From positions 1,695 through 65,694 of the forward strand of contig CAYMZY010000001.1 in NCBI GenBank assembly GCA_964395165.1: a DNA stretch of 64,000 nucleotides, in the 5' to 3' direction. The position numbers and the translations under genes are program-made. How positions within the stretch are numbered: position 1 is the stretch's first letter; each line of letters opens with the position of its first letter. Shown one piece after another: positions 1-64,000 of this stretch. Origin of the DNA: an uncultured Bdellovibrionales bacterium (GTDB taxonomy: Bacteria > Patescibacteriota > Minisyncoccia > Moranbacterales > UBA1568). The notes under the pieces are model-generated. The model ran no database searches, was not told the origin of the DNA, and saw nothing but the letters and a program-made list of their open reading frames with translations.

Positions 1-874
1 CGAAGCCCTTAAAGGAATAGACCTTTCTATTGAGGAGGGGGATTTTTTCGCTTTGCTTGGTCCGAATGGTGCCGGAAAGACGACATTGATCAATATCTTG
101 TCCGGATTGGTGAATAAGACTTCTGGGAGGCTTTCGGTGCATGGCGTATCCATCGATGATGATGCCGCTCAAGCGAAATTGCAGGTCGGAGTCGTGCCTC
201 AGGAATTCAACTTCGGTATTTTTGAGAAAGTGCTTGATATCGTGCTTGACCAGGCCGGGTATTATGGGATTTCCCGTCGCCAGGCCTATCCGAATGCGAA
301 AAAGTATCTCACACAACTCGGGCTCTGGGAGAAGAAAGACGTGCAGGCGCGCGAGTTATCGGGTGGAATGAAGCGCCGGTTGATGATCGCCCGCGGGCTG
401 GTGCATGACCCCAGGTTTCTCATTCTTGATGAACCGACCGCCGGAGTAGATATCGAGCTGCGTCGAGGAATGTGGGATTTTTTGCGCGAACTCAATCGTG
501 ACAAGGGGGTGACCATTCTCCTTACGACGCACTATCTGGATGAAGCGGAGGAGCTCTGTCGGAATATGGCCATCATCAATCGGGGGGAAATCGTGGCATC
601 AGGATTGATCAAGGACCTGCTTGCGACGATGGAGGATGAATCGGTAATACTCGATCTGGACCGTTCTCCGGATGAGAAGACTCTTTCCGGTTTAGCCGTC
701 TTCCATCCTCGTGTGACCGAAAGGTCTCTTGAAGTGACCGTGAACAGACAGCATTCGATTTCCCAGTTGATGAGACTTCTTTCGGCTTCCGACCTCGAAG
801 TGCTCTCCCTCCGGAACGTGTCGAATCGTCTGGAAGCGTATTTTCTTCGGATGACGAAGAAGGGGAATGAATAA
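1..874 (+). CDS. ABC transporter ATP-binding protein (ABC-2/NodI-CcmA-like), 5' end truncated by window edge
   Basis: Frame is open from nt 2 (EALKGIDLSIEEGDFF...). Walker A GPNGAGKTT, ABC signature LSGGMKRR, Walker B ILDEPTAGVD, H-loop TTHY. Confidence 0.85.
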   Translation, partial: EALKGIDLSIEEGDFFALLGPNGAGKTTLINILSGLVNKTSGRLSVHGVSIDDDAAQAKLQVGVVPQEFNFGIFEKVLDIVLDQAGYYGISRRQAYPNAKKYLTQLGLWEKKDVQARELSGGMKRRLMIARGLVHDPRFLILDEPTAGVDIELRRGMWDFLRELNRDKGVTILLTTHYLDEAEELCRNMAIINRGEIVASGLIKDLLATMEDESVILDLDRSPDEKTLSGLAVFHPRVTERSLEVTVNRQHSISQLMRLLSASDLEVLSLRNVSNRLEAYFLRMTKKGNE

Positions 875-895
875 ATCGGTTAGTATGCGTGCCAT

Positions 896-1669
896 ATGAA
901 TTTCAAACGGAACTTTGTCGCCTATCGGACCATCGTTCATAAGGAAGTAACCCGCATGCTGCGGGTGTGGACACAAACGCTTCTGCCGCCTATCGTCACG
1001 ATGACACTTTATTTCGTGGTGTTTGGGAAGTTTATCGGTTCGCAGGTGGCGAATATCGACGGTTTTTCCTACATGCAGTTCATCGTTCCGGGATTGGTGA
1101 TGATGTCGGTGGTCATGAACGCCTTCATGCATACCGTGTCCTCTTTCTATTTCGCCAAATTCCAGAAGACTATCGAGGAGATATTGGTATCGCCGACCCC
1201 GTACTGGGTGGTCATCGCCGGCTATGTTACCGGCGGAGTGGTACGGAGCCTTCTCACGGGCTCGCTTGTCCTCGGTGTAGCGCTTTTCTTTACGCGTATC
1301 CATTTCGCGCATTGGTCGGCTATCTTCTTGTTCGCGCTTTTGGCAGCTATTCTCTTTTCTCTTTTCGGTCTTATCAATGCGGTGTTCGCGAAGAGCTTCG
1401 ACGGAGTATTCATCATTCCGAATTTTGTTCTGACGCCGCTGACCTATCTCGGGGGGGTCTTTTACTCGGTGAAGCTGCTGCCAGAATTCTGGCAATCGGT
1501 GTCTCTTTGGAATCCGATGGTGTACATCATCAGCGGGTTTCGTTACGGTATACTCGGTATCGCCGATACGGATACCCGGCTGGCCTTCGGAATTCTCTTT
1601 TCATTCGTATGCGCGGCATTCGCTCTTGTTTGGTGGCTTTTCCGGACAGGAAAAGGCCTACGGGCCTGA
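896..1669 (+). CDS. ABC-2 type transporter permease (6 TM), partner of the upstream ATPase
   Basis: 257 aa polytopic membrane protein directly downstream of the ABC ATPase. NodJ/ABC-2 permease-like hydrophobic profile. Confidence 0.75.
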   Translation: MNFKRNFVAYRTIVHKEVTRMLRVWTQTLLPPIVTMTLYFVVFGKFIGSQVANIDGFSYMQFIVPGLVMMSVVMNAFMHTVSSFYFAKFQKTIEEILVSPTPYWVVIAGYVTGGVVRSLLTGSLVLGVALFFTRIHFAHWSAIFLFALLAAILFSLFGLINAVFAKSFDGVFIIPNFVLTPLTYLGGVFYSVKLLPEFWQSVSLWNPMVYIISGFRYGILGIADTDTRLAFGILFSFVCAAFALVWWLFRTGKGLRA

Positions 1670-1869
1670 GATCCACAGGAGAAAACATCTGGTTGCATTT
1701 TTCAGTGAAATGTGCTACCATGGAAGTAAGTAAGTTTTCTTTCGAGTCCCGCAGCAGAGGGTGGGATAGCGTTCGCAAGCGTTTCTCGGTGGCGAAGTTG
1801 TTGCTTCTCCTAGTCAAGTGCCAAGAAGGAAGGTCGTCTTACGGTGTAATCAGTTCGAAGCAACACAGT

Positions 1870-2136
1870 ATGTCAACAAAGTTGTATGTCGGCGGTATCT
1901 CATACCGCTCGACTGAGGATTCGCTCGCTGAAGCTTTCGCGCAGGCCGGTTCGGTCGTATCCGCGAAAATCATCACCGATCGCATGACTGGTCGCTCGCG
2001 CGGTTTCGGGTTCGTCGAAATGGGGGCCCCGGAAGAAGCGCAGCGTGCCATCGACATGTGGAATGGCAAAGAACTTGATGGTCGCACTTTGACCGTCAAT
2101 GAAGCCCGACCGCTTGAAGATCGTCCACGGAACTAG
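1870..2136 (+). CDS. RNA-binding protein, single RRM domain
   Basis: MSTKLYVGGISYRSTEDSLAEAFAQAGSVVSAKIITDRMTGRSRGFGFVEMG: RNP2 (LYVGGI) and RNP1 (RGFGFVEM) motifs. It is only the 3' part of the long 967-2136 frame. Confidence 0.8.
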   Translation: MSTKLYVGGISYRSTEDSLAEAFAQAGSVVSAKIITDRMTGRSRGFGFVEMGAPEEAQRAIDMWNGKELDGRTLTVNEARPLEDRPRN

Positions 2137-2161
2137 TTTTTGTTCCGGTGTGATACGAAAA

Positions 2162-2193
2162 GGACTCTGGCAGGAATGCAGGGGTCCTTTTTT
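2162..2193 (+). terminator. possible intrinsic terminator after the RRM gene
   Basis: Imperfect GC stem ggactctg...caggggtcc followed by TTTTTT. Confidence 0.3.
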
Positions 2194-2310
2194 ATCGCTG
2201 AAAAAAAGCAGTGAGTAGCGGGTTTGTCTCCGGTTAGGCGAGGTTTTTTCTGTCGCATGTGATGAGCTTCGGGGATAGTGTATACTGGAAAGGAATTATC
2301 CTGACGCTCT

Positions 2311-2670
2311 ATGCAAAGAATACTCCTGTTCATTCTCTCTTTCGGTTTTATCGGAGTTGGCCTGTTCGGTTTCACCTGCGGATCATTGCCGGGGACTCTC
2401 GATATCGATCCGCTGCACAATATCGGTTACATCCTCTCCGGTCTTCTGGCTCTCGCATCCGTGATGCTTGGGGAGAGGGCGATTCGCTTTTACTCCCGTT
2501 CTTTCGGTCTGATCTACCTGATAGTTTCGGTTATCGGGTTTTTCGAACCAACCCGTTTCATTTGCGGATTTTTCGTTTTGGGCCTTTCGAACTACTGGCT
2601 TCATGCTGGTATCGCCTTTTTGCTTTTTTGGATTGGGTTTTCTTGGTATCCCGAAAAGAAAGCAGTCTGA
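2311..2670 (+). CDS. small hypothetical membrane protein (about 4 TM)
   Basis: 119 aa, four hydrophobic helices. TGTATACTGG promoter-like motif 25 nt upstream. Confidence 0.5.
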   Translation: MQRILLFILSFGFIGVGLFGFTCGSLPGTLDIDPLHNIGYILSGLLALASVMLGERAIRFYSRSFGLIYLIVSVIGFFEPTRFICGFFVLGLSNYWLHAGIAFLLFWIGFSWYPEKKAV

Positions 2671-2760
2671 TATAAGACGTGTTTTCGAGCATACGGCAAG
2701 TCAGTTTGAGAGAAGACAGATAGGTTGAGTTATATAAAAAACGAATTAACACCAACATCT

Positions 2761-3921
2761 ATGTACAGGGTCTCCTCTCTTTTTTTGGCAGCGGTATGCA
2801 TCGGCTGTTTCGGATTCGGGAGTCAGACATTTGCCTTGGGGGAGTCATGTACTTCACCTGATACGCCAGGAACCGGTGTCTGTGCAGATTATGATGATCG
2901 GGAAGCGTTCGATGTATCGCGTTTCTGCAGCCCTATCGCTTTTCCTGGTAATTCATCCTGTGCATCGGGTTCTGGTTTCATCGTATGCGCCTTTAATTGT
3001 TCACCAGCATATTCTCCCGGTAGCGGTCCGAGTGATTCTTCCGGCAGTGGTCCGAGTGATTCCGACACAGGGGGACCTGGCGCAGCTTCCGGCAGCGGTC
3101 CGAGTGATTCTGACACGGGTTCTTCCTGGGATTGGTTCGGTACCGATTCAGGCTCTCCTTCCGAATCCGATGGCACTCCGGGTACGGGCTCTCCTTCCGG
3201 ACCTTCCACATCGGGAAGCGGTCCGAGCTCAAGCAGTGGCTCCGGAGCGTCGCCCTGTCGTGGCAGTAGTGGGCGAACGGGTTCCTGTGTCGCGTCCTGC
3301 TCCTCTCCTTCCGATCTCATTTCCCCGGCTTCCGGCTGTGCGACAGGACAATCCTGTTGTGCCGGAGCGGCAGCAGCCACTGGGAGCGGGGCGGGGGCTG
3401 GCGGTGGAACAAAGACTATTTCGATAAAAAATCCGGTAGCGTTCAACACGGTAGAGGCCTTGCTCTCAGGAGGAATCCTTCCCTGGCTTCAGGGAATCGT
3501 CGCGACGATCGCCCTTGTTTTCTTTGTCATCGGAGCGGTCATGTATATGACTGGCGGAGTGGATGAGGGTAATGTCAAACAGGGGAAAGCCACCATGACT
3601 GCTGCTCTTGCTGGTTTCGCTCTCGCGCTCGCCGCGCCGACCTTTCTTAAGGAAATTTACGGTATTTTTGGGGCTTCTTCTTCGACTGCTGGCCCGACCC
3701 TGATCGGCATATCACTTAATGTCTTGAAGTTTCTTATTTCCATTGTTGGTATTCTCGGGACCATTATGCTCGTCGTCAGTGGCCTTTCCTACATGGGTTC
3801 CGCCGGAGCGGATGATAAAGCGAAATCAGCTAAAAAAATGGCGACCTATGCTGTTATCGGTATCGCCCTCGCTTTGGCCGCATTGATTATCATCCGGCAA
3901 GTTACGAAATTCTTTTCGTAG
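2761..3921 (+). CDS. secreted Cys-rich, Ser/Gly/Pro-rich protein with two tandem TrbC/VirB2-like pilin-type membrane modules
   Basis: Signal peptide MYRVSSLFLAAVCIGCFGFG. Cys-rich N-domain (about 10 Cys), low-complexity GSGPSDSD repeats, a second Cys cluster, then two repeats of a paired-TM module (LLSGGILPWLQGIVATIALVFFVIGAVMYM...TAALAGFALALAAP and LIGISLNVLKFLISIVGILGTIMLVV...YAVIGIALALAALIII) resembling VirB2/TrbC pilins. Confidence 0.5.
   Translation: MYRVSSLFLAAVCIGCFGFGSQTFALGESCTSPDTPGTGVCADYDDREAFDVSRFCSPIAFPGNSSCASGSGFIVCAFNCSPAYSPGSGPSDSSGSGPSDSDTGGPGAASGSGPSDSDTGSSWDWFGTDSGSPSESDGTPGTGSPSGPSTSGSGPSSSSGSGASPCRGSSGRTGSCVASCSSPSDLISPASGCATGQSCCAGAAAATGSGAGAGGGTKTISIKNPVAFNTVEALLSGGILPWLQGIVATIALVFFVIGAVMYMTGGVDEGNVKQGKATMTAALAGFALALAAPTFLKEIYGIFGASSSTAGPTLIGISLNVLKFLISIVGILGTIMLVVSGLSYMGSAGADDKAKSAKKMATYAVIGIALALAALIIIRQVTKFFS
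3010..3125 (+). repeat. imperfect tandem repeats (ggcagyggtccgagtgattcyg..) encoding GSGPSDSD units
   Basis: Three copies of cggcagcggtccgagtgattc-like units are visible in the sequence. They are the source of spurious alternate-frame ORFs 2831-3449. Confidence 0.6.
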
Positions 3922-3941
3922 TAGTTTCAGAGAAGACCGTG

Positions 3942-4751
3942 TCAGAGGAAATGAGCGGATTTCATCGATCGCGAAGAGGAAAATACAGATGTGTTCCGGG
4001 CAAAAACGATGCCGAAAACTTTTCGGGCGCCGGCTCGTTTGAGCGTTTTTGCGCAGGCGTCAAGCGTGCTTGAGGTCGTCGCGATATCGTCGATGAGCCA
4101 GAGAGATTGTCCTTTGATGACGGAACGGGCCGGTTTCGGTACAGAGAAAGCATCTTTGATGTTGTGTTTTCGGGAGATAGCATCAGGCATTTTTTGTTGT
4201 GGAAGTGTGAATCGGTGACGTATGAGACTTTTTGTGTCGAAAGGGATCGTTGTTCCTGGTAGGAGTAAGGCAGCGAGAGAATGACCGAGGAGTTCGGATT
4301 GATTGAAACCGCGATAACGGAGTTTCCATGGATGGAGCGGGACAGGGAGAATGCGATCGGGAAGCGGAAGTCCGGATGTAGCGACTGCTCGTATGAAGAG
4401 CCGAGAAAGAGGTCGGGAAAGGGATTCGAGAGAGCGGTACTTGAAAGCGTGCAAGGCGGTACTTACGAGGGTTTGCCGATGATCGTATGCGACGAAGACT
4501 CCATCGAGGCTGTTGCTCGAGGAACAGGCGAAGCAGATCTCACCATGGGGGGTAATGTGTCTGTGACAGGAAGGACAGGACTGTTCGAAGAGCGGTCTGA
4601 TTTTTGAACAGCACGCCGGGCAGAGGAGTTCGGCTTCTTTTCCGCAGCCGAGACAGGAAAGTGGGAAGAAAGTATCAAGTATGAGGCGCTTCAAGATACG
4701 CGCGGAGCGGAAAAGAGAAAATCGGGAAGTGGTTTTTATTTGGCGTGACAC
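3942..4751 (-). CDS. comF: ComF family competence protein (ComFC-like phosphoribosyltransferase)
   Basis: N-terminal Cys4 zinc finger (CLGCG...CPACC...CPSCH). C-terminal PRTase motif LWLIDDIATTSSTL. Confidence 0.75.
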   Translation of the reverse strand: MSRQIKTTSRFSLFRSARILKRLILDTFFPLSCLGCGKEAELLCPACCSKIRPLFEQSCPSCHRHITPHGEICFACSSSNSLDGVFVAYDHRQTLVSTALHAFKYRSLESLSRPLSRLFIRAVATSGLPLPDRILPVPLHPWKLRYRGFNQSELLGHSLAALLLPGTTIPFDTKSLIRHRFTLPQQKMPDAISRKHNIKDAFSVPKPARSVIKGQSLWLIDDIATTSSTLDACAKTLKRAGARKVFGIVFARNTSVFSSSRSMKSAHFL

Positions 4752-7210
4752 ACGAGAATGTTGCGGTGAATCGAGAACGTGATATGAGTAGCAGAGCTCT
4801 TGATGAGGGTTTCTGCGAGGGGGTATTCGACCAGTGTCTCGATACTCTTCCGGATGAGACGGGCTCCGTGTTGCGGGGAAAAGCTCTGTTTAGCGAGGAA
4901 CGGAACGACTTCTTTGGTGAATGTCAGAAGCACGCCCTTTTTTTCCAGTCGTTTTTTGAGCGCGTCCAGTTCGAGTCGGGTGATGGCTTCGAGGGCGCGC
5001 TGATCAAGCGGTTGAAAAACCAGAGTCTCTCCGATTCGGGCGAGAAGTTCCGGACGGAGGGTTTTTTTGAGATCAGTCAGTACGGTATGGCGGATGTTTT
5101 CGAATCGAGCTGCGATGTCTCCCACACCGAAGTGTTTTTTGAACCCGATGGCGGAGGATTCGGTGAAGGCTGTCGTACCGATATTCGAAGTGATAAGGAT
5201 GAGAGCGTTTTTGAAGCTTACCTGTCGACCTTCAGCGTCAGTCAGCATGCCTTCATCCAGGATCTGGAGGAGGATGTTGAGAACATCCGGATGGGCTTTC
5301 TCGATTTCGTCGAAGAGAACGACGGAAGACGGGTTTCGCCGGACGCGTTCGGTGAGTCTACCGCCATCGCCGTAGCCGATGTAGCCGGCAGGAGAACCGA
5401 TCATCTGTGCGACACTGTGTTTTTCCATGAATTCGCTCATATCGATACGTATGAGACTCTGTTCGTTGCCGAAATATTCTCTGGCGAGTATTTTGGCAAG
5501 ATGTGTCTTCCCGACACCGGTCGGGCCGAGCAAGAGGAATGATCCGATAGGTCGTCCGGGAAAGTGGATCCCTGAAAGCGAACGGGTAAGCGAACGGGTG
5601 ATCGTTTTTGAGACATCGTCCTGGCCGACAAGCTCTCGTGCGAGAGTCCGTTTCAGCGAGGTGAGTTTGCGGTTCGGAGCCTGCCCGGAGAGTTTTTCGA
5701 CAGGGATTCCGGTCATGCGCGAGAGAGCGAGAAAGACATGTGTTTCAGTGACGGGTACGGATGATAGGGGATTCTTTTTGGTTGTCTCCGAGAGTGTCTT
5801 GAGGCGTTCCTTGACCTGTTGTTCCTCCTTATGCCACGAAAAAGCTTCATCGAAATTGCCTTCTTTAACGAAGCGTTCCTTGGCAAGGCTGGCATCCTGG
5901 CACTGTCGGGAGAGGAGCGAGAACGTGGTTCCTTGCTTGAAGTTGCTTCCCGAAGTCGTTCCAGCTCGAGCGGACGCCTCATCGAGGATATCGAATGCCT
6001 TGTCTGGGAAGAAACGATCTGGCACCGATCGGGACGCGAGATCGACTATGAGTGCGATGATTTCCGGAGAGAGGGCGACCCGATGATGGTTTTCGTAGAG
6101 GGATTTCGACGCTTCAAGGATGTCGATGGTCTCTTCGGCGGTAGGTTCCCGGATGATAAGGGGCTGGAATCGCCGTTCGAGTGCAGCGTCTTTTTCGATA
6201 TACTTTTTATATTCGGTGAAAGTGGTGGCTCCGATGCAGCGGATGTCGCCGCGAGCGAGAGCTGGCTTGAGGATATTGGCTGCGTCGAGGCTTCCGTTTG
6301 CATTTCCGGCGCCGACCAGAGTATGGATTTCATCGATGAAGAGGATGATATCGGTATGAGCTTTTGTCTCAGCCATGATGTCTTTCAGACGGGTTTCGAA
6401 TTCGCCGCGAAAGTTCGTTCCTGCGACGATGAGTGCGAGGTCGAGAGAGAGGATACGTTTTCCAAGGAGCGATGGGGGAACTTCTCCTTGGGAGATTCGG
6501 TCAGCAAGGGCTGCGACCAGAGCCGTTTTTCCGACACCTGGCTCTCCGATGAGAAGGGGGTTGTTTTTGGTACGTCGAGAAAGGATGGTGATCAGGCGAT
6601 CGATTTCCATTTCCCGTCCGACGAGGATGTTCTGCTTGTCTTGGGTTTTGGTATCGGTGGCGAACTGATCGAGGCCGGGCGTTCCGGATCTTTTTTTCGA
6701 AGGGACTCTTGAGAGAATGTTTTCCGAAGTTTCAAAGAGCCCGGGAAGTTCCGGGAAGTGTTCGAAATGGAGGTGATTTTCGAGAGAGGATACCGCCTTT
6801 GAAAGATCGATTTCGAAAGCGCCTGTAACGAGATGGATATCCTCGTTATCCGAGTTTATGAGTGCTGAGACGATGTGTTCTGTTCCGACATAGGGGAAGG
6901 AACGGGTGTGAGCGAGCTGATAGGCATTCCGGAGAATCGTTCTTGTGGCAGGCGAGAGAGAGGGAATGAAACGGGCAGGCAGACGCTCCGATTTTTTGTG
7001 CTTGAGGCAAATCTTTCCGAGCCGTTCTTTTTCGAAGCCGATATTCTCGAGAAGGAAGCTGCCGAGACTTCCGTTTTCAAGGAAAATGGCAAGAAGAAGG
7101 TGTTTCGGTTCGATAGTCCTGCTTTTGGAATATGAGGCGATATCGCGCGATTCCTTGAGGGCGTGACGGGCGTGAAGGGAGAGTTTTTCGAGAAAAGGGG
7201 TGGTAAACAT
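4736..7210 (-). CDS. clpC: ATP-dependent Clp protease ATP-binding subunit ClpC-like (two AAA+ modules)
   Basis: Clp_N repeats. AAA1 Walker [10 protein letters not shown] and AAA2 Walker A GPTGVGKT are about 340 aa apart, and there is no long ClpB-type M-domain. 824 aa. Confidence 0.8.
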
Positions 7211-7452
7211 AGGTATACGGAAAAGGAAAGGTCATCTCTTTTGAGTAGGCGTATTCTATTTTTTTGCAGGCACTCTGTCAATGAAAAGTAGGATTCGGAC
7301 TCGCCGGGTACGTTTCGGCCGAGCCATTCGTTTTTTGGAAGGAGAAGAGTGACGGCCATCGCGTTTTTGACTTCCGAAGAGCTCGTTGGACTTCCATATC
7401 TTGGTACAAATGTGATAAGATTGAGACTGGTGAAATACAAAGAGAAAAACAC

Positions 7453-8574
7453 ATGCCTTTTTTTGGGAATCCTCGTTTTTTGGGAATCGATTTCGGGACT
7501 GCCGCTTTGAAGGTGGTCGAGCTTGAACTTATCGGTGGAAAACCGGTCCTGGTGAACTATGGAGTGGCTGATTTTTCGCATCTGGAAGAGGAACTTAAGA
7601 ATGCGACATATACCTATGATGAGGCGGTGAGTCTCTATCTCCATGCTCTTCTGGTGAAAATGCAGCCGAAGACCAACAGCGCATATATCGCGATGCCAGC
7701 GTATACGGGGCTGATAACGCTCGTCGAGTTTCCGGAGTTGGACGAGACGCAGATGAGCGAGGCGGTACAATTCGAGGCGCACAAGTATGTGCCGGCCACA
7801 TCGCTTGACGATGTCGCTCTTTCGTGGGAAGTCATCGAGCGACGGAAGGGAAGCGAAGGGGAAATGATCATGGAAGTTCTTCTGGTGGCTGCTCTCAGGA
7901 AGGAAGTCAATCGGTATCAGTCATATATTCGACAGGAGTCCCTGGAAATGAGCCTGCTTGAAATAGAGACATTCGCGATTGTGCGGGCTTTGCTTGAAAA
8001 AAGTTCCGGATCTGGAGCGAAGATCTTGATCGATATCGGGTCTCGCGCGACGAATATCATCTTGACGAATGATGGTTCGGTGAAACTGAGTCGGAACATC
8101 GATACGGGCGGGAAGGATATGACGAGGACTTTGGCGGATACGATTGAGGTGGCTCGATCTCGTGCGGAGGAACTCAAGAAGAGCGGGAAGGATTTTTTGA
8201 ATCAACGGGAGTCGGCTGTCGTATTCCCGACACTGCAGGTGGTAATCACGGAAACGAAGCGAGTCATCGCTTCCCATGAGGAAAAGCATCCTGAATCGAA
8301 AGTGACGGAAATCATCCTCTCGGGCGGGTCGTCCCGATTGGCCGGTATCGTCGAGTATTTTTCGTCGATATTCGAGCTTCCAGTCAGTATCGGGCATCCT
8401 TGGTCGAAGATCCAAGCGACGGAAAAACAACAAGCAATGATTCACGAGACGGATACTTCGTTTGCGGTAGCGATCGGGCTGGCATTGGGAGGGGTGGAAA
8501 GCTCCATCAATGAAAAAAAACAGAATAAAGGTTTTTTTGGAGGGCTGGATGCCATGTTTCAGAAGAAAATATAG
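7453..8574 (+). CDS. pilM: type IV pilus assembly protein PilM (actin-like ATPase)
   Basis: FLGIDFGTAALKVVELE N-terminus, ASKHA fold motifs (LIDIGSRATNII, ILSGGSSRLAGI). Confidence 0.85.
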   Translation: MPFFGNPRFLGIDFGTAALKVVELELIGGKPVLVNYGVADFSHLEEELKNATYTYDEAVSLYLHALLVKMQPKTNSAYIAMPAYTGLITLVEFPELDETQMSEAVQFEAHKYVPATSLDDVALSWEVIERRKGSEGEMIMEVLLVAALRKEVNRYQSYIRQESLEMSLLEIETFAIVRALLEKSSGSGAKILIDIGSRATNIILTNDGSVKLSRNIDTGGKDMTRTLADTIEVARSRAEELKKSGKDFLNQRESAVVFPTLQVVITETKRVIASHEEKHPESKVTEIILSGGSSRLAGIVEYFSSIFELPVSIGHPWSKIQATEKQQAMIHETDTSFAVAIGLALGGVESSINEKKQNKGFFGGLDAMFQKKI

Positions 8575-8616
8575 TATAATATCAATCGGGTCGGTCATAA
8601 AATAAAACAGAAGCGT

Positions 8617-9171
8617 ATGCCAGGAGTGAATCTGTCACAATCTATCGCGGAAAAGTCGGCGTATCAGACGAAGAGCGGGAGCGATAAAGGGCGTCTGGTT
8701 ATGTTTGGTATGTTTTTTTTGACGCTGCTTGTCTGGGGAGGTGTGCGAGCCGGTCTGTTTTCTTACGAGAAGAAGATCATGGCGATTCAGCAGGAGATAG
8801 AGGTGAAGAAATCGGGTTTTGGCGGCGCCGTGATCAGTGATATCGCTGATGTGGACGCCCGTCTCGCTCTGGTTAATCAGGAAAAGGCAACTCAGACTTA
8901 TCCGAAAGTCATTTTGACGGGACTTGAAGCAACGGTCTTACCGGTGAATCGTCTGACGAATTTTGATTATGACTTCGAGAAGAGCCTTATCCATATCGTA
9001 GGTGAGGCTCCCGGGTATAAAGAGGTGGCGCAGCAGCTAATGGTGTTTAAGACCTCGCCGCTTTTTTCGGATGTTGTCGTCTCGAGCCTTTCTCGTACGA
9101 AAGATGAAGAAGATGTTTCATCCGTAGTGGTTTTTGATATTACCCTGGTTTGGAACAAGAAGGATAAATAA
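8617..9171 (+). CDS. pilN: PilN-like pilus assembly protein
   Basis: Short cytoplasmic N-terminus, single TM (LVMFGMFFLTLLVWGGV), then a coiled-coil periplasmic part. Position directly after pilM. Confidence 0.55.
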   Translation: MPGVNLSQSIAEKSAYQTKSGSDKGRLVMFGMFFLTLLVWGGVRAGLFSYEKKIMAIQQEIEVKKSGFGGAVISDIADVDARLALVNQEKATQTYPKVILTGLEATVLPVNRLTNFDYDFEKSLIHIVGEAPGYKEVAQQLMVFKTSPLFSDVVVSSLSRTKDEEDVSSVVVFDITLVWNKKDK

Positions 9172-9187
9172 TTTTTATTGTATACGT

Positions 9188-10042
9188 ATGAGTCTCAAAC
9201 TTCTCGCCATACCCCTTCTCGTCATCTCCATCCTGGTGATCGCCATCAGTTACGTAAAGCCGGACCTCGTTCTCTTATCTGAAAAAAGACGTCAACTGGA
9301 ACACTTCCGGCTCCAAGCAGCCTCGCTCGATAGGATTTCATCCAATATCAAGTCGATGCAAACGCAGATAGCGACTAGTAACTCCGACCCTGGATCCCAG
9401 GTGACGGATGCCGATTTCTTGCGTCAGGTCTATTTCCCGGCTGTTTCGGATATCGAGAAGGGAATCGATCAGTTGAATTTTCTGGCCGATCAGAGCGGGG
9501 TTGCCGTGAGTGATATACAGGTGCAGGATGTGGAAAAGAAATCAGCTGTCTCGGCTCTAGGAGGCCTGGAGGATAGCGCAAGTGGTAGTGCCGAGCTTCT
9601 GATTGCAAATGAATCCGACGTTGCGGTAGAGGCGGTTCCGGTCGCCATACATCGGACATATACCCCGGATACTTTCATAGTTACCATCGAAACCGTCGGT
9701 TCCTACGAGGCAACAAAGGATTTCTACGCTCGCCTGGTTCAGGCAAAGCGTTTTTTCTTTCCAAAGGTAATGAAACTTGCCAATAAGGACCAGGGGAGCT
9801 CCGGTTTCCCTGGAACGGAAAAGAAAGAGGATGTCTCTTCGGATACCCTGGTTTCAAGTGTGGAAGTCGAGTTTTCGGTTCTTCCAACGGTATCGGTCGC
9901 CTCCGCTGTCGGGGATGATGCTTTCGAGAAAGCGAAACTTGATTTCGAGACGTTGGCGATGATTCGTCAGGATCAGCAGGGAGTGACGCCGGCTTTGCCT
10001 GCGGCTAATACTCTCGGGAAGACGAACTTGTTCGTTAAGTAG
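9188..10042 (+). CDS. PilO-like / hypothetical bitopic pilus assembly protein
   Basis: Single TM (LLAIPLLVISILVIAISYV) plus coiled-coil, between pilN and pilB. Start chosen at the in-frame ATG MSLKLL. Confidence 0.4.
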   Translation: MSLKLLAIPLLVISILVIAISYVKPDLVLLSEKRRQLEHFRLQAASLDRISSNIKSMQTQIATSNSDPGSQVTDADFLRQVYFPAVSDIEKGIDQLNFLADQSGVAVSDIQVQDVEKKSAVSALGGLEDSASGSAELLIANESDVAVEAVPVAIHRTYTPDTFIVTIETVGSYEATKDFYARLVQAKRFFFPKVMKLANKDQGSSGFPGTEKKEDVSSDTLVSSVEVEFSVLPTVSVASAVGDDAFEKAKLDFETLAMIRQDQQGVTPALPAANTLGKTNLFVK

Positions 10043-10077
10043 ATCGGACAGTCCGACTTATAAGAAGAGGGCATCCT

Positions 10078-11724
10078 ATGGAAGAGACCGAAACGCAGAT
10101 GACTGTGCCGAAAGTTTCAGACACGTCTTCCGGTACTGTGCCGGTCCTTTCGGAGTTCCCGAAACAGCTGGAAAAACGGATACTGGAAATCATCCCCGAA
10201 GCGACGGCTCGCAAGCATCGCCTGTTTTGTTTTGAAAAGACTGATACGTTGCTCCGTATCGCCATGGTTGATCCGTCGGATTTCGATGCTATGAATATGC
10301 TCCGTTTCCTTGCGGAAAAGGAGTCATTGAGTATCGAAATTTATCGGACGACGGAAACTGTCTTTGGTGAAGTGATGAGGAATTACAGCGGAACCGATAA
10401 GGCGTTGCAGAATGCGATCCTCTCCCTCAAGAAAGGAGCCGAATCAGGAATCGATCTTGAGGCGGAAAAAAAGAAGGTCGTTCAGGGGGAGATATTCCAG
10501 GACGCTCCTATCGCGAAGCTGGTGGAGGTTATTGTCAAGCATGCTCTTGATGGAAGAGCGAGTGATATCCACATCGAACCGATAGAGGGCAATTACCGTG
10601 TCCGGTTCCGAATCGATGGGGTACTCAAATCACAATTGGTCTTTCCGCTTGAGGTGGGACGGGCGGTGGTGTCACGTATCAAGATACTGTCGAATCTCAA
10701 AATCGATGAGAAGCGTAAGCCACAGGACGGGCGTATTCACTTCGAAAGCGGTGGACGGGCGGTCGATCTCCGCGTCTCCTCACTGCCGGTTATGGAGGGA
10801 GAGAAGATCGTGATGCGCGTCCTCGACCGGGCCAACAATGTGAGCGATTTCGATGTTCTGGGACTTCTGGGAAGAAACCGGACCGTTCTTCTGAATAAGA
10901 TACGTGAACCGTTCGGCATCGTTTTGATCACGGGTCCGACCGGTTCCGGGAAATCGACCACCCTGTATGCTTTCTTGCAGATCCTGAATCAGGAAGAGCG
11001 TAATATCGTGACGCTCGAGGATCCCGTGGAGTACTTTATCGATGGTGTGAATCAGAGTCAGATCCGACCGGAAATCGGATACACATTCTCCGCCGGTCTC
11101 CGTTCGATTCTTCGCCAGGATCCGAATATCATCATGGTCGGAGAAATCCGCGATAATGAGACGGCCGAACTGGCGATCCATGCCGCATTGACCGGACACC
11201 TCGTCCTCTCCACGCTCCATACTAATGACGCGATCGGATCGGTTCCGAGATTGGTCGATATGGGTGTCGAATCCTTCCTTTTGGCGTCCTCGTTGCAGTC
11301 GGTCGCCGCACAGCGTTTGGTGCGGAAAATCTGTGAAAAATGCAAGACGGAGATGAAGATCACCGATCTTCAGAGGAATCGCCTGGCACAGATGTACCAG
11401 GAGATACCGCTTGCAGAGAAGAAGGCGTACAACTTGAAAGACAATCAGGAGATCAAGGTGTTCAAGGGTGAGGGTTGTGATGACTGTGGAAGGACCGGGC
11501 ACAAGGGTCGTATCGGAATATATGAAGTTTTCGAGATCACCGACCCGGTGAAGAGCATTATCACCGACCACAATGCGAACGAGCACGAGCTTCGGAAGGA
11601 GTCCTTGGGCCAAGGCATGATCAGTATGAAAGAAGACGGTATTCTCAAAGTGCTGCTCGGTCTGACGACGCTCGCCGAGGTTGAACGGGCGACCGAGGGG
11701 AAATTATTGATCGATGAAGAGTAG
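10078..11724 (+). CDS. pilB: type IV pilus assembly ATPase PilB (GspE family)
   Basis: Walker A GPTGSGKSTTLYA, Asp box, His box. C-terminal tetracysteine CEKC...CDDCGRTG. Confidence 0.9.
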   Translation: MEETETQMTVPKVSDTSSGTVPVLSEFPKQLEKRILEIIPEATARKHRLFCFEKTDTLLRIAMVDPSDFDAMNMLRFLAEKESLSIEIYRTTETVFGEVMRNYSGTDKALQNAILSLKKGAESGIDLEAEKKKVVQGEIFQDAPIAKLVEVIVKHALDGRASDIHIEPIEGNYRVRFRIDGVLKSQLVFPLEVGRAVVSRIKILSNLKIDEKRKPQDGRIHFESGGRAVDLRVSSLPVMEGEKIVMRVLDRANNVSDFDVLGLLGRNRTVLLNKIREPFGIVLITGPTGSGKSTTLYAFLQILNQEERNIVTLEDPVEYFIDGVNQSQIRPEIGYTFSAGLRSILRQDPNIIMVGEIRDNETAELAIHAALTGHLVLSTLHTNDAIGSVPRLVDMGVESFLLASSLQSVAAQRLVRKICEKCKTEMKITDLQRNRLAQMYQEIPLAEKKAYNLKDNQEIKVFKGEGCDDCGRTGHKGRIGIYEVFEITDPVKSIITDHNANEHELRKESLGQGMISMKEDGILKVLLGLTTLAEVERATEGKLLIDEE

Positions 11725-11728
11725 CGCT

Positions 11729-11757
11729 TTGGTCTTATCGGTTTTTTCGGATATACT
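11729..11757 (+). promoter_or_regulatory. putative sigma70-type promoter for pilT (TTGGTC-N17-TATACT)
   Basis: The hexamers are visible. The -10 matches the TATACTG motif that recurs in this window. Confidence 0.3.
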
Positions 11758-11799
11758 GTCAGGAGGAGTTCGGGTTGAATCAATACAAAAACGTATCCT

Positions 11800-12894
11800 A
11801 TGGAAACAAACCTACATGCGGATCAGCGGATCAAGAACCTCTTGTTTCTTGTTGGCCAGCAGAAGGCTTCGGATCTGCATCTGGTAGTCGGGCGTCACCC
11901 GACCCTGCGTATTGACGGCAAGCTCGTACCGATCGTCCAGGAAAAAGTCCTGACTCCCGATGATACCAAAGCGTTGTCGCAGGCTATTCTTACCGAAGAG
12001 AAACAGGAAGAGTTGCTGGCGAAAGGGCATACGGATTTCTCGTATGCGTTTGAGGAGCGGGCCCGTTTCCGAGTGAACGTTTTCTTTCAGAAGGGATATA
12101 TCAGTGTCACGATGCGGTTCGTCATGGACCGGTTGCGAAGTCTTGAAGAATTGAATGTCCCGACGGCTCTGTATAATTTTACCAAGTATTCGCAGGGGCT
12201 TGTTCTGGTGACCGGACCGGTAGGGCACGGAAAGTCGACTACTCTGGCGGCCATAATCGATTTCATCAATCACAACTATGACAAACATATCCTGACTATC
12301 GAGGATCCGATCGAATTCGTGTACAGTCAGGATCGGTGCATCGTCAATCAGCGTGAAATCGGCCGGGATGCGAAGAGTTTTCCCGATGCGCTCCGGGCGG
12401 TCTTTCGGGAAGATGCGAATGTCGTGCTTTTGGGTGAGTTGCGCGATCTGGAAACCATCGGTACCGCCATGACGGCCGCCGAGACCGGGCACCTCATTTT
12501 TGCGACACTGCATACCAATGACAGCTCGCAGACGATCGATCGTATCATTGATGTCTTTCCTGCTTATCAGCAGAATCAAATCCGGTCTCAGCTGGCGAGT
12601 GTCCTGATCGGAGTCATCTCTCAACGCCTGCTTCCTCAGGTGGGCGGAGGACGGGTGCCGGCGGTTGAGATCATGTTCAAGAACCATGCGGTGGAGAATT
12701 TGATTCGCGAGAATAAGATACATCAGATCGATGGTGTGATCGAGACGAGTCTGAAGGAAGGTATGATATCGCTTGATCGTTCTCTCGCGGAACTTGTTCG
12801 CCAGGGACTCATCTCGGTGGAAGACGCTTTCTCTTATGCGAAGAATCAGGATTATCTCCAGATGATCATCGCAAAAATGGCTGAAAAAGCCTGA
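11800..12894 (+). CDS. pilT: twitching motility ATPase PilT
   Basis: Walker A GPVGHGKSTTLAA, ILLGELRD, AIRN-like C-terminus. 364 aa. Confidence 0.9.
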   Translation: METNLHADQRIKNLLFLVGQQKASDLHLVVGRHPTLRIDGKLVPIVQEKVLTPDDTKALSQAILTEEKQEELLAKGHTDFSYAFEERARFRVNVFFQKGYISVTMRFVMDRLRSLEELNVPTALYNFTKYSQGLVLVTGPVGHGKSTTLAAIIDFINHNYDKHILTIEDPIEFVYSQDRCIVNQREIGRDAKSFPDALRAVFREDANVVLLGELRDLETIGTAMTAAETGHLIFATLHTNDSSQTIDRIIDVFPAYQQNQIRSQLASVLIGVISQRLLPQVGGGRVPAVEIMFKNHAVENLIRENKIHQIDGVIETSLKEGMISLDRSLAELVRQGLISVEDAFSYAKNQDYLQMIIAKMAEKA

Positions 12895-12923
12895 TTTTTC
12901 GTAAAACATTATTTGTTATCCGT

Positions 12924-14132
12924 ATGAAATTCGTATTCAAGGCGAAAACCGAAGCGGGTCAAGAGCGGTCAGGTATCGTCGAGGCTCTGAGTCGAGAGGC
13001 TGCTATCCTGGTACTTCAAAACAACGGTCTCACGCCATTTTCCGTACAGGAGGAGGCGCACGATGTCGCATTGATTCGGGATATTTCGAAACTGTGGGAG
13101 GGGGTGTCCCAGAAGGAGCTGATGGTGATGTTTCGACAGCTGGCGACATTGATCAGTGCCCGAGTTCCGATGGTTTCGGCCTTGGATACCCTGGCGGATC
13201 AGACACCGAATCGATATTTTCGTATTATCCTAAAGGAGATAGAAGATGATGTGGAAGACGGTTCATCGTTTTCAGAAAGCTTGGAAAAGCATCCGACCGT
13301 ATTCGAACCGCTGGTCATCAATATGCTCCGGGCCGGAGAGGTTTCAGGAACCCTTCAGCGGGCGATCGAGGTGGTCGCGGAAAATATCGAGAAGAATTAC
13401 CAGCTGTCAGCCAAGATCAAGGGGGCGCTGTTCTATCCAGGATTCGTCTTTTCGGCGGCACTTATCATCGGGTTTCTCGTGGTGACGTTCATCCTGCCGA
13501 AACTGACTGGTCTGATTCGTGATCTCGGAGTTCCGATTCCGTGGTATACGGAGGTGCTCATGTGGATCGGGGATTTCATGAATGCGTACTGGTGGGCAGT
13601 ACTGCTCGTGTTTTTTGCGGCCGGTCTCTCATTTTTCTACTATATCAACACTGCGGCGGGACAGGCCGATTGGAATCGGGTGGTCCTGAAGTTGCCTATA
13701 TTTGGAGACCTCATGAAATACGTCTATATCACCCGTTTTTCGGAAAATATGAGCTCGCTTCTGAATGGGGGGATTCCGATCGTCAAGGCGCTCATCATCG
13801 TGAGTGACGTGACAGGAAATCTCGTTTTTCGGGAGGTCATCCTGCATGCCGCGGAAGAAGTGAAGACGGGTGGGGCGATGAGTGGGGTGTTTCTCCGTTC
13901 CCCGATCATACCGCCTATCGTGTCGCAGATGATTAAGATCGGCGAGGAGTCGGGATCGGTCGCGAAGGTGCTCGACGGTGTGGCGAGTTTTTACCGGGCG
14001 GAAGTGGAAAACATCACGCGTAACATGACCTCTTTGATAGAGCCGATACTGATCGTATTCCTTGGTATCGGGGTCGGAATTATGGTGGTGGGTATTCTTA
14101 TGCCGATCTATGATATCGCCGGGAAACTTTAA
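12924..14132 (+). CDS. pilC: type IV pilus inner-membrane platform protein PilC (GspF family)
   Basis: 402 aa, two T2SF repeats, three TM segments. Confidence 0.9.
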   Translation: MKFVFKAKTEAGQERSGIVEALSREAAILVLQNNGLTPFSVQEEAHDVALIRDISKLWEGVSQKELMVMFRQLATLISARVPMVSALDTLADQTPNRYFRIILKEIEDDVEDGSSFSESLEKHPTVFEPLVINMLRAGEVSGTLQRAIEVVAENIEKNYQLSAKIKGALFYPGFVFSAALIIGFLVVTFILPKLTGLIRDLGVPIPWYTEVLMWIGDFMNAYWWAVLLVFFAAGLSFFYYINTAAGQADWNRVVLKLPIFGDLMKYVYITRFSENMSSLLNGGIPIVKALIIVSDVTGNLVFREVILHAAEEVKTGGAMSGVFLRSPIIPPIVSQMIKIGEESGSVAKVLDGVASFYRAEVENITRNMTSLIEPILIVFLGIGVGIMVVGILMPIYDIAGKL

Positions 14133-14146
14133 TGGGCGAAAAAGAG

Positions 14147-14176
14147 TTGGTTATTTTTGAAAGGGCAGTGTACAAT
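14147..14176 (+). promoter_or_regulatory. putative promoter for the pilin genes (TTGGTT-N18-TACAAT)
   Basis: Hexamers are about 75 nt upstream of the pilin ATG. AGGAGGTGAGG RBS before the ATG. Confidence 0.35.
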
Positions 14177-14249
14177 AGAGACAATGGAAAAAGAGACCGG
14201 AAGGGTTTCGAAGAAAAATAAAAATCATGAATGGAAAGGAGGTGAGGAC

Positions 14250-14609
14250 ATGAAAAACAATCTGAAAGGTTTCACGCTCATCGAACTCCTGATCGTCATC
14301 GCGATTATCGGTATTCTCGCTTCGATCGTGCTGGTGAGTTTGAGCGGTGCTCGGACAAAGGCGCAAAAGGCGGCGTTCAAAGCTGAAGTGTCCGGAGCGG
14401 TTGGAGGTCTTGTGCTCGAGTGTGATGATGCTGCTCCGACACCACCGGGAGACACGACGGTAACGGATTGGGACAATACGGTAACGGAGGATTGTGGCCC
14501 AGCTGGCGATGGGACCTTCTCGATTAGTGCGGTTCCAGTGGCGACTATCGCTGGTTGCACCGGGGCAAACGCGACAGAAACAGGAGCAGATTTTGCGAGT
14601 TGTCCTTAG
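14250..14609 (+). CDS. pilA: type IV pilin (class III signal peptide)
   Basis: [31 protein letters not shown] prepilin motif (cleavage after G, Glu+5). 4 Cys in the C-terminal half. Confidence 0.8.
14265..14345 (+). repeat. 81-nt exact direct repeat, copy 1 (pilin N-terminal alpha-helix coding region)
   Basis: Identical to 14683-14763 (aaaggtttcacgctcatcgaactcctgatcgtcatcgcgattatcggtattctcgcttcgatcgtgctggtgagtttgagc). Confidence 0.85.
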
Positions 14610-14670
14610 GCTTTCGGGCTCGGGAGATTGACTGGCTTCAAAGGTGTTAAAATTTTTTAAAGAAAGATTT

Positions 14671-15027
14671 ATGTATCAGAAGAAAGGTTTCACGCTCATC
14701 GAACTCCTGATCGTCATCGCGATTATCGGTATTCTCGCTTCGATCGTGCTGGTGAGTTTGAGCAATGCTCGGACGAAGGCGCAGGTGGCGTCATTCAAGG
14801 CGGAGACATCTGGAGCGAATGCTGGGCTTTTGCTCCAGTGTGACACCGCTGCTCCTACGCCACCAACCGATACGACGACAACTAACTGGGCCAACGCCAT
14901 CACGAGTAGCTGCGGAGCTGCCGGAAGCGGAACATTCAGAATTACCGCGGTTCCGATTAACACAGCCTTGAACTGCACCGCTACGGTCACCAACACGGGA
15001 ACAACCTATGCGGGGGCGGGCTGCTAG
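14671..15027 (+). CDS. pilA: type IV pilin paralog (class III signal peptide)
   Basis: [22 protein letters not shown]. The C-terminal half diverges from copy 1 but keeps 4 Cys and a Thr/Pro-rich stretch. Confidence 0.8.
14683..14763 (+). repeat. 81-nt exact direct repeat, copy 2
   Basis: See 14265-14345. Confidence 0.85.
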
Positions 15028-15052
15028 TCTTGCAAATTTTCTTGAACGGATG

Positions 15053-15086
15053 CAGAAGAGCGGGGAGGTGTCCCCGCTCTTCTGCT
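15053..15086 (+). terminator. perfect 15-bp inverted repeat (gcagaagagcgggga/tccccgctcttctgc) after pilin 2; no U-tract
   Basis: The inverted repeat is seen directly. It is followed by TATACTGG (promoter-like) rather than a T-run. Confidence 0.35.
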
Positions 15087-15128
15087 ATACTGGGAGAGTG
15101 ACTGATGTACTAAAGTCGTTGATCATAT

Positions 15129-16778
15129 ATGAGATTGTTTAGCTGGCCGGATCTTTTGAAGAAAATGAGTCGTTTCGTCAGTGACCAGACTTTACCCTTT
15201 TGGGGAAAGCTGGTTATCGCATACATGTTTTTTTCCCTCCTGTTTTCGGCATATTTTCTCTTGCCATCCTTTACCTCTCTTGATGACCAATTTTTCAATA
15301 TCAAGTTCGCTGAGCTTATCCGGGAACGGGGTATGGGTGCGTTTTCGCATTTTGACTGGTTCAGTGCTGTCGGATCGTATGCCTGGCATGCGAATATGTT
15401 GTTCTATATCTTCCTTATTCCATTTACCTTCGTCGAGCCGCTCGAACTCGGAATCAAACTCTATGCCGTAGCGTCCCTTTCCTTTACTTTTTGTGTGGTA
15501 TACGCTTTCTTTTCCGTCCTCCGGATGCGGTCCGCATTCATCTCAACGCTTGTGATTTTGGCAATTTTTTTCGTTCCGTTGGCCATATGGCATTTCTTGA
15601 TGGCGAGAGCTTTCGTTGTCCTGCCGGCGTCCTTGCTGCTCGAGCTCATTTTTTTGCTTCGGAAACGTTACGTATCGGCTGCGGTACTTGCATTCCTGTA
15701 TTTCTTCTGGCATATCGGAACTTTCTTCTTTCCGCTGGTCGTGGCAGTGGTCTATGCCGTCGCGCTGATTTTTGAAGGGAAGCCATGGAATCGATGGATA
15801 ATACTGGCCCCTCTCGTCGGGACATCGGCTGCAATGGTATTAGGGGGATTTCTTCTACCCGGATTCGCCTCCGGATTCTTTGAAAGCTTTGCAACGATCT
15901 TGAGAACCGTTTCGGAGACGGGATTTTCTGGACAGGCTGTCGTGCAGGAGGGTGGAGAGGTATACCCACTCAATGTCTTTGATTTATACGGATTGGCATC
16001 CGTCTTGATGGGCTTATTCATCTTTTTTCTTGTTAGGGATACGAAGGGATATCTGGCTCATTCGAAGAACAAGGGAGAATCCGTTTTTCAGTACGATGCC
16101 GCTTGGGGAACCTTGTTCATTCTCAGCATCATCTTTCTTCTGGGGACACTCATTACGAAGCGCATGCTGGACTTCTTCGTCGTATTTGCTCCAGTGTTCC
16201 TTCTGTATCGGCTACGATATATCCTTGATCTTTGGAGAAGGGAGCAGGCTGTGAATACCGCGATCGGCGTGGTGATTTTTTTCGGTCTTCTGACGAATTT
16301 GCTTCTGGTGGGAGACCAGGTTTCGCAGACCAGACGATATACTTCGATTCGGGGAGCGGCTGAGTGGCTTACCCGAAACTCTCAGCCAGGGGAGATTGTG
16401 TTCAATCCGACCATAAATTACTTCCCGACGTTCTTCTTCTTCAATCAGTACCATAATCGCCTCATCATCGGAATCGAACCCCGACTTTTGTATGAAGCTG
16501 ATCCGGAAAAGTATTGGCTGTGGTATCATGTTTCCAACGAGGGGAAGGTGTGCGATCGGCAGACATGCGACTCGGATATCCTGTCCGGAAAAGACACGCA
16601 GGAGAAGGGTCTGGCTGTCGCACACATGATGAAAACGGAGTTTTCGGCCCAATTCGTCATCGTTTCCGGGGAATTCGACTCCTTGCTTGAAATCATGCGC
16701 GGTTCGACGGCTTTTCAAAGGGTATATACGGACCCGATCGATAGGTACTACGAGGTATACTCCATACGCCCGGAATAA
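15129..16778 (+). CDS. polytopic membrane protein, putative GT-C-type glycosyltransferase (ArnT/PMT/GT39-83-like architecture)
   Basis: 549 aa, about 11-13 TM then a roughly 150-aa soluble C-terminal domain. Acidic SLDDQ motif in the first predicted outside loop. The function is inferred from architecture and context only. Confidence 0.45.
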   Translation: MRLFSWPDLLKKMSRFVSDQTLPFWGKLVIAYMFFSLLFSAYFLLPSFTSLDDQFFNIKFAELIRERGMGAFSHFDWFSAVGSYAWHANMLFYIFLIPFTFVEPLELGIKLYAVASLSFTFCVVYAFFSVLRMRSAFISTLVILAIFFVPLAIWHFLMARAFVVLPASLLLELIFLLRKRYVSAAVLAFLYFFWHIGTFFFPLVVAVVYAVALIFEGKPWNRWIILAPLVGTSAAMVLGGFLLPGFASGFFESFATILRTVSETGFSGQAVVQEGGEVYPLNVFDLYGLASVLMGLFIFFLVRDTKGYLAHSKNKGESVFQYDAAWGTLFILSIIFLLGTLITKRMLDFFVVFAPVFLLYRLRYILDLWRREQAVNTAIGVVIFFGLLTNLLLVGDQVSQTRRYTSIRGAAEWLTRNSQPGEIVFNPTINYFPTFFFFNQYHNRLIIGIEPRLLYEADPEKYWLWYHVSNEGKVCDRQTCDSDILSGKDTQEKGLAVAHMMKTEFSAQFVIVSGEFDSLLEIMRGSTAFQRVYTDPIDRYYEVYSIRPE

Positions 16779-16794
16779 TCATTAGGAATGCTCT

Positions 16795-17847
16795 TTGAGT
16801 ATGCTTCAGAAACAGAAGGTCCGAGTAGGCATCATCGGAGGTGGATGGGTGACGGAACATCGGCATCTTCCAGTGCTCGCGAGGCATGCTTCGGTCGAGA
16901 TTACCTCTCTTGTTGGGCGCGATCGGAAGCGGGTAGAGTCGCTTCAGAAGAAGTTTTCGATCCAGGATTCGTTCGTCGGGGCTGCTCAGGATTTTCCACA
17001 AGGAATGGATGCGTGTGAGGCTGTCGTTATCGGGGCCGATCCTTCCGCGCATGCTTCTTTGATCAGGTTCGCGCTTGAACAGGGTAAGCATGTCCTGGTA
17101 GAGAAACCGTTCACACTTTCTGTTCATGAGTCGGAAGAGCTCGTCGACCTGGCGAGAGCCCGGGGTCTGAAATTGGCAGTCGTGCATAATTTCCAGTTCT
17201 CTTCCTCTGCACGGGAACTGGAGCGGGATATTTTGCAAGGGAATATCGGTACGATACGCAGTGTGGAGGCCGTACAGCTGAGTAATCCGAAAAGACGGCT
17301 CCCGTCCTGGTATGAGTCATTGCCTTGGGGGCTCTTTTTCGACGAATCTCCGCATCTCTTGTATCTCTTGGAAAGATTCGGCGGACCCTTGGCATTCCAA
17401 TCCGCTGCCGTTCACCGCGAAGAAGGAAGAGAGACGCCGCAACTGGTGGATGCGTTCTTTCTTGGGAAGGGGGGCATGCCGATAACCTTGCACATGAATT
17501 TCAATGCGAGCGTGTCCGAATGGTTCTTGATCGTTCATGGGGAGAAACGGGTCGGAGTGTTGGATATCTTCCGGGATATTTATTTTTCCCTTCCGAATGA
17601 TGGGCGGCATGCTCCGCAGCAGATCCTCCGTACGAGTTCCGGGGCGTTTTTCGGTCATCTGAAAGGCGTCTTTCGGAGCGGTATACAGGTCTTGCGAGGG
17701 ACGTATTTCTGTGGGAATGAATCGGTAATGGATATCTTTTTCAGGTCCATTCTGGAGAATTCTTCGCTCGGAAGTATCAGTGCTGAGAAAGGAGTTTCCG
17801 TGAACAGGCTCCAATCAGAAATCATCAACAGAGCCTCTCTTTACTAA
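16795..17847 (+). CDS. Gfo/Idh/MocA family NAD(P)-dependent oxidoreductase (sugar dehydrogenase-like)
   Basis: N-terminal Rossmann VGIIGGGWVTEHRHLPVL. EKP motif (LVEKPF). Confidence 0.8.
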   Translation: MSMLQKQKVRVGIIGGGWVTEHRHLPVLARHASVEITSLVGRDRKRVESLQKKFSIQDSFVGAAQDFPQGMDACEAVVIGADPSAHASLIRFALEQGKHVLVEKPFTLSVHESEELVDLARARGLKLAVVHNFQFSSSARELERDILQGNIGTIRSVEAVQLSNPKRRLPSWYESLPWGLFFDESPHLLYLLERFGGPLAFQSAAVHREEGRETPQLVDAFFLGKGGMPITLHMNFNASVSEWFLIVHGEKRVGVLDIFRDIYFSLPNDGRHAPQQILRTSSGAFFGHLKGVFRSGIQVLRGTYFCGNESVMDIFFRSILENSSLGSISAEKGVSVNRLQSEIINRASLY

Positions 17848-17851
17848 TGTC

Positions 17852-19030
17852 GTGCGGCGAGAGCGATGGAAGTCAATTTTTATGGAAATGCGAAACATAT
17901 TGGTGGTTTCAACTTTTTTCGCTCCTCACGTCGGAGGAGTGGAGGTCTATACGGAGCGACTCTTTTCCCGGCTGGCGAGCAGGTATCGTGAGGCACGGAT
18001 CACTCTTTTGGTCCTTAATACTGATGATGCGCCCGAGTACGAGAGAGTTTCCGGAATCGATGTCTACCGGATGCCTTGCTTTCGGTTTCCTTCGGTGAAC
18101 CCTTTTTTCTCGCCTTTCGAGCTCGTGAAGATGATTCGGAAAATCGATATCGATTCATTCGATATTGTCATCACCCAGTGTCGCTATTACTTTTTGACGA
18201 ATGCCCTGGGAGCTATCGCTCGGTATCGGAAGATACCGCTCATCCATATCGAGCATAACGCGGGCTTCATGAAGCACGGCAATCCGTTCATTCAGGTGGC
18301 GGCATGGTCGTATGATAGGCTATTGGGCCCGCTCGTCCTTCGGCGTTCGAGAGTCATCATCTGTGTTTCCGAAGGAGTTCGAAAGTTCCTTCTCAAAGCG
18401 TTTCATATGGATGCGCATCGATTGCTGGTCAGGGAGAGCGGAATCGATACGGATGGATGGAATCAGGTAGAGCATGTTCCTCATGAGGATTATTTTCCGG
18501 TACTCGCGTATGTCGGCCGTCTTATCGAGTCGAAAGGTATCCTGCTCCTTCTGGAATCCGTCAGGAATTTGAAAGCGAAATATCCCCGGATACACCTGTT
18601 TGTCGCGGGCAGTGGTCAGGATGAGGATCGGGTGAAATGTGCGATCTCCGAATATGGTCTTGACAGACAGGTTTCCTTGCTTGGCAATATCAATCATGAT
18701 GCCATGAGGAATCTGTATCGGTCGGTAGATATTCTCATCAATCCTTCCTATTATCCCGAAGGTTTGCAGATAACCCTCCTTGAAGCGGCTTGCTCGGGTT
18801 TGGCGATCGTGACGACCGATGTCAGTGGAGCGAATGAGCTTTTTCGGGACGGAGATTCTGCCCTGATAGTGGAGAAGAACAACATGAGTGCTCTCGAACG
18901 GGGTATCGTGAGACTTCTGGAAGATTCTGAGCTGAGAAGAAGGCTTGGAGAACGTGCGAGACAGGAAGTTTCGGAAGTGTTTTCATGGGAGAAGAAAGCG
19001 GATGCGTTTTATGAAGCGATTTGGCGGTAA
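17852..19030 (+). CDS. glycosyltransferase family 4 (GT-B)
   Basis: EX7E-type motif region EGLQITLLEAACSGLAIVTTDVSGANE. The start may instead be the ATG at 17882. Confidence 0.8.
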   Translation: MRRERWKSIFMEMRNILVVSTFFAPHVGGVEVYTERLFSRLASRYREARITLLVLNTDDAPEYERVSGIDVYRMPCFRFPSVNPFFSPFELVKMIRKIDIDSFDIVITQCRYYFLTNALGAIARYRKIPLIHIEHNAGFMKHGNPFIQVAAWSYDRLLGPLVLRRSRVIICVSEGVRKFLLKAFHMDAHRLLVRESGIDTDGWNQVEHVPHEDYFPVLAYVGRLIESKGILLLLESVRNLKAKYPRIHLFVAGSGQDEDRVKCAISEYGLDRQVSLLGNINHDAMRNLYRSVDILINPSYYPEGLQITLLEAACSGLAIVTTDVSGANELFRDGDSALIVEKNNMSALERGIVRLLEDSELRRRLGERARQEVSEVFSWEKKADAFYEAIWR

Positions 19031-19415
19031 ATTTCTGTCTCGGTATTTCATCCGGTTCCTCCTGGTCGGCGGACTGGCTTTGTCATGCAGTCTCGCGGGT
19101 TTTTATCTTCTGGTCGATAAGGCTGGTATTCCGTATCTGTCGGCTACCGCTATCCTTTTCTTCGTGGTGAACTTTTTTTCTTTCCTTCTGAACAAGTATT
19201 TCACTTTTCGGACGGAAAACGTTCACTTTCCCCGTGAGATGGGACGGTATTATGCGATAATGGTATCGAGTTTCATTTTGAATCTCGCGGGCATGTTTCT
19301 TCTCGTGGATGTGCTTGGCCTGTGGTATATTGCAGCCAGCGTGATAACGGCGTTTCTGATGGTATGGTATAATTTTTTCTGGAGTTATTTCTGGGGATTC
19401 GGAAGGGATATATAG
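19011..19415 (+). CDS. GtrA family membrane protein (polyprenol-phosphate sugar flippase-associated)
   Basis: About 135 aa, 4 TM. FIRFLLVGGLALSCSLAGFYLLV...KYFTFR is typical of GtrA. Overlaps the GT4 stop by 20 nt. Confidence 0.65.
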   Translation: MKRFGGKFLSRYFIRFLLVGGLALSCSLAGFYLLVDKAGIPYLSATAILFFVVNFFSFLLNKYFTFRTENVHFPREMGRYYAIMVSSFILNLAGMFLLVDVLGLWYIAASVITAFLMVWYNFFWSYFWGFGRDI

Positions 19416-19421
19416 ACTGTT

Positions 19422-20171
19422 ATGGCGTATTACGATAACTTCGTTCGACATGCTCATCCCCGCTGGGCTAAACGTCTTTTGGTCCGCTTCAATAAGCAAG
19501 TATTGGGATATATCTTGAGGGGATTCCCGGGGAAAAAGAAGTTGTCCGTTTTGGAAATTGGTCCCGGCAAGGGTTACTTTTACGAGGCGGCTCAGGGTGT
19601 TCGCGGAGAACGGATGGAATATTTTTGTTGTGATCAGAATGCGGTTGCCTTGGAGCAGTTTCCTTCTGCGCGTACGTTTCAGGCGAGTGTTCCTCCTTTG
19701 CCGGAAACGGGAAGGAATTTCGACATCATTTATGCCGCTTATGTCATCGAGCACCTTGCGAACGGGAAACAGGTGTATGACCTGGTTCAGTCATGTCGAG
19801 AAAATCTGAATCCTGGAGGGGTACTTGTCTTGCTCGCTCCTGACAGCCGGAGTCAGAAATTCGAGTTCTGGAATATGGACTATACTCATTCCTATCCGAC
19901 GACCATGCGGAATGTCGCCATGATACTTCGTGAGAACGGTTTTTCCGAAATATCGATTTTGCCGGTCAACGGACTGCTGACGGTTCCCGGCTTTGAGAGG
20001 TGGCCGGTCTATCAGGCGATCCGGGCACTGTTTTTCCTGTATGATTATCGGGTTTTCCAGGTTCTCTTCGGGTGGGTTTTCCGTAGGCAGATATACGACC
20101 TCGACAATCCTTTTTATCAGTTGTTCTGTTTCGTGAAACAGCGGAATCTGATGTTCATCGCTCGAAAATAA
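19422..20171 (+). CDS. class I SAM-dependent methyltransferase
   Basis: Motif I VLEIGPGKGYF, acidic motif II. 249 aa. Confidence 0.7.
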   Translation: MAYYDNFVRHAHPRWAKRLLVRFNKQVLGYILRGFPGKKKLSVLEIGPGKGYFYEAAQGVRGERMEYFCCDQNAVALEQFPSARTFQASVPPLPETGRNFDIIYAAYVIEHLANGKQVYDLVQSCRENLNPGGVLVLLAPDSRSQKFEFWNMDYTHSYPTTMRNVAMILRENGFSEISILPVNGLLTVPGFERWPVYQAIRALFFLYDYRVFQVLFGWVFRRQIYDLDNPFYQLFCFVKQRNLMFIARK

Positions 20172-20177
20172 GACCGT

Positions 20178-21311
20178 ATGAAGGAGCTCACCATCATCAT
20201 TCCCTGTCTTAACGAAGCAGAGACAATCGGTCAGGTCGTTCGTGATGCGGTGCGCGGCCTGCGGAAAGCGTCTTGCGATGGGGAGGTTCTCGTTTCCGAT
20301 AATGGCTCGACGGACGCCTCGGTCGAATTGGCTCGCTCCCAAGGAGCTCGGGTCATACACTGTCCGAAGCGGGGATATGGCAGCGCTCTCCGGTATGGTA
20401 TCGAATCCGCCGAGAGCACCTATGTCCTCTTCGGTGATGCCGACGGATCGTATGATCTCGGCAGTATATCCGGTTTTGTCCGCGAATTGCGGAATGGCAA
20501 TGACTTGGTGATTGGAACGAGACTGCGGGGACGCATCGAGCCGGGAGCGATGCCCTTTCTTCATCGGTATCTCGGGACACCGGTTCTGACTCGACTTCTG
20601 AACTTCTTGTTCCGTATGGACATATCGGATTGCAATTCCGGCATGCGGGGATTGAATAAGGACGCCTTCGGGAGAATGGGATTAACCGCTTCCGGGATGG
20701 AATTCGCATCGGAAATGCTGATCAAAGCGGGTATTTTCAGATTGAAAGTGAAAGAAATCCCGATCACATTGTATCGGGATAAGCGTGACCGGGAGCCTCA
20801 TCTTCATACCTGGAGCGATGGGTGGCGTCACCTGCGGCTCCTCCTGATCTATGCCCCGAACCATCTCTTCGTCTATCCCGGATTCCTTCTGTTCCTGTTG
20901 GGAACGGGATTACTTTTCCTTCAAGCGAGAGGTCCGGTCACATTCGGGTCTCTGCATATGGATCTCCACTTCATGATACTCGGGATCAGCCTGAGCGTGC
21001 TCGGGATGTCCGTCTTCCAGATGGGAATGATTATCAAGCTTTTTTCCTATCAGAACGACTATTATGAGAATGATTGGATGGTTCGGAAGCTGAAACTCTT
21101 TCCTTTCAACAAGAAGGTGTTCATGGGTCTCGGGGTGACCAGCGTCGGGATCGGGATATTCTTGATAATCCTGTTCGATTGGATACGTCTTTCCTTGGCC
21201 AACCCCGAGATGATACGTTTTTCCCTTTTTGGCCTCTACTTCCTCTTTACTGGTATTTCTCTGATACTCTTCTTTTTTCTTGAGGCAGTGATGAACAAGA
21301 ATGAGGAGTAG
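20178..21311 (+). CDS. glycosyltransferase family 2, polyprenol-phosphate sugar synthase type (GtrB/DPM1/ArnC-like) with C-terminal TM helices
   Basis: LTIIIPCLNEAETIG, DADGSYD (DXD) motif, then 4 C-terminal TM segments. Confidence 0.75.
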   Translation: MKELTIIIPCLNEAETIGQVVRDAVRGLRKASCDGEVLVSDNGSTDASVELARSQGARVIHCPKRGYGSALRYGIESAESTYVLFGDADGSYDLGSISGFVRELRNGNDLVIGTRLRGRIEPGAMPFLHRYLGTPVLTRLLNFLFRMDISDCNSGMRGLNKDAFGRMGLTASGMEFASEMLIKAGIFRLKVKEIPITLYRDKRDREPHLHTWSDGWRHLRLLLIYAPNHLFVYPGFLLFLLGTGLLFLQARGPVTFGSLHMDLHFMILGISLSVLGMSVFQMGMIIKLFSYQNDYYENDWMVRKLKLFPFNKKVFMGLGVTSVGIGIFLIILFDWIRLSLANPEMIRFSLFGLYFLFTGISLILFFFLEAVMNKNEE

Positions 21312-21451
21312 CTTATGTTTCGGTTTTTTTGTCTGATATTCTTTCCTTGGAGGGGGAGCTTCGGGTTATTTCCGAGTCTTGCCAAAACAGAGAAAGAATG
21401 TTAGGTTGAAAATAATCAAGAGAACGCTAAACGATTAAGGAGAATATTCCT

Positions 21452-21658
21452 ATGGCCCTTCCGAAGCAGAGACATACCCATTATCGCCGCGATCGAGCCC
21501 GAAAAGAGCTCGAACTGACCCCGATTCAGACGAAGAAATGCGAGCAGTGCGGTGCGCCGGCCTTGTCTCATCGGGTCTGTCCGACTTGCGGTACGTATAA
21601 GGGTCGAACCGTGATCGATACGACTCCGAAGCGGAAAATCGCTCCGGCCAAGGCGTAA
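21452..21658 (+). CDS. rpmF: 50S ribosomal protein L32
   Basis: HYRRDRAR...C-x2-C...HRVC-x2-CG-Y zinc ribbon. AAGGAG RBS. Confidence 0.8.
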   Translation: MALPKQRHTHYRRDRARKELELTPIQTKKCEQCGAPALSHRVCPTCGTYKGRTVIDTTPKRKIAPAKA

Positions 21659-21701
21659 TCCTTCCTAACAGAGACGACCCGAGTCCTTCAAAATCAAAAT
21701 C

Positions 21702-22253
21702 ATGGCTAATAGACATCTCCAGCGTTCAGTCGCAATGCAATCCCTTTTTGAATGGGATTTCCAGGGTCAGCACGATGATCAGTCGATGGCGATCCTTAAT
21801 CGGAATATCGCCGAGTTTGCTCCCGGAATCGATGAGACGATTTTCGCGAAACATCTGATAGAAGGGATTCTCCGGGAACGGAAGATCATCGATGCGCTTA
21901 TTGAGAAGTGCGCACCGGAATGGCCGCTCGAACAAGTGACGGTCATTGATCGAAATATCCTTCGGCTCGGAATCTATGAATTGATGTTCGGGAATTACGA
22001 CGAAGTGCCGCCCAAGGTGGCTATCAATGAGTCTATCGAGCTCGCGAAGTCGTTTGGGAGCGATGCGAGTCCCCGTTTCGTGAACGGCGTTCTTGGGACT
22101 ATCTATCGCGAGATGGGTGAGCCGCTCAAGAACGATGTCTCCGAGAATCATGCTCATTTTAAGAAGCGGAAAGAGGAAAAGGCGGTGGGAGATGGCGCCC
22201 TGGCAGTATCGGCGGAGGATGTTTCAGTCGAAGAGAAAGAAGTGTTGGTCTGA
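21702..22253 (+). CDS. nusB: transcription antitermination factor NusB (with C-terminal extension)
   Basis: [26 protein letters not shown] motifs. Confidence 0.8.
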
Positions 22254-22460
22254 AGCAGGGAGTCTCGGTTTGAGGGAGCGAGTTCTCATCAGAGAGCACT
22301 TTGACAAAGCACTTGTCATCGCGAGTCTTTCAGAGGTGGTGCATTCCATGGAACGGTCTCGTGTTTTGGTCAGGATGCGGAATCATTCCGTTTTATTCGC
22401 AATGCCGACTTTTTCGACTAGCCTTCTTGAAGTGAAGCTATTTCTTCCAAACTATCGTAA

Positions 22461-23168
22461 ATGTGTGATTTCCAGTTCTCTATGTTCGATGTAGCGGTTT
22501 TTGAACAGCGTTTCGGTATCAAAGTTAAGAACAAGGCTTTTTTTCAGGAAGCCCTGATTCATCGTTCCTATTTGAATGAGCATCGTGGGTGTGCTTCGCC
22601 GCACAATGAACGACTTGAATTTCTCGGGGACGCGGTACTTGAATTGGTCGTGACGGAAAACCTTTTTCACCACTATGATCGTCCGGAAGGTGAGATGACT
22701 GCCTGGCGAGCAGCGCTTGTCAATGGTGATATGCTGGCCAGGATCGGACAAGGTCTCGGAGTGGATGATTTTCTTCTGATGAGCCGGGGCGAAGCCAAGG
22801 ATACCGGACGGGCGCGGCAGTATATCGTCGCCAATGCCATGGAAGCGATCATTGGAGCGCTTTATCTCGATCAGGGATACGAGGCCGCGCAGGTATTCAT
22901 CACGACACATATTCTGTCGCATTTGCCGGAGGTGCTTGATCAGAAGCTCTACGCGGACGCGAAGAGTTTCTTCCAGGAGAAAGCCCAAGAGCATTTCGGA
23001 GTGACGCCGACGTATCGGGTCATCAAGGAATGGGGGCCAGATCATGACCGGCATTTCATCGCCGGAGTCTTTGTTGGGGAAGAACTGATCGCAGAGGGCG
23101 AGGGAGTCTCCAAACAGGAAGCTCAGCGTGCCGCCGCCAAGCAAGCATTGACAAATAAGGGTTGGTAG
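22461..23168 (+). CDS. rnc: ribonuclease III
   Basis: Catalytic signature ERLEFLGDAVLELVVTE. C-terminal dsRBD. Confidence 0.85.
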   Translation: MCDFQFSMFDVAVFEQRFGIKVKNKAFFQEALIHRSYLNEHRGCASPHNERLEFLGDAVLELVVTENLFHHYDRPEGEMTAWRAALVNGDMLARIGQGLGVDDFLLMSRGEAKDTGRARQYIVANAMEAIIGALYLDQGYEAAQVFITTHILSHLPEVLDQKLYADAKSFFQEKAQEHFGVTPTYRVIKEWGPDHDRHFIAGVFVGEELIAEGEGVSKQEAQRAAAKQALTNKGW

Positions 23169-23176
23169 TGTATAAT
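23148..23176 (+). promoter_or_regulatory. perfect consensus sigma70 promoter TTGACA-N17-TATAAT (overlaps the 3' end of rnc)
   Basis: Both hexamers are exact and the spacer is 17 nt. Predicted TSS about 23183. Confidence 0.5.
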
Positions 23177-23211
23177 AAAATTAAGTACCTAAAGTGGGTT
23201 TCTTTTTGACC

Positions 23212-23232
23212 GGCCTCTAAAGGCCTTTTTTT
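23212..23232 (+). terminator. weak hairpin ggcc-tctaaa-ggcc + T7 (rnc terminator or attenuator in the small-ORF leader)
   Basis: 4-bp GC stem plus a run of 7 T. Confidence 0.3.
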
Positions 23233-23243
23233 GTGGAGGTAAA

Positions 23244-23423
23244 ATGGAAACGGTATCGGGTTCAACGCTGATACAGTTGGTGGAAAATTTCTGTACGGTA
23301 GTGGTTTTGCTCGCGGCCATCGGTCTTGGGTGGTATTTCCTTCTTGGAATAGGGAGGGATGTCCGAAGGACATGGTCACGGCGTCGTGGGCGGCGCAGCG
23401 GCGTTTCGTCGCACGATTCCTGA
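23244..23423 (+). CDS. small membrane peptide, 59 aa (one TM helix, Arg-rich C-terminal tail)
   Basis: GGAGGT RBS. METVSGSTLIQLVENFCTVVVLLAAIGLGWYFLLGIGRDVRRTWSRRRGRRSGVSSHDS. Below the ORF-track size cutoff. Flanked by a consensus promoter and a strong terminator. Confidence 0.4.
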   Translation: METVSGSTLIQLVENFCTVVVLLAAIGLGWYFLLGIGRDVRRTWSRRRGRRSGVSSHDS

Positions 23424-23431
23424 GTAAGGAA

Positions 23432-23470
23432 AGGGATGGGTACCAACGGTATCCATCCCTATTTCTTTTC
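23432..23470 (+). terminator. intrinsic terminator (13-bp stem agggatgggtacc/ggtatccatccct + U-rich tail)
   Basis: Stem, 3-nt loop and the tail atttcttttcc are seen directly. Confidence 0.5.
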
Positions 23471-23637
23471 CCGGTCAGAATCGGATATACTGGGAAAGTA
23501 TCCGTTTCAAGTCGGCGGACATTCTTGTATTCGTCCGGTTGCGGGTCGTTCGTCGTATTGGAAGGAATTTTTTTTGGGTCTTTGCCACCATCCGGTGTTT
23601 CCGTCTATCAAGTCTGAAATCATGAGAGTGTAGCCCT

Positions 23638-25926
23638 ATGTATCTCAAGCGTCTCGAAATATCCGGTTTCAAGTCTTTTGCCAACAAGACGGTATTGGAT
23701 TTTTCGGCCGCTTCTACTGAAGCCGCTTCAGGACGGGGTATCACAGCTATCGTCGGTCCGAACGGTTCCGGGAAATCCAATATCGCGGATGCTATCCGTT
23801 TCGCGATCGGTGAACAGTCGTCCAAGAATCTCCGCGGGAAAAAATCTGAAGATGTCATTTTCGCCGGTACCGAAGGGAAGTCGCGGATGGGGAGTGCGGC
23901 CGTGACGCTGCATTTCGACAATACCGATCATCGGATACCGATCGAATTTTCGGAAGTCTCGATCACCCGTAAGATCCATCGGAGTGGTGAAGGAGAATAC
24001 CTGATTAACGGCAATAAGGTGCGCCTGCTCGACGTCGTCGATCTTTTGGCGAAGGCGGGTATCGGGAAGGAGAGCTATTGTGTCATCACTCAGGGTATGT
24101 CGGACGCAGTACTTCTGGCCTCACCTCTTGAACGGAGGGCGATTTTTGAGGATGCAGCCGGTGTGAAGCCGTATCAGATCGAGAAGGAGCGTGCAATACG
24201 GAAGCTTGAGAGTACGCGGGAGAATCTGGTCCGGGTGGACGCGCTTCTGGTCGAGATCGAACCGCATCTTCGCAATCTCAAGCGTCAGGCCGAGAAGGCG
24301 TCACAGGGAAAGGATGTCGCTGTTCGATTGAAGGAGAGGCAGTCTCTTTTGTATGGTTTTTTGTGGCATCAGTTCCAAGCGGAACGGGGGACACTGGTTC
24401 GTGATCGGGAGGCTGCGGAACAGGTCATCGGAGAACTCGAGGGGCGTTCGATTCGGCTGCGTGAAGAGGTGTCCGCAGTGAGTATCGCACTTGAAGACCA
24501 GAAAGAGGAGTTGGCGTGGCAGAACGAGGTCCGTGATCTGCATGCGGAAATCAACGCCTTGGCGCGCATCCGGAGTGTCGTTGAGGGGAAGAAAGAGGTG
24601 GAGATGGAGCGTCGGAAGGAGAAAGAAGTGGTGAAGACGATACCGGTTGATTTGGCTTTTGTGAAACGTTCGGTCGAGAAGATTGGCACGGATCAGGAAC
24701 AGCTCATCGAGCGGATCCGGTCGGTCGAGCAACTGGAAGATCTGCAGGATATCCGTGAATTCGCCCAGGTGATCAAACAGGAGCTTTTCGAGTTATCCGA
24801 AAAAGCGGGAGTCGGAAGTATCCGCGAGACGCGAATCATCGGCTTGAATTCGGAAGAGAAGGCCGAAAGTGATCTGAGGCTGCAGGCGCTCGAGAGTGAG
24901 TTGTCGGACGCGAAAGAACGGATTCTTCAAGGGGAAGCACACATCAAGGAAAAAGAGGAGATGATCGCTTCCCGTCGTGAAGCGAATCGTGTGCAACGGG
25001 AGATGTTTTTTACGAAAGAGAAGGAGTCGCGTGAATGTGAGCGGGCTCTGCAGCAGTTGAAGGACAATTTCAATGAATTGAAGGTCCGTTTGGCCCGAGT
25101 GGAAGTTCGCGAGGAGGACCTCATTTCGCTTATCCGAGAGGAGCTGTCCATGCGACCGGAAGACGTGACGTATGATGGGACGACCGGAATCGATCGGGAG
25201 CGGATCGAGCGCGAAATAAGTCGGCTCAAGGTGGAGGTGGAACATATCGGGACCATCGATCCGCTTATCGTCGATGAATATGAGGAGACGGCAAAGCGTT
25301 TCGAATTCCTGACGCACGAATCGGCTGATTTGAAACAGGCGCTTGAATCGCTCCGATCCGTAGTGAGAGAGATGGATGTCAAGATCGATCAGGCGTTCGA
25401 AACGACGTTTGATGAAATCAAGAAACGTTTCGTGCAGTATTTCACTTTGATCTTTGGCGGAGGGAAGGCGGAAATCACTCAGGTACGTCTGGCTCTCAGG
25501 CGTCGCGGAGAAACGGAAGAGTCGGATGACGCGAGCGAAGGCGAGGAGAATCAGGATGGGGTAGGAATCGAGATTTTCGCGTGCCCTCCGGGAAAGAAGA
25601 TCACGAACCTTTCCATGCTTTCGGGCGGCGAGCGTTCCCTGACGTCCCTCGCGCTTCTCTTCGCTATCATTTCGCATAATCCTCCGCCTTTCGCGGTGCT
25701 CGATGAAGTAGAGGCAGCGTTGGATGAGGCGAATTCTCGTCGATTCAGCACGATGCTTGAAGAATTATCCGGCCACACGCAGTTCATCGCGATCACCCAC
25801 AATCGCGAGACTATGGCGCGGGCCGGTCTCCTCTATGGCGTGACGATGCAGCGCGATGGTATCTCACAGTTGCTTTCGGTGCGCCTGGATCAAGTCGAAA
25901 AGGGTGGGAAATCGGTTTCGGGTTGA
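23638..25926 (+). CDS. smc: SMC-family chromosome segregation ATPase, short form (762 aa, no recognisable hinge)
   Basis: N-terminus MYLKRLEISGFKSFANKT...GPNGSGKSNIADAIRFAIGEQS. C-terminus LSGGERSLTSLALLFAI...AVLDEVEAALDEAN and ITHNRETMARAGLLYGVTMQ. The middle is coiled-coil only. Confidence 0.8.
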   Translation: MYLKRLEISGFKSFANKTVLDFSAASTEAASGRGITAIVGPNGSGKSNIADAIRFAIGEQSSKNLRGKKSEDVIFAGTEGKSRMGSAAVTLHFDNTDHRIPIEFSEVSITRKIHRSGEGEYLINGNKVRLLDVVDLLAKAGIGKESYCVITQGMSDAVLLASPLERRAIFEDAAGVKPYQIEKERAIRKLESTRENLVRVDALLVEIEPHLRNLKRQAEKASQGKDVAVRLKERQSLLYGFLWHQFQAERGTLVRDREAAEQVIGELEGRSIRLREEVSAVSIALEDQKEELAWQNEVRDLHAEINALARIRSVVEGKKEVEMERRKEKEVVKTIPVDLAFVKRSVEKIGTDQEQLIERIRSVEQLEDLQDIREFAQVIKQELFELSEKAGVGSIRETRIIGLNSEEKAESDLRLQALESELSDAKERILQGEAHIKEKEEMIASRREANRVQREMFFTKEKESRECERALQQLKDNFNELKVRLARVEVREEDLISLIREELSMRPEDVTYDGTTGIDRERIEREISRLKVEVEHIGTIDPLIVDEYEETAKRFEFLTHESADLKQALESLRSVVREMDVKIDQAFETTFDEIKKRFVQYFTLIFGGGKAEITQVRLALRRRGETEESDDASEGEENQDGVGIEIFACPPGKKITNLSMLSGGERSLTSLALLFAIISHNPPPFAVLDEVEAALDEANSRRFSTMLEELSGHTQFIAITHNRETMARAGLLYGVTMQRDGISQLLSVRLDQVEKGGKSVSG

Positions 25927-25994
25927 CAGCTCCTTTTAATTGCGCTACAGTAAAGGCTGTATTTTGGGATAAGTCATGTTTTGTATTTGATGAT

Positions 25995-26348
25995 ATGTTG
26001 ACCATTCGTTTCAATCGGGTAGGAAAGAAGAATCAGGCGAGTTTCCGCATCGCTTTGCAGGAGAAGACCAAGGCTCCTGGTAAGCGGCACATCGAGATGC
26101 TTGGGAGCTATGATCCGCATCAGAAGGGATCTGTTTTGAAGAAGGACCGGATTCTCCACTGGATGAGTCTCGGCGCGGAGCTTTCGGATTCGGTGTACAA
26201 CTTATTGGTTCGTGAAGGAGTGGTGGTTGCCGATAAGAAACGCTCCATCAAAATGAAGCGTCCTGAGGTGAAGGTAGCGGCAGAAGAGGCTGTTTCGGGT
26301 GGAGAAGCCCCGGCTGTAGCCGGATCGGAAGAATCGGCGAGTGCCTAA
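25995..26348 (+). CDS. rpsP: 30S ribosomal protein S16 with a roughly 35-aa C-terminal extension
   Basis: MLTIRFNRVGKKNQASFRIAL... Confidence 0.85.
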   Translation: MLTIRFNRVGKKNQASFRIALQEKTKAPGKRHIEMLGSYDPHQKGSVLKKDRILHWMSLGAELSDSVYNLLVREGVVVADKKRSIKMKRPEVKVAAEEAVSGGEAPAVAGSEESASA

Positions 26349-26365
26349 TTCCGAGAGGAGAGGGC

Positions 26366-26394
26366 TTGACGATAGCGGTTTTTGTGAGTAATCT
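26366..26394 (+). promoter_or_regulatory. putative rplJ promoter TTGACG-N17-TAATCT
   Basis: Hexamers are seen. Followed by a roughly 200-nt untranslated leader, the expected site of an L10(L12)4 autoregulatory leader. Confidence 0.4.
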
Positions 26395-26591
26395 GGTGGA
26401 GTACAATCGAAGAAGCCATCCGTAGACCTGGGGCTCGGTTTCACCTCTTCTGTTCAAAAAGGGGAATGAATCCGATAAGTCCTCAAGAGGAAGTGCGAAA
26501 CCGAAAGGGAGAGAAAGTCTCTTCGTTCGGCGGAAGCGTCTGCGGTGTTCCCGCAGATTATTTTTTTATCGGTAGCTCATATATCAAGCTT

Positions 26592-27116
26592 ATGCAGACA
26601 CGACAGAAGAAAGAAGCCGTAGTCGCCTTGTTGGTGAAGAAGATCCAGGCCTCCAAAGCGGTGGTATACGCTCAGTATCAGGGAGTGACCGTGAAAAGCC
26701 TGACGAGTATGCGCAAGGAGCTCGCCAAAAGCGGATCCTCTTGGCAGGTGATGAAGAAGACGCTGTTGGGTATCGCTCTCAAGGAAGCGGGAGTCGAGGG
26801 AAACGTCCGGGAGTTGCCTGGACAGGTAGGGGTCGCTTTCTCGTCTGATGAGGTTGCTGCTGCCAAAGTGTTGGCTGAATTCATCAAGACCAACAAAGGG
26901 ACGAAGTTTTCTATCGAGGGTGGCGCTCTCGGTGCGAAGCATCTTTCTTCCGACGAGGCGAAGGCTTTGGCCAAGCTGCCATCTCGGGATGAGCTTCGCG
27001 GCATGCTGGTCGGGACTTTACAGGCTCCAATCACCGGATTTGTCCGAACTTTGTCGGGAAATTTGAGCGGTTTGGTCCGGGTGCTCAAGGCGGTAGAGGA
27101 GAAAAAAGCTGTATAA
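26592..27116 (+). CDS. rplJ: 50S ribosomal protein L10
   Basis: MQTRQKKEAVVALLVKKIQASKAVVYAQYQGVTVKSLTSMR... Confidence 0.85.
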   Translation: MQTRQKKEAVVALLVKKIQASKAVVYAQYQGVTVKSLTSMRKELAKSGSSWQVMKKTLLGIALKEAGVEGNVRELPGQVGVAFSSDEVAAAKVLAEFIKTNKGTKFSIEGGALGAKHLSSDEAKALAKLPSRDELRGMLVGTLQAPITGFVRTLSGNLSGLVRVLKAVEEKKAV

Positions 27117-27133
27117 GGCCAAAGGAGGCGTTT

Positions 27134-27184
27134 CAGCGGAGTGAAGAGAAGGATTTGGAGGGGAAAGGGCTCTTCATTCCGCTG
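27134..27184 (+). other. 15-bp stem-loop in the rplJ-rplL intergenic region (no U-tract)
   Basis: cagcggagtgaagag...ctcttcattccgctg with one G-U pair and a 21-nt loop. Confidence 0.4.
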
Positions 27185-27250
27185 AAAAAGCAAGGGGGCG
27201 GGGAGTCGTACACAGTGGTATCATTTTAATTCATCCATAAGGATAAACGT

Positions 27251-27658
27251 ATGTCCGAAGAGAAGAAGGAAGAAGTAGTGGTTCCAGCCAAATTCGAAAA
27301 ATTGGTCGCGGAAATCGAGAAGATGAGTGTGCTTGATCTTTCGGAATTGGTGAAAGTTCTGGAAGAGAAATTCGGTGTTTCAGCCGCTGCCCCGATGATG
27401 ATGGGTGCTTTGCCGGCCGCCGGTGCGGTTGAGGCTGTTGAAGAGAAGACGGAATTCGATGTCGAATTGACCTCTGCCGGTGCGCAGAAGATCAATGTCA
27501 TCAAGGTGGTGCGCGAAGTGACGAGCCTCGGCCTTAAGGAAGCCAAAGACCTCGTCGACGCTGCTCCGAAAGTGATCAAGGAAAAGATCGCGAAGGCTGA
27601 TGCTGAGGCTATCCTGAAGAAGCTTGAGGAAGCCGGTGCGACCGCCGTCATCAAGTAG
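27251..27658 (+). CDS. rplL: 50S ribosomal protein L7/L12
   Basis: Dimerisation N-domain, Ala-rich hinge, C-terminal [17 protein letters not shown]. Confidence 0.9.
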
Positions 27659-27684
27659 TTTTCGTTCCGAATGCGAAACAGAGT

Positions 27685-27716
27685 GCTCCGAGACAGGTGT
27701 CTCGGAGCATTTTTTA
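27685..27716 (+). terminator. intrinsic terminator (10-bp stem gctccgagac/gtctcggagc + T6)
   Basis: Seen directly after the rplL stop. Confidence 0.6.
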
Positions 27717-27779
27717 TCGCCGAAACAGGTGAAATGATATATCATAGTGAGGGAAGTCGGTGAAGTTCCGGTTTCTTGA

Positions 27780-28514
27780 TTGTGGAATATGTCTATGCTC
27801 ATCGAAGCGAAACAATTGGCGAAGATCTATAGCAACGAAGGTATTGAAACACCGGCGCTTCTTCAGGCGACTTTCCAGATTGATCAAGGGGAATTCGTTT
27901 CGATTATGGGACCGAGTGGCTCGGGAAAATCGACGCTCATGCACATACTCGGATTGCTCGATCGTTCGACGGGCGGAGAGTACCGGCTTGAAGGGAAGGA
28001 TGTCGTATCCCTTTCGGATGATGAGCTGGCACGGCTTCGGAACGAAGAGATCGGGTTTGTTTTCCAGGCTTTCAATCTTCTGCCGAGGACGAGCGTGTTC
28101 GAGAATGTCGAGCTTCCGCTTCTGTATGATCGGAATGGAACGGAGAATACGAAGGAGCGGGTCACGGCAGCGCTTCGGGCGGTCAACATGGAACATCGGT
28201 CTTCTTTCTTTTCGAGCCAGCTTTCTGGAGGGGAAAAGCAGCGAGTCGCTATCGCGCGGGCGCTCGTCAACAATCCGAAGATTATCTTCGCCGATGAGCC
28301 GACCGGCAATCTCGATTCGAAGTCGGGATTGCAAGTCATGCGCATTTTCCAGAAGTTGAGTGAGGAAGGGAAAACGATCATTCTGGTGACGCACGAGACT
28401 TTCACGGCCGAACATGCCAAGCGTATTTTACGCATGGTAGATGGGCGTATCGTTTCCGATGAATCGGTGGCGAATCGCCGTTTCGCCGATCAGGAGAACA
28501 CACTGTTGAAATGA
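27780..28514 (+). CDS. ABC transporter ATP-binding protein, MacB/LolD-type
   Basis: GPSGSGKSTLMH, LSGGEKQRVAIARAL, IFADEPTGNLD. Confidence 0.85.
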   Translation: MWNMSMLIEAKQLAKIYSNEGIETPALLQATFQIDQGEFVSIMGPSGSGKSTLMHILGLLDRSTGGEYRLEGKDVVSLSDDELARLRNEEIGFVFQAFNLLPRTSVFENVELPLLYDRNGTENTKERVTAALRAVNMEHRSSFFSSQLSGGEKQRVAIARALVNNPKIIFADEPTGNLDSKSGLQVMRIFQKLSEEGKTIILVTHETFTAEHAKRILRMVDGRIVSDESVANRRFADQENTLLK

Positions 28515-29752
28515 AACTTTCCGACCCTTACAAGATCGCGTATCAGGCACTTTCGGCATCGCGTCTGCGGTTCTTTTTGACGGTTCTCGGAATCGTGATC
28601 GGGGTCGCTTCGGTTATCCTGGTCATGAGTGCCGGAGCGAGCGCACAGCAGCTCATCCTGGGTCAGATAGAGTCAGTTGGGTCGAATCTGCTGGCGGTAT
28701 TGCCGGGTGCTTCCGAAGAGGACGGTCCGCCGGCTATGGCATTCGGTATCGTATCGAAGACTCTGATCAATGGGGACCTCGAAGCACTGCGGGATGGAAA
28801 GAATATCCCCGAGATCATTGACGCGGTCGGATACGTGACCGGGACGGCGATCGCCGAATCCGATTCGGAAGACATCGTGGCGAGCTATCAGGGGGTCAGC
28901 GCGAGTCTTCCAAATGTGGAAACGGTGAAGGTTGAGAGCGGGCGCTTCTTCTTTCCTGATGAGGATACGCGGATGGCGCATATCGCGGTGCTTGGGGCGG
29001 GAGTATCAGAAAAACTGTTCCCGAACGGGAATGCGCTCGGAAGGACGGTTACGATCAAGCATATTCCGTTCACGGTGGTCGGTGTGCTTAAAAAACGCGG
29101 CTCCGGGGCTTTTTCGAATACGGACGATCTGATCCATATTCCGCTCGATACCGCCCAGAAGGAACTGCTCGGCATCAGGTACCTGAATTATGTGCGGGCG
29201 AAGGTGGAACAGACCGGCGATATCGGTCGGGTAAAAACGGAGGTGTATCGGTTATTGAATCAACGGCACGATATCGAACCGGGTCAGGAATCCGATTTCT
29301 CAGTTCGGAGTCTCGAATCGGCTTTGGATATCCTTCGTTCGCTTACCGATGTTTTGAAATTTTTTCTGGTCTCGATCGCTGCTATTTCGCTTCTGGTTGG
29401 AGGAATCGGAATCATGAACTCCATGCTGATCGCAGTCAACGCGCGTGTCCGGGAAATCGGCCTCAGAAAAGCGGTTGGTGCCCGTCCGGGTGAAATCATG
29501 TTCCAATTCCTTCTCGAGTCTATCATCATCACACTCCTTGGAGGGTTGATCGGAATCGCTATCGGAGTTTCGTTGGCATACATCGCTTCATTGATCATTC
29601 CGAAGCTGGGTTATGACTGGCAGTTTCTTGTGCCGCTCTCCTCGATCGGGGTCTCATTCGGGGTCTGTTTCGTAATAGGAATGGTATTCGGAATTTACCC
29701 GGCACAGAAAGCCTCGAAAGTCAGTCCGATGGAAGCGTTACGTTACGAATAG
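28511..29752 (+). CDS. ABC transporter permease, FtsX/MacB-type (MacB periplasmic core domain + FtsX 4-TM domain)
   Basis: 413 aa, TM1, a large extracytoplasmic domain, then 3 TM. ATGA overlap with the ATPase gene. Confidence 0.8.
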   Translation: MKLSDPYKIAYQALSASRLRFFLTVLGIVIGVASVILVMSAGASAQQLILGQIESVGSNLLAVLPGASEEDGPPAMAFGIVSKTLINGDLEALRDGKNIPEIIDAVGYVTGTAIAESDSEDIVASYQGVSASLPNVETVKVESGRFFFPDEDTRMAHIAVLGAGVSEKLFPNGNALGRTVTIKHIPFTVVGVLKKRGSGAFSNTDDLIHIPLDTAQKELLGIRYLNYVRAKVEQTGDIGRVKTEVYRLLNQRHDIEPGQESDFSVRSLESALDILRSLTDVLKFFLVSIAAISLLVGGIGIMNSMLIAVNARVREIGLRKAVGARPGEIMFQFLLESIIITLLGGLIGIAIGVSLAYIASLIIPKLGYDWQFLVPLSSIGVSFGVCFVIGMVFGIYPAQKASKVSPMEALRYE

Positions 29753-29799
29753 CTGGCTCGTTTTTGTGCATGGTATACTGGGTAGGTGATAATAGGCGT

Positions 29800-30189
29800 A
29801 TGATTGAAAAAGGAAAAATTAGATTCATAGTGGCGCTCGTCGTCCTGATCGTTTTCTCGATACTTCTGTTCGGTGTCCTGTACCGCGAACAGGGGAAACG
29901 TATCGCGAAGGCCGAATCCGACCGACAGGTGTTTTTGGAAGAACAGCGGGCTATCGAACAGGATCGGAAGCAGTATTTTGAAAATGTTGCAGCCAAACGG
30001 GCCGAGTTGCGTTCTGGCATGGCGGAAAGCAAGAGTCAGTATGAGCAGCTTCTGAATAACCAGCCGGAGGCTATCGCGAAAAATAAGACGACAACCACAG
30101 AGACAGCGACGGTTCCCGTGAAGACGACTGTAACGACACCGGTAACGGTTTCTAAGCCGACAGCGACCCGGAAAACGAAATCATCTTGA
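29800..30189 (+). CDS. hypothetical N-terminally anchored coiled-coil protein with Thr-rich tail
   Basis: TM FIVALVVLIVFSILLFGVL, coiled-coil, TTTTETATVPVKTTVTTPVTV. TATACTGG motif at 29774. Confidence 0.4.
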   Translation: MIEKGKIRFIVALVVLIVFSILLFGVLYREQGKRIAKAESDRQVFLEEQRAIEQDRKQYFENVAAKRAELRSGMAESKSQYEQLLNNQPEAIAKNKTTTTETATVPVKTTVTTPVTVSKPTATRKTKSS

Positions 30190-30194
30190 ATCTT

Positions 30195-30716
30195 ATGACT
30201 CTCCGCTTTCCTCTGGCCAGTATTTTTCTTCTCGGGATAGCGGGTATCTCTCTGATTTTTTGGTACCGGGAAATACGGGTATCGGACGTCCAGAATACTT
30301 TTTCTGGAAGGGTCGCGCTTGCGGATGATGAAGACGATGACGATGATGAAGAGGATGATGAGGACGATAAGGAAGAAGATGACGATGAGGACGATGATGA
30401 CTCAGATACCTCCCGGTCAGCCCGACCGAAGGAAACCGTCATTACGACTTATCGGCTTGTAGAGAGGACCGTGACCCTGTTGGATGAAAAGTTCAGAGTG
30501 GATACGGACGGGGACCTGCTCGTAGACGGGCTTGATCCGCATCCGGACACTCCTGAATCGGCGTACTTCACCGATGATGACGAAGATGCGGTTCCGAACG
30601 CCCTGGATGCGTATCCGGGTGAGGATGATTTTCTCGTTTTCGGAGATGAGGAGGATCAGGATAAGGATGGTATTCTGGATTCTTTTGTTGCTGCGTCCTC
30701 GAAAGAGATATGGTGA
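30195..30716 (+). CDS. hypothetical membrane-anchored protein with poly-acidic tract and thrombospondin-type-3-like Ca-binding motifs
   Basis: TM LASIFLLGIAGISLIFWY. DDEDDDDDEEDDEDDKEEDDDEDDDDSD. DTDGDLLVDGLDPHPD, DDDEDAVPNALDAYPGEDD. Confidence 0.45.
   Translation: MTLRFPLASIFLLGIAGISLIFWYREIRVSDVQNTFSGRVALADDEDDDDDEEDDEDDKEEDDDEDDDDSDTSRSARPKETVITTYRLVERTVTLLDEKFRVDTDGDLLVDGLDPHPDTPESAYFTDDDEDAVPNALDAYPGEDDFLVFGDEEDQDKDGILDSFVAASSKEIW
30318..30400 (+). repeat. low-complexity (GAN)n tract encoding about 28 consecutive Asp/Glu
   Basis: gatgatgaagacgatgacgatgatgaagaggatgatgaggacgat... Confidence 0.7.
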
Positions 30717-30801
30717 AGGTTTCTGGTTCCGTTTTTCAGTGGTCGATTTTATCCTGCGTATGGTCTGGAAAAAACGGGAACGGGAGCTGAAGGGTGAAAT
30801 C

Positions 30802-31719
30802 ATGCGGACCGATGTTTTTGTGCAAGTCTTTTCGAAAACGCGTGAAGAGGGACTGATGGAAGAAGATTTGGACCGGGCATTTCGGATGTTCCGTGATTTT
30901 GAGTCACGTTTCAGTCGGTTTCGGGAGGGGAACGAGCTCTCGGATCTAAATCGGTCTTCCGTCTGCCACGTCTCTGTCGATTTGTTCGAGATATTGTCCC
31001 TTTGTCGGAAATACTATGAAGAAACTGGCGGGGTATTCGACCCGGCCGTGCTTCCAATACTTGAGCAGGAGGGGTATCGGGCTAGTTTCGGTACGGAGCA
31101 TTTCGGTATACCGAGCAAAGAGAAGATTGTTCGGAGATATGATTTTTCCGACCTCCGGATGGATCGCGCAACTCTTATCGTCTCGAAGCCTATCGGCTGT
31201 CGTATCGATCTCGGGGGTATCGGAAAGGGATACGCTGTCGGTTGTGTCTCCCAGATGTTGGCGGAGTCTTATCAGGATTTTATCGTAGATGCTGGCGGAG
31301 ATATATATGTTGCCGGTCGGAATCGCATGACGCGTTTCCCGTATTTCGCAATCGATATCGAGAACGCGTTTCGGAAAGATGAGAGTGCGGGACTACTTCT
31401 TCTTTCGGGTCAAGCAGTGGCGACTTCGGGTGTCAACCGGAGACGTTGGCAGAGCGACGGACAAGAGAAATCACATCTTATCGATGTGGAGAAGGGTGGG
31501 AGCGTCTCCGGTGATATTCTGACTGTGACGGTGGTCGATCCTTCGCCGGTGCGTGCCGATATCATGGCGAAGACACTCTGTATTCTCGGTCGGAAGAAGG
31601 GAATGCTGCTTGCTCAAAGGAATCGTCTTCCAGCTCTTTTTCTTCTGAAAGATGGTACAATGGAAGTGAATGAATTCATGAAACCATACGTATGGGAAGA
31701 CGATACCTTCTTTTTATGA
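30802..31719 (+). CDS. apbE: FAD:protein FMN transferase ApbE
   Basis: RIDLGGIGKGYAVG motif and the overall ApbE fold signature. No obvious signal peptide from the chosen ATG. Confidence 0.75.
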   Translation: MRTDVFVQVFSKTREEGLMEEDLDRAFRMFRDFESRFSRFREGNELSDLNRSSVCHVSVDLFEILSLCRKYYEETGGVFDPAVLPILEQEGYRASFGTEHFGIPSKEKIVRRYDFSDLRMDRATLIVSKPIGCRIDLGGIGKGYAVGCVSQMLAESYQDFIVDAGGDIYVAGRNRMTRFPYFAIDIENAFRKDESAGLLLLSGQAVATSGVNRRRWQSDGQEKSHLIDVEKGGSVSGDILTVTVVDPSPVRADIMAKTLCILGRKKGMLLAQRNRLPALFLLKDGTMEVNEFMKPYVWEDDTFFL

Positions 31720-32591
31720 CTTTTGTTGTCGGAGTCGTTTTTTTTGGTACCTTTTTGCAGTCCCAGGTGACCTCAGCCGCTATCAAGGATACTGATTTAG
31801 ATAGTCTGACCGATGAGAGTGAGTCTTCCCTCTATCATACCGATCCGGCTGTTTTCGACACGGATGGGGATGGTGTCGGAGATGGCAGTGAGATAGTGAG
31901 CGGGACAAGCCCTTTGGATCCGCGTAGTTCCCGTCTTTCCGATCTGGTCCGTCCGGATGTCGGAATCATGGGGAATAAGGATCAATGGTCCTGGTATTTC
32001 GGTCGGGTGACCGGACTACTCGCCTTCGTCCTGCTTACGTTTGGTGCGATATACGGACTCGTGATGAGCTCTCGTGTGTTTCAGAGAGTGATTTCCGGGG
32101 CGGCCGCCTATGAATTACATCGGACGCTTTCCTGGGTCAGTTTGGGAGCGGTCCTGCTCCATGTCGGAAGTTTTTTCTTTGATGATTTCTTACGTATCCG
32201 ATTCATCGAAGCGATAGTGCCGGGGGTGCTCACGCGTGATTTTCCATCGGCGCTTGGGTTCGATATGGGATTGGCAGTCGCTTTTGGTATCGTGGCCCTG
32301 TATTTTATGATCATCCTCCTCCTCACTTCTGAGTTCCGGGCCAAGCTCTCACAGCGGGCATGGAGAAGGACGCACTATCTGAGTTTCCTTGCTTATGCGG
32401 CTTTCGTCGCGCATGGCTTCATGGCTGGTTCCGATTCGGGAGAGCTATGGGTCCGCGGCATGTATATCGTTTCCTCCACATCGGTTCTTCTACTGGTAGC
32501 GATTCGGATCGTCTCTCGGACGCTTCTGTTGAAGCGGCAAGCCTTTTCGGAAAATCGGATTCCTTCGGAGAACCCGCCTTCCGTTTCCTGA
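31692..32591 (+). CDS. ferric-reductase-like transmembrane domain protein (MsrQ/YedZ-like di-heme b) with Ca-binding-like N-terminal segment
   Basis: 6 TM with His pairs (ELHRTL...LHVGSFF; RRTHYLSFLAYAAFVAHG). N-terminal DTDLDSLTDESE...DTDGDGVGDGSE after a signal anchor. Confidence 0.55.
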   Translation: MGRRYLLFMTFVVGVVFFGTFLQSQVTSAAIKDTDLDSLTDESESSLYHTDPAVFDTDGDGVGDGSEIVSGTSPLDPRSSRLSDLVRPDVGIMGNKDQWSWYFGRVTGLLAFVLLTFGAIYGLVMSSRVFQRVISGAAAYELHRTLSWVSLGAVLLHVGSFFFDDFLRIRFIEAIVPGVLTRDFPSALGFDMGLAVAFGIVALYFMIILLLTSEFRAKLSQRAWRRTHYLSFLAYAAFVAHGFMAGSDSGELWVRGMYIVSSTSVLLLVAIRIVSRTLLLKRQAFSENRIPSENPPSVS

Positions 32592-32600
32592 TTTTTTCGT

Positions 32601-33863
32601 ATGATACTTCGATTTTTCTCGCGTCATGCCCAATCGTTTCTCTTCGCCTTGCGGACGATACTTTCCCATAAGGCTCGGACATTCCTTGCTTTGCTTGGAG
32701 TGGTAATCGGAGTCCTTTCCATTATCGTGATCACGTCTTTCGGAGATGGAGTCAAAGGATTCATTCTCGGTCAGGTAGCGAGTTTCGGTTCGGATTTTGT
32801 TCAGGTGGAGACACAGGTTCCGGGGGCCGGTGATTCTCCCTCGGGTCAGGCGATGGGGAAGCTGACGATTACGACCCTGAAAATCGATGATGCGGAAGCG
32901 GTCCGCCGCTTGCCGAATGTCGCTGAGGTGTATGCCGGGAGCATCGGCCAGGAGCGCGCGAGTTATCGGGGGGTTCACAAACGCATCCTGCTTTTCGGTG
33001 CTTCTGCAACCGCTCCGATTGTCGATCCGAATCTCAAGCTTGAGTCGGGGCGTTTCTATTCGACGGATGAGGATGATGGATTGGCACAAGTGGTCGTGCT
33101 TGGAGCCGATATCAAGGATGCTCTGTTCGGAAGGGAAAGCGAGGCGGTAGGAGAGACGATCCGTATAAAAGGGCAGGGGTACAAGGTAGTCGGCGTTCTA
33201 GCTCGACGTGGCTCAGTCGCCTTTCTGAATTTTGATGAGATGACCTATGTGCCAGTGCGGACGTTGCAGAAGAAGATTCTCGGTGTCAATCACATCGCTT
33301 TTTTCACGTCGAAGATGAATGATATCTCGCGTGAGGACGAGACAGTGGCACTCATCCGCGAGACGCTTCGGAGACGGCACGATATTACCGATCCCGACCG
33401 GGATGATTTCATCGTGACATCGGCTCGTGAAGCACAGGAGACAGTATCTTCCATATTGGGAGCGATGAGTCTTCTCCTGATGTTTCTTACTTCGATTTCG
33501 CTCGTCGTCGGGGGAGTAGGTATCATGAATGTCATGTATGTCTCCGTGGCGGAGCGGACGAGTGAGATCGGACTCCGGAAGGCAGTCGGCGCTTCCTCGA
33601 AGAGCGTTCTTTGGCAATTTCTTTTTGAGGCTCTCATTATCACGGTGCTCGGTGGTCTTATCGGCGTGTTGCTCGGGGTGATTGTCACGTGGGGATTGAC
33701 CTTTTTGTCCGGGCAGCTCGGATACGGTCTCGAGCTCGCCTTCACTCTTCGTTCGTTCTTGCTTGGTGTTGGGTTTGCCGGTCTGGTCGGCATCGTTTTT
33801 GGATTAGCTCCTGCCTATCGTGCTTCGCGCCTCTCACCGATGGAAGCTTTGCGCAGGGAGTGA
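32601..33863 (+). CDS. FtsX/MacB-type ABC permease, second copy (no adjacent ATPase)
   Basis: 420 aa, the same architecture as 28511-29752, about 35-40% identical by eye. Confidence 0.8.
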   Translation: MILRFFSRHAQSFLFALRTILSHKARTFLALLGVVIGVLSIIVITSFGDGVKGFILGQVASFGSDFVQVETQVPGAGDSPSGQAMGKLTITTLKIDDAEAVRRLPNVAEVYAGSIGQERASYRGVHKRILLFGASATAPIVDPNLKLESGRFYSTDEDDGLAQVVVLGADIKDALFGRESEAVGETIRIKGQGYKVVGVLARRGSVAFLNFDEMTYVPVRTLQKKILGVNHIAFFTSKMNDISREDETVALIRETLRRRHDITDPDRDDFIVTSAREAQETVSSILGAMSLLLMFLTSISLVVGGVGIMNVMYVSVAERTSEIGLRKAVGASSKSVLWQFLFEALIITVLGGLIGVLLGVIVTWGLTFLSGQLGYGLELAFTLRSFLLGVGFAGLVGIVFGLAPAYRASRLSPMEALRRE

Positions 33864-33881
33864 AAACGGAAAGATCCGTGG

Positions 33882-33921
33882 AAATAAAAAAACGCCGCAA
33901 TATGTCGCGGCGTTTTGTTTG
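33882..33921. terminator. bidirectional intrinsic terminator (aaacgccgc/gcggcgttt) with A-run upstream and T-run downstream
   Basis: It serves the + strand permease gene and the convergent - strand ORF 33923-34396. Confidence 0.6.
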
Positions 33922-33922
33922 G

Positions 33923-34396
33923 TCAGTCAGTGACCGACTGTGCTCTGATCCAGTCAGTCTCCTTGAACCCCTCCCTTATTTCCTGCTTAATATAATAAGG
34001 CATATTTACTTCGGAGCTACCATACCACTTTTCGACAAGTTCAAGTCTTTTTCGAATTTGCCGGGCCCGATCTGGGCATCCCGAGAACGGTATCAGTTCT
34101 TGGACACGCGCCAGGAGCTTCCCTGAGCAGTACGGCACGAACCGCGAAGGACGATACTGCACGGCCAGTGCCATACAGTCGAAGTTATTCGCGTCAGCGA
34201 GCAACTCGAGCGCCTGTTCGGTATGCGCGGCATTAAGACTGCTGATAAGGTTTTTGATGCGGCCCGTATCGGCTGGTTTGTGCTTGCAGTCTCCGATGAG
34301 AGCTGCTATCTCTTGCAGATGATGCCCTGCGCTTTCTTCGCGCTTCGGAGAGCGAAGCTTGAGTTGAAGTAAGCAAGCTGTGAAAAGAGCGTTCAT
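33923..34396 (-). CDS. hypothetical protein (157 aa), no recognised domain
   Basis: ORF with a plausible terminator. AT-rich 240-nt upstream region. Confidence 0.4.
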   Translation of the reverse strand: MNALFTACLLQLKLRSPKREESAGHHLQEIAALIGDCKHKPADTGRIKNLISSLNAAHTEQALELLADANNFDCMALAVQYRPSRFVPYCSGKLLARVQELIPFSGCPDRARQIRKRLELVEKWYGSSEVNMPYYIKQEIREGFKETDWIRAQSVTD

Positions 34397-34638
34397 TTCG
34401 TATCCTTTCGGGATAGAGGAGGGGGTAAAAGAACCGTTTATTTTCAGTAAAATAAGACTTCCAGCCTCATTAACTGAAATTTGATTATATCATATAAAGT
34501 TTGTTATGTCAATATAACGGGTGCAGAGGTTCAATCAGTAAGTGTAAAACCGTAATTTCAGTGTATGGTACGGGAGTACTGATTGTTGACTATCGAGGAA
34601 TGGGAAATCGTCGTCAGCGAACGTGAAGACTTGGGTTT

Positions 34639-36714
34639 TTAGAGTGTACTGTCAGCGAACGGATCAGATTCAATTTTCTGGTAACGTTTCTTTTTCATTT
34701 TTTTCGCCTCGCTTTCTGGAATTTCGCGCCCGGTCTTCCTGTCGAGGTAAACGGTCTTTTTTTCGATCGAGGCGAGAGCGAGTCCTGGTGGACGGACGGG
34801 AAGAGGACTTGCGGACTTTGCCGGCGTGTAGGCGATGAAGACCGCTTCCGGATTCGCGAATCCGGAAGCATCGATGAATGATCGCCAGATGGGAGCGGCG
34901 ACGAAGATGCCGTCTGAACCGGCAGTCATCGGGGAATGGTCATTGTTTCCGACCCAGACGGCAGCGGAAATGGAAGGAGTGTATCCGACGGTCCAGGCAT
35001 CATTGAAATCCTGCGAGGTGCCGGTCTTGGCGGCGACCGCCTTTCCGGGAGGGAACGCGAGAGGGCTTCTTGGTCCGAAGATTGGCGTTCGAGCGGCATT
35101 GTCCGAGAGGATGGAGTTGATTTTGCGTGCGACTTCCGTATCCAGGACACGTTTTCCTTCCGACGGCGAGGCTTCGAAGATGTTCTGTCCTTGGGAGTCG
35201 GTGATGGAACGGATAGGGAGCATATCATAAGCGATTCCTTCTTGGCCGAAGACGCCGAAGGCTCGTGCCATATCGATCGGTCGGACTTCCGCCCCCCCGA
35301 GAGTCAGGGAAAGTCCATAGCGCTTCGGTTCGGTAAGGGTGGTGATACCAAGTCGAGTAGCGGTGTCAATGGTCGCGTCGATACCGGCAAGCGCGAGGGT
35401 TTCGACCGCTGGGACATTGAGTGACATGGCGAGTGCCTGACGCATGGTGAGAAGGCCGTGGAATTTTCCGTCGTAGTTCCGAGGGATATAACTTGCGCCT
35501 GAACCGTCGGGTCCGAAATCGATAGGTGTGTCGTAGATCTTCGTTTCCGGTTCATAGCCTTTGCTGAAAGCGGTGGCATAGGTGAACGGCTTGAAAGATG
35601 ATCCTGGCTGGCGTTTGCTTTGCGTGACATTGACATTGCCATCGATTCCGCTATCGAAATAGTTTTTCGAGCCGACCATAGCGAGGATTTCTCCGTTCTG
35701 TGGATCGGTAGCTATGAGCGCGGCGTTGTTCGCATGGCGCGGGGCATTGCGTTTGGCCCCCTCTACGACCGCTTGTTCAGCAATCGCTTGGAGACGGAGA
35801 TCGAGTGAAGTGATGACGCGAAATCCGGAGGTACGAAGCGTTTGCTCATCGTATGTTTTCCTGAGTTCGTCGATGATGAAGAAGACGAAATGAGGCGCCC
35901 GTATCGATTCCTGTCTCGGCCGTACTTGTTCCAAGAGATCGACGGAATCAGCCTGCTTGAACGCATCGGTCGAGATGGCTCCGAGCTCATGCATAGCGAT
36001 AAGTATGTGTCGTTTCCGCCGGATAAGTTCGCTTCTTCCTTCGCCATAAGGAGAGAGCGCCGATGGCGCGGAAGGAAGAGCGGCAAGGAAAGCGGCTTCT
36101 TCGACAGTTAGATCGGATGCTGATTTTCCGAAATAAGTATTGGCGGCCGTTTCGATCCCATATGCATTGGCGCCGTAGGGGACCGTATTGAGGTAGAGGT
36201 CGAGGATTTCATCCTTATCGAGTACTTGCTCGATTTTGAGCGCCAGGACGATCTCTTTGAGTTTTCGGGAGAAGGTCTTTTCTCTGGTCAGATAGAGTGC
36301 CCGGGCTACCTGCTGAGTGATTGTCGATCCTCCTTGGCGGATGCTCCCGGATCGAAGATTTTTGATGAGAGCGCGGAAGAGGGAAGGAGTATCGATTCCC
36401 GGGTGAATGAAGAAATTCTTGTCTTCGGCGGCGAGAGTCGCTTGTCGGATTGTATCAGGGATCCGTCCATGCGGAAGGACGATGCGGTTCTCTTCCGCAT
36501 AGAGCCGGTAGAGCTCTTGTGTCCCAGTCCGATCATAGAGGATGGAGGTCCGATCATGCGGGAGATCGCGGATATGGTCGAGAGACGGGAGACCGATAAA
36601 AAAGATGGCGCTACCTCCGAGAAGGATACCGATGATTAGAAGGGAGGCTAACCAGCCGGATTCTTTGAGAATTCGTAGGAGAATGGCTCGGAACAGAGCG
36701 GATCGGACAGGCAT
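34639..36714 (-). CDS. class A penicillin-binding protein 1A (transglycosylase + transpeptidase)
   Basis: GT51 motifs (EDKNFFIHPGID, RQGGSTITQQ), transpeptidase SSFKPF. N-terminal TM anchor. Confidence 0.85.
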   Translation of the reverse strand: MPVRSALFRAILLRILKESGWLASLLIIGILLGGSAIFFIGLPSLDHIRDLPHDRTSILYDRTGTQELYRLYAEENRIVLPHGRIPDTIRQATLAAEDKNFFIHPGIDTPSLFRALIKNLRSGSIRQGGSTITQQVARALYLTREKTFSRKLKEIVLALKIEQVLDKDEILDLYLNTVPYGANAYGIETAANTYFGKSASDLTVEEAAFLAALPSAPSALSPYGEGRSELIRRKRHILIAMHELGAISTDAFKQADSVDLLEQVRPRQESIRAPHFVFFIIDELRKTYDEQTLRTSGFRVITSLDLRLQAIAEQAVVEGAKRNAPRHANNAALIATDPQNGEILAMVGSKNYFDSGIDGNVNVTQSKRQPGSSFKPFTYATAFSKGYEPETKIYDTPIDFGPDGSGASYIPRNYDGKFHGLLTMRQALAMSLNVPAVETLALAGIDATIDTATRLGITTLTEPKRYGLSLTLGGAEVRPIDMARAFGVFGQEGIAYDMLPIRSITDSQGQNIFEASPSEGKRVLDTEVARKINSILSDNAARTPIFGPRSPLAFPPGKAVAAKTGTSQDFNDAWTVGYTPSISAAVWVGNNDHSPMTAGSDGIFVAAPIWRSFIDASGFANPEAVFIAYTPAKSASPLPVRPPGLALASIEKKTVYLDRKTGREIPESEAKKMKKKRYQKIESDPFADSTL

Positions 36715-36860
36715 ACGCGGAAATGATACAGAATGGACTTTGTCAGGGACAGTGTTTCAGTGTACCCTAAGAGGAGGCTGACGTGAAGTCCTTAAGTGTA
36801 TTCCGATATTTTTCGTCGGTCGTTTTGGGGAAAAGTACTTGTTTTAAAGAATGTCTTCTT

Positions 36861-37400
36861 ATGAAGCTTCCAGTTGTCAGACCACTCTACGTATTTCTTC
36901 GATGGATTGGTGCGCCGGTGATTTGGGAAAAATCAGTGGGAGCGGTACTATTCCGGGAAACGGAAACGGGCCGGGAATATCTGCTGCTTCGGTATCCGAG
37001 CGGGCATTATGAGTTTCCTCGCGGGCATGTCGAAGAGGGAGAGACGGAAGAACAGACTCTACGCCGGGAGGTGGAGGAGGAGACCGGGGTAAAGGAAATG
37101 GAAGTTTATCCTTTCCGGACGGAGAATCGTTTTTTCTATGTGGCGCATGGGAGTGAGAAGGTCCGCCGGGAACGCGAAAAGCGTGGTACGTGGATTTTCA
37201 AACGGGCATTTTTTTATCCGGCGAGGACGAATGAGGCGGAAGTACAGCTCTCTCATGAACATCGGGAATGGCTTTGGCTTCCGTTTTCGGAGGCTCTTGG
37301 AAAGGTGACTTTTGCGAATGCCAGAAAAGTGTTAGAAAGAAGTGAGAACTATCTTCGGAAGAGAGAAGCGTCTTCCGGAAAACGGGTGTCGGATGCTTGA
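36861..37400 (+). CDS. NUDIX hydrolase
   Basis: Nudix box GHVEEGETEEQTLRREVEEETG. Confidence 0.75.
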   Translation: MKLPVVRPLYVFLRWIGAPVIWEKSVGAVLFRETETGREYLLLRYPSGHYEFPRGHVEEGETEEQTLRREVEEETGVKEMEVYPFRTENRFFYVAHGSEKVRREREKRGTWIFKRAFFYPARTNEAEVQLSHEHREWLWLPFSEALGKVTFANARKVLERSENYLRKREASSGKRVSDA

Positions 37401-37674
37401 TGCGATGAAGTCGAATAATCCGGTAAGAATACCTCCTATGCCATACGATATCGATCCGAATCGTTCGTTCGAGCAGAATATCTTTTTTGAGGTGAAGCGA
37501 CGTGCGAATGAGCAGGGTGTCACCGACCTGAACGAGTACCTCGATCTGGTAGCGGAAGTGATCGCGGAGAAATTAGACGACGGTGTTTTGACCAAACATG
37601 ACGATTTGGCTCAATTACGGGCTGATTTGGAGCATCGTTTTGGGGAAATTGGTGAGGAAACGGATGAGTATTGA
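37393..37674 (+). CDS. hypothetical small acidic protein
   Basis: ORF with a terminator downstream and no recognised domain. Start uncertain (37393 or 37405). Confidence 0.35.
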   Translation: MLDAMKSNNPVRIPPMPYDIDPNRSFEQNIFFEVKRRANEQGVTDLNEYLDLVAEVIAEKLDDGVLTKHDDLAQLRADLEHRFGEIGEETDEY

Positions 37675-37714
37675 TTCTTTTCTGAATTTATAGTATAATA
37701 GAGAGGTAGAAGAA

Positions 37715-37738
37715 AAGACCGGAATGCGGTCTTTTTTG
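37715..37738 (+). terminator. intrinsic terminator (aaagaccg/cggtcttt + T6)
   Basis: Seen directly. Confidence 0.55.
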
Positions 37739-37790
37739 ATGGCAGAATGTTTGTACCTAGGGAATTCTCATCCATGTCGCTTCTTTTCCT

Positions 37791-39497
37791 ATGTTGACAC
37801 TTCGTGATATTCGAAAACGGTATGAGACGCGCCGCATCCTTGAGGGCGTGTCGTTCAGTATGGGCGAGGGACAAAAGATGGCTTTGGTCGGGGCGAATGG
37901 AGTCGGAAAGTCGACACTTCTCAAGATCATTGCGGGTGAAGAGACATATGACCGGGGAGAGATGGTTAAAGTGAATCGGATTTTGGTGGGATATTTGCCA
38001 CAGGAAGCGCTTCCGTTGTCCGGTAAAGAAACTTTCATCGAATATCTTGAACGGATGGCCGGGGTCAGCGAGGCGAAAGAACATATGGAGCGGCTCAGTC
38101 TATCCCTTGATCAGTTGGAAAAGTTGGCGGAGTACGAGGAATGGCAGAAAGTATTCGAGCGGCTTGGCGGATACCAATTTCGTCAGCGCGCGCGAGGTAT
38201 CTTGGAAGGACTGGCCCTCTCCCACATTCAGGAAGAATGCCCATTGGAACAGCTTTCCGGTGGAGAGCGGCGCAAAGCGGCTTTGGCCGGGGTGCTGCTT
38301 CGTGGGGTCGACCTTCTGTTGCTCGATGAACCGACCAATAATCTCGATCTCCCGGCTCTTTTATGGCTTGAGCGTTACTTGACGAAGACGAAGGCTGCGT
38401 GCCTGATTGCTTCGCATGATCGGCAATTCCTCGATACGGTCGTGAGTCGGGTTATCGAACTTGATGTATTGACGAGGAAGGCGACCGTGTACGCGGGAGG
38501 GTGGACCGAATATGCCGCGATGAAGGCGCATCAGGTGCGGAAGTATCTCGAAGCATACCGGGCCCAGGAAGCGGAAAAAGCCCGTGTGCTCGAATCATCC
38601 GAAGAGAAGCGCGAATGGGCCGATATCGGAGCCAAGCAAGTGATGCCAGATAATGATCATATGTCTCAGGGGTATCACCGCGATCGTTCGGAACGCAAGC
38701 TCGGAACGCAAGCAAAGACGCTCGCCAGTCGGGCGAAACGTTTGAATAAGCTTGATCGGCCGGCAGTGCATGATCCGATTCTGTTCTCCTTTCCCGAGAC
38801 GGATGTACCGGCACCGGCGCTCTTGGTCACGGGTCTGGTCTTCGGATATTCGACCGGATTCCGATCTGATCCGGCCACTTTTTCGGTCCCTACCGGGAAA
38901 CGAATCGGATTTTTCGGTCTGAACGGAGCTGGAAAGTCGACGCTGCTTCGGACTTTGTCAGGAGAACTCCCGCCGATTTCCGGGACGATCGATCGGAGTG
39001 GAGAGTTGGTCATCGGGAACCTCATGCAGGAGCATGAGGATATCGACCGCGTTAAGACGCCGGTCCAGATTTTTGAACGGCGTTTCGGTGAAGAAGCGGA
39101 AGAGAAACTCCGTATCCTGTTGCATCAGTTCCGTTTTTCGATCGATCTTGCCGAGACGCGTGTGAAGTATCTGAGTCCGGGTGAGCGGGTGCGGGTCGCG
39201 TTGGCGCTTCTCATCGCTTCCGGAGCCAATGCGCTTTTTTTCGACGAGCCGACGAATCACCTCGATCTTGAGACTATCGAGGCTATGGAGGAAGCACTTG
39301 AGGATTTTTCCGGGACCATCGTTTTGGTGACGCATGATCGGAGATTCATCGAGCAGATGCGTCTGGACACGCTTTTCCTGATCGAGCAGGGGAAAATCGA
39401 ACCACTGGCGAGCCTGGAGGCGTATCGAGAGCGTCTGATGCCGAGTATTTTGAGAAACCTGAAACGGCTTGATGAACGCATCGAGAAGAAATTCTGA
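37791..39497 (+). CDS. ABC-F family ATPase (tandem ABC domains, no TMD; EttA/Uup/YbiT-like translation factor)
   Basis: Two Walker A sites (GANGVGKST, GLNGAGKST), two LSGGE signatures, inter-domain linker. Confidence 0.85.
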   Translation: MLTLRDIRKRYETRRILEGVSFSMGEGQKMALVGANGVGKSTLLKIIAGEETYDRGEMVKVNRILVGYLPQEALPLSGKETFIEYLERMAGVSEAKEHMERLSLSLDQLEKLAEYEEWQKVFERLGGYQFRQRARGILEGLALSHIQEECPLEQLSGGERRKAALAGVLLRGVDLLLLDEPTNNLDLPALLWLERYLTKTKAACLIASHDRQFLDTVVSRVIELDVLTRKATVYAGGWTEYAAMKAHQVRKYLEAYRAQEAEKARVLESSEEKREWADIGAKQVMPDNDHMSQGYHRDRSERKLGTQAKTLASRAKRLNKLDRPAVHDPILFSFPETDVPAPALLVTGLVFGYSTGFRSDPATFSVPTGKRIGFFGLNGAGKSTLLRTLSGELPPISGTIDRSGELVIGNLMQEHEDIDRVKTPVQIFERRFGEEAEEKLRILLHQFRFSIDLAETRVKYLSPGERVRVALALLIASGANALFFDEPTNHLDLETIEAMEEALEDFSGTIVLVTHDRRFIEQMRLDTLFLIEQGKIEPLASLEAYRERLMPSILRNLKRLDERIEKKF

Positions 39498-39505
39498 AAA
39501 TTGAA

Positions 39506-39537
39506 AACCCCTTCTGAAGTTCGGAAGGGGTTTTTGA
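39506..39537. terminator. bidirectional intrinsic terminator (aaccccttc/gaaggggtt)
   Basis: T-run on the + side and an A-run upstream. It serves the convergent genes. Confidence 0.6.
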
Positions 39538-39549
39538 ATCCGGTCTAGC

Positions 39550-40170
39550 TTAAAGGGACTGCTTTACTCGCATGAACAGGGCCGAATCTTCCTGTTCGAT
39601 GAATGGGGAGATGCCTCCGAGAAACTTGACCAGGTTCTTTTTGAGGGATGTGGAGACTCTCCATCCGAGTGCCTCGGTGGCGCACCAGGCGTACGCGAGT
39701 ACGTCCTGGTCTCGCGCGAGTTCTGAATGAGCACTTAGGAGGATCAGTTTCCCGATGAACTCCAGTTCCTTTTCCGGAAACTTTCCGGCATGAGGGAACC
39801 AGCCACGCACGATATGGAGAAGGTTCCGGTATCCATCGCACGGGGGGCGTTCGAACAGCTCGAACTTTCTGACATCCGGAACCAGAAGGATGACAGCTGC
39901 CCGTATCTGGAAACCGATACCGTCGGTACCCTTCACGATCAGCCGGTTCATGTGGGTGTGGCAGGTGTTTCCTTCGACCCACGTGTTCCATTGGTCTTTT
40001 TCACTCGGGTCAAGAAGCTGCCCGAGATTCCGTTCAAGGGTTGCTCGGTACCGCTTCGGATTGATGGATCGAGGCGGTGGAGCTACTACTTCTGTTCTTG
40101 CGCGGATAAATATCCGGTGTTGTTGTTGTGGATTGCCAGGAGTGGCCTGAAGCGATCGGGCATGCTGCAT
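39550..40170 (-). CDS. hypothetical protein (206 aa), no recognised domain
   Basis: ORF only. Confidence 0.4.
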   Translation of the reverse strand: MQHARSLQATPGNPQQQHRIFIRARTEVVAPPPRSINPKRYRATLERNLGQLLDPSEKDQWNTWVEGNTCHTHMNRLIVKGTDGIGFQIRAAVILLVPDVRKFELFERPPCDGYRNLLHIVRGWFPHAGKFPEKELEFIGKLILLSAHSELARDQDVLAYAWCATEALGWRVSTSLKKNLVKFLGGISPFIEQEDSALFMRVKQSL

Positions 40171-40333
40171 GGATAGTTCCTCCTTTTTGGTTGTTAGTTG
40201 TTAAGGCACAGGTGAGAATTATGCGCGGGTGCACATAAACCGAAATTGTACAGTGTTCTTTGGAAAGAGTCAAGTGCCCGGAACGTGAAAATGATCCGGT
40301 CTATCATCTCCAAGAGTGGTTTGCCCGGTGATA

Positions 40334-40362
40334 TTGACTTGTTTTTTGTTTCCTGATATAAT
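40334..40362 (+). promoter_or_regulatory. perfect consensus sigma70 promoter TTGACT-N17-TATAAT upstream of the DEAD-box helicase
   Basis: Hexamers and the 17-nt spacer are seen. Leader of at least 120 nt. Confidence 0.55.
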
Positions 40363-40486
40363 GGCTATCTTATCTGATTTCTTTCCTGTGGGGTGTGGGG
40401 ATGCGAAAAGGGCTTGGGTAGGAGTAATTTCTGGTATCGTCCTAAATATATCAAGGGATGCTGCCCAAGCACTAAAGAAGAAGCAT

Positions 40487-41716
40487 ATGTTTCGAAAGAC
40501 TTTTGAGAAGCGCCATTCAAGCGAATTGCGCCAGTTATCAGGGAGGAATTATGTCGGTCGGCGGAATCAGAGTGGCGTCCGTGCCGGGAGTAATCGGAAG
40601 AAGGTCTCGCGTATCGATCCCGAATTGTTCGTCCGCAAGGCGATCGTGACGACTCAGGCCGAATCATTCGATCCGAAGCATCGATTTACGGATTTCCGCA
40701 TCGACCCGAAGATCAAGGCGAATATCGAACGTCGCGGGTACGTCCATCCGACGCCGATTCAGGACGGGGCGATTCCGGTCGTGCTCGAAAAGCGCGATGT
40801 GATCGGTATGGCCAGTACGGGAACAGGCAAGACTGCAGCCTTTCTTATTCCACTTCTGCACAAGGTATTGCATAGTCGGACCGAAAAAACGCTGATCATT
40901 GTGCCGACCCGTGAATTGGCCAATCAGATCGACGTCGAATTCCGTGATTTTTCTCGAGGACTCGGTATTCAGTCGGCCGTCTGTATCGGCGGGGCACATA
41001 TTTATCCCCAGATTAAGCGTTTGCAGCAGAATCCGAACTTCGTTATCGGAACACCGGGTCGTCTGAAAGACCTGGTCGAACGGAAGAACCTCGACCTTTC
41101 ACCGTTCAGTACGGTCGTGCTCGATGAAGTCGACCGGATGCTCGACATGGGGTTCATTCATGATATGAAATATTTGCTTTCACTTCTCAAGGAACCGCGG
41201 CAGACGCTTTTCTTTTCAGCGACCTTGCCGCGTGAGATCGCCGATCTGGCGAAGAAATTCTTGAAAGATCCGATCACGATTCGTATCGAATCCCGCGCGA
41301 CTTCGGAGAATGTCGAGCAGGATATCATTGTGGTCAAGAATCGTGATCAGAAGATCGAAACGCTGCATGAACTGTTCCTCAAGGAAGGTTTCGAAAAGAT
41401 CCTCGTGTTCTGCCGGACCAAGCATGGAGCGGATCGTCTGTCGAAGAACCTGCGCGAGCGCGGATTCAAGGCAGATGCGTTGCACGGTGACAAGTCACAG
41501 AGCCAGCGTGAACGTGCCTTGCGCCAATTCGAGAAGGACGAGCTCAAGGTGCTCGTCGCGACCGATGTAGCGGCGCGCGGACTCGATATCAAGGGTGTGA
41601 CACATGTCATCAATTATGATGTCCCGGAAACCTACGAGGACTATATTCATCGTATCGGTCGGACCGGTCGAGCTGGGAAAGCCGGAAATGCCCTGACTTT
41701 CATCGAGGAATTCTAA
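40487..41716 (+). CDS. DEAD-box ATP-dependent RNA helicase
   Basis: Q motif ...YVHPTPIQ, Walker A ASTGTGKT, DEVD, SAT, HRIGRTGRAG. The start is uncertain (ATG 40487, or the in-frame GTG near 40637 giving MTTQAESFDP...). Confidence 0.85.
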   Translation: MFRKTFEKRHSSELRQLSGRNYVGRRNQSGVRAGSNRKKVSRIDPELFVRKAIVTTQAESFDPKHRFTDFRIDPKIKANIERRGYVHPTPIQDGAIPVVLEKRDVIGMASTGTGKTAAFLIPLLHKVLHSRTEKTLIIVPTRELANQIDVEFRDFSRGLGIQSAVCIGGAHIYPQIKRLQQNPNFVIGTPGRLKDLVERKNLDLSPFSTVVLDEVDRMLDMGFIHDMKYLLSLLKEPRQTLFFSATLPREIADLAKKFLKDPITIRIESRATSENVEQDIIVVKNRDQKIETLHELFLKEGFEKILVFCRTKHGADRLSKNLRERGFKADALHGDKSQSQRERALRQFEKDELKVLVATDVAARGLDIKGVTHVINYDVPETYEDYIHRIGRTGRAGKAGNALTFIEEF

Positions 41717-41886
41717 GTCTCTCATATCCTTCATGCTGAGAGGGTAGCCTCTCGACTGTCGGACCACTACCCTGGTCTCGACAGTTTTTTTTGGGTGATA
41801 ACGTCTTTTTTTGTCTGGTTTGTCAATCGTGTCTGACTTCTGGTTCTGCGCTATCATGAGGAGGTATCATATGATCCTATCTTGGC

Positions 41887-42969
41887 ATGCAGGCGACATC
41901 GGCGAAACATCCAGTAGCCCAGGCACTCGAGCATTCTCTCGGGATGTTCGTGATTACCGATGTGGCAGGTGTGGCGGTATATGCCAATGACGGCTCGGAA
42001 CGGAGAACGGGATATGCGATCGCCGAGACGATCGGAAAGAAACCGGGCCGGTTGTGGGGTGGTCATATGTCGAAGGTCTTTTACGACGCTCTCTGGGCCG
42101 ATCTGAGACAGATGCGTCCGGTGGTGGCGGATATAGAGAATCAACGGAAGAACGGGCAGCCCTATCGGGAGAGGGTACATATCGCTCCTATTGTCAGGGA
42201 GAAGGGCAGCGCCCCGTTCTTCATCGCGGCACAACCTTTTCATCTTGAAAGTGAAGGTTTGATGGAGCGTTTCGGGGCTGATTTCAAACGGGTTTTCGGA
42301 ACAGGAAAGGGGATTTCTGATACTTGTTTTTTCGAGTGGGCGACTCGATGGTTCGGAGCTGAAGCCATATCGGTATCCCATGAGAAGAAGTTCAAGGGAG
42401 CGTCGGTGAATTTCATCGAGAATGAATTGGTTCATCCGATGCGCGAGCGTTTCGCTGCCCGCGAGGAGGACCGCATCCTGGTCGAAGCGGCTCAGACGGA
42501 TGCCCGGGAGTTCCGGCGTCTCTACGTGAAATATGAATCTCTGGTAACACGATATTTCTTGCGGCATCTTAGTTATGACCGGGATATGGCGGATGATCTG
42601 GCACAGGAAACCTTTTATCGGGCGCTCGTGTACCTTCCTGGCTTCACGGCCACGAATGCTTCGTATGGGACTTATCTTCTTCGGGTGGCGCACAACCTCT
42701 TGGTGAATTACTACCGGAAAAAACGGATGATCGCATTGTTTGATGACCGGGAACAGGAGACGGCAGCAAGCGGTATGATTGGAGCACCTCAGATATCTGG
42801 ACAGATATTGGATCTACCGGCTTTACGGGCGTCCGAGCGTGAAATACTCTCAATGAAATATGAGGCGGGATTTTCGGTGCATGAAATCGCAGTACTACTC
42901 GGTATATCGGAAAATGCGGTCAAACTACGGCTTTCTCGTGCGCGTAAGCATCTTAAGGAGCTTCTGTAG
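41887..42969 (+). CDS. ECF-type sigma-70 family factor fused to an N-terminal PAS domain
   Basis: PAS: LGMFVITDVAGVAVYANDGSERRTGYAIAETIGKKPGRLWGG...NGQPYRERVHIAPI. Sigma region 2: FRRLYVKYESLVTRYF...DLAQETFYRALVYLPGF...YLLRVAHNLLVNYYRKK. Region 4: EREILSMKYEAGFSVHEIAVLLGISENAVKLRLSRARKHL. Confidence 0.7.
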   Translation: MQATSAKHPVAQALEHSLGMFVITDVAGVAVYANDGSERRTGYAIAETIGKKPGRLWGGHMSKVFYDALWADLRQMRPVVADIENQRKNGQPYRERVHIAPIVREKGSAPFFIAAQPFHLESEGLMERFGADFKRVFGTGKGISDTCFFEWATRWFGAEAISVSHEKKFKGASVNFIENELVHPMRERFAAREEDRILVEAAQTDAREFRRLYVKYESLVTRYFLRHLSYDRDMADDLAQETFYRALVYLPGFTATNASYGTYLLRVAHNLLVNYYRKKRMIALFDDREQETAASGMIGAPQISGQILDLPALRASEREILSMKYEAGFSVHEIAVLLGISENAVKLRLSRARKHLKELL

Positions 42970-43138
42970 ATTCCCGGAATATCCTTCATGACACCTTTTC
43001 GCTTCCTAAGTGTTTATATACCGTGTACAGTCGGAATCGTTTTTCATGTCGTTTGTTGGAAGAAGGGTGAGGGGGGTCCGGGTGCGAGAGAGGCGTCCGG
43101 TGGTTGGTTTGTGTTTTTAAATAGGCTAAAAAAAAGAT

Positions 43139-45289
43139 ATGCCGGTTTATAAGATACAGAAACGCAATGGTTCGATTGTTGATTTCAATTTGGAGAAGAT
43201 TGAGAACGCTATCGGTCAGGCGGCCAAGGCGACTGGTAAGCATGATGAGATCGTTGCGCAGGTACTGGCTCAGGATGTATATTCCCGCTTGGAAGAAGAG
43301 TTTTCCGGCAAGATCCCGACGGTCGAAGAAGCGCAGGACATCGTCGAGGATATGCTTATCCAATACGGTTACGCCGAGACCGCGAAAGCGTATATCCTCT
43401 ATCGTGAGAAAAGACGGGAGGCGCGGGAAGAAAAGAATGTCGTTGTCGAGGTCGAGAGGGCAATCCGTGAGTATCTCGAGAAACTTGATTGGAGGGTGAA
43501 TGCGAATTCGAATCAGGGATACTCACTTGGCGGCATGATCTTGAACACGGCCGGGAGCGTCATCGCGAATTACTGGCTCTCACACATCTACCCGAAGGCG
43601 GTCGGGGATGCGCACCGGAATGGAGACTACCATATCCATGACCTGGATATGTTCTCGGGTTACTGCGCTGGATGGAGTTTGCGCGTCTTGCTTGAAGAGG
43701 GATTCAACGGAGTTCCGAACAAGGTTGAGTCTTCCGCGCCGAGGCATCTTTCCTCAGCTGTATCGCAGATGGTGAACTTTCTCGGGACGCTTCAGAACGA
43801 ATGGGCGGGGGCGCAGGCTTTTTCAAGCTTTGATACCTATCTCGCACCGTTCGTGAAAAAATATGAGCTTGAACTGCGGGAAGATATAAAAAAATATCAG
43901 ATAGCGTTCGCCAGTAAGGCGAAGCAGGAGCAGTATGTAGCTGATCGGGTGTATGATTATGTGCACCAGAATATCCAGTCTTTCGTTTTTAACCTGAATA
44001 TCCCTTCCCGCTGGGGAACGCAGACGCCATTTACCAATATCACGCTTGACTGGGATGTGCCGGAAGATATGCGTGAAAAGCGGTTGTTGTTGGGAGGCGA
44101 GCCATTCGCTTACATGTTCGGGGAACTGCAGCCGGAGATGGATATCATCAATCGGGCGTTCATCGAAGTGATGTCGCAAGGGGATGCGAAGGGCCGCACC
44201 TTCACGTTTCCGATCCCGACTTATAATGTGACCAAGGATTTCGAATGGGAGAATCCGAAAAACCTACCCCTTTTTGAGATGACAGCCAAATACGGCACGC
44301 CGTATTTCCAGAATTTTGTGAATTCTGAATTGAATCCGAGCGATGTTCGGTCGATGTGCTGTCGTCTGCAACTTGACTTGCGGGAGCTCCGGAAGCGCGG
44401 CGGCGGACTTTTCGGTTCAGCTGAGATGACCGGATCGATCGGAGTGGTGACTATTAATGCTGCTCGGCTCGGATATCTCCACCGGGGAGATCGGGAGAAG
44501 CTGTATGAGCGGCTCGGGTATCTGATGGATCTTGCTAAGACATCGCTCGAGATCAAACGCGAAGAGATCCAAAAATGGATCGATCGCGGACTCTTCCCGT
44601 ATACCAAGCGCTATCTCGGGTATCTCAGGAATCACTTCTCGACCATCGGGGTGAACGGTATCAATGAGGCGATCCGCAATTTTACCGGTGATGCGGAGAA
44701 TATCTCGACACCGAAAGGCCAGGCATTGGCGAAGGAAATTCTTGATTTTATGCGGGAACGCATCAAGGATTATCAGGAGGAAACGAACAATTATTACAAC
44801 CTTGAGGCGACGCCGGCCGAAGGAACGACATACCGTTTCGCCAAGGAGGATAAGAAGCGTTTTTCGGATATCATCCAGGCCGGGACCGTGGAAGCCCCGT
44901 ATTACACGAATTCTTCTCAGGTACCGGTGGAGTACAGTGATGATATTTTCGAGGTGCTCGAATTGCAGGATGAGCTGCAGCGTAAGTATACTGGGGGTAC
45001 GGTCCTTCACTGTTATATGCATGAGAAGGTGAGTTCCGGAGAGGCTTGTCGGAGTCTGGTGCGTTCGATTCTTTCCAATTATCGCCTGCCCTATATCACC
45101 ATTACGCCGACATTCTCCATCTGTCCGAAACATGGATATCTTGAGGGCGAATGGGACTATTGTCCGAGGTGTGATCGTGAGCTTGGTATTGAGAATGGGG
45201 AGCGTTTCGATGTGAAAACAAGGCAGAAATATGAGAGTCAGCAGCCGGAATCCGTCCAAAAGGGCGGACGGAAGAGAAAGGGAGTATAA
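43139..45289 (+). CDS. nrdD: anaerobic ribonucleoside-triphosphate reductase NrdD (class III), lacking the C-terminal glycyl-radical loop
   Basis: N-terminal ATP-cone (VYKIQKRNGSIVDFNLEKI), class III core (TPYFQNF...MCCRLQ). C-terminal Zn site CPKHGY...CPRC, then a basic tail with no RxxGY. Confidence 0.8.
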   Translation: MPVYKIQKRNGSIVDFNLEKIENAIGQAAKATGKHDEIVAQVLAQDVYSRLEEEFSGKIPTVEEAQDIVEDMLIQYGYAETAKAYILYREKRREAREEKNVVVEVERAIREYLEKLDWRVNANSNQGYSLGGMILNTAGSVIANYWLSHIYPKAVGDAHRNGDYHIHDLDMFSGYCAGWSLRVLLEEGFNGVPNKVESSAPRHLSSAVSQMVNFLGTLQNEWAGAQAFSSFDTYLAPFVKKYELELREDIKKYQIAFASKAKQEQYVADRVYDYVHQNIQSFVFNLNIPSRWGTQTPFTNITLDWDVPEDMREKRLLLGGEPFAYMFGELQPEMDIINRAFIEVMSQGDAKGRTFTFPIPTYNVTKDFEWENPKNLPLFEMTAKYGTPYFQNFVNSELNPSDVRSMCCRLQLDLRELRKRGGGLFGSAEMTGSIGVVTINAARLGYLHRGDREKLYERLGYLMDLAKTSLEIKREEIQKWIDRGLFPYTKRYLGYLRNHFSTIGVNGINEAIRNFTGDAENISTPKGQALAKEILDFMRERIKDYQEETNNYYNLEATPAEGTTYRFAKEDKKRFSDIIQAGTVEAPYYTNSSQVPVEYSDDIFEVLELQDELQRKYTGGTVLHCYMHEKVSSGEACRSLVRSILSNYRLPYITITPTFSICPKHGYLEGEWDYCPRCDRELGIENGERFDVKTRQKYESQQPESVQKGGRKRKGV

Positions 45290-45327
45290 TTCATCAGAAG
45301 TGGAGTAATTATCTAAAAACAAAGAGT

Positions 45328-45516
45328 ATGACCGAGGAAACACAATTGGTGGAGCGGACACGTTGCGAGGTTTGGACGCGGGTCATGGGGTATCATCGTC
45401 CAGTGTCGCATTTCAATGTCGGCAAGAAATCCGAGCACTATTCACGTAAACATTTCACGGAAACAGTAGCTGCCAATCATGCTTTCTGTCAGCAGTATTC
45501 GGAGATTGAATGCTAG
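45328..45516 (+). CDS. NrdD glycyl-radical C-terminal segment encoded as a separate 62-codon ORF
   Basis: TRVMGYHRPVSHFNVGKKSEHYSRKH aligns with the NrdD C-terminus RVCGYLGSPDRLNSGKQAEFNDRVKH (Gly radical in RV-GY). Confidence 0.5.
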   Translation: MTEETQLVERTRCEVWTRVMGYHRPVSHFNVGKKSEHYSRKHFTETVAANHAFCQQYSEIEC

Positions 45517-45532
45517 TTTCTCATCGGAACGT

Positions 45533-46240
45533 ATGCTTTTGAGCGGTATTACTAAGCTGACGCTTCTGGACTTTCCGGAGAAAACAGCCTGTATCGTTTT
45601 TACGGCCGGGTGCAATTTTCGTTGCGGATACTGTCATAATCCGGAATTCGTCCTGCCGGAGCGACTGAAGGAAATCGAGAAGGGATTCATTCCTGAGAGT
45701 GTTTTTTTTCGCTTTCTCGAACGTCGGAAAGGTCTTCTGCAGGGCGTAGTGATTACTGGAGGTGAACCGACGCTGCATCCCGATCTGGAGGATTTTATCG
45801 GGAGGATACGGGCGCTCGGATACGCTGTGAAGTTGGATACGAATGGTAACCGTCCGGATGTGTTGCGGCGATTGATCGACCGTGGACTGGTACAGTATGT
45901 CGCTATGGATTTCAAGACGAGCTTTTCTCGTTACCCAGTGCTTTCAGGATTGGGGGCTGATGCAGAGGCGATCGAATCGAGCTTCAATCTCCTGAAGGAG
46001 GGCGAGACGCCTCATGAGTTTCGTACGACCTTCGTTCGTGAGGTGCATACGGAGAAGGTGCTTCAGGAAATGAAGCTGTCACTTCGGGGCGCGAAACGGT
46101 ATTTCCTTCAGCCGTTCCGGAATGAAATCGTGCTGGATCCGAAGTTTGAGACGATGAGTGCGTTTTCGGAAACGGAAATGCTGTCTTTGGCTGAGTATTT
46201 TTCCGATACCGTCGGAGAAGTCGGTATCCGGGAGGCATAG
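45533..46240 (+). CDS. nrdG: anaerobic ribonucleotide reductase activating protein NrdG (radical SAM)
   Basis: CNFRCGYCHN (CxxxCxxC), GGEPTL. Confidence 0.8.
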   Translation: MLLSGITKLTLLDFPEKTACIVFTAGCNFRCGYCHNPEFVLPERLKEIEKGFIPESVFFRFLERRKGLLQGVVITGGEPTLHPDLEDFIGRIRALGYAVKLDTNGNRPDVLRRLIDRGLVQYVAMDFKTSFSRYPVLSGLGADAEAIESSFNLLKEGETPHEFRTTFVREVHTEKVLQEMKLSLRGAKRYFLQPFRNEIVLDPKFETMSAFSETEMLSLAEYFSDTVGEVGIREA

Positions 46241-46357
46241 GGACGACAGCTTGCTTTTTTGGCTGATTGGTGCGAGAGTGGGCGCAGGAGGGAAACTGCT
46301 ACGGCGGTTTCTCTTTTTCTGTTTTTTGACAGTCTAATAAGAAAGGCAGGAATCACA

Positions 46358-47818
46358 ATGTCCTCTCAATTGTCTGAGACACCTGGAACAAAACTGTTCG
46401 TCTTGGATACCAACGTCCTGATGCATGATCCCATGAGTCTCTATCGTTTCGGCGATAATGATGTTTTTATTCCCATTATCGTATTGGAGGAACTTGACGA
46501 CCATAAGCAGGGGACGTCCGGGATCGCCCGGAGTACGCGCCAGGCTACGCGTCTGCTGAGTCAGATTCTCGATGCGGCAAAAGCATCGGGTGTGTCTTTG
46601 GATCAGGGAATCACCTTGTCCGGTCCTTCGAACGAACTTGCTAGTGGGCGGCTCTTCTTGCAGACCGAGAATATTGATCTCGAGTTGCCGGAAGGGTTTG
46701 CGGCAGGGAAAGAAGATAATCAAATACTAGCGGTCGTATCGTATCTGCAGAGAAGTTTTCCTGGGCGCGCGGTAGTCCTTGTCACCAAAGATATCAACAT
46801 GCAGATCAAGGCCACTGCTCTTGGAATCGTCGTGCAGGATTATTTCAACGATAAGGTGCTTGAAGCGGCGGATCGGCGGTATACGGGCGCTTTGGAACTT
46901 CCGAACGACTTCTGGGTCCGGCACCCCGAGATGCTCCACTCGAGTGGAGGAAAGGATGCTTGCTGTCAGTTCAGTTCGTTTCCCGACGAGCATTTTCTTG
47001 TCAACCAGTGCGTATTTCAGAACGGAGGAAGGAAGCCGTTTCAGGCCCTTGTGACTTCCGTGGAGGGTACGCGAGTCACCATGCGGGAGGTGGTCAATTA
47101 TGCATGTGAAAAAAATGCCGTTTTCGGACTTACGGCACGCAATATCGGGCAGAGTTTCGCCCTGAACCTGCTGTTGGATCCGAGGATCGATTTTGTGACG
47201 ATACTCGGCCAAGCCGGTACCGGGAAAACGATTCTGTCCCTGGCCGCGGCTTTGCAGCAGGTGGTTGAAGATAAATCGCATCGGAAAATAATCTTCACGA
47301 GGCTGACGGTACCTTTGGGGGAAGGGATCGGGTGGCTCCCGGGGACCAAAGAAGAGAAAATGGCACCCTGGATGAGACCGCTTTTCGATAATCTTGGCGT
47401 GTTGGGAGCCAGAAGGCCGGAAAAGTCGATCAGTAAGTCCAATGGCGCATATAGGTCGACGGATATCGATCCCGACGAAGCGCAGGCGGTCTCGATTGAA
47501 TACCTCTTGCGGTATATCGAGATCGAAGCGGTCGATTTCATGCGGGGAGCTTCGCTTTCGAAGGTGATCCTGATCATCGATGAGGCGCAGAATTTGACGC
47601 CTCACCAGGTAAAGTCTCTGGTTACCCGGGCTGGTGAAGGGACCAAGGTCATCCTCTTGGGAGATACCTCACAGATCGATAATCCGTATCTGGACGAAAG
47701 CAGCTCCGGATTGACCTATGCCGTTGAGCGATTCAAGGGGTGGGAGGGGAGCGGACATATCCTCCTGCGAGACGGTGAGCGTTCACGACTTGCGACATAT
47801 GCAGCCTTGGTTCTTTAG
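46358..47818 (+). CDS. PhoH2-type protein: N-terminal PIN domain + PhoH-like P-loop ATPase (YlaK-like)
   Basis: PIN: LFVLDTNVLMHDP...IPIIVLEELD. PhoH Walker A GQAGTGKT. Walker B LIIDEAQN. Confidence 0.8.
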   Translation: MSSQLSETPGTKLFVLDTNVLMHDPMSLYRFGDNDVFIPIIVLEELDDHKQGTSGIARSTRQATRLLSQILDAAKASGVSLDQGITLSGPSNELASGRLFLQTENIDLELPEGFAAGKEDNQILAVVSYLQRSFPGRAVVLVTKDINMQIKATALGIVVQDYFNDKVLEAADRRYTGALELPNDFWVRHPEMLHSSGGKDACCQFSSFPDEHFLVNQCVFQNGGRKPFQALVTSVEGTRVTMREVVNYACEKNAVFGLTARNIGQSFALNLLLDPRIDFVTILGQAGTGKTILSLAAALQQVVEDKSHRKIIFTRLTVPLGEGIGWLPGTKEEKMAPWMRPLFDNLGVLGARRPEKSISKSNGAYRSTDIDPDEAQAVSIEYLLRYIEIEAVDFMRGASLSKVILIIDEAQNLTPHQVKSLVTRAGEGTKVILLGDTSQIDNPYLDESSSGLTYAVERFKGWEGSGHILLRDGERSRLATYAALVL

Positions 47819-47834
47819 ATTTTTCTTTTTCCAT

Positions 47835-47861
47835 CCCCCGGTAATTTCGGGGGCTTTTTTT
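47835..47861 (+). terminator. intrinsic terminator (cccccg/cggggg + T7)
   Basis: Seen directly. Confidence 0.6.
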
Positions 47862-47934
47862 AGCTGAAAAATGGAGTACGGAACGATTCTCCAAAACCAT
47901 GTATACTGGAAGAGCTTTTCCTTTCTGAATCCAT

Positions 47935-49491
47935 ATGACGCAAGCTGAGGCTCTTGCCATCCTTCGTTCCGGTGCCCATGTCTTTTTGACGGGTGAGGCG
48001 GGATCAGGGAAGACACACACCATCAATGCTTATACCTCTTATCTCCGGGAACGAGGGATCGATTTTGCGGTGACCGCTTCGACCGGAATAGCTGCCACTC
48101 ATATTCACGGGATGACCATTCATGCCTGGAGCGGCATCGGGACCGCTCGTTCTTTGGATGAGGATGGCATACGGACGCTTGCCGATAATCGCTATGTCGC
48201 TAAGCGAATCAAGAAAACGAAGGTCTTGATTATCGATGAGATTTCCATGCTGGACGCATCGGTATTCGATACCGTTGAACGGATTTGTCGGGCCATCAAG
48301 AAAGGACAACTTCCCTTTGGCGGATTGCAGGTCGTGGTTGTGGGGGATTTCTTTCAGCTGCCTCCGGTGGCGAAAGAAGGTGAATTTTCCCGTTTCGCTT
48401 TCGAATCGGAGACTTGGCAGTGGCTTGGTCTCAAAGTTTGCTATCTGACTGACCAGTATCGACAAGAAGATGATATGTTTCTTGAACTGCTCTCAGCGAT
48501 ACGCTCACAATCCTGGGGAGATCTGTATCAGCGTCGGTTGGAAGCGCGGCTCATCGGCGATGGAGAAGTGCTGCCGGATGAGATGACTCGTCTTTTTTCA
48601 CATAACGCGGACGTCGATCGAATCAATCAAAGTGAACTCGGAAAATTGGATGCGAAGACGTATCGTTTCGTCATGGCGGAACGTGGCCCCGAAAAGCTCG
48701 TGGAAGCTCTCAAGCGAGGGTGTCTTTCTCCTTCGCGGCTGGAGCTCAAAGAGGGGGCCTCCGTGATGTTCACGAAGAATAATCAAGGAGAAGGCTTCGT
48801 CAACGGGACGCTTGGAGTCGTGACTGGTTTCGAAGGAACGAAACACTGGCCGGTAGTACGGACGCATGCGGGTGATCGCATCGTAGTCGAGCCGATGGAG
48901 TGGATGATGATGGAGGGTGACATAGCCTTGGCGAAGATCACTCAGCTTCCGCTCAGACTTGCTTGGGCGATGACGATACATAAGAGCCAAGGCGTGAGCC
49001 TTGATGCGGCGGTGATGGATCTTTCACAGGCTTTTGAATTCGGCCAGGGATACGTGGCTCTCTCTCGGGTTCGGCGTCTTTCGGGAGTCTATCTTATCGG
49101 GATAAATAAACGGGCGCTTGAGGTGCATCCGAGAGTTTTTCAGGAAGACCGGATATTTCGTGAAGTTTCCCGGGTGACTCTGGAATGGTCCCGATCTCTT
49201 GTCCCGGAAGAGCGAGAGCGGATCGAGCGGAATTTCATTCTTATTTCGGGTGGGAAGCAAGATGGGGAAACGAAAGGGCACGTGGAAGGTTCGGTACCCG
49301 AATCATTGTCGGAGAAAACTGGAAAGACGACGAACACTCATGCGTATCGACACTGGACGGATGCGGAAGAAGAGCGATTGAAAAAATTATTCAATAAGGG
49401 AGTACCGGTAAGAGATATCGCGCTCATGCTGGATCGGCAGGTCGGGGGAGTTCGTTCACGGATGAAGAAACTTGAACTGAAGGAAACATAG
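47935..49491 (+). CDS. Pif1/RecD-family ATP-dependent DNA helicase with C-terminal helix-turn-helix domain
   Basis: Walker A TGEAGSGKT, Walker B LIIDEISM. RecD-like C-terminal motifs. C-terminal HTH-like WTDAEEERLKKLFNKGVPVRDIALML. Confidence 0.75.
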   Translation: MTQAEALAILRSGAHVFLTGEAGSGKTHTINAYTSYLRERGIDFAVTASTGIAATHIHGMTIHAWSGIGTARSLDEDGIRTLADNRYVAKRIKKTKVLIIDEISMLDASVFDTVERICRAIKKGQLPFGGLQVVVVGDFFQLPPVAKEGEFSRFAFESETWQWLGLKVCYLTDQYRQEDDMFLELLSAIRSQSWGDLYQRRLEARLIGDGEVLPDEMTRLFSHNADVDRINQSELGKLDAKTYRFVMAERGPEKLVEALKRGCLSPSRLELKEGASVMFTKNNQGEGFVNGTLGVVTGFEGTKHWPVVRTHAGDRIVVEPMEWMMMEGDIALAKITQLPLRLAWAMTIHKSQGVSLDAAVMDLSQAFEFGQGYVALSRVRRLSGVYLIGINKRALEVHPRVFQEDRIFREVSRVTLEWSRSLVPEERERIERNFILISGGKQDGETKGHVEGSVPESLSEKTGKTTNTHAYRHWTDAEEERLKKLFNKGVPVRDIALMLDRQVGGVRSRMKKLELKET

Positions 49492-49607
49492 ACCTTCTGA
49501 TAAGGGAGTCTGAAGAGAGATGAGGCATGATCGGTGATTTTGGAAGGAAGACGGAACGTGGTATCTTAACAGGAGAACACCATTTTCATTGAAGCGCACC
49601 GTGTCGT

Positions 49608-50423
49608 ATGGGTATCTTTTTTTTCTTTTCTTTGGGTTTGATAGTAGGAAGTTTCCTGAATGTCGTCGCGCTGCGATTGGAAACAGGGACGGATTTCATC
49701 CGTGGACGTTCGGCTTGTCCGCAGTGTCAGTCGCTTATCGCTTGGTATGACAATATTCCGCTTTTCTCATTCTTTTTTCTCAGGGGAAAGTGCCGATCCT
49801 GCAAAGCGCCTATCCCGTGGCGTTATCCGCTGGTTGAATTGGGTACCGGACTCGTGTACGCCGGTACATTCTGGTTGTTTCTCGACCCGGTTGGAACCAC
49901 ATTGATCGAGACGGTCTGGTTACTTGGGCTCTTCTCCCTTTTAATCATCATCGGCCTGTATGATGCGAAAACGATGGAGATACCGGTCCTACTCCTTCAG
50001 GTGAGCGCGTTTTGGACGATTGTGGCGCTTCTTCTTCTGGATTGGAGCCTGTCGACGAATATGATGTGGGCTTGGGATGGGCGGACCGTTTCGGGGCTGC
50101 TCGGTGCTTTGGGAGCCTGGATTTTTTTCGCAGCCCTCTCTTTTTTCTCCAAAGAGACGTGGATGGGCTGGGGAGATTCATGGTTAGCGGCTATCATCGG
50201 GCTTGCCGTGGGTATCGGGGGGGTATTTTTTGCTCTGACTCTTTCTTTCGCTATCGGCGCGATTTTCTCCTGTATTCTTTTGTTTCGAAAAAAAGCAGGT
50301 ATGACTACCCAGGTCCCTTTTGGGCCTTTTCTCGTTGCGGGTCTTATATCGTATTTTTTTCTTTCCCGGCTCGATGCAATCCGGTATGGGAGTAACGCAT
50401 GGTTATCCTCTCTTTTTTCCTGA
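49608..50423 (+). CDS. pilD: prepilin peptidase PilD (A24 family)
   Basis: N-terminal CPQC...CRSC zinc motif. Catalytic Asp motifs (YDAKTMEIP; GWGDSWLAA). 8 TM. Confidence 0.85.
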   Translation: MGIFFFFSLGLIVGSFLNVVALRLETGTDFIRGRSACPQCQSLIAWYDNIPLFSFFFLRGKCRSCKAPIPWRYPLVELGTGLVYAGTFWLFLDPVGTTLIETVWLLGLFSLLIIIGLYDAKTMEIPVLLLQVSAFWTIVALLLLDWSLSTNMMWAWDGRTVSGLLGALGAWIFFAALSFFSKETWMGWGDSWLAAIIGLAVGIGGVFFALTLSFAIGAIFSCILLFRKKAGMTTQVPFGPFLVAGLISYFFLSRLDAIRYGSNAWLSSLFS

Positions 50424-50461
50424 GGTCATCCAGTGTGATACTGATGCGAAAGACCGTTTTT

Positions 50462-50490
50462 TTGTCGGATGGGGTGAGGTGCTGTATACT
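50462..50490 (+). promoter_or_regulatory. putative promoter TTGTCG-N17-TATACT for the pseudopilin operon
   Basis: Hexamers seen. TGTATACT motif. Confidence 0.35.
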
Positions 50491-50547
50491 ATACTTATTG
50501 GAAGGGTCTGATTTCTTTAATTTTTTCAAATTCGCAGGAAATCCGAT

Positions 50548-51072
50548 ATGCCTCAAAAGAAAGGATTCACCCTCATCGAAGTCCTGGTGGTTGTCGCTAT
50601 CATCGGTATCGCTTCGGCGATCATCCTCGTGTCTATTGGCAACGGAAGGACACAAAAACAAGTGGAAGGTGATGCTCGCCGTTTGGTCGGCATGTTGCGT
50701 GAAATTCAGAATGATGCGCTCTCGGGAAAACAAGTCGTTTTAGGAAGGATTTCATGCGCTTTCGTGTTTCCGCCGTCCGCTAGTGCCGAAACTATCATCT
50801 CTCCTACGTATAGGTATCGGAATGGTGCGAGTTGTGCATCCACTCTGAGCGATGATCTTCCGTCTCTCAATCTGACTCCGGGGGTGAGCATTTCGGTTGC
50901 GAATGCGGGGGTCAGTTTCGTGGTTCCGTGGGGAGAGGTCTGGGATGGGTCATTGACGGCTCGGTTGGCAAGTACGGTCCAATATACACTGGTCAAGTCG
51001 GGAGTAACCTGGTCGGTTTGCGTGTACCCCGGAGGCCGGATTGAAGAAATAGCCGGGGCGAGTTGCCCGTAG
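50548..51072 (+). CDS. type IV pilin-like protein / pseudopilin
   Basis: [28 protein letters not shown] class III signal. Confidence 0.7.
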   Translation: MPQKKGFTLIEVLVVVAIIGIASAIILVSIGNGRTQKQVEGDARRLVGMLREIQNDALSGKQVVLGRISCAFVFPPSASAETIISPTYRYRNGASCASTLSDDLPSLNLTPGVSISVANAGVSFVVPWGEVWDGSLTARLASTVQYTLVKSGVTWSVCVYPGGRIEEIAGASCP

Positions 51073-51088
51073 ATACATCAGGATTCAT

Positions 51089-51802
51089 ATGAGAATATCC
51101 AGAGTCATGAACAGGGACCATAAGGAACGCGGAAGAATAGTGGTGTTTTCTTGTCCGCTTTCTGGACAGAAAAAAAGCGGAAACGCTTTTCGAGTCCGCG
51201 CTTTTTCGATGGTAGAAGTGATTATCGCATCCGCGATCGTCGCTATCGGTCTGACTGCCGTGTTGCAGCTCCTATCCTCATCGCTCAATAACGTTTTTCG
51301 TGATACGGATGCCATAGTGGCGACAGAGCTCGCTCAGGAGGGTTTGGAATACACGTACAATGTCCGAGATAGCAACCTTGCCGCGACCAGCGACGCTTTC
51401 CCGACCTCGGGAACGCGCGCCTTTCCTGGTACCTCTTCAAGGAATTTTTGTCGATTAGATGCGACGACTCCGAGATTCGTTCTGTCTGGCGCCAGTCGGA
51501 ACTGCTTCCCGGATGCGAGGCGTTCGTCACGCCGATATTCGCTTGTTCCAGTGGGGAATTTTTACGTATTCCAAAATGCGGTCACGCATTTCGCTCGCGT
51601 TATCTTTATCGAGCTAGACAATGTCTCGGATCCGCAGCAGGCCGAAGTGACCAGTATTGTCTGGTGGGGGCGAAGCGATGTTCATCCGGCGGGGGTTTTT
51701 CCGGGAGCGACTGCTAATACCGTGGATGTTTCTCAGTGCACTCGGGCGAACCAGTGTGTCTACGTGCAGGCTGTTTTGACGAATTGGAAACCGGGATCAT
51801 AA
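51089..51802 (+). CDS. pseudopilin-like protein (non-canonical prepilin signal ...RAF/SMVEVIIASAIVAIGL)
   Basis: Prepilin-like hydrophobic helix with Glu at +5. Start and leader length uncertain. Confidence 0.5.
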   Translation: MRISRVMNRDHKERGRIVVFSCPLSGQKKSGNAFRVRAFSMVEVIIASAIVAIGLTAVLQLLSSSLNNVFRDTDAIVATELAQEGLEYTYNVRDSNLAATSDAFPTSGTRAFPGTSSRNFCRLDATTPRFVLSGASRNCFPDARRSSRRYSLVPVGNFYVFQNAVTHFARVIFIELDNVSDPQQAEVTSIVWWGRSDVHPAGVFPGATANTVDVSQCTRANQCVYVQAVLTNWKPGS

Positions 51803-51813
51803 CGAGTACTTCT

Positions 51814-52401
51814 ATGTATCAGAACAGGAGGAAACGGAATGTCGTGTCGCAGGGAGGATTTTCCTTGATAGAAGTCGTTGTCGCGATGGGTGTTTTTTCC
51901 CTTCTCATGGCCATCGTTTCAGTGGTTTTCAGCGGGGGGTTCGCGGCGTATCGCAATACGGCGAGTTCTCAAAAATACCTTGAAAACGCTCAGTACATCA
52001 TGAACGATCTCGTTAAGCAGTTGCGAACCAGTTCCGTAATCAGTCCGGCAGGGGATCCGGGGACCAATACTTCCCCGGTAAGTGTCACCTTTTTCGATTA
52101 TTCGCAGTCAAGGTGCATCATGTACCGTCAGCATTTGTCGCCTAATTATATCGAGAAGTCAATCGGAACTGCAGTGACCGTCGCCTCTTGTGGTGCGGCA
52201 CCCGGATTCGATGATTGGGATCGTTTGACCACGGGCGAAGTCACGATGAATCTCATCGTTCGGGATTCAGCGTTGAATACTCGGGCCGGGATGGCCATCA
52301 TTTCCTTTCTTGTCGGGGGTGGAGGGACCTCTGTTGTTAATCCGATCCTGTTGCAATCAACAGTTTCTTTGCGTGACTACAAAAAGTCTCTCGGGTTGTA
52401 A
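51814..52401 (+). CDS. pseudopilin (minor pilin)
   Basis: MYQNRRKRNVVSQG/FSLIEVVVAMGVFSLLMAIV. Confidence 0.65.
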   Translation: MYQNRRKRNVVSQGGFSLIEVVVAMGVFSLLMAIVSVVFSGGFAAYRNTASSQKYLENAQYIMNDLVKQLRTSSVISPAGDPGTNTSPVSVTFFDYSQSRCIMYRQHLSPNYIEKSIGTAVTVASCGAAPGFDDWDRLTTGEVTMNLIVRDSALNTRAGMAIISFLVGGGGTSVVNPILLQSTVSLRDYKKSLGL

Positions 52402-52544
52402 AATACTTCTTCTTGTTTTTAGGGTGCGGCGTTTCGGAGTGAACAGAGAGGGAGCGCTTCGGGTGAGAATGGAGTCTTTACGGGGAAGGGAAAGCATGGT
52501 ATGCTCTTTTTTGCGTTTCCGGAGGGTTTGGATAAGGGGGCGCA

Positions 52545-53369
52545 GTGTTTTTTATGAATCTGCATTTCGGTTTCTTTTCGGGAGTGGATCGGCAGCCGGG
52601 GATAAAAAGAAAGAGTTTTTTCAGAGTCGATGTTCGTGCGTTCGCCCCCCTTTTTTTTCTTGTCGGGGGCAGCTTGTCTCCCGTTATTGATGGAGGTGCT
52701 TTTTCGGAGTTGACCGATCTCCCAGCGGTAACGATGGTTCAGAGGTTCGATCCGCCTGTCGGGCTTCCTGAATCTGTTCAGGAGAATTCGGAACAGAATG
52801 ATAATCTCGTTCGATGTCGCTGGCAGGCAGATCGGGTACTTCTATCCTCGCTCGGGCAAGAGATACCTCTTCGCGCTTCTGGGACGGGGTGTTCTGAAGA
52901 GGAAGGCGAGAGTATCGGCAATCGGAGCGAGAACCGGGGAATACGCGAAAAGGTGATTGCTCTCACCTCGGAAGAATATCCTCTTTCGGTTATGGCGGGG
53001 AGCATCGCCTTGTACGACCCTCCTATTGCCGGACTTATTGTCGGTATCGCGAAAAAGGAAAGCGATTGGGGGAAGCATACCCCGAAACTCCATGGAGAGG
53101 AGTGTTTCAATTATTGGGGATATCGTGGGTATGGTAATCGCGGTGTGACCGAGGATGGGTATGGTTGTTTCGAAAAGCCGGCCGATGCCGTTCAGGTTAT
53201 CGGGAACCGTTTGATCGAGCTTTCTTCGGTGCGTGGCGGAATGACTGATCCGGAACAGATGATCATGTGGAAATGCGGTTCAAGCTGTCAGGGGCACAGT
53301 CCGGAGAGCGTCCGCAAATGGATCAGCGATGTGAGGTTGTATTATCAGCAGTTCGCCGGGGTGTTCTAG
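52545..53369 (+). CDS. hypothetical secreted protein with a possible GH73-like (N-acetylglucosaminidase/lysozyme-like) C-terminal domain
   Basis: IAKKESDWGKH...NYWGYRGYG resembles the GH73 (FlgJ/AcmA) catalytic Glu region. Weak evidence. Start uncertain. Confidence 0.35.
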   Translation: MFFMNLHFGFFSGVDRQPGIKRKSFFRVDVRAFAPLFFLVGGSLSPVIDGGAFSELTDLPAVTMVQRFDPPVGLPESVQENSEQNDNLVRCRWQADRVLLSSLGQEIPLRASGTGCSEEEGESIGNRSENRGIREKVIALTSEEYPLSVMAGSIALYDPPIAGLIVGIAKKESDWGKHTPKLHGEECFNYWGYRGYGNRGVTEDGYGCFEKPADAVQVIGNRLIELSSVRGGMTDPEQMIMWKCGSSCQGHSPESVRKWISDVRLYYQQFAGVF

Positions 53370-53432
53370 AGGCGATGAGAGATCGTTTTTCTGTGTATGT
53401 GATTTTATATCCCGCTCATTTTTTTTGTATCC

Positions 53433-54449
53433 TTGAGGGCTCTGCCGGATGATTTGCACAAGACATTTTCGTCCGGTCACGGTATACTGTGGAATATGAC
53501 CTGGATAATCGTTTCGATCATCTCGTATTTCTTCGGAGCCGTAGCTGCGCTTTTGGACAAAGCGCTTCTTTCGGGCCGAATCGGTCATCCGTCCGTATAC
53601 GCATTTTTCGTTTCGCTTTTCAGCCTGTTCGCTCTTCTATTCGTACCGTTCGGATTCCAGTGGTACGGATATGTTCCGACGCTGGTCTTTCTTTTCTCGG
53701 GGATATTGTTCTTGTACGGACTTTTGGCACTGTATACTGCCGTACAGAAAAGCGAGGTGTCCCGTGTGGCACCCTTGGTCGGGACCGTTATGGCGCTGAC
53801 CGCCTTGTTTATTTATTTTTTCCCGCTCGGCGGCGATTTGGGCCGGGTCATCACCATCACCTGGGTGCAGTTTCTAGCATTCGCTCTTTTGGTTGGTGGC
53901 GGCATACTCATCACGATCGATCTTCCATTCAATAGGAAGGAAAGCGTTTCTCCTCTGGCTGTGGTCGCCGGAATTTGCATGTCGATATCGCTTCTTTTGT
54001 TGAAATATGGATATCATCAGTATGATGCGAATTTTGAGAGCGGTTTTGTCTGGTCGCGTATCGGGATGTTTCTTGGAGGAATGAGCCTGTTCCTTATCCC
54101 TCGTTTCCGTAGGCAGATTCTTTCGGGTTTACTGGATCATGGTGTGGCGAACAAGAAGAATACCGGGACCGGTATACTGTTTCTTGCCAACAAGATAAGC
54201 GGTGGCACGGCCGCTTTCTTGATGAATTATGCCACTTTCCTCGGTCCGGTGACATTCATTCAGGCACTTTCGGGAATACAGTTTGTTTTCTTGTTGATGC
54301 TCGCCTGGATGACATCGACCCAGTATCCGCATATTTTTGAGGAACGATTCGGTATGGTACAGTGGATACAGAAGGGTATGGCTATCATTCTGATTGTTTT
54401 TGGGATGTGGCTTTCGGTTATGAGCGGTGTGCGTCTCCTTATTTATTGA
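53433..54449 (+). CDS. 10-TM membrane protein, DMT-superfamily (EamA-like) transporter candidate
   Basis: Two 5-TM repeats. The TATACTG motif at 53483 suggests a leaderless start at ATG 53496. Confidence 0.45.
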   Translation: MRALPDDLHKTFSSGHGILWNMTWIIVSIISYFFGAVAALLDKALLSGRIGHPSVYAFFVSLFSLFALLFVPFGFQWYGYVPTLVFLFSGILFLYGLLALYTAVQKSEVSRVAPLVGTVMALTALFIYFFPLGGDLGRVITITWVQFLAFALLVGGGILITIDLPFNRKESVSPLAVVAGICMSISLLLLKYGYHQYDANFESGFVWSRIGMFLGGMSLFLIPRFRRQILSGLLDHGVANKKNTGTGILFLANKISGGTAAFLMNYATFLGPVTFIQALSGIQFVFLLMLAWMTSTQYPHIFEERFGMVQWIQKGMAIILIVFGMWLSVMSGVRLLIY

Positions 54450-54466
54450 TAGGCAGGATTTCTTTT

Positions 54467-55495
54467 ATGCGGGCCGGTCTCTACTATTTCTTGAAAATAG
54501 TCTTTTGGGTCGTATGGTGGATAGCGTTCTCAGTGACCGTATTGTTCGGATTGTTCAATGTTCCTGGGTTGCATCCGCGTGAGGATGTGGCACTTGGCAT
54601 TACTTTTTCCTCACGGTATGCACGTGATCTTGGTTTGGACTGGAAGGAGACTTACCGGGCGCTTCTCGATGAAGTCGGTGTCCGTAAGGTCCGCATTCCC
54701 GTTTATTGGGATCTGTCCGAACCGCGAGAAGGGGAATATGATTTTGCTGATCTTGATTGGCAGATTGAAGAAACGGCCTCACGGGGCGGTGACATCATCC
54801 TCTCTATCGGACAGCGGGTGCCTCGTTGGCCGGAGTGTCATATTCCTGGCTGGGTCAGTGATGATGCTGATCAGCGAGAGGCTTCCCTGAGCCGGTTTCT
54901 GCGAGAAGTCGTGGGTCGATATAAAGGCACGGAAGTGATTACGGTATGGCAGGTTGAAAATGAGCCGTTTTTGGTTTTCTTCGGTCAGTGTCCGCCCTTC
55001 CGTCGGGAAATGCTCGATCGGGAGATTTCACTCGTGAAATCACTCGATAATTCACGTCCGGTATTGACTACGGATAGCGGAGAACTTTCACTTTGGTATC
55101 AGGCAGCTCATCGAGGTGATCGTTTCGGAACGACGATGTATCGTCATATCTACAAGCATGGATACGGTTACTTCACGTATCCGCTCGGGCCGAGCTTCTT
55201 TATCGCAAAAGAGTGGCTCGTTCGGTTTTTGACCGATCAGGAACATTTTTCAGTCATCGAACTGCAGGCGGAACCTTGGGCAAGCGGTTGGGTGGTCGAT
55301 ATTCCGCTTGAAGAGCAGTTTCGGACGATGGATGAACGGAAGTTGCGGGAAAACGTCCTGTATGCGGAAAAGGTCGGTTTTCCGGAAGTCTATCTTTGGG
55401 GGGCAGAGTGGTGGTATTGGATGAAGGAAAAGAAAGGATATCCAGCAGTATGGGAAACCGCGAAGGAACTGTTTCATGAACATGCCGAAAAATGA
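54467..55495 (+). CDS. membrane-anchored glycoside hydrolase, clan GH-A (GH5/GH35/GH42-like TIM barrel)
   Basis: N-terminal TM. Catalytic-acid motif WQVENEP. About 340 aa. Confidence 0.55.
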   Translation: MRAGLYYFLKIVFWVVWWIAFSVTVLFGLFNVPGLHPREDVALGITFSSRYARDLGLDWKETYRALLDEVGVRKVRIPVYWDLSEPREGEYDFADLDWQIEETASRGGDIILSIGQRVPRWPECHIPGWVSDDADQREASLSRFLREVVGRYKGTEVITVWQVENEPFLVFFGQCPPFRREMLDREISLVKSLDNSRPVLTTDSGELSLWYQAAHRGDRFGTTMYRHIYKHGYGYFTYPLGPSFFIAKEWLVRFLTDQEHFSVIELQAEPWASGWVVDIPLEEQFRTMDERKLRENVLYAEKVGFPEVYLWGAEWWYWMKEKKGYPAVWETAKELFHEHAEK

Positions 55496-55985
55496 TACTC
55501 AAGACATCGTACTGATCATCCATAATGTACGGAGCGCAGCGAATGTCGGATCGATGTTTCGCACGGCCGATGGTGCCGGAGTACGGAAAATCTGGTTGAC
55601 AGGCTATACTCCCGCTCCAGCAGGACTAGATCGGAAGTATTTGACGAAGGCGGAAAAATCTCTCGCTAAGTCTGCTCTTGGTGCGGAGCATTTCGTCGCT
55701 TGGCAGAGAGGTCCGACATTCAAGAGTGTTGTGACGAAACTACGTGCATCAGGCTGTCTGATACTCGGACTCGAACAAGACGGAGAGTCGGTCGCCTTGG
55801 AAGCAATCGGAAGGGATCGGCCTCTCGCGTTGGTTGTCGGGAATGAGGTCGATGGCCTTGATAGGCGTATCCTCAATCAGTGCGATGTGATCGTGGAATT
55901 ACCGATGTATGGAAAGAAGAATTCATTGAATGTTTCGGTCGCTTGTGGCATTGCGCTTTATACCCTTCACGGTATAATGGAATGA
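55476..55985 (+). CDS. SpoU/TrmH-family RNA 2'-O-methyltransferase (SPOUT)
   Basis: LIIHNVRSAANVGSMFRTADGAGV, LVVGNEVDGL, SLNVSVACGIALY. Confidence 0.8.
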   Translation: MNMPKNDTQDIVLIIHNVRSAANVGSMFRTADGAGVRKIWLTGYTPAPAGLDRKYLTKAEKSLAKSALGAEHFVAWQRGPTFKSVVTKLRASGCLILGLEQDGESVALEAIGRDRPLALVVGNEVDGLDRRILNQCDVIVELPMYGKKNSLNVSVACGIALYTLHGIME

Positions 55986-56004
55986 GGAAGAGTAAAAAAA
56001 AAGT

Positions 56005-57675
56005 ATGGTCAAGAATATCGGTGCTACCCGGATTTGGACGGTTTTTGTTTTAGTTTCCGGAATTCTGTTTTTTCCAGTGTTTTTTTTGAATGCGGAAGCC
56101 TTCGTATCGGGATCGGAGATGACACCGGAAAGGAATGATACGGGGCAGTATTTCTATCCATATACTTCAAGCGGTGAGGGTTCAGTAGGAACGGTATCCC
56201 CGACTGATTCGACGGGGGTTTCTCCATTCATGCCGGTCTCCGGGACGGGTTTTTTGCCCGGGATGGGTGGAAAGGTGTCGGATGAGGTTCCTCCGACCGC
56301 CCCGACAAACCTTTTGGCCGGGCAGGCGGACGGAAAAAACGCGGTTTTGCTTTGGTGGAACGCATCTCGGGATGCTTCCGGGGTGCAAAAATATCTCGTA
56401 TATCGGAATGGTGTCAAATTGGCCGATTCGACGACGACGCGGTACCTGGATACGTTGGTCTCTGTCGGTGGTCAATATATTTATTTCATTGTCGCACAGG
56501 ATGCAGCTGGAAACGTATCTGAGAGGAGCGAAGCCTCGGCTTTGTCTTTCCCGGTCACGGTCAAGTCGGTTTCCGGTGTCCCATCCGGCGAGGAGGGACG
56601 GAGAGTGGTAGATGTTTCCGAAGGAAGTACGGATACGGAAAGGACATCAGCTGTTGTCAATCCGGCTTCCGGAACGGGCTCCGCTCAAGAAAAACGAATC
56701 CGATTTGATGATGGTGGGGCCCTGTATCCGGGCTCGGTATCGGGGTTGAATCCGGAGATGACCGTCCTTAGCGATGTGGGGAGAACATCGGTACTCGTTT
56801 CTTCGGGATCTTCAAATGTTTCAGCGACCTTGTTGGGATCGGTCGTATCCAAGAATGGAACGCTCGGATCGTGGACTCAGTCAGTGGATAAGGGAAAAGA
56901 AAAGACTTCTCGGAAACCCGACTCCTCGGCACCGGCTGTATCTATATCGCCAGTCGGAGGTTCGGTGGATCAGGATAGTGACGGTCTCTTGGACGCGGAG
57001 GAAGTTCGCCGCGGAACCGATCCGAACAAGGGGGATACGGACGGAGACGGTTTTTCTGATGGAGATGAGGTGAGGAGCGGATACAATCCGCTGCGATATT
57101 CGGTCGATGATACGGGGGATAAGATTATTTTTCAGTCACCGGAAGAGACTGTCGGGAAGCAGAATGTGGTTTCCGGAGTATCACCGTTTGCTGATCCGAT
57201 GGTCGGGACCGGAGCGTTTCAGGTTGAGAAAGTCGAAAAAGTCGACTATGAAGGAGGGAAGCAAGCGGTTCAGCTTTCCGGGACAGCGACTCCGAATTCG
57301 TTCGTGACCGTGTATTTGTACAGCACCCCGGTAATCGCGGTCGTGGAAACGGACGCATCGGGTAACTGGACATACGGTTTCGATAGTCAGCTTGAGGATG
57401 GCAATCACAGTGCCTATGTCACAGCCACGAACAACGAAGGTCGTATCACGATCCAAAGCGAGCGGTTTTCCTTTGTGAAGAAAGCAGGAGCGGTTATGGT
57501 CGCTTCGGTCAAAGATATTCCTGTGGAGCAGGAAGCCCAATCGGTCGGGAAGGAATCACCCTCGATAGATAATTTCATCATTGCGGGAATAGTCATCATG
57601 ACTATCGTTTCTTTCGGAACAATCATTGTTCGGCATCTCATGAAAAAAAGTGTCCGAGCAGAACGGAAGGTGTAG
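56005..57675 (+). CDS. cell-surface protein: signal peptide, fibronectin type III domain, thrombospondin-type-3 Ca-binding repeats, Ig-like domain, C-terminal TM anchor
   Basis: FN3 (PPTAPTNLLAGQ...YLVYRNGVKL...YIYFIVAQDAAGNVS). DQDSDGLLDAEEVRRGTDPNKGDTDGDGFSDGDE. C-terminal IIAGIVIMTIVSFGTIIV. Confidence 0.6.
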   Translation: MVKNIGATRIWTVFVLVSGILFFPVFFLNAEAFVSGSEMTPERNDTGQYFYPYTSSGEGSVGTVSPTDSTGVSPFMPVSGTGFLPGMGGKVSDEVPPTAPTNLLAGQADGKNAVLLWWNASRDASGVQKYLVYRNGVKLADSTTTRYLDTLVSVGGQYIYFIVAQDAAGNVSERSEASALSFPVTVKSVSGVPSGEEGRRVVDVSEGSTDTERTSAVVNPASGTGSAQEKRIRFDDGGALYPGSVSGLNPEMTVLSDVGRTSVLVSSGSSNVSATLLGSVVSKNGTLGSWTQSVDKGKEKTSRKPDSSAPAVSISPVGGSVDQDSDGLLDAEEVRRGTDPNKGDTDGDGFSDGDEVRSGYNPLRYSVDDTGDKIIFQSPEETVGKQNVVSGVSPFADPMVGTGAFQVEKVEKVDYEGGKQAVQLSGTATPNSFVTVYLYSTPVIAVVETDASGNWTYGFDSQLEDGNHSAYVTATNNEGRITIQSERFSFVKKAGAVMVASVKDIPVEQEAQSVGKESPSIDNFIIAGIVIMTIVSFGTIIVRHLMKKSVRAERKV

Positions 57676-57815
57676 TGCGGAGAATTTCCGGGTAGAACGG
57701 GGAGTGAACGCTGTCTCTGGTCTGATTGATGTCAGGTTTACCCTGGTTCCCACTCGAAGGTTTTCCTGATAAGTATCCGGATGAGGGGGAAGTTATTCTA
57801 GTATCGAAATATCGT

Positions 57816-58541
57816 ATGCAGGAAAAAGTCTCCAAATTGGCCGTTTTTGATATCGACGGGACTATTTTTCGGAAAAATCTCCATTTCGAACTCATCAATG
57901 AGCTTGCTTGGATGAAAATTTTTCCGTTGGATGCCCGCCGGCAACTTATCGAAATCTACACGAATTGGGTGGAGCATGAGGGTACGTACGAACAGTATCG
58001 TCGCGCTTTGGTGAACCTCTATTCCGAGCATATAGCTGGTTGTCGAAAAAGCGATGTCTTGCGGGCAAGCAAGATCGTCATTCCATTTCATGCGAAGCGA
58101 ACCTACGTCTTCGCCGAGAACCTCATCAAGAAGTTGCGTTCCGAAGGGTATCACCTGATTGCCGTTTCCGGATCGCCGAGCGAGGTGGTCGAAGAATACA
58201 ATGCCCATTACCTTAAGTTCGATGCCGCATTCGGGAGTATCTATGAACTGAATGATCGGGATATCTATACGGGAGCCGCCGCATTCGAGCCGTCAAAAAA
58301 CAAGGGAGAGGTGGTCAAGCAATACGTCTATGAACATGGGCTTTCCCTGGAGGATTCGTATGGTATCGGTGATACCGAGTCGGACGGTAGTTTTCTCCGG
58401 CTCGTGAAATATCCGATCGCTTTCAATCCGAATCAGAACCTCAAGGAGCAGGCAGAAAAGGAGCATTGGCGTATTGTCATCGAAAAGAAAGACGTCGTTT
58501 ATGAGATCACGCAGGACACGACTGTTTCCCTGAAAAGGTAA
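57816..58541 (+). CDS. HAD-IB family hydrolase (phosphoserine-phosphatase-like)
   Basis: Motif I FDIDGTI, motif II VSGS, motif IV GDTESDG. Confidence 0.65.
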   Translation: MQEKVSKLAVFDIDGTIFRKNLHFELINELAWMKIFPLDARRQLIEIYTNWVEHEGTYEQYRRALVNLYSEHIAGCRKSDVLRASKIVIPFHAKRTYVFAENLIKKLRSEGYHLIAVSGSPSEVVEEYNAHYLKFDAAFGSIYELNDRDIYTGAAAFEPSKNKGEVVKQYVYEHGLSLEDSYGIGDTESDGSFLRLVKYPIAFNPNQNLKEQAEKEHWRIVIEKKDVVYEITQDTTVSLKR

Positions 58542-58678
58542 TAACTGGAATATGAATCTCAACTCCGAAATCGATAAGTTTCTCAAGCGGACGCTCTGGC
58601 TCTGGCTCCCGTTTTACGCTCTCATACTCCTTATAAGGGAAGCTCGCGAGAAATTCAAACACTGAAAAAAGAGCGGGT

Positions 58679-59098
58679 ATGAAGAAACAGTCAAATCGAT
58701 GGCCGCTTTTCGTCCGTGGAAGCATGTTGGTCGTTTGGATGGGAGTCATCTTCCTGTTTTCATCCATGCCGGGGTCAGGAAGTCTGTATGACCCGCCGAC
58801 CTGGTATGTCCTTGAGCGGAAAGGAGCGCATGTTTTCGAATTCGCCTTCTTATCGGTATTCGCTTTTCGTTTTTTCCGTGTCTTATTCGATGCGACGTGG
58901 CGGATGACTGCCGCAATTTCGGCAGCATTCGTTTTTACATACGGGGCATTCGATGAATTGCATCAGGCATTTGTCTTTGGTCGAGGAAGCCGTTTTTCCG
59001 ATGTCGGTATCGATGTTTTGGGTTCGGTGATCGCTCTTGGTTTGATCTGGAGCATCTTTCTTCTTCCTTCGCTCAAAAAATTAAGAAGAATGCTATAA
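58679..59098 (+). CDS. VanZ family membrane protein
   Basis: 4 TM. FDELHQAFVFGRGSRFSDVGIDVLGSVIALGL. Confidence 0.7.
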   Translation: MKKQSNRWPLFVRGSMLVVWMGVIFLFSSMPGSGSLYDPPTWYVLERKGAHVFEFAFLSVFAFRFFRVLFDATWRMTAAISAAFVFTYGAFDELHQAFVFGRGSRFSDVGIDVLGSVIALGLIWSIFLLPSLKKLRRML

Positions 59099-59133
59099 TA
59101 CGCGTACGGATGAAGAATGAAAAATAAAAACAC

Positions 59134-60885
59134 ATGCATATCGCCATCCAACAATTGAAAGACTTCCTTCTCGATTCGGGGCTTCTTTCGAAAGAGAAGG
59201 TAGAGGAGGCTATCCTTCAGTCGGGAGAGAAGAAGCAGGAGCTGGGACAATATCTGCTTGATCAAGGTCTTCTGCAGCCGGCTGAGCTTCAAAAAGTCTA
59301 TGCGTATGTCCTTGGGATTCCCTTCGTCGATCTTTCCAAGGAGACGATACCTTTTGAGATTCTCCAGATCATTCCTGAGCCGATCGCGAAGAAGGCGAAT
59401 ATCGTTTCCTTTGAGAAGGAGGGAAACGATTTGAAGGTCGCGATGTCGAATCCGGAAGATCTCCAGACGATCGACTTCATCAAGAAGAAGACGGGATTGA
59501 AGATTATTCCCTGTCTGGCGACCCAGGAGAGCATACAGACCGCCTTGCATCAGTATGAAAAAAGCCTGAAGGCGGAATTCGGCGATATCCTGACGGGAGA
59601 AGTGCAGCCGGGAAATACGAAGCAGGATGAGGAGAGTGCTGAGGCGTTGGCTTCGGGGTTGCCGATCATCCGTATCGTCGATACCCTATTGAAGCACGCC
59701 ATTCTTCAGTCGGCTTCAGACATCCATATTGAACCGGATGAGAAAGAAGTGCATGTCCGATACCGCATCGACGGGGTCCTGCATGAGACGATGACGCTTC
59801 CGAAGGATACGGCTGCCGGTATCGTGGCTCGTATCAAAGTGCTGTCCAACCTGAAACTTGATGAACACCGCATCCCGCAGGATGGCCGTTTCAAGATCGA
59901 GAAGGATGATTATAAGATCTCTTTCCGGGTGAGTTTACTTCCGGTTTTTGATGGAGAGAAAGTCGTCATGCGTCTTTTGGATGAAGGAGCCAAAGGATTG
60001 ACGCTTGAAAAAATGGGCTTGTCCGGGAAGGCGCTTGAAAGCGTGCACCGGGAAATCAAGAAGCCGAACGGGATGATCCTTGTGACCGGGCCGACTGGCT
60101 CGGGAAAGACGACGACTTTGTATACGGTCATGGATATCCTGAATACGGCCGAAGTGAATATCAGTACGGTGGAGGATCCGGTCGAGTATCGGATGCCGCG
60201 GGTGAATCAGACGCAGATCAATCCGAAAGTCGGGATGACTTTCGCAGCAGGGTTACGTTCGCTTCTGCGTCAGGATCCGGATATCATCATGGTCGGCGAA
60301 ATCCGCGATTCTGAGACGCTCGAAATCGCCCTGAATGCGGCCATGACGGGACATCTGGTTCTTTCGACGCTGCATACCAACTCCGCCGCCGCCGCTTTGC
60401 CGCGTATGTTGGATATGGGTGCTGAACCGTTCCTGATCGCTTCGACAGCCAACGTCATCGTCGCTCAGCGTTTGGTCCGGAAGCTTTGCACGGATTGTCG
60501 GAAACCGTATCAGCTCGATGAGAAGCAGCTGGCTTCGCTTGGGAAGAGTTATGATATAGATGCTCTTTTTGTGACCATGCAGAAAAACCCGGAAATCGCC
60601 AAGATTATCGGATCGGCGAAAAGTCTGAAGGATGCCACCTTTTATGCGATAGGCGGATGCGACCAGTGTGGCGGCGAAGGATACCGTGGTCGGCTCGGTA
60701 TCTACGAGGTCCTCGAGATGGAGACGAATATCCGGAAACTGGTGACGCATGCCGCTACGAGCGAGGAGATCGAGACGGTCGCCCGTAAGGAAAATGGCAT
60801 GTACACGATGGTGGAAGACGGTTTTCTGAAGGCCGTCCAGGGACTGACGACTCTCGAAGAGATCATGCGTGTCACTAAAGAATAA
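59134..60885 (+). CDS. second GspE/PilB-type secretion ATPase with N-terminal T2SSE_N (MshEN-like) domain
   Basis: N-domain QELGQYLLDQGLLQPAELQKVYAYVLGIPFVDL. Walker A GPTGSGKTTTLYT. C-terminal CTDC...CDQCGGEG. Confidence 0.85.
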   Translation: MHIAIQQLKDFLLDSGLLSKEKVEEAILQSGEKKQELGQYLLDQGLLQPAELQKVYAYVLGIPFVDLSKETIPFEILQIIPEPIAKKANIVSFEKEGNDLKVAMSNPEDLQTIDFIKKKTGLKIIPCLATQESIQTALHQYEKSLKAEFGDILTGEVQPGNTKQDEESAEALASGLPIIRIVDTLLKHAILQSASDIHIEPDEKEVHVRYRIDGVLHETMTLPKDTAAGIVARIKVLSNLKLDEHRIPQDGRFKIEKDDYKISFRVSLLPVFDGEKVVMRLLDEGAKGLTLEKMGLSGKALESVHREIKKPNGMILVTGPTGSGKTTTLYTVMDILNTAEVNISTVEDPVEYRMPRVNQTQINPKVGMTFAAGLRSLLRQDPDIIMVGEIRDSETLEIALNAAMTGHLVLSTLHTNSAAAALPRMLDMGAEPFLIASTANVIVAQRLVRKLCTDCRKPYQLDEKQLASLGKSYDIDALFVTMQKNPEIAKIIGSAKSLKDATFYAIGGCDQCGGEGYRGRLGIYEVLEMETNIRKLVTHAATSEEIETVARKENGMYTMVEDGFLKAVQGLTTLEEIMRVTKE

Positions 60886-60913
60886 AGAATAAGGATTACT
60901 GATCCTTATTCTT
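60885..60913. terminator. bidirectional terminator, perfect 12-bp stem (aagaataaggat/atccttattctt) between convergent pilB-2 and rel
   Basis: It overlaps both stop codons. T-rich on the + side. Confidence 0.55.
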
Positions 60914-62414
60914 TGGTTTTGAATTCGTTGCGGAATTCGCGCCGTATATGTGATTTCGCATTGGAGGTCTTGACGAAATTGAGCCAGTCCCGCGAGGGCT
61001 TTTTCTTTTCCTTGACAGTGAGGATATCGACGACTTGGCCGTTTTCGATACGCGAATCGAGTGGAACCATTTTACGATCAACTTTCGCCCCGACGGTCCG
61101 GTGTCCGATTTCGCTGTGTATGGCATAGGCAAAATCGATAGGTGTGGAGTCCTCGGGGAGCTCGATGATGTCACCTTTCGGAGTGAAGGCGAAGATGTGA
61201 TTTTTGAAGAATTCGATCTTGAGTCCCTGCATGAACTCTTCATCGTTTCGGCCGATCTCCCGTTGCCATTCCTTCAGCTGGTTGACCCAGGCGAGTTCCT
61301 TCGGAGGAGTCTTCCCGGATGGACCCCGGTTCTTGAAGAAGAGATTTCTCCAGCTGCGCCGTTCTTTTTCGGTGTATATCCAGTGAGCCGCGATGCCATA
61401 TTCCGATTCATCGTGCATCTTCTGGGTGCGGATCTGAACTTCGAGTATCCGCCCTTCCGGACCGAAGATAGTGGTGTGGAGCGATTGATAGCCGTTCGGT
61501 TTCGGAAGGGAGATGTAGTCCTTGATGCGGCCGACCATCGGACGGTACAGCTTGTGAACGATACCGAGGGATTCGTAGCAGTCAGCGATTTCTGGAACGA
61601 TGATGCGGATCGCGACGAGGTCATAGACGCGGGCGATATCCATGTCGTGCTTTTTCAGTTTTTGGAAAAGTCGATAGAGGTGTTTTGTCCGTCCGTGGAT
61701 ATCGAGGATATGAACGCCTTCCTTGTCGAGTTCAGTCTTGAAAAGCGCAACGATTCTCGTGATGTAGAGGTCTCCCTCCCGGAGATATGTCTCCTGGATT
61801 TTTTTCGTCAGGGTGTAGTTTTCAGGATCGAGGTACTGGAAGCAGAGATCCTCGAGTTCACCTTTGAGCTCACCGATGCCCAATCGGTTGGCAATCTGGG
61901 CGTATACCTCTATGGTTTCGCGCGCGATACGCTCCTGTTTTTCCCGGGGGACATGTTCGAGTGTGCGCATGTTGTGGAGGCGATCGGCGAGCTTGATGAT
62001 GACGACACGGATATCGCGAGCCATGGCAAGAAACATCTTTCGGAGATTTTCCAGATAGAGTTCTTCCTTGGTTCCGCGGAGTTTGATCTTCCCGAGTTTG
62101 GTGATGCCGTCGACGAGATATGCGATTTCGCTGCCGAATTTCTTCTCGATTTCCGTCAACGTGACTTCAGTGTCCTCAGGGACATCATGGAGAAGCCCTG
62201 CTGCTATAGTTCGTGCATCCATACCGATCTCACGGAGAGTGAGTCCGACGGCGAGACAGTGGGTGATGTAGGGTTCACCAGAACGGCGTTTCTGTTCCCG
62301 ATGGGCTTTTTCGGCGAAGGCGTATGCGTCGGCAACGAGTTTCTCGTCATCGTTTGAAAAAGGCGCATTTCCGGACGCCAGGATTTCCTTGAGAGTAGGG
62401 ATAAGGGGGGTCAT
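60906..62414 (-). CDS. rel: RelA/SpoT-family (p)ppGpp synthetase/hydrolase, short form (HD + synthetase + TGS, no ACT)
   Basis: HD motif HRSGEPYITHCLAV...HDVPED. Synthetase RxKxxxSxxxKxxRK-like region. The TGS domain sits right at the C-terminus. 502 aa. Confidence 0.85.
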   Translation of the reverse strand: MTPLIPTLKEILASGNAPFSNDDEKLVADAYAFAEKAHREQKRRSGEPYITHCLAVGLTLREIGMDARTIAAGLLHDVPEDTEVTLTEIEKKFGSEIAYLVDGITKLGKIKLRGTKEELYLENLRKMFLAMARDIRVVIIKLADRLHNMRTLEHVPREKQERIARETIEVYAQIANRLGIGELKGELEDLCFQYLDPENYTLTKKIQETYLREGDLYITRIVALFKTELDKEGVHILDIHGRTKHLYRLFQKLKKHDMDIARVYDLVAIRIIVPEIADCYESLGIVHKLYRPMVGRIKDYISLPKPNGYQSLHTTIFGPEGRILEVQIRTQKMHDESEYGIAAHWIYTEKERRSWRNLFFKNRGPSGKTPPKELAWVNQLKEWQREIGRNDEEFMQGLKIEFFKNHIFAFTPKGDIIELPEDSTPIDFAYAIHSEIGHRTVGAKVDRKMVPLDSRIENGQVVDILTVKEKKKPSRDWLNFVKTSNAKSHIRREFRNEFKTKE

Positions 62415-62510
62415 AATGCGATGGTGATAACTGTCTATATAGAGTATAGCAGATTTGACAGATGCAACTCAGTTGCGATAACATAGGAAGCGTAAGAATG
62501 AAAGAAAGAT

Positions 62511-62942
62511 ATGGGAGACATACACGGTGACGGCGATCCTTTGTCAGAACTTCAGGAGCGAGGGTTCCGTTTGACGAGAGCACGTAGGGCTGTTGTCGAA
62601 TTCCTCGTATGTACCGATGCTCCGCAGTCGATACCGGAGATCCTGGAATCGTTTCAGGGGAAAGGATTGGCGTTCAATAAAACGACGGTGTATCGCGAAC
62701 TGGCGTTTCTGGTCAAGGAGGGGATTGCAAAAGAAGTCCGCATCTCCGATGAAAAGCGTTACTATGAGCTTGCCGGTGATCATCACCACCATACGGTCTG
62801 TGTGCGCTGCGGGGATATTCGTGACGTTGTTTTTCACGAGAATCTGATGCCTATCGAACGTATCCTTTCTGAAAAGGATGGGTTTCAGGTACTTGAGCAT
62901 TCGTTGGAATTCTTTGGATTCTGTTCTCAGTGTAAATCGTAA
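62511..62942 (+). CDS. zur: Fur-family metalloregulator, probably Zur
   Basis: Winged-helix N-domain, HHHH and CxxC...CxxC metal sites. Immediately upstream of znuA. Confidence 0.7.
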   Translation: MGDIHGDGDPLSELQERGFRLTRARRAVVEFLVCTDAPQSIPEILESFQGKGLAFNKTTVYRELAFLVKEGIAKEVRISDEKRYYELAGDHHHHTVCVRCGDIRDVVFHENLMPIERILSEKDGFQVLEHSLEFFGFCSQCKS

Positions 62943-62953
62943 AAAAAAGATAT

Positions 62954-63925
62954 ATGCCGAAGAGGATTATTTTTGGATTCGTGGGTGTCGGAATAGTTGT
63001 GGCTTGTCTTATTTTCACATTTTCTTTTTTCGGGTTGATACCCTCACGAACTCAGGACGACACGGAACGTTCGCTCCGCGTGGTCGCATCTTTTTTTCCG
63101 TATGCTGAATTCGCGCGCGCCGTAGCTGGCGAGACCGCTTCCGTAACGACGCTGGTTCCCTCCGGAGTGGAACCGCATGATTTCGAGCCGACTCCTCGCG
63201 ATATGGAGAGGCTTTATCAAGCCGATATTGTGATCATGAACGGTGCAGGTATTGATGCCTGGGCGGAAAAGCTTGCTCCGGAACTTGAAAATCACGGCGT
63301 CCGTGTTGTACGGATGGCGGATTCGATGGATCTTCTGCCGGTCAAGGGTGAAGGGCATGAATCGGAATCAGCCAAAGACGACGCACAAGAAGCATCGGTA
63401 CCTGACCCTCATTTTTGGCTCGATCCGGTACTGGCAGAGACACAGGTCAGACAGATTGCGGAAGTGTTTTCGGAGACCGATCCGGCACATCAGTCGCAGT
63501 ATGCGTCCAGGGGCGATGCACTCATTGAAGAACTGCGTGCGCTCAATCAGGAATATGATTCCGGTTTGCGGACATGCCGCTTGCGTACCGTAGTCACCGC
63601 ACATGATGCCTTTACCTATCTCGCAAAAAGGTACACACTGGAAGTAGTATCGATTGCTGGACTTTCTCCGAATGCCGAGCCGTCTCCGGGACGACTCGTG
63701 GAAATCGCTCGTCTGGTCCGGGAACGAGACATACGCTACATTTTTTTTGAAACGCTTTCCAGTCCGGAGCTTTCTGAAACGCTCGCTCGAGAAACGGGCA
63801 TCGGAACACTGGTCTTCAATCCAATTGAGGGAGGTGGGATTGGGGAAGACGGTTTTCCGGAAACATATCTCGGCCTCATGCGTCAGAATCTCACTCATCT
63901 ACGAACCGCACTCGAATGTCTTTAG
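62954..63925 (+). CDS. znuA: metal (zinc) ABC transporter substrate-binding protein, ZnuA/TroA family
   Basis: Cluster-9 SBP fold motifs (PHDFEPTP; DPHFWLDP). Acidic/His loop GEGHESESAKDD. N-terminal TM/lipobox-like anchor. Confidence 0.8.
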   Translation: MPKRIIFGFVGVGIVVACLIFTFSFFGLIPSRTQDDTERSLRVVASFFPYAEFARAVAGETASVTTLVPSGVEPHDFEPTPRDMERLYQADIVIMNGAGIDAWAEKLAPELENHGVRVVRMADSMDLLPVKGEGHESESAKDDAQEASVPDPHFWLDPVLAETQVRQIAEVFSETDPAHQSQYASRGDALIEELRALNQEYDSGLRTCRLRTVVTAHDAFTYLAKRYTLEVVSIAGLSPNAEPSPGRLVEIARLVRERDIRYIFFETLSSPELSETLARETGIGTLVFNPIEGGGIGEDGFPETYLGLMRQNLTHLRTALECL

Positions 63926-64000
63926 CTGATACGCCGCTCATCATCGCGCATGATATCGACTTCCGGCACGGGGAGGATGCCGTGCTTTCTTCTGTTTCGT
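63916..64000 (+). CDS. znuC: ABC transporter ATP-binding protein (ZnuC-like), 5' fragment truncated by window edge
   Basis: ATG overlaps the znuA stop (ATGTCTTTAG). MSLADTPLIIAHDIDFRHGEDAVLSSVS is a typical ABC N-terminal beta-strand region. Confidence 0.4.
   Translation, partial: MSLADTPLIIAHDIDFRHGEDAVLSSVS

What the first reader, a model, noticed from the sequence alone, without database searches (positions are those of the whole stretch)
2761..3921. Cys-rich secreted protein ending in two tandem VirB2/TrbC-like pilin modules, with no other T4SS genes nearby
**What the sequence shows.** The gene encodes a 387-aa protein with four parts:
- a signal peptide;
- a domain of about 70 aa carrying roughly 10 Cys;
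- a Gly/Ser/Pro-rich spacer built from imperfect GSGPSDSD repeats;
- a second Cys cluster (CRGSSGRTGSC..SCCAGAAA).

It then carries two consecutive copies of a module of about 80 aa, each a pair of hydrophobic helices. This is the VirB2/TrbC conjugative-pilin fold signature, here duplicated and fused to an extracellular Cys-rich head.

**Interpretation.** No VirB4, VirB6 or VirD4 homolog is in the window, so this could be a stand-alone adhesin or pilin-like surface filament subunit. It could equally be a membrane-anchored surface protein that merely mimics the pilin pattern.
Basis: partly seen in the sequence, partly recalled or inferred. Interest (0 to 1): 0.5.

Follow-up and report, generated by a model that had tools for sequence, protein, structure and literature searches.

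The report
Two-hairpin VirB2-like pilin, Cys-rich head
This gene encodes a secreted membrane protein from an ultra-small "candidate phyla radiation" bacterium. It fuses two copies of a type IV secretion pilin unit behind a strain-specific cysteine-rich head, which is an unusual variant of a pilin family already known in these bacteria rather than a new kind of system.

Summary
ORF 2761-3921 (+) encodes 386 aa:
- a signal peptide;
- an orphan 6-Cys head;
- a Gly/Ser/Pro/Asp-rich spacer;
- a conserved 6-Cys module;
- two tandem helical-hairpin modules.

Both hairpin modules hit Pfam PF18895 T4SS_pilin (E=6.6e-15). No VirB4, VirB6 or VirD4 lies in the 64 kb window, but a type IV pilus (T4P) operon starts 3.5 kb downstream.

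The pilin pattern is real homology, not mimicry. All 33 homologues hit PF18895, and some two- and multi-module relatives also pass Pfam's TrbC/VirB2 model.

The organism is a Candidatus Moraniibacteriota (Patescibacteria). VirB2-like pilin arrays and a monoderm-type T4SS are already published for this group.

New here:
- In about 65 related genomes, a two-module pilin is usually the last gene of a same-strand array of single-module pilins.
- The window gene belongs to a small clade (8 loci) of solitary duplicates that moved next to comF, a clpB-like gene and pilMNO.
- In this strain alone it carries an extra orphan head. A second, error-prone assembly of the same strain confirms that DNA.

Fold searches were uninformative. 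The function is inferred: a surface or pilus subunit that displays a variable disulfide-rich head and is served by a T4SS encoded elsewhere. Interest is modest.

The parts
2761..3921 (+). Whole gene: 386-aa secreted two-module VirB2-like (T4SS_pilin) protein, stop codon included.
   Evidence: ORF list and sequence. Pfam PF18895 E=6.6e-15 with 2 stretches. 34 homologues found.
2761..2835 (+). Signal peptide, residues 1-25 (MYRVSSLFLAAVCIGCFGFGSQTFA). Cleavage after TFA is inferred. There is no lipobox and no type IV prepilin motif.
   Evidence: Hydropathy. AF2 helix 2-18. Orthologues share the MYR... hydrophobic start followed by AxA. SignalP was not available.
2836..3015 (+). Strain-specific Cys-rich head, residues 26-85, with 6 Cys in the pattern C-x10-C-x14-C-x10-C-x8-C-x3-C. 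Fold unknown.
   Evidence: Cys positions. No homologue found in 5.8 billion proteins. AF2 pLDDT below 50. Identical DNA apart from homopolymer indels in an independent assembly, L010. Absent from orthologues.
3016..3255 (+). Low-complexity Gly/Ser/Pro/Asp spacer, residues 86-165, with three GSGPSDS repeats. Predicted disordered.
   Evidence: Composition. Tandem Repeats Finder reports a 24-nt period at 3011-3062. pLDDT below 50. Its 3' part (GSPSGPSTSGSGPSSSSGSGA) is nearly identical to the linker of P0001.
3256..3360 (+). Conserved six-Cys module, residues 166-200 (C-x9-C-x3-C-x12-C-x5-CC). It is a small beta-rich extracellular domain whose Cys spacing resembles that of beta-defensins.
   Evidence: C166, C176 and C200 are invariant and C180 and C199 nearly so. 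AF2 pLDDT 78-89 with three short strands. The motif occurs in 40 of 74 two-module pilins against 0-3 in shuffles. Defensin-type hits are only sub-threshold and Foldseek found nothing.
3361..3426 (+). Ala/Gly-rich linker, residues 201-222.
   Evidence: Composition. pLDDT below 50 for residues 204-223.
3427..3669 (+). Pilin module 1, residues 223-303: the NPxxF lead-in, helix 228-264, the polar loop GGVDEGNVKQGK, helix 269-303, and the highly conserved junction APTFLKEIY.
   Evidence: PF18895 best stretch at residues 237-296. AF2. Invariant P225, G258, Y262, P293, L296 and E298. The loop is net positive across the family.
3670..3918 (+). Pilin module 2, residues 304-386: helix 313-346, the loop GSAGADDKAKSAKK, and helix 351-385.
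   Evidence: Second PF18895 stretch. Cross-hit with the module 1 HMM. AF2. Weak NCBIfam Mbov_0395 pilin-like hit at residues 323-383.

Best explanation
The gene encodes a Sec-exported member of the Patescibacterial VirB2-like pilin family (Pfam T4SS_pilin) from a Candidatus Moraniibacteriota bacterium. It is a recent, relocated duplicate of the two-hairpin gene that normally closes this lineage's chromosomal pilin arrays.

**Proposed mechanism.**
1. The signal peptide is cleaved.
2. The two hairpins insert as four transmembrane helices, with the N and C termini outside and the Lys-rich inter-helix loops inside.
3. The conserved six-Cys module stays outside the monoderm cell, tethered by a flexible Gly/Ser/Pro stalk. 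In this strain an extra orphan six-Cys head is tethered the same way. Both are presumed to be disulfide-bonded.
4. A T4SS encoded elsewhere in the genome uses the protein as a specialised pilin subunit that contributes two adjacent protomers. This T4SS would be VirB4-dependent and of the MPF-FATA type, the mating-pair-formation class of monoderm bacteria and archaea.
5. The variable head is displayed on the cell or pilus surface for contact with a host or partner cell.

**Shown:** domain anatomy, family membership, lineage, array-terminal position of the paralogues, duplication history, and head variability.

**Inferred:** signal-peptide cleavage, topology, disulfides, dependence on a T4SS, polymerisation, and an adhesive role.
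For: **Family membership.**
- PF18895 hits with two stretches and in 33 of 33 homologues.
- Homologues with the same architecture also pass Pfam TrbC/VirB2: P0031 E=7.7e-12 with 2 stretches, and P0114 E=1e-14.
- There are weak CagC hits in 8 of 33 homologues and a weak Mycoplasma ICE (integrative conjugative element) pilin hit.

**Lineage.** The 65 genomic loci are almost all Moraniibacteriota or Moranbacteria MAGs.

**Link to T4SS parts.** In relatives the two-module gene closes same-strand arrays of 1-8 single-module pilins.
- These arrays often open with a fusion of a pilin hairpin and an SLT (VirB1-like) domain.
- One array lies next to a VirD4-like coupling protein.

**Duplication.**
- The solitary copies beside comF and the clpB-like gene form one clade.
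- That clade is sister to array-terminal copies.
- Both kinds occur in the same MAGs.

**Topology.**
- Four helices at pLDDT 70-78.
- The hairpin loops are net positive, while the pre-module and junction segments are net negative.
- The Cys-rich parts must be extracytoplasmic if they are to form disulfides.

**Display role.** The conserved core is always C-terminal, while the N-terminal part ranges from nothing to about 700 aa with no known domains.

**Published background.**
- VirB2-like pilin arrays and an essential T4SS are documented in Patescibacteria (PMC12102498, PMC12857230, PMC11665869).
- VirB4 is present in 2417 of 3035 genomes.
- Pilins are often encoded away from virB4.
Against: - No VirB4, VirB6 or VirD4 lies in the 64 kb window, nor within 10 kb of most related arrays. 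The link to a T4SS rests on homology and on published surveys, not on this genome.
- The window protein itself does not reach Pfam TrbC/VirB2 at E<=1.
- Profile-profile comparison with an alignment of eight annotated VirB2/TrbC proteins is weak: P=0.076 and 0.0081, against 0.12 and 0.27 for reversed controls.
- No fused two-hairpin VirB2 has been shown to polymerise.
- The short C-terminal tail is net positive, which fits an 'outside' location less well.
Confidence: 0.55

Rival explanations
1. It is a generic four-helix membrane anchor. The two hairpins only tether an extracellular Cys-rich protein (an adhesin, receptor or enzyme inhibitor) to the cytoplasmic membrane. The protein is never extracted or polymerised and does not depend on a T4SS.
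For: - No T4SS core genes lie nearby.
- Fold searches see only generic helical bundles.
- AF2 packs the four helices together.
- The head is variable and the anchor conserved, as in surface-display proteins.
Against: - The hairpins are homologous to T4SS pilins and are not just hydrophobic.
- The paralogues sit in pilin arrays together with a VirB1-like SLT fusion and, in one case, a coupling protein.
- Conservation is strongest in the hairpins and their junction (25 invariant positions), which is more than a passive anchor would need.
Confidence: 0.25
2. It is a polyprotein precursor. The chain is cut after the Cys-rich part and at the conserved inter-module junction. This yields two separate mature pilins and possibly a released disulfide-rich peptide.
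For: - Relatives exist with 6-7 pilin modules in one chain, separated by recurring SF[DG][IF]P-type linkers.
- The junction APTFLKEIYxIFG is the most conserved stretch of the family.
- Module 1 and module 2 each resemble a different single-module array pilin.
- Canonical TrbC and VirB2 undergo C-terminal processing or cyclisation (established knowledge, not tested here).
- A signal peptidase II gene precedes one array.
Against: - No protease gene is conserved next to the arrays.
- A conserved junction could equally be a structural or interaction surface.
- There is no direct evidence of cleavage.
Confidence: 0.12
3. It belongs to the neighbouring competence and type IV pilus machinery (comF, pilMNO-BTC). 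It would act as an accessory membrane component of DNA uptake rather than of a T4SS.
For: - The gene lies 20 nt from comF and 3.5 kb from pilM.
- This synteny is kept in 8 loci.
- PMC12102498 notes comF and recG near T4SS genes in the class ABY1.
Against: - The gene converges on comF and is not co-transcribed with the pil operon.
- It has no prepilin (N_methyl) motif.
- The 8 syntenic loci form one young clade, so the synteny reflects shared ancestry.
- The far more numerous paralogues sit in unrelated housekeeping contexts.
Confidence: 0.05
4. The N-terminal head and spacer are an assembly or frameshift artefact, or a decaying insertion. The functional protein would then be only the roughly 245-aa core seen in orthologues.
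For: - The head has no homologue and no confident structure.
- The only other copy on record (P0002) reads this stretch in a different frame.
Against: - P0002's contig is the same strain at 99.5% identity and differs only by homopolymer indels. These indels also break clpB, comF and pilT there, so that assembly is the faulty one.
- The window frame is open from the signal peptide through to the core.
- The head has an even number of Cys (6), and its composition is typical of secreted domains.
Confidence: 0.03

Closest known systems
VirB2-like pilin arrays of Patescibacteria (Southlakia epibionticum ML1, Nanosynbacter lyticus TM7x; Pfam PF18895/PF04956), as surveyed in PMC12102498 and reviewed in PMC12857230
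   Same: - Same Pfam family and the same superphylum.
- Signal peptide followed by a helical hairpin.
- Chromosomal genes that often lie away from virB4.
- The paralogues of the window gene sit in arrays of 2-9 pilin genes.
   Different: - Here two hairpins are fused in one polypeptide and preceded by disulfide-rich modules.
- This copy is solitary.
- I found no mention of fused two-module pilins, of a fixed array-terminal position, or of the six-Cys module in the papers searched.
Canonical conjugative pilins VirB2 (Agrobacterium), TrbC (RP4) and TraA (F)
   Same: - Signal peptide and a two-helix hairpin with a basic loop.
- Some relatives pass Pfam TrbC/VirB2.
- In the weak hhalign match, the module's lead-in motif and first helix line up in register with mature VirB2.
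   Different: - Canonical pilins are single hairpins of about 70-120 aa without a head domain, encoded inside a virB or trb operon of diderm bacteria.
- The window protein itself does not reach the TrbC model.
- Structural matches are non-specific.
Mbov_0395-family pilin-like conjugal transfer protein of Mycoplasma ICEs (NCBIfam NF045849)
   Same: It is a small two-helix membrane protein of a monoderm MPF-FATA-type transfer system. Module 2 gives a weak match (E=0.014, residues 323-383).
   Different: The score of 15.1 is far below the cut-off of 40. The Mycoplasma protein is a single module with no Cys-rich head.
VirB2 paralogue arrays of Bartonella and Anaplasma, and the CagC pilin of Helicobacter
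   Same: These are multiple divergent VirB2 copies thought to vary a surface-exposed structure. Weak CagC profile hits occur in 8 of 33 family members.
   Different: Those are separate genes in diderm pathogens. None has fused hairpins or added head domains.
Beta-defensin-fold mini-proteins (beta-defensins, tick carboxypeptidase inhibitor, helianthamide)
   Same: - The six-Cys module has the C...C...C...C...CC order and similar spacings.
- AF2 predicts a small three-stranded domain.
- The only PDB and Pfam hits to this region, all sub-threshold, are to this fold class.
   Different: - No hit is significant: PDB E=2-7, Pfam E=0.061.
- Foldseek finds nothing.
- Disulfide connectivity is unknown.
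- The module is a tethered domain of a membrane protein, not a free cationic peptide.

Membership tests
Pfam PF18895 T4SS_pilin (Patescibacterial/monoderm VirB2-like pilins) | Profile score above the curated gathering threshold. | tested here: met
   55.4 bits against a cut-off of 26.6, E=6.6e-15, two stretches. All 33 homologues also match.
Pfam PF18895 T4SS_pilin (Patescibacterial/monoderm VirB2-like pilins) | A helical hairpin of about 70 aa: two hydrophobic helices joined by a short polar, basic loop. | tested here: met
   AF2 helices 228-264/269-303 and 313-346/351-385 at pLDDT 70-78. Hydropathy peaks. The loops are net positive across the family.
Pfam PF18895 T4SS_pilin (Patescibacterial/monoderm VirB2-like pilins) | N-terminal signal peptide, so that the mature N-terminus is outside the cell. 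| tested here: inconclusive
   The hydrophobic N-terminus ending in TFA is shared with orthologues. No dedicated signal-peptide predictor was available.
Published Patescibacterial pilin arrays (PMC12102498) | Two to eleven pilin genes in tandem or nearly so. | tested here: not met
   The window holds only one pilin gene. Its paralogues in relatives do sit in arrays of 2-9 genes.
Published Patescibacterial pilin arrays (PMC12102498) | The host is a Patescibacteria/CPR genome. | tested here: met
   The closest loci are Candidatus Moraniibacteriota MAGs. The neighbouring genes are syntenic with them.
TrbC/VirB2 conjugative pilins (Pfam PF04956) | Profile match to the TrbC/VirB2 model. | tested here: not met
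   The window protein gives no hit at E<=1. Homologues P0031 (45.7 bits against 27.9) and P0114 (54.9 bits) do pass, so superfamily-level homology is supported only transitively. hhalign against eight annotated VirB2/TrbC proteins is weak: P=0.076 and 0.0081.
TrbC/VirB2 conjugative pilins (Pfam PF04956) | Encoded within a T4SS locus together with VirB3, VirB4 and VirB6. | tested here: not met
   None was found in the 64 kb window, nor within 10 kb of most related arrays. The exception is a coupling protein in L005.
TrbC/VirB2 conjugative pilins (Pfam PF04956) | Protomer fold superposable on solved VirB2, TraA or TrbC. | tested here: inconclusive
TrbC/VirB2 conjugative pilins (Pfam PF04956) | Polymerises into an extracellular, VirB4-dependent pilus. 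| not testable with these tools
   This requires microscopy, biochemistry or genetics.
Type IV pilus (T4P) pilins | Class III signal peptide with the N-methylation motif (G/FTLIE). | tested here: not met
   There is no PF07963 hit in this protein, whereas the true T4P pilins at 14157-15027 and 51089-51802 do hit it.
Beta-defensin (trans-defensin) fold, for the six-Cys module only | Six Cys in the order C-C-C-C-CC with defensin-like spacings. | tested here: met
   The window module is C-x9-C-x3-C-x12-C-x5-CC. Relatives come as close as C-x6-C-x3-C-x9-C-x5-CC. The motif occurs in 40 of 74 two-module pilins against 0-3 in shuffles. The defensin consensus itself is recalled from memory.
Beta-defensin (trans-defensin) fold, for the six-Cys module only | Significant profile or fold match to known members. 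| tested here: not met
   Pfam Defensin_beta_2 gives a best E of 0.061 in 4 of 33 members. PDB profile hits have E=2.1-7.1. Foldseek with the module model found no relevant hit.
Beta-defensin (trans-defensin) fold, for the six-Cys module only | Disulfide connectivity C1-C5, C2-C4, C3-C6. | not testable with these tools
This needs disulfide mapping or a solved structure.

The most novel reading that the evidence does not exclude
The two-hairpin pilin that closes each Moraniibacteriota pilin array is the dedicated tip or adhesin subunit of a T4SS pilus in a monoderm bacterium. It would substitute for the missing VirB5. Its swappable disulfide-rich heads, including this strain's orphan head, would set host specificity for the episymbiont. 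Its conserved six-Cys module would be a true bacterial representative of the trans-defensin (beta-defensin) fold, which is so far regarded as eukaryotic.
Probability: 0.12. Interest if true: 0.7.

Novelty: new variant of a known kind. Interest (0 to 1): 0.35.

Why it matters
Patescibacteria make up a large share of bacterial diversity, and the role of their essential T4SS is described as completely unknown (PMC11665869).

A conserved array-terminal pilin made of two fused protomers, with a hypervariable extracellular head, is a concrete candidate for the part that touches the host cell. It offers a handle for several questions:
- host-range prediction;
- antibody or nanobody localisation;
- whether monoderm T4SSs build pili at all.

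For annotation, the result is more ordinary. The gene is a recognisable PF18895 family member, and the lack of T4SS genes nearby is normal for this phylum.

Tried and rejected
1. **Exact-sequence look-up of the window protein.** It is not on record.
2. **Homologue search with the N-terminal head alone.** No candidate was found, so its origin stays unknown.
3. **Possible frameshift or pseudogene, raised by P0002.** Rejected. L010 is the same strain with homopolymer indels that also break neighbouring genes.
4. **Structure comparisons.**
   - Foldseek on the six-Cys module gave nothing.
   - PDB sequence-profile search gave nothing significant.
5. **Direct hhalign of each module against eight annotated VirB2/TrbC proteins.** The matches are weak, only marginally better than reversed controls, though in register.
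6. **Lipoprotein reading.** Rejected, because neither signal-peptide Cys is preceded by a lipobox (sequence).
7. **T4P pilin reading.** Rejected, because there is no N_methyl motif.
8. **Search for T4SS core genes.**
   - None was found in the window.
   - The conserved neighbours of related arrays are housekeeping genes: SBP, methyltransferase, NusA, pyrophosphatase, BipA, IF-2 and RNase Y.
   - Two conserved neighbours have no Pfam hit.
9. **Promoter and terminator scan around the gene.** Nothing above chance. The window has no tRNAs.
10. **Domains in the long heads of relatives (up to 911 aa).** No Pfam domains were found.
Full report
**1. What is in the sequence**

The ORF at 2761-3921 (+) is real and intact, 386 aa long. 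Orthologues begin with the same MYR... hydrophobic leader, which supports the ATG at 2761 rather than the upstream TTG at 2725.

My residue count gives these parts:
- Signal-like segment, residues 1-25.
- Head, residues 26-85, with six Cys.
- Spacer, residues 86-165, which is 84% Ser/Gly/Pro/Asp and holds three GSGPSDS copies. Tandem Repeats Finder sees a 24-nt repeat at 3011-3062.
- Second six-Cys cluster, residues 166-200, with spacing C-x9-C-x3-C-x12-C-x5-CC.
- Ala/Gly-rich linker, residues 201-222.
- Two modules of about 80 aa, each with two hydrophobic helices.

HMMs built from each module across homologues hit the other module (i-E 1.6e-8 and 2.1e-11). They hit nothing else in the window.

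**2. Family**

- Pfam T4SS_pilin (PF18895) matches both modules: E=6.6e-15, 55.4 bits against a cut-off of 26.6.
- NCBIfam gives only a weak hit to the Mycoplasma ICE pilin-like family.
- All 33 aligned homologues hit PF18895. Two of them also pass Pfam TrbC/VirB2, at 7.7e-12 with both modules matched.
- Relatives found by the exhaustive profile search pass or approach the TrbC model too: P0114 at 1e-14, P0148 at 4e-6.
- The window protein itself does not reach the TrbC model.
- My own hhalign of each module against eight annotated VirB2/TrbC proteins is weak: P=0.076 and 0.0081, against 0.12 and 0.27 for reversed controls. The alignment is in register, though.

I therefore file the protein under the Patescibacterial VirB2-like family (PF18895). 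Relationship to canonical VirB2/TrbC is supported transitively only.

**3. Structure**

AF2 with a 33-sequence alignment gives the following:
- four long helices at pLDDT 70-78;
- the six-Cys module at pLDDT 78-89 with three short strands;
- no confidence for residues 19-160.

The comparisons were uninformative:
- Foldseek against the PDB found nothing significant.
- The six-Cys module modelled alone (pLDDT 78) found nothing by Foldseek.

Structure comparison therefore neither confirms nor refutes a pilin fold, because helical hairpins carry too little information.

Charge distribution across the family fits an N-out, C-out topology. The hairpin loops are net positive, and the pre-module and junction segments are net negative.

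**4. Who carries it, and where**

The homologues come from Candidatus Moraniibacteriota (Moranbacteria), part of the Parcubacteria within Patescibacteria. The window's neighbourhood is ABC transporter, RRM protein, DUF4383, this gene, comF (-), a clpB-like gene (-), then pilM-pilN-pilO-like-pilB-pilT-pilC and pilins. Orthologous contigs reproduce this order gene for gene.

I surveyed 71 loci with my own ORF calls and module HMMs.
- I found 74 two-module and 142 one-module pilin ORFs.
- The two-module gene is typically the last gene of a same-strand array of 1-8 single-module pilins.
- The array frequently opens with a protein of about 355 aa that joins a pilin hairpin to an SLT lytic-transglycosylase domain, which is VirB1-like.
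- In one metagenomic relative, a VirD4-like coupling protein and signal peptidase II lie just upstream.
- Otherwise the array neighbours are housekeeping genes, and no VirB4 lies within 10 kb.

Only eight loci, the window among them, have the solitary arrangement beside comF and the clpB-like gene.
- In a neighbour-joining tree these eight form one clade, sister to array-terminal copies.
- Individual MAGs carry both kinds (L012 with L018, and L016 with L017).
- The window gene is therefore a recent relocated duplicate.

**5. The variable N-terminus**

- The exhaustive profile search found 34,119 cluster representatives at E<=1e-3 and 357 at E<=1e-30.
- Nearly all of the best 150 cover both modules in one stretch at the C-terminus. 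Their total lengths run from 197 to 911 aa.
- The long heads have no Pfam domains.
- The six-Cys motif occurs in 40 of 74 two-module pilins, often twice or more, against 0-3 in shuffled controls. It occurs in only 7 of 142 single-module pilins.
- Its Cys order and spacing resemble beta-defensins. The only database hits to this region, all sub-threshold, are to beta-defensin 106, a carboxypeptidase inhibitor, helianthamide and Pfam Defensin_beta_2. None is significant, so I report this as a lead only.

The window's extra head (residues 26-85) has no homologue at all. It is confirmed, however, by an independent error-prone assembly of the same strain: L010 is 99.5% identical and differs only by homopolymer indels, which also fragment its clpB, comF and pilT.

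The gene looks mosaic.
- Its linker, six-Cys module and 3' end are closest to an array-type gene (L011/P0001), at 80-98% nucleotide identity.
- Module 1 is closer to a solitary orthologue (L015).
- This suggests recombination between the paralogues.

**6. Known context**

- VirB2-like pilins (PF04956 and PF18895) were reported in 1,948 Patescibacteria assemblies. They were near virB4 in 1,135 of them, and 441 arrays of 2-11 genes were found.
- VirB4 occurs in 2,417 of 3,035 genomes, often near dnaA.
- The system is related to the monoderm MPF-FATA class and mostly lacks relaxases (PMC12102498).
- In Southlakia epibionticum the T4SS and its six-gene pilin array are essential for epibiotic growth. 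The function of the T4SS is unknown (PMC12857230, PMC11665869).
- I found no description of fused two-hairpin pilins, of their array-terminal position, or of the six-Cys module.

**7. Interpretation**

Most likely this is a VirB2-like pilin variant that supplies two covalently linked protomers. It would display a disulfide-rich, strain-variable head outside the cell and be served by a T4SS encoded elsewhere. A role in host contact is plausible but inferred.

The rivals are:
- a passive four-helix anchor for a surface protein;
- a polyprotein cleaved into two pilins, a reading prompted by relatives with 6-7 fused modules (P0114 and P0128) and by the extremely conserved junction APTFLKEIY;
- an accessory of the adjacent competence and T4P genes;
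- an artefactual N-terminus.

The last two are poorly supported.

**8. Verdict**

The pilin homology is real, but 'stand-alone' is misleading.
- The gene is a new architectural variant of a known, recently described kind.
- Interest is modest. It would rise if the two-hairpin pilin proves to be the host-contacting tip of a monoderm T4SS pilus, or if the six-Cys module is a true bacterial trans-defensin fold.

Noticed in passing
window 7453-15027, 49608-51802 and 59134-60885: A complete type IV pilus operon: pilM, pilN, a pilO-like gene, pilB, pilT, pilC and two N_methyl pilins. Elsewhere in the window there is a second cluster (prepilin peptidase plus two pilins) and a second PilB-like ATPase.
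   Followed up: partly
L007:7056-8171, L018:2500-3576 and similar ORFs of about 355 aa in many loci: The Moraniibacteriota pilin arrays open with a fusion of an N-terminal pilin hairpin and an SLT lytic transglycosylase. This looks like a VirB1-like enzyme anchored by a pilin module.
   Followed up: partly
L007:10797-13102 (-), L011:1107-3070 (-), L005:6362-8382 (-), L009:2832-4871 (-): Two conserved genes without any Pfam family lie on the opposite strand directly after array-type loci. One encodes a polytopic membrane protein of 380-476 aa with a beta-rich C-terminus (25 loci). The other encodes a protein of about 200-360 aa with a C-terminal transmembrane helix. Both are absent from the window.
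   Followed up: partly
P0114 (606 aa) and P0128 (552 aa), from the representatives search: These are 'poly-pilins': seven and six T4SS_pilin modules concatenated in one polypeptide, with recurring SF[DG][IF]P-type linkers.
   Followed up: partly
window 3170-3921 compared with L011:296-1038 and L015:7945-8682: The similarity is mosaic. The linker, six-Cys module and 3' end are 80-98% identical to an array-type paralogue from another sample. Module 1 is closer to a solitary orthologue. This suggests gene conversion or recombination between pilin paralogues.
   Followed up: partly
L010 (JGI 3300056999, contig Ga0558716_34562): This is a second assembly of the same strain. It is riddled with homopolymer indels that split clpB, pilT and comF and put the pilin head in the wrong frame. 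The database protein P0002 is therefore a mistranslation.
   Followed up: yes
window 15129-16778 (+): A 549-aa membrane protein directly after the T4P pilins has no Pfam hit, even at E<=0.1.
   Followed up: no
window 56005-57675 (+): A secreted 556-aa protein with bacterial TSP3 repeats and Ig-like domains. It is another candidate surface adhesin.
   Followed up: no
window 52545-53369 (+): This 274-aa protein has no Pfam hit. It is 44-46% identical to a gene that lies a few genes downstream of array-type pilin loci in relatives (L007:13393-14040, L011:4184-4810).
   Followed up: no
window 1-64000: GC skew is positive in every 2-kb bin and almost all genes are on the + strand. This fits a single leading-strand replichore segment. 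No tRNA genes occur in the 64 kb.
   Followed up: no

Follow-up and report, generated by a model that had tools for sequence, protein, structure and literature searches.

A candidate glycosylation cassette for the major pilins in a patescibacterial type IV pilus operon

TfpW, a membrane glycosyltransferase of the GT-C superfamily, which acts on the group IV pilins of Pseudomonas aeruginosa, has an essential DDx motif in its first periplasmic loop and uses a polyprenyl-phosphate sugar donor made by separate genes, among them one for a GtrA-like protein (bioRxiv 10.1101/2020.04.19.049825), and glycosylation of Pseudomonas pilins protects against pilus-specific phages (bioRxiv 10.1101/150227). 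In archaea, pilin-like subunits are glycosylated at N-x-S/T by the GT-C enzyme AglB (PMC4390842, PMC5131992), and the three-component logic of a GT2 synthase, a flippase and an outward-acting GT-C enzyme is established (PMC11127046). Type IV pili also play a central part in how Patescibacteria live as episymbionts, and the sole experimental study of their pili predicted pilin glycosylation computationally and urged its confirmation (PMC11623550).

The window analysed here is a stretch of 64,000 nucleotides from an ultra-small, Moranbacteria-like bacterium, probably with a single-membrane envelope. We consider it quite likely, from sequence comparison and structure modelling, that positions 14250-21311 hold an accessory cassette of a type IV pilus operon whose products glycosylate the major pilins. 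Eight ORFs, two for pilins and six for the downstream proteins, lie there on the forward strand (Table 1). The preliminary description had proposed a pilin-directed O-glycosylation island around a GT-C-like protein; its core holds up well, on fold and on linkage, but the O-linkage is not supported in the form given there.

Table 1. Features of the pilus locus and the adjoining cassette, in window positions
Feature	Position	Strand	Basis or description
PilM	7453-8574	+	best reciprocal match to genes with PilM_2/T2SSE/T2SSF Pfam matches in syntenic loci
PilN/PilO-like (first)	8617-9171	+	reciprocal best match, syntenic loci
PilN/PilO-like (second)	9134-10042	+	reciprocal best match, syntenic loci
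PilB	10078-11724	+	reciprocal best match, syntenic loci (PilM_2, T2SSE, T2SSF Pfam genes)
PilT	11800-12894	+	reciprocal best match, syntenic loci
PilC	12924-14132	+	reciprocal best match, syntenic loci
Major pilin 1, type a, 119 aa	14250-14609	+	PF07963 E 9e-10; TIGR02532
Major pilin 2, type b, 118 aa	14671-15027	+	PF07963 E 7e-10; TIGR02532
Perfect hairpin	15052-15085	+	15-bp stem, 4-nt loop, 25 nt past pilin 2 stop codon
GT-C-fold membrane glycosyltransferase, 549 aa; proposed pilin glycosyltransferase	15129-16778	+	fold and acidic motif
Gfo/Idh/MocA NAD(P)-dependent sugar oxidoreductase	16795-17847	+	PF01408 E 4e-22
GT4, GT-B fold, cytoplasmic glycosyltransferase	17852-19030	+	PF00534 E 5.5e-40; PF13439 E 4e-21
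GtrA-family four-TM protein, candidate lipid-linked-sugar flippase	19002-19415	+	PF04138 E 2.2e-17
Class I SAM-dependent methyltransferase, soluble	19422-20171	+	PF13489 E 5.8e-13
GT2, polyprenyl-phosphate sugar synthase type (DPM1/GtrB/AglJ-like)	20178-21311	+	PF00535 E 2.5e-24
Prepilin peptidase PilD	49608-50423	+	PF06750 and PF01478
Minor pilin (first)	50548-51072	+	PF07963
Minor pilin (second)	51089-51802	+	PF07963
Minor pilin (third)	51736-52401	+	PF07963

The pilus machinery block (7453-14132) lies directly upstream of the pilins, in the same gene order as in L001, L027-L029, L050 and L051, and the genes for PilD and the minor pilins (49608-52401; phmmer) make up the distal end of this pilus system. 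In relatives, pilD and the minor pilins come straight after the major pilins or the GT-C gene; in the window the operon is interrupted after the GT2 gene, where genes for NusB and RNase III follow, and pilD is 28 kb away. Spacing from the GT-C gene to the GT2 gene ranges from overlap to 22 nt and is operon-like, and since scans for promoter and terminator consensus sequences returned counts equal to those in shuffled sequence, gene spacing is the basis on which co-transcription is proposed. The 101-nt intergenic segment around the hairpin folds with a dG of -40.7 kcal/mol (z -4.9; 0 of 200 shuffles as stable). The stem has no T-run after it and the consensus terminator scan made no call there; placed between the cassette and a pilin gene with high expression, the hairpin probably serves for attenuation or for stabilising the mRNA.

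Both pilins have the features expected of type IV pilins, namely a class III signal peptide that has G-1, F+1 and E+5 and is cleaved between KG and FTLIE, a hydrophobic alpha-1 helix and a cognate PilD. Pilin 1, whose gene is preceded by a strong Shine-Dalgarno sequence, has the leader MKNNLKG and four cysteines; pilin 2, for which 52 close homologs were found, has the leader MYQKKG and a Thr/Pro-rich loop between Cys57 and Cys81. The AF2 model of pilin 2 (pLDDT 85.6) contains a helix at 9-59 and strands at 71-73, 78-80, 88-95, 103-107 and 110-114, and because a Foldseek search with it gave no significant match, the pilin assignment uses sequence motifs. As the preliminary description had noted, each pilin bears a single N-x-T sequon, which reads N-A-T in pilin 1 and N101-C102-T103, at a loop-to-strand boundary, in pilin 2, and the Thr/Pro-rich stretch that it quoted is present in both.

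The 549-aa protein encoded next to the pilins belongs to a family of 3,315 representatives at 50% identity (E up to 1e-3) for which no Pfam or NCBIfam model exists, and the protein itself matches neither collection. Its 11-13 hydrophobic or helical segments are preceded by a K/R-rich N-terminus, consistent with a cytoplasmic location, and followed by some 150 soluble residues, which the AF2 model (pLDDT 86) renders as a mixed alpha/beta C-domain. Segments, motif and fold agree with the GT-C-like architecture first read from the letters. The protein has the multi-spanning fold of the superfamily together with an acidic motif in the first extracytoplasmic loop: D52-D53 (SLDDQFFNI) lie six residues past TM1, D53 being invariant and D52 at least 90% conserved. 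Further conserved positions are R345 and E277, both invariant, the latter in an EGxExYP motif of a low-confidence flexible outer loop, and an aromatic motif in the C-domain, [YF]WxW[WYFH] (YWLWY, 462-466), present in 24 of 26 family members. Structure searches returned STT3 and AglB among the best matches. A transporter or flippase, the outcome that would have spoken against the preliminary description, is rejected because no transporter occurs among the significant fold matches. Sequence-level relationships are fainter: the family profile found only non-significant PDB matches (cytochrome oxidase subunit 2, E 0.24; AftA, E 4.5), the C-terminal domain alone matched nothing in PDB, and Pfam scans of individual members gave weak GT87 matches in two (best E 4.6e-5) and DUF6798 matches in four (E about 0.1). 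The STT3 Pfam model was unmatched by the window protein and 26 family members at E up to 1, the profile search of PDB, taken to E 10, picked up no OST chain, and none of the 26 members carries WWDxG; since both the motif and the Pfam match are absent, membership of the STT3 family is ruled out.

All five other proteins were matched in Pfam to the families proposed for them, with some refinements. Ortholog lengths are consistent with shorter products, and true starts are therefore suggested to lie later for the Gfo/Idh/MocA gene (about 16801), the GT4 gene (about 17882) and the GtrA gene (about 19002, a 29-nt overlap with the GT4 end; its ORF is open from 18945 and its orthologs have 134-137 aa). 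NCBIfam matches to the oxidoreductase reach its N-terminal part only and stay below cut-off. The GT2 is nearest to TIGR04182 AglJ (E 3e-38; 131.8 bits, against a cut-off of 325) and lies also near the dolichyl-phosphate hexose transferase and PpgS models, missing every NCBIfam equivalog cut-off. It ends in four hydrophobic segments in place of the TM pair first described, and its orthologs carry PF26629 GT2_TM_C.

Members of the GT-C family, at 28-87% identity, sit between the major pilin gene or genes and pilD in 19 of 21 distinct loci, so that the proposed check for linkage to pilins in relatives came out in favour of the cassette reading, and in ten related operons pilD follows the pilins directly, with no GT-C gene between them. 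The gene is thus present in some pilus operons and absent from others. The six genes do not travel as one conserved block: the GT-C gene is constant, the GT2 and methyltransferase genes are frequent (at least 12 loci for the latter), GtrA occurs in the window, L020 and L021, and the Gfo/Idh/MocA and GT4 genes are lineage-specific.

From these elements we infer a sequence of chemical steps. The GT2, anchored by its four C-terminal helices, would draw on a nucleotide sugar to charge polyprenyl phosphate with a hexose at the cytoplasmic face, and the methyltransferase would methylate that sugar. In the window lineage, the GT4 and the Gfo/Idh/MocA protein may then add a second sugar and/or oxidise or epimerise the glycan; our guess is that the GT4 probably adds the further sugar, and the oxidoreductase is proposed to oxidise or epimerise either the sugar itself or its lipid-linked form. 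The GtrA-family protein would flip the lipid-linked glycan to the outer face, where the GT-C protein, by way of D52-D53, would transfer it to the globular domain of pilins whose N-terminal helix still keeps them in the membrane, ahead of assembly by PilB/PilC. Use of a polyprenyl-phosphate sugar by the GT-C protein is putative and gains indirect support from GtrA and from the GT2 gene next to it in 16 of the 21 loci. On weak hints, the sugar of the cassette may be mannose. In relatives such hints come from an MptA/B-family gene (L007) and from GH130 genes (L022).

Which pilin residue would receive the glycan is a separate matter. The Thr/Ser/Pro-rich stretches had been offered as a sign of O-glycosylation, but close relatives of the pilins from operons with no GT-C gene have the same loop and conserve the stretch P-x-D-T-T-T-T-N-W just as well, and it therefore lends O-glycosylation no support; Ser+Thr content is likewise the same with and without the enzyme (26.5% and 26.2%). 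It is the sequon that co-varies with the GT-C gene. Pilins linked to a GT-C gene contain 53 N-x-S/T sequons against 39.4 expected (P 0.0075), whereas those without one contain 16 against 19.9 and show no enrichment. Close type-b pilins average 2.9 sequons with the GT-C gene and 0.75 without (Mann-Whitney P 0.0003), and N-C-T is found at Cys3 in 10 of 11 linked and 0 of 12 unlinked pilins. On the pilin tree, which is weakly resolved, the sequon association reflects only some two to three transitions that are independent of one another. Blind prediction of GT-C presence from N-C-T was right in two of two cases, and one counterexample, L044, has the GT-C gene and a pilin whose visible portion lacks a sequon. 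The comparative signal favours Asn (N101-C-T of pilin 2, N-A-T of pilin 1), with a weight roughly equal to that which earlier knowledge gives to Ser/Thr. Should the pilins indeed be glycosylated, we would give N-linkage and O-linkage the same credence, each somewhat short of an even chance, and another linkage a minor share. More tentative, and in our judgement rather doubtful, is the wider proposition of a GT-C family, with the 549-aa enzyme as its founder and no sequence relationship to STT3/PglB/AglB, whose members attach N-glycans to type IV pilins of bacteria at N-x-S/T, with recurrent sites at N-C-T on the third cysteine and N-I/V-T after the first, from a methylated hexose or short glycan linked to polyprenyl monophosphate.

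It may be asked whether the pilins are the acceptors at all. The GT-C family as a whole is not restricted to pilins, since L022 and L024 lie outside pilus operons beside GH130 genes, the distant relative L008 sits in a general glycan cluster with several GT2 and PMT_2 genes, and L009 adjoins an acyltransferase gene; its fold relatives ArnT, AftA and the ALG enzymes modify lipids and glycans. The enzyme might accordingly act on an envelope glycan, a lipid or other surface proteins, its position in the pilus operon reflecting co-regulation or a permissive insertion site. We regard this as fairly improbable: the exact slot from pilins to pilD recurs across GT-Cs as little as 28% identical, and the co-variation of pilin sequons with the enzyme would be left unexplained. 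Very improbable, in turn, is a non-catalytic role for the protein as a pilin chaperone or assembly factor with a GT-C fold, comparable to PIG-U/GAB1 of the GPI transamidase or to non-enzymatic Pseudomonas accessory proteins. Pilin accessory proteins of the latter kind are known (PMC11841053), but the acidic pair at the canonical catalytic position, the invariance of D53, E277 and R345, and the repeated pairing with a GT2 of the polyprenyl-phosphate sugar synthase type all argue for an enzyme.

One could also suppose that only the GT-C gene belongs to the pilus and that the other five genes are an envelope-glycan operon of their own, which in this lineage simply happens to lie next to it. The Gfo/Idh/MocA gene, and likewise its pair with the GT4 gene, accompanies GT-C genes in the window lineage and in L013 only, L001 and L016 carry the GT-C gene with no sugar genes nearby (the donor pathway is therefore not always linked to it), and in the window the operon breaks off after the GT2 gene. 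Yet the GT2 gene keeps company with the GT-C gene in varied arrangements and orientations, including divergent GT2-methyltransferase fusions (L017, L019 and L022 have fused genes), the whole five-gene block accompanies a GT-C only 38% identical in L013, and the close gene spacing in the window speaks against two units; we find a separate operon improbable, and keep to a cassette that serves the pilins.

As a putative pilin glycosylation cassette, the locus offers the missing candidate enzyme for Patescibacteria, in clonable form and with specific candidate sites, and it opens a first way into the function of a large GT-C family for which there is no model. By analogy with Pseudomonas pilin accessory genes, its likely role is variation or masking of the pilus surface against phages, or modulation of adhesion. 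The presence/absence polymorphism of the GT-C gene among close relatives resembles that of the phage-defence accessory genes in Pseudomonas, and therefore suggests that pressure for surface variation acts on ultra-small bacteria too. If N-linkage were true, membrane-associated N-glycosylation in bacteria would no longer be confined to PglB homologs, and a second, independent bacterial route would parallel, in Patescibacteria, the archaeal glycosylation of pilins by AglB.

Set beside the known systems, the cassette resembles each in part. Like actinobacterial O-mannosylation (Ppm1 and the GT39 enzyme Pmt), it pairs a GT2 lipid-sugar synthase with a GT-C protein glycosyltransferase, and the Thr/Pro/Ala-rich loops that serve as Pmt acceptors resemble the Cys1-Cys2 loop of these pilins; it differs in that no PMT, PMT_2 or MIR match was found in Pfam, that its enzyme is specific to the pilus operon and not general, and that the Thr/Pro-rich loop does not co-vary with it. 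With Gtr-type systems, and with ArnC, ArnE/F and ArnT, it shares the co-encoded GtrB-like GT2 synthase, GtrA candidate flippase and outward GT-C enzyme, but classical Gtr systems modify O-antigen or lipid A, whereas the context here favours a protein acceptor, and here a methyltransferase, a GT4 and an oxidoreductase are added and the GT-C is of another, unmodelled family. The archaeal AglB pathway, whose N-glycosylated targets are type IV pilins, archaellins and S-layer proteins, comes close in combining type IV pilin-like subunits, a GT-C enzyme and a methyltransferase, AglP, which methylates the lipid-linked glycan; AglJ belongs to it as well and puts the first hexose on dolichyl phosphate, the GT2 of the window being far below that equivalog cut-off. 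AglB has the STT3 hallmarks that the window protein lacks and a much larger C-domain, and its pathway is N-linked, which is suggested here by sequon co-variation. TfpW, from a host of another phylum, has 646 aa and a C-terminal TPR domain, for which the 549-aa protein with its alpha/beta C-domain gave no Pfam match (the two are compared by description), and it adds D-Araf oligomers to Ser/Thr, whereas the partner genes here hint at a methylated hexose and the signal falls on Asn sequons. What the two have in common is a multi-TM GT-C protein with an acidic motif in loop 1, encoded directly downstream of the major pilin by an accessory gene that varies among strains.

The region at 14250-21311 is a confirmed feature and is supported as a glycosylation cassette that is linked to pilin genes and built on a GT-C family for which neither Pfam nor NCBIfam has a model. 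It lies within a type IV pilus gene set (Table), in which the two prepilins share the cleavage site KG|FTLIE and are followed, as far as 21311, by six co-oriented genes. This gene content had been read correctly in the preliminary description: Pfam and NCBIfam place five of these six gene products in the families named there, although the GT2, to which a C-terminal TM pair had been ascribed, displays four C-terminal hydrophobic segments. The NCBIfam models nearest to this GT2 are AglJ, dolichyl-phosphate hexose transferase and PpgS, all scoring under their equivalog cut-offs. Spacing of the genes from GT-C to GT2 ranges from a 29-nt overlap up to 22 nt, and ortholog lengths suggest that the true starts of GtrA (about 19002), GT4 (about 17882) and Gfo (about 16801) are later than those called.

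Table. Pilus and proposed glycosylation genes of the window, with GT2-methyltransferase fusions from relatives' loci (L handles)
Feature	Location	Strand	Basis
PilM	7453-8574	+	type IV pilus gene set
Two PilN/O-like genes	between PilM and PilB	+	type IV pilus gene set
PilB	10078-11724	+	type IV pilus gene set
PilT	11800-12894	+	type IV pilus gene set
PilC	12924-14132	+	type IV pilus gene set
Prepilin gene 1	14250-14609	+	PF07963, E about 1e-9; TIGR02532
Prepilin gene 2 (type b)	14671-15027	+	PF07963, E about 1e-9; TIGR02532
GT-C, 549 aa	15129-16778	+	
Gfo/Idh/MocA oxidoreductase	cassette	+	PF01408, E 4e-22
GT4	cassette	+	PF00534, E 5.5e-40
GtrA	cassette	+	PF04138, E 2.2e-17
Class I SAM methyltransferase	cassette	+	PF13489, E 5.8e-13
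GT2	cassette	+	PF00535, E 2.5e-24
GT2-methyltransferase fusion	L017:6320-7906	-	Glycos_transf_2 + Methyltransf_23, ~510 aa, divergent from GT-C
GT2-methyltransferase fusion	L019:6345-7886	-	Glycos_transf_2 + Methyltransf_23, ~510 aa, divergent from GT-C
GT2-methyltransferase fusion	L022:6331-7866	-	Glycos_transf_2 + Methyltransf_23, ~510 aa, divergent from GT-C

Unlike in its relatives, where PilD comes straight after the pilins or the GT-C, the pilus operon of the window is split: the major pilins are followed only after 28 kb, past housekeeping genes that include NusB, RNase III and SMC, by PilD and three minor pilins (49608-52401). The stretch directly upstream of pilD, at 46259-49491, encodes a PIN-PhoH fusion of 519 aa together with a Pif1-family helicase of 518 aa, and a second PilB-like ATPase of 583 aa is found at 59134-60885. 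Across 1-64000 the + strand holds nearly all long ORFs and the cumulative GC skew climbs monotonically; no tRNA genes occur within the 64 kb. Between pilin 2 and the GT-C, 25 nt past the pilin stop codon, a perfect 15-bp stem closed by a GGUG loop (15052-15085) belongs to an intergenic fold far better than that of shuffled sequence (z -4.9) and has no T-run behind it. This hairpin may serve as an attenuator or mRNA stabiliser, and may set how strongly the pilins are expressed relative to the cassette.

The 549-aa protein itself matches nothing in Pfam or NCBIfam. Its AlphaFold2 model, built from the family alignment (pLDDT 86, pTM 0.86), retrieved from the PDB through Foldseek a top 33 in which every entry is a GT-C enzyme or the GT-C-like subunit of GPI transamidase, led by STT3A (E 2.3e-9, TM 0.65) together with AglB, PglB, ALG12, ArnT and AftA. 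There were no transporters among the significant hits, so the transporter fold that had been named as an alternative for this protein falls away. Six residues past the first TM helix lies the motif SLDDQFFNI(R/K), in which, across an alignment of 26 members, D53 never varies and conservation of D52 is at least 90%, along with further invariant residues at K110, E277 (in EGxExYP), R345, W413 and W465. As judged from the modelled fold and this DD motif, the protein is the GT-C glycosyltransferase that had been proposed, from a family without a Pfam or NCBIfam model. Membership of the STT3 family was considered and rejected, given zero PF02516 hits and the lack of WWDxG in all 26 family members. 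A word-indexed search recovered 33 relatives and no more, all of them lacking precomputed Pfam domains; an exhaustive profile search reached 3,315 representatives (50% identity) at E up to 1e-3 and 1,367 at E up to 1e-30, and ten sampled members of this wider family gave no Pfam match. A near-identical protein in the same 90%-identity cluster, from a Candidatus Moranbacteria MAG (Patescibacteria group), is labeled "hypothetical protein" at NCBI. Several homologs (P0102, P0124, P0138, P0162, P0170 and P0195) carry N-terminal extensions of 220-470 aa before the GT-C module, as does the 799-aa GT-C ORF at L020:7281-9680; P0162 and P0195 are without a Pfam match.

Linkage to pilins was examined, as the preliminary description had advised, in neighborhoods drawn from homolog-encoding contigs, from one scan of GTDB species representatives and from loci reached from the pilin side, all annotated with window-derived queries and the prepilin motif. 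In 19 of 21 distinct loci the GT-C (28-87% identical to the window protein) belongs to the pilus operon, coming after the major pilin gene(s) and, where the contig extends so far, ahead of pilD, which together with the fold upholds the core reading of a pilin-directed GT-C glycosylation island. Ten operons with close pilin relatives (examples of GT-C-less loci are L027-L031) have the order PilC, pilins, PilD, minor pilins, LigA and no GT-C; the GT-C is thus a variable accessory cassette at a fixed operon position. The two exceptions outside pilus operons, L022 and L024, both have two tandem ~640-aa proteins adjoining the GT-C (L022:2415-6272(-) and L024:1776-5605(-)); a domain scan of one of these, L022:2415-4334, identified a GH130 (beta-1,4-mannooligosaccharide phosphorylase) domain. 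In L022 the GT-C also adjoins the divergent GT2-methyltransferase fusion. More distant relatives, at 21-23% identity, are sited in general glycan clusters.

Some of these loci have peculiarities of their own. In one locus closely related to the window's, an IS-type DDE transposase gene (L051:6835-7467) lies between PilC and the pilins, and on a JGI contig (L003:4407-8534) PilB and PilC are each split into several short ORFs, through machinery decay or perhaps sequencing frameshifts, next to intact pilins and an intact glycosylation cassette. Several MAGs with a patescibacterial-type pilus operon (L010-L013, L017, L022) bear the record labels "uncultured Bdellovibrionales" or "Candidatus Fimivivens", which are probably automatic mislabels.

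The partner genes are more changeable. The earlier notion of a six-gene block traveling with pilins holds for the GT-C; the complete Gfo-GT4-GtrA-methyltransferase-GT2 block is confined to the window lineage and L013. Among the 21 loci, 16 have a GT2 adjoining the GT-C and at least 12 a class I methyltransferase; GtrA adjoins it in the window lineage, L013, L020 and L021, and in L001 and L016 the GT-C stands alone without sugar genes. Because GT2 and methyltransferase domains are fused in three loci (Table), the arrangement argues that the two activities would work on one intermediate; the GT2 part of the fusion aligns to residues 2-220 of the window GT2 (E 9e-14). ORFs of comparable size are seen in L018 and L024. 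An extra MptA/B-family GT-C in L007 and the GH130-family genes of L022 are weak hints that the sugar may be mannose.

Where bacterial pilin glycosylation has been characterized, only O-linkage is known, and Thr/Ser/Pro-rich stretches had been taken as its sign here. That argument is not sustained by the comparative data: pilins share the conserved P-x-D-T-T-T-T-N-W loop whether or not a GT-C adjoins them, and in de-duplicated major pilins, 23 GT-C-linked and 21 GT-C-less, Ser+Thr content is 26.5% versus 26.2%. What differs is asparagine (7.6% versus 4.4%) and its N-x-S/T sequons, which, in statistics that ignore kinship, number 53 against a shuffle expectation of 39.4 (P 0.0075) in GT-C-linked pilins and 16 against 19.9 in the others, with at least one sequon in 22/23 versus 11/21 (Fisher P 0.0013). 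For the closely related type-b pilins the mean number of sequons per pilin is 2.9 in GT-C-linked (n=11) and 0.75 in GT-C-less ones (n=12; Mann-Whitney P 0.0003, kinship again ignored). An N-C-T at the third Cys is present in 10/11 GT-C-linked and 0/12 GT-C-less type-b pilins, where the equivalent is T/V-C-T, and an N-I/V-T after the first Cys in 6/11, the 12 GT-C-less sequences having no recurrent sequon column. In the pilin 2 model, N101-C102-T103 falls at the boundary between loop and fourth strand. For two N-C-T pilins whose context was not yet known (P0036 and P0058, both of the window's own lineage), a GT-C neighbor was predicted and, in both cases, found. In a weakly resolved pilin tree GT-C-linked pilins make up two or more groups that alternate with GT-C-less pilins, so the sequon signal rests on about 2-3 independent transitions. 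L044 is a counterexample: it has a GT-C, but its pilin, as far as visible, shows "TCT" and lacks a sequon. Weighing the O-linked precedent against the sequon signal, we regard N- and O-linkage as about equally likely; the comparative data do not support the O-linkage claim, and N-linkage is a live alternative, and the more novel one.

We infer every chemical step of the following mechanism. The GT2 would load a hexose onto polyprenyl phosphate, and the lipid-linked hexose would be methylated by the methyltransferase and, in the window lineage, elaborated by GT4 and the oxidoreductase. GtrA would flip it across the membrane, and the GT-C would transfer it via D52/D53, probably also using E277 in a flexible outer loop, to membrane-anchored pilins before their assembly. 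GT2, flippase and GT-C constitute an established three-component route of glycosylation outside the membrane (PMC11127046).

Literature searches turned up no pilin glycosyltransferase described from Patescibacteria, and a Saccharibacteria pilus study offered only predicted O-glycosylation sites and requested confirmation (PMC11623550). What is new is the unmodelled GT-C family and the phylum, from which no demonstrated pilin glycosylation is known; pilin-linked GT-C cassettes are a known kind of system, and this one lends itself to direct testing, both by reconstitution and in metaproteomes that already exist. With PMT/Ppm1 and Gtr/Arn the window cassette has the three-component logic in common, although family and acceptor differ. 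The archaeal AglB pathway, in which type IV pilin-like proteins are glycosylated on sequons (PMC4390842, PMC5131992), resembles it in its AglJ-like GT2 and in pilin-like acceptors that may be modified on sequons here too, but the defining STT3 features are missing from the window GT-C. The closest functional analogue is TfpW, a GT-C that carries a DDx motif in its loop 1, is encoded directly downstream of pilA and draws on a polyprenyl-phosphate sugar donor (bioRxiv 10.1101/2020.04.19.049825); it differs in size, in its C-terminal TPR domain and in its sugar. As a variable cassette at a fixed operon position, the GT-C is organized on the principle also seen in the Pseudomonas aeruginosa pilin accessory genes.

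What the first reader, a model, noticed from the sequence alone, without database searches (positions are those of the whole stretch)
23148..23476. Free-standing 59-codon membrane-peptide gene with a perfect consensus promoter, strong RBS and strong terminator (type I toxin-like)
**What the sequence shows.**
- Immediately after rnc there is an exact TTGACA-N17-TATAAT promoter (23148-23176).
- A short GC hairpin plus T7 follows (23212-23232), which is either the rnc terminator or a leader attenuator.
- A GGAGGT RBS precedes an ORF at 23244-23423. It encodes METVSGSTLIQLVENFCTVVVLLAAIGLGWYFLLGIGRDVRRTWSRRRGRRSGVSSHDS: one TM helix plus an Arg-rich tail.
- A 13-bp-stem intrinsic terminator follows (23432-23470).
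- The ORF is below the 60-aa cutoff of the ORF track.

**Interpretation.** The architecture (a small hydrophobic peptide with a charged tail, and its own very strong expression signals) resembles type I toxins (Hok/TisB/Fst-like) or small regulatory membrane peptides. An antisense or overlapping sRNA would be expected if it is a type I toxin-antitoxin.

**Alternative.** The real product is a small RNA from the consensus promoter, and the ORF is incidental.
Basis: partly seen in the sequence, partly recalled or inferred. Interest (0 to 1): 0.5.

Follow-up and report, generated by a model that had tools for sequence, protein, structure and literature searches.

The report
Small membrane-peptide gene in variable cassette
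A real 59-codon gene for a single-helix membrane peptide sits between the RNase III and SMC genes of an uncultured Moranbacteria (CPR) bacterium; it belongs to an undescribed family in a fast-changing, horizontally swapped peptide cassette, and nothing shows it is a type I toxin.

Summary
These are a 12/12 sigma-70 consensus promoter straddling the rnc stop codon, a weak hairpin plus U7 (T1), a GGAGG ribosome-binding site, a 59-codon ORF and a 13-bp terminator (T2).

The ORF is a real gene.
- Homologous ORFs occupy the same rnc-smc gap in related Moraniibacteriota genomes.
- Substitutions follow codon position (3 > 1 > 2), and dN/dS is 0.2-0.35.
- Five residues are invariant, with exactly 22 residues from the invariant Cys to the invariant Asp.
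- Each ORF has a Shine-Dalgarno motif, and neighbouring peptide ORFs overlap stop to start.

The promoter, T1 and T2 are conserved or covary in ten genomes whose synonymous sites are mostly saturated.

The gap holds a hypervariable cassette of one to three unrelated small membrane peptides (families A-D). The window keeps only A. Whole cassettes have been exchanged between species.

No known protein or RNA family matches. No antisense promoter or antisense terminator was found. The "sRNA only" alternative is rejected. The type I toxin reading remains an untested resemblance.

Best reading: a lineage-specific accessory membrane peptide with N-terminus out and C-terminus in, transcribed from a strong promoter that a leader terminator throttles.

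The parts
22461..23168 (+). rnc (RNase III), upstream neighbour. Its last codons contain the -35 hexamer.
   Evidence: ORF. Pfam Ribonuclease_3 and dsrm on the identical gene. rnc-smc synteny across Patescibacteria.
23148..23176 (+). Sigma-70-type promoter, TTGACA-N17-TATAAT.
   Evidence: 12/12 match. The same position scores 10-12/12 in ten related genomes. The Leu codon that forms the -35 is TTG in 10/10 promoter-bearing genomes and varies (CTC, CTG, CTA, CTT, TTG) in relatives without the -10.
23183..23190 (+). Inferred transcription start region. The conserved AAGTACCT motif begins 6-8 nt after the -10.
   Evidence: Conserved in 8-9 of 10 genomes at fixed distance from the -10. The start site itself is inferred, not measured.
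23212..23232 (+). T1: a weak intrinsic terminator (5-bp GC stem, 4-nt loop, U7). It is the rnc terminator and, at the same time, a leader attenuator for the peptide transcript.
   Evidence: A 4-8-bp hairpin plus U4-7 is present at this place in all ten genomes, with changed stems (GGCC/GGCC, GGGC/GCCC, GGUCUC/GAGGCC) and G-U pairs valid only on the + strand.
23235..23239 (+). Shine-Dalgarno sequence GGAGG.
   Evidence: GGAG-type motifs lie 4-7 nt before every homologous ORF.
23244..23423 (+). 59-aa family-A small membrane peptide. It has an acidic N-terminus (residues 1-16), a 22-residue hydrophobic core from invariant C17 to just before invariant D39, and a tail with net charge +5.
   Evidence: Homologues lie only between rnc and smc. 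dN/dS is 0.19-0.35. Substitutions by codon position 1/2/3 are 400/272/542. M1, E14, C17, F32 and D39 are invariant. AlphaFold2 predicts one helix over residues 4-53.
23432..23470 (+). T2: a strong intrinsic terminator (13-bp stem, 3-nt loop, U-rich tail).
   Evidence: In ten genomes 95% of cells are paired, 6 of 13 pairs have compensatory changes, and 0 of 500 shuffles reach the observed score. Many G-U pairs make it specific to the + strand.
23479..23491 (+). Conserved AATCGGATATACT. This is the probable -10 (TATACT, 23486-23491) of the smc promoter and marks the downstream edge of the cassette.
   Evidence: Conserved after the terminator in all cassette-bearing relatives. A related GGTATACT follows the terminator in L065, which has no cassette. 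The promoter function is inferred.
23638..25926 (+). smc, downstream neighbour.
   Evidence: Pfam SMC_N on the identical gene.

Best explanation
The ORF at 23244-23423 is a real, translated gene for a 59-residue single-pass membrane peptide.

**The peptide.**
- It has a short acidic N-terminus, a 22-residue hydrophobic helix and a basic tail.
- The positive-inside rule predicts the N-terminus outside and the C-terminus in the cytoplasm (inferred).
- It belongs to a previously undescribed family, here called A. The family is restricted to one Moraniibacteriota clade and always lies between rnc and smc.

**Expression (inferred from conserved signals).**
- A near-consensus sigma-70 promoter straddles the rnc stop codon and starts transcription near 23183.
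- After about 30 nt the transcript meets T1, a weak terminator that also ends rnc transcription.
- Only read-through RNA carries the SD and the ORF. T1 therefore throttles a strong promoter.
- T2 ends the unit and insulates the smc promoter.

**The locus.**
- The gap is a hypervariable cassette holding one to three unrelated small TM peptides (A, B, C, D).
- Neighbouring cistrons overlap stop to start.
- Genes are gained, lost and pseudogenised, and whole cassettes are exchanged between species by recombination in the conserved flanks.
- This window carries a divergent single-gene allele with A only.

**Most likely mode of action (inferred, not shown).** The helix inserts in the cytoplasmic membrane. 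It acts through helix-helix contacts, either self-association or binding of a membrane partner, with invariant E14/C17 and F32/D39 positioned at the two membrane interfaces. This would make it an accessory strain-variable function rather than a housekeeping one.
For: **Coding.**
- Homologous ORFs occur in L001/L081, L003-L006, L008, L009, L093 and L171-L178, and in 19 protein clusters.
- Every one looked up lies between rnc and smc.
- dN/dS is 0.19-0.35, against 0.01-0.03 for rnc.
- Substitutions fall in the order position 3 > 1 > 2 in families A, E, B and D.
- Five residues are invariant, and the Cys-to-Asp spacing is exactly 22 residues in 15 clusters.
- SD motifs precede every ORF, and neighbouring ORFs overlap stop to start.
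- Small TM ORFs in the gaps are strongly biased to one strand: 27 of 98 on the + strand against 4 of 111 on the - strand.

**Signals.**
- The promoter scores 10-12/12 in ten genomes whose synonymous sites are mostly saturated in rnc comparisons.
- T1 is present in all ten.
- T2 covaries.

**Structure.** AlphaFold2 predicts one helix over residues 4-53, with pLDDT 94-96 over residues 11-30.

**Cassette exchange.**
- In L001 versus L005, the flanks are 70-82% identical and the cassette 86-92%.
- In the window versus L002 or L171, the flanks are 80-94% identical and the cassette about 40%.

**Abundance.** The identical peptide occurs on at least 24 contigs from many samples.
Against: - No expression data exist. 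The transcription start, T1 read-through and translation are all inferred.
- The function is unknown. No partner protein is identified, and no family in Pfam, NCBIfam, PHROGs, PADLOC or PDB matches.
- Presence/absence variation, a premature TAG in L006, remnants of family C and horizontal exchange fit a conflict-type or selfish function (toxin, bacteriocin-like) at least as well as a benign accessory one.
- Two strains carry TATAAT>TGTAAT in the -10, so the promoter is not under absolute constraint.
- The GGAGG-to-ATG spacing of 4 nt is short.
Confidence: 0.6

Rival explanations
1. A type I toxin-antitoxin module. The peptide is a membrane-damaging toxin whose translation is held down by an antisense or divergently encoded sRNA that was not detected here.
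For: - The peptide meets the protein-level criteria used to predict type I toxins: under 70 aa, one TM helix, and a polar or charged C-terminus with a Trp after the helix (criteria in PMC2887945).
- It lies in an intergenic islet with related and unrelated small TM ORFs in tandem.
- The islet shows presence/absence variation, pseudogenisation and horizontal exchange.
- The leader terminator T1 could serve to keep expression low.
Against: - No minus-strand promoter is conserved in ten genomes.
- T1 and T2 have G-U pairs that would be C-A mismatches on the minus strand, and no U-run follows them on that strand.
- Neither strand of the ORF region is unusually structured (z = -1.48 for both).
- No Rfam antitoxin RNA and no Pfam toxin family matches, even at E up to 10.
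- The gene has a strong SD and a consensus promoter.
- In relatives the gene is translationally coupled to other peptide genes, unlike the usual monocistronic toxin mRNA.
Confidence: 0.15
2. An exported or contact-delivered membrane-active peptide directed at competitors or at the host cell of this episymbiont. This would resemble leaderless or multi-peptide bacteriocins. The hypervariable, exchangeable cassette would reflect an arms race.
For: - Operons of two or three small cationic, hydrophobic, Trp-containing peptides occur in the gap.
- Alleles are very diverse between close species and are exchanged horizontally.
- The lifestyle of CPR bacteria is drawn from general knowledge, not tested here.
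Against: - No double-glycine leader is visible by inspection of the sequences.
- No transporter or immunity-type gene is nearby. The neighbours are L32, NusB, RNase III, SMC and S16.
- The peptide has a classical 22-residue TM core with a positive-inside charge distribution, which fits a resident membrane protein.
- dN/dS is below 1.
Confidence: 0.1
3. The product is only a small RNA from the consensus promoter, for example the roughly 50-nt P-to-T1 transcript, and the ORF is incidental.
For: The promoter is followed within about 50 nt by a terminator. The first bases of the transcript (AGUACCU) are conserved. A short RNA may therefore well be made as a by-product.
Against: - The ORF shows codon-position bias, dN/dS below 1, invariant residues, a fixed-length hydrophobic core and a conserved SD.
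- No Rfam match is found.
- The leader has no conserved structure other than T1.
Confidence: 0.03
4. The peptide is a fragment or relative of the CPR type IV secretion pilin family (PF18895).
For: A phmmer search of 1.84 billion proteins returned two multi-repeat PF18895 proteins at E of about 1e-5. They carry the motif AGFYLILGLGxDESRT, which resembles GLGWYFLLGIGRDVRRT in the window peptide.
Against: - The scores are sums over 4-5 weak repeats.
- The family profile does not match (hhalign probability 0.5%).
- Pfam gives no PF18895 hit for any peptide of families A, B or C, even at E up to 10 (family D was not scanned against Pfam).
- The resemblance is confined to the window sequence.
Confidence: 0.02

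Closest known systems
Type I toxins with one TM helix and a charged C-terminal tail (TxpA/BsrG, Fst/Ldr, Hok classes)
   Same: - Size under 70 aa, a single hydrophobic helix, and a polar or basic C-terminus with a Trp after the helix.
- Location in an intergenic islet.
- Tandem small ORFs, strain-to-strain variability and rapid sequence divergence.
   Different: - No antisense or divergent sRNA gene is detectable.
- There is no sequence relationship to any known toxin family.
- The gene has a strong SD and a consensus promoter, without a structured, translationally inert mRNA.
- In relatives it is one cistron of a translationally coupled operon of different peptides.
Small bacterial inner-membrane proteins that act by binding larger membrane proteins or self-associating (e.g. 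MgrB, AcrZ, KdpF, CydX; from general knowledge)
   Same: - A short bitopic helix with positive-inside topology.
- Its own SD.
- Conserved residues concentrated at the membrane interfaces.
- Purifying selection.
   Different: - Those proteins are usually encoded next to, or regulated with, their partner, and are stably inherited.
- This family sits between housekeeping genes with no obvious partner.
- It lies in a cassette that is hypervariable and horizontally exchanged.
Leaderless or multi-peptide bacteriocin operons (e.g. aureocin A70-type; from general knowledge)
   Same: - Several small cationic, hydrophobic peptides are encoded head to tail in one short operon.
- Allelic diversity is high.
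   Different: - No transporter or immunity genes are nearby.
- The peptides have full-length TM cores and a charge distribution typical of resident membrane proteins.
Promoter-proximal intrinsic terminators (leader attenuators)
   Same: A hairpin plus U-run lies about 30 nt after the inferred start and upstream of the SD.
   Different: - No alternative antiterminator structure, leader peptide or known riboswitch or leader family is found.
- The hairpin also doubles as the terminator of the upstream rnc gene.

Membership tests
Type I toxin-antitoxin system | Small (under 70 aa) hydrophobic protein with a TM helix and a polar or charged C-terminus. | tested here: met
   59 aa. One helix over residues 4-53. 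A 22-residue hydrophobic core and a tail with net charge +5. Criteria as stated in PMC2887945.
Type I toxin-antitoxin system | An sRNA antitoxin gene, either antisense to or adjacent to and complementary with the toxin mRNA. | tested here: inconclusive
   No conserved minus-strand sigma-70-like promoter in ten genomes. The hairpins are specific to the + strand. No Rfam hit at E up to 10. The minus-strand fold has z = -1.48. Sequence analysis alone cannot exclude an unconventional or trans-encoded RNA.
Type I toxin-antitoxin system | Toxicity (membrane damage or growth arrest) on overexpression, relieved by the sRNA. | not testable with these tools
   Needs expression experiments.
Type I toxin-antitoxin system | Homology to a described toxin family (Hok, Ldr/Fst, TisB, Ibs, ShoB, TxpA/BsrG and others). 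| tested here: not met
   None of these families was among the hits in Pfam or NCBIfam at E up to 10. All relatives among 5.8 and 1.84 billion proteins are unnamed Moranbacteria or Patescibacteria peptides.
Type I toxin-antitoxin system | Toxin mRNA kept translationally inert by structure that sequesters the SD. | tested here: inconclusive
   The minimum-free-energy fold pairs part of the SD and start codon with ORF sequence. The region is not more structured than shuffles (z = -1.48), and the leader has no conserved structure other than T1.
Protein-coding gene (as opposed to a chance ORF) | ORF conserved in relatives, with a codon-position substitution pattern and dN/dS below 1. | tested here: met
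Sigma-70-type promoter | -35 and -10 hexamers with 16-18-nt spacing, conserved beyond coding constraint; a mapped transcription start. | tested here: inconclusive
   The hexamers and spacing are met and conserved. The transcription start cannot be mapped with these tools.
Intrinsic (Rho-independent) terminator | GC-rich hairpin followed by a U-run, with the stem maintained by compensatory changes. | tested here: met
   T2: 95% of cells paired, 6 of 13 pairs with compensatory changes. T1: a hairpin plus U-run in 10 of 10 genomes with altered stems.
T4SS pilin (PF18895) | A match to the family profile; two TM helices joined by a short charged loop. | tested here: not met
   No PF18895 hit at E up to 10. 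hhalign probability 0.5%. The peptide has a single helix.
Class II or leaderless bacteriocin locus | A dedicated transporter and/or immunity gene adjacent; a double-glycine leader for class II. | tested here: not met
   The neighbours are rpmF, nusB, rnc, smc and rpsP. No GG leader is visible by inspection of the peptide sequences.

The most novel reading that the evidence does not exclude
The rnc-smc cassette would be a conflict locus of candidate-phyla-radiation bacteria. It would be a horizontally exchanged islet of membrane-active toxin-like peptides, either type I-like with an unrecognised RNA or protein antidote, or directed at host or competitor membranes. The window peptide would be one allele. 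I found no report of a type I-like toxin system in Patescibacteria.
Probability: 0.2. Interest if true: 0.6.

Novelty: new member of a known kind. Interest (0 to 1): 0.4.

Why it matters
Small membrane proteins are systematically missed in annotation, and almost nothing is known about them in the uncultured, reduced-genome CPR bacteria.

This case shows a small-protein family that passes coding tests. It is embedded at a fixed housekeeping junction (rnc-smc) that behaves as a hypervariable, recombining cassette. It offers:
- clean expression signals (promoter, attenuator, terminator) for CPR gene-expression studies;
- a compact set of natural alleles for testing what fast-evolving membrane peptides do in episymbiotic bacteria.

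It also shows that toxin-like protein features alone do not establish a type I toxin-antitoxin module.

Tried and rejected
- **Known RNA families.** Rfam found nothing at gathering thresholds across the whole window. Across 22900-23900 at E up to 10 it found only weak terminator-driven hits to sroB and the rimP leader.
- **Known protein families.** Pfam, NCBIfam, PHROGs, PADLOC and the PDB gave nothing significant for the window peptide and representatives of the other peptide families.
- **Phages, plasmids and viral contigs.** tblastn against phages and plasmids, and a scan of IMG/VR viral contigs, gave no relatives.
- **T4SS pilin relationship.** phmmer hits suggested it. Profile comparison rejected it.
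- **Antisense promoter search** in ten genomes found nothing conserved.
- **Special mRNA structure or SD sequestration.** The fold is not significant once the terminators are excluded.
- **Alternative leader structure or antiterminator.** Only T1 is predicted.
- **Pairing between the conserved 5' AGUACCU and the conserved GGUACC apex of T2.** By hand I find at most 5 bp. I dismissed it as too weak against a 13-bp intramolecular stem.
- **Paralogues or similar SD-led small TM ORFs elsewhere in the 64-kb window.** None were found.
- **Strain-level polymorphism among ten contigs with the identical peptide.** The contigs are nearly clonal and uninformative, apart from three SNPs in the leader.
- **Metagenome scan with Rnc.** It added few close relatives.
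- **Literature.** No paper links type I toxin-antitoxin systems with Patescibacteria. The two papers that mention both small membrane proteins and the candidate phyla radiation are unrelated reviews.
Full report
**1. Observation.**

The window comes from a Candidatus Moraniibacteriota (Patescibacteria/CPR) genome. The closest Rnc matches are Moraniibacteriota metagenome-assembled genomes. The same 59-aa peptide lies on at least 24 contigs from many metagenomes, with the gene order GT2-rpmF-nusB-rnc-peptide-smc-rpsP.

- TTGACA (23148-23153), a 17-nt spacer and TATAAT (23171-23176) form a 12/12 promoter match.
- A GGCCU/AGGCC hairpin with U7 lies at 23212-23232. Its folding energy is -8.1 kcal/mol.
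- GGAGG lies at 23235-23239.
- The ORF runs 23244-23423.
- A 13-bp terminator stem lies at 23432-23460.

A perfect consensus promoter is not a chance event here. The window has two, against 0.01 expected from shuffles. The -35 lies within the last rnc codons. The -10 begins 3 nt after the rnc stop codon.

**2. Is the ORF a gene?**

A direct search of 5.8 billion proteins found only the peptide itself. tblastn against loci fetched with Rnc found homologous ORFs at the same position in five related genomes. They are only 42-57% identical, although Rnc is 92-95% identical.

That contrast is less odd than it looks. Synonymous sites in rnc are at or near saturation between most of these genomes (dS about 1-3 or not computable), so they are well-separated species.

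Five lines of evidence support coding.
- Where dS is measurable, the peptide has dN/dS of 0.19-0.35. For L001-L004 this is 18 synonymous differences over 42 sites against 20 non-synonymous over 114. rnc has dN/dS of 0.01-0.03.
- Differences by codon position 1/2/3 are 400/272/542 for family A. The same order holds for the three other peptide families.
- A profile search recovered 19 clusters, all unnamed proteins of Moranbacteria or Patescibacteria. All four clusters I looked up lie between rnc and smc.
- The family has invariant M1, E14, C17, F32 and D39. The span from the invariant Cys to the invariant Asp is exactly 22 residues in all 15 clusters.
- AlphaFold2 gives a single helix over residues 4-53.

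The N-terminal segment is acidic, with net charge -1 to -2. In the window's subfamily the tail is basic, with net charge +2 to +6. In the second subfamily (MEWIDKVEL...DIRQAEWW...) the tail is longer and of mixed charge. The Arg-rich tail is therefore not a family character.

The "incidental ORF / sRNA only" alternative is rejected.

**3. Expression signals.**

I aligned the rnc-smc gap of the window with seven close relatives and inspected two more. Five conserved islands stand in otherwise unalignable DNA.

(i) *The promoter.* It scores 10-12/12 in all ten genomes. The Leu codon that supplies the TTG of the -35 is TTG in 10 of 10 of these genomes. It varies freely in more distant relatives that lack the -10.

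(ii) *AGTACCT.* It begins 6-8 nt after the -10, at the inferred start.

(iii) *T1.* A 4-8-bp hairpin of -6 to -10 kcal/mol with U4-7 is present in all ten genomes. The stems differ, and G-U pairs make it valid only on the + strand.

(iv) *T2.* 95% of cells are paired. 6 of 13 pairs have compensatory changes. None of 500 shuffles reaches the observed score, and G-U pairs again restrict it to the + strand.

(v) *AATCGGATATACT.* It follows T2 and is probably the smc -10. A related GGTATACT follows the terminator in L065, which has a 110-bp gap and no peptide.

Because the promoter lies upstream of T1, and only 11 nt separate T1 from the ATG, any peptide mRNA must read through T1. T1 therefore ends rnc transcription and attenuates the peptide unit. 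No alternative structure is conserved in the leader. The start site, the read-through and translation itself are inferences.

**4. The locus is a variable cassette.**

HMMs built from the ORFs in the gaps define four families.
- A is the window's family. Its second subfamily, labelled E, occurs in L008, L009, L093 and L176.
- B is 65 aa and occurs in L001, L002, L004 and L005.
- C is about 40-50 aa and occurs in L003, L006, L007, L009, L171 and L174.
- D is about 45 aa and occurs in L008, L009, L083/L093, L176 and L011.

Genomes carry different combinations.

| Combination | Genomes |
|---|---|
| A only | window |
| B only | L002 |
| C only | L007 |
| C + A | L003, L006, L171, L174 |
| C remnant + A + B | L001, L004, L005 |
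| D + E, or C + D + E | L008, L009 |
| D + a 154-aa ORF + E | L093, L176 |

Each ORF has a GGAG-type SD. Adjacent ORFs overlap: the stop codon of C lies inside A codons 3-4, and the A stop and B start share ATGA. These overlaps are typical of translational coupling.

In 49 distinct gaps, small TM ORFs are strongly strand-biased, with 27 of 98 on the + strand against 4 of 111 on the - strand. They are concentrated in the Moraniibacteriota clade.

Decay is visible in three places.
- L006 has TAG at codon 5 of A.
- L001, L004 and L005 keep only the C-terminal end of C.
- L003 has a transposase-like gene (HTH_38) inserted in the leader.

**5. Horizontal exchange.**

The cassette history disagrees with that of the flanks.
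- L001 and L005 are 70-82% identical in rnc and smc but 86-92% identical across the whole cassette, non-coding parts included. The transitions lie at the rnc 3' end and the smc start.
- The window and its closest relatives (L002, L171) are 80-94% identical in the flanks. Identity falls to about 40% in the cassette, apart from the signal islands.
- L081, an independent assembly, encodes the same three gap ORFs as L001, with one residue differing in the C remnant. An assembly artefact is therefore unlikely.

The junction thus behaves as a recombination-exchanged, multi-allelic islet.

**6. What it is not.**

- No Rfam family matches.
- No family in Pfam, NCBIfam, PHROGs or PADLOC matches, and no PDB relative is found.
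- Nothing is found in phage, plasmid or viral-contig collections.
- phmmer hits to two tandem-repeat PF18895 (T4SS pilin) proteins were followed up. The family profile does not support them (hhalign probability 0.5%).
- The window has no paralogue and no other SD-led intergenic TM ORF.

**7. Type I toxin?**

The peptide meets the protein-level search criteria of Fozo et al. 2010: under 70 aa, a TM helix and a polar C-terminus, with tandem arrangement in an intergenic region as a further criterion (PMC2887945). The islet's variability is also reminiscent of toxin-antitoxin loci.

The defining partner, an antisense or complementary sRNA, has no support.
- No minus-strand promoter is conserved.
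- Both hairpins work only on the + strand.
- Neither strand of the ORF region folds better than shuffles (z = -1.48 for both).
- No known antitoxin RNA is found.
- The polycistronic, translationally coupled layout in relatives and the exposed strong SD are atypical.

I rate this reading at about 0.15. It cannot be excluded without RNA and toxicity data. I found no paper linking type I toxin-antitoxin systems with Patescibacteria.

**8. Most likely mechanism.**

*Shown.*
- The ORF is a conserved coding gene.
- The promoter, attenuator and terminator architecture is conserved.
- The product is a single hydrophobic helix.
- The cassette is variable and is exchanged between species.

*Inferred.*
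- Transcription starts near 23183.
- Termination at T1 is partial.
- Translation starts from GGAGG and the ATG.
- The peptide inserts with its N-terminus out and C-terminus in.
- It acts through helix-helix interaction, by self-association or with a membrane partner. The invariant Glu/Cys would sit at the outer interface and Phe...Asp at the inner interface.

The accessory, strain-variable character suggests a role in interaction or conflict rather than housekeeping. Which role is open.

**9. Verdict.**

The gene call is strongly supported. The type I toxin label is unproven.

This is a new, lineage-restricted family of small membrane peptides, that is, a new member of a known kind. Its genomic setting is unusual and well defined. 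Interest is moderate (0.4). It would be higher (about 0.6) if the cassette proved to be a toxin or conflict locus of CPR bacteria.

Noticed in passing
window 34484-34512 (- strand), with ORF 33923-34396 (-): This is the only other perfect TTGACA-N17-TATAAT in the window. It lies about 90 nt upstream of a 157-aa ORF that has no Pfam match.
   Followed up: partly
window 23436-23633 (+): Public gene callers annotate a 65-aa ORF here. Its ATG lies inside the T2 stem, and it runs across the conserved smc -10. Its frame and sequence are not conserved in relatives, where the similarity comes from the conserved DNA islands. It is probably spurious.
   Followed up: partly
L003 4734-5720 (- strand): A 328-aa transposase-like ORF is inserted in the cassette leader, between the promoter and start region and T1. 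It carries an HTH_38 domain, the N-terminal domain type I associate with IS30-family transposases (from memory, not tested).
   Followed up: partly
L006 4909-5069: The family-A ORF has an in-frame TAG at codon 5 (ATG CTG CGT GAT TAG). It is either a pseudogene or a shortened protein starting at a downstream TTG.
   Followed up: no
L001 2008-2127; L004 1059-1178; L005 2127-2246: Only the C-terminal end of the family-C peptide remains (...RWxHxRQSQxGxxHxA), after a deletion of its N-terminal and TM part.
   Followed up: partly
L083 3981-4445; L093 805-1269; L176 2008-2472: A conserved 154-aa soluble ORF ending ...DDDECFECH sits between the D and E peptides in one clade. It has no Pfam or PADLOC match.
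   Followed up: partly
window 23172, 23183 and 23210 (variants seen in L165 and L168): Two near-identical strains carry three SNPs in the 75-nt promoter-leader segment. One is TATAAT>TGTAAT in the -10. They have none in rnc (708 nt) or in the peptide ORF. A second peptide variant, S52N (P0025), also exists.
   Followed up: partly
L001 about 1950-2700 versus L005; window 23180-23600 versus L002 and L171: The cassette is more similar than the flanking housekeeping genes in one species pair (86-92% against 70-82%). It is far less similar in others (about 40% against 80-94%). This indicates exchange of whole cassettes by recombination.
   Followed up: yes
L083/L093 and L176/L178, just after rnc: In the sister clade the order is canonical: rnc stop, then terminator, then a TTGACA-containing promoter-like site, then the first peptide. 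In the window's clade the promoter precedes the rnc terminator.
   Followed up: no
rnc-smc junction across L001-L160: rnc-smc adjacency is widespread in Patescibacteria. The spacer ranges from 3 to about 2800 bp and holds unrelated content in different lineages.
   Followed up: partly
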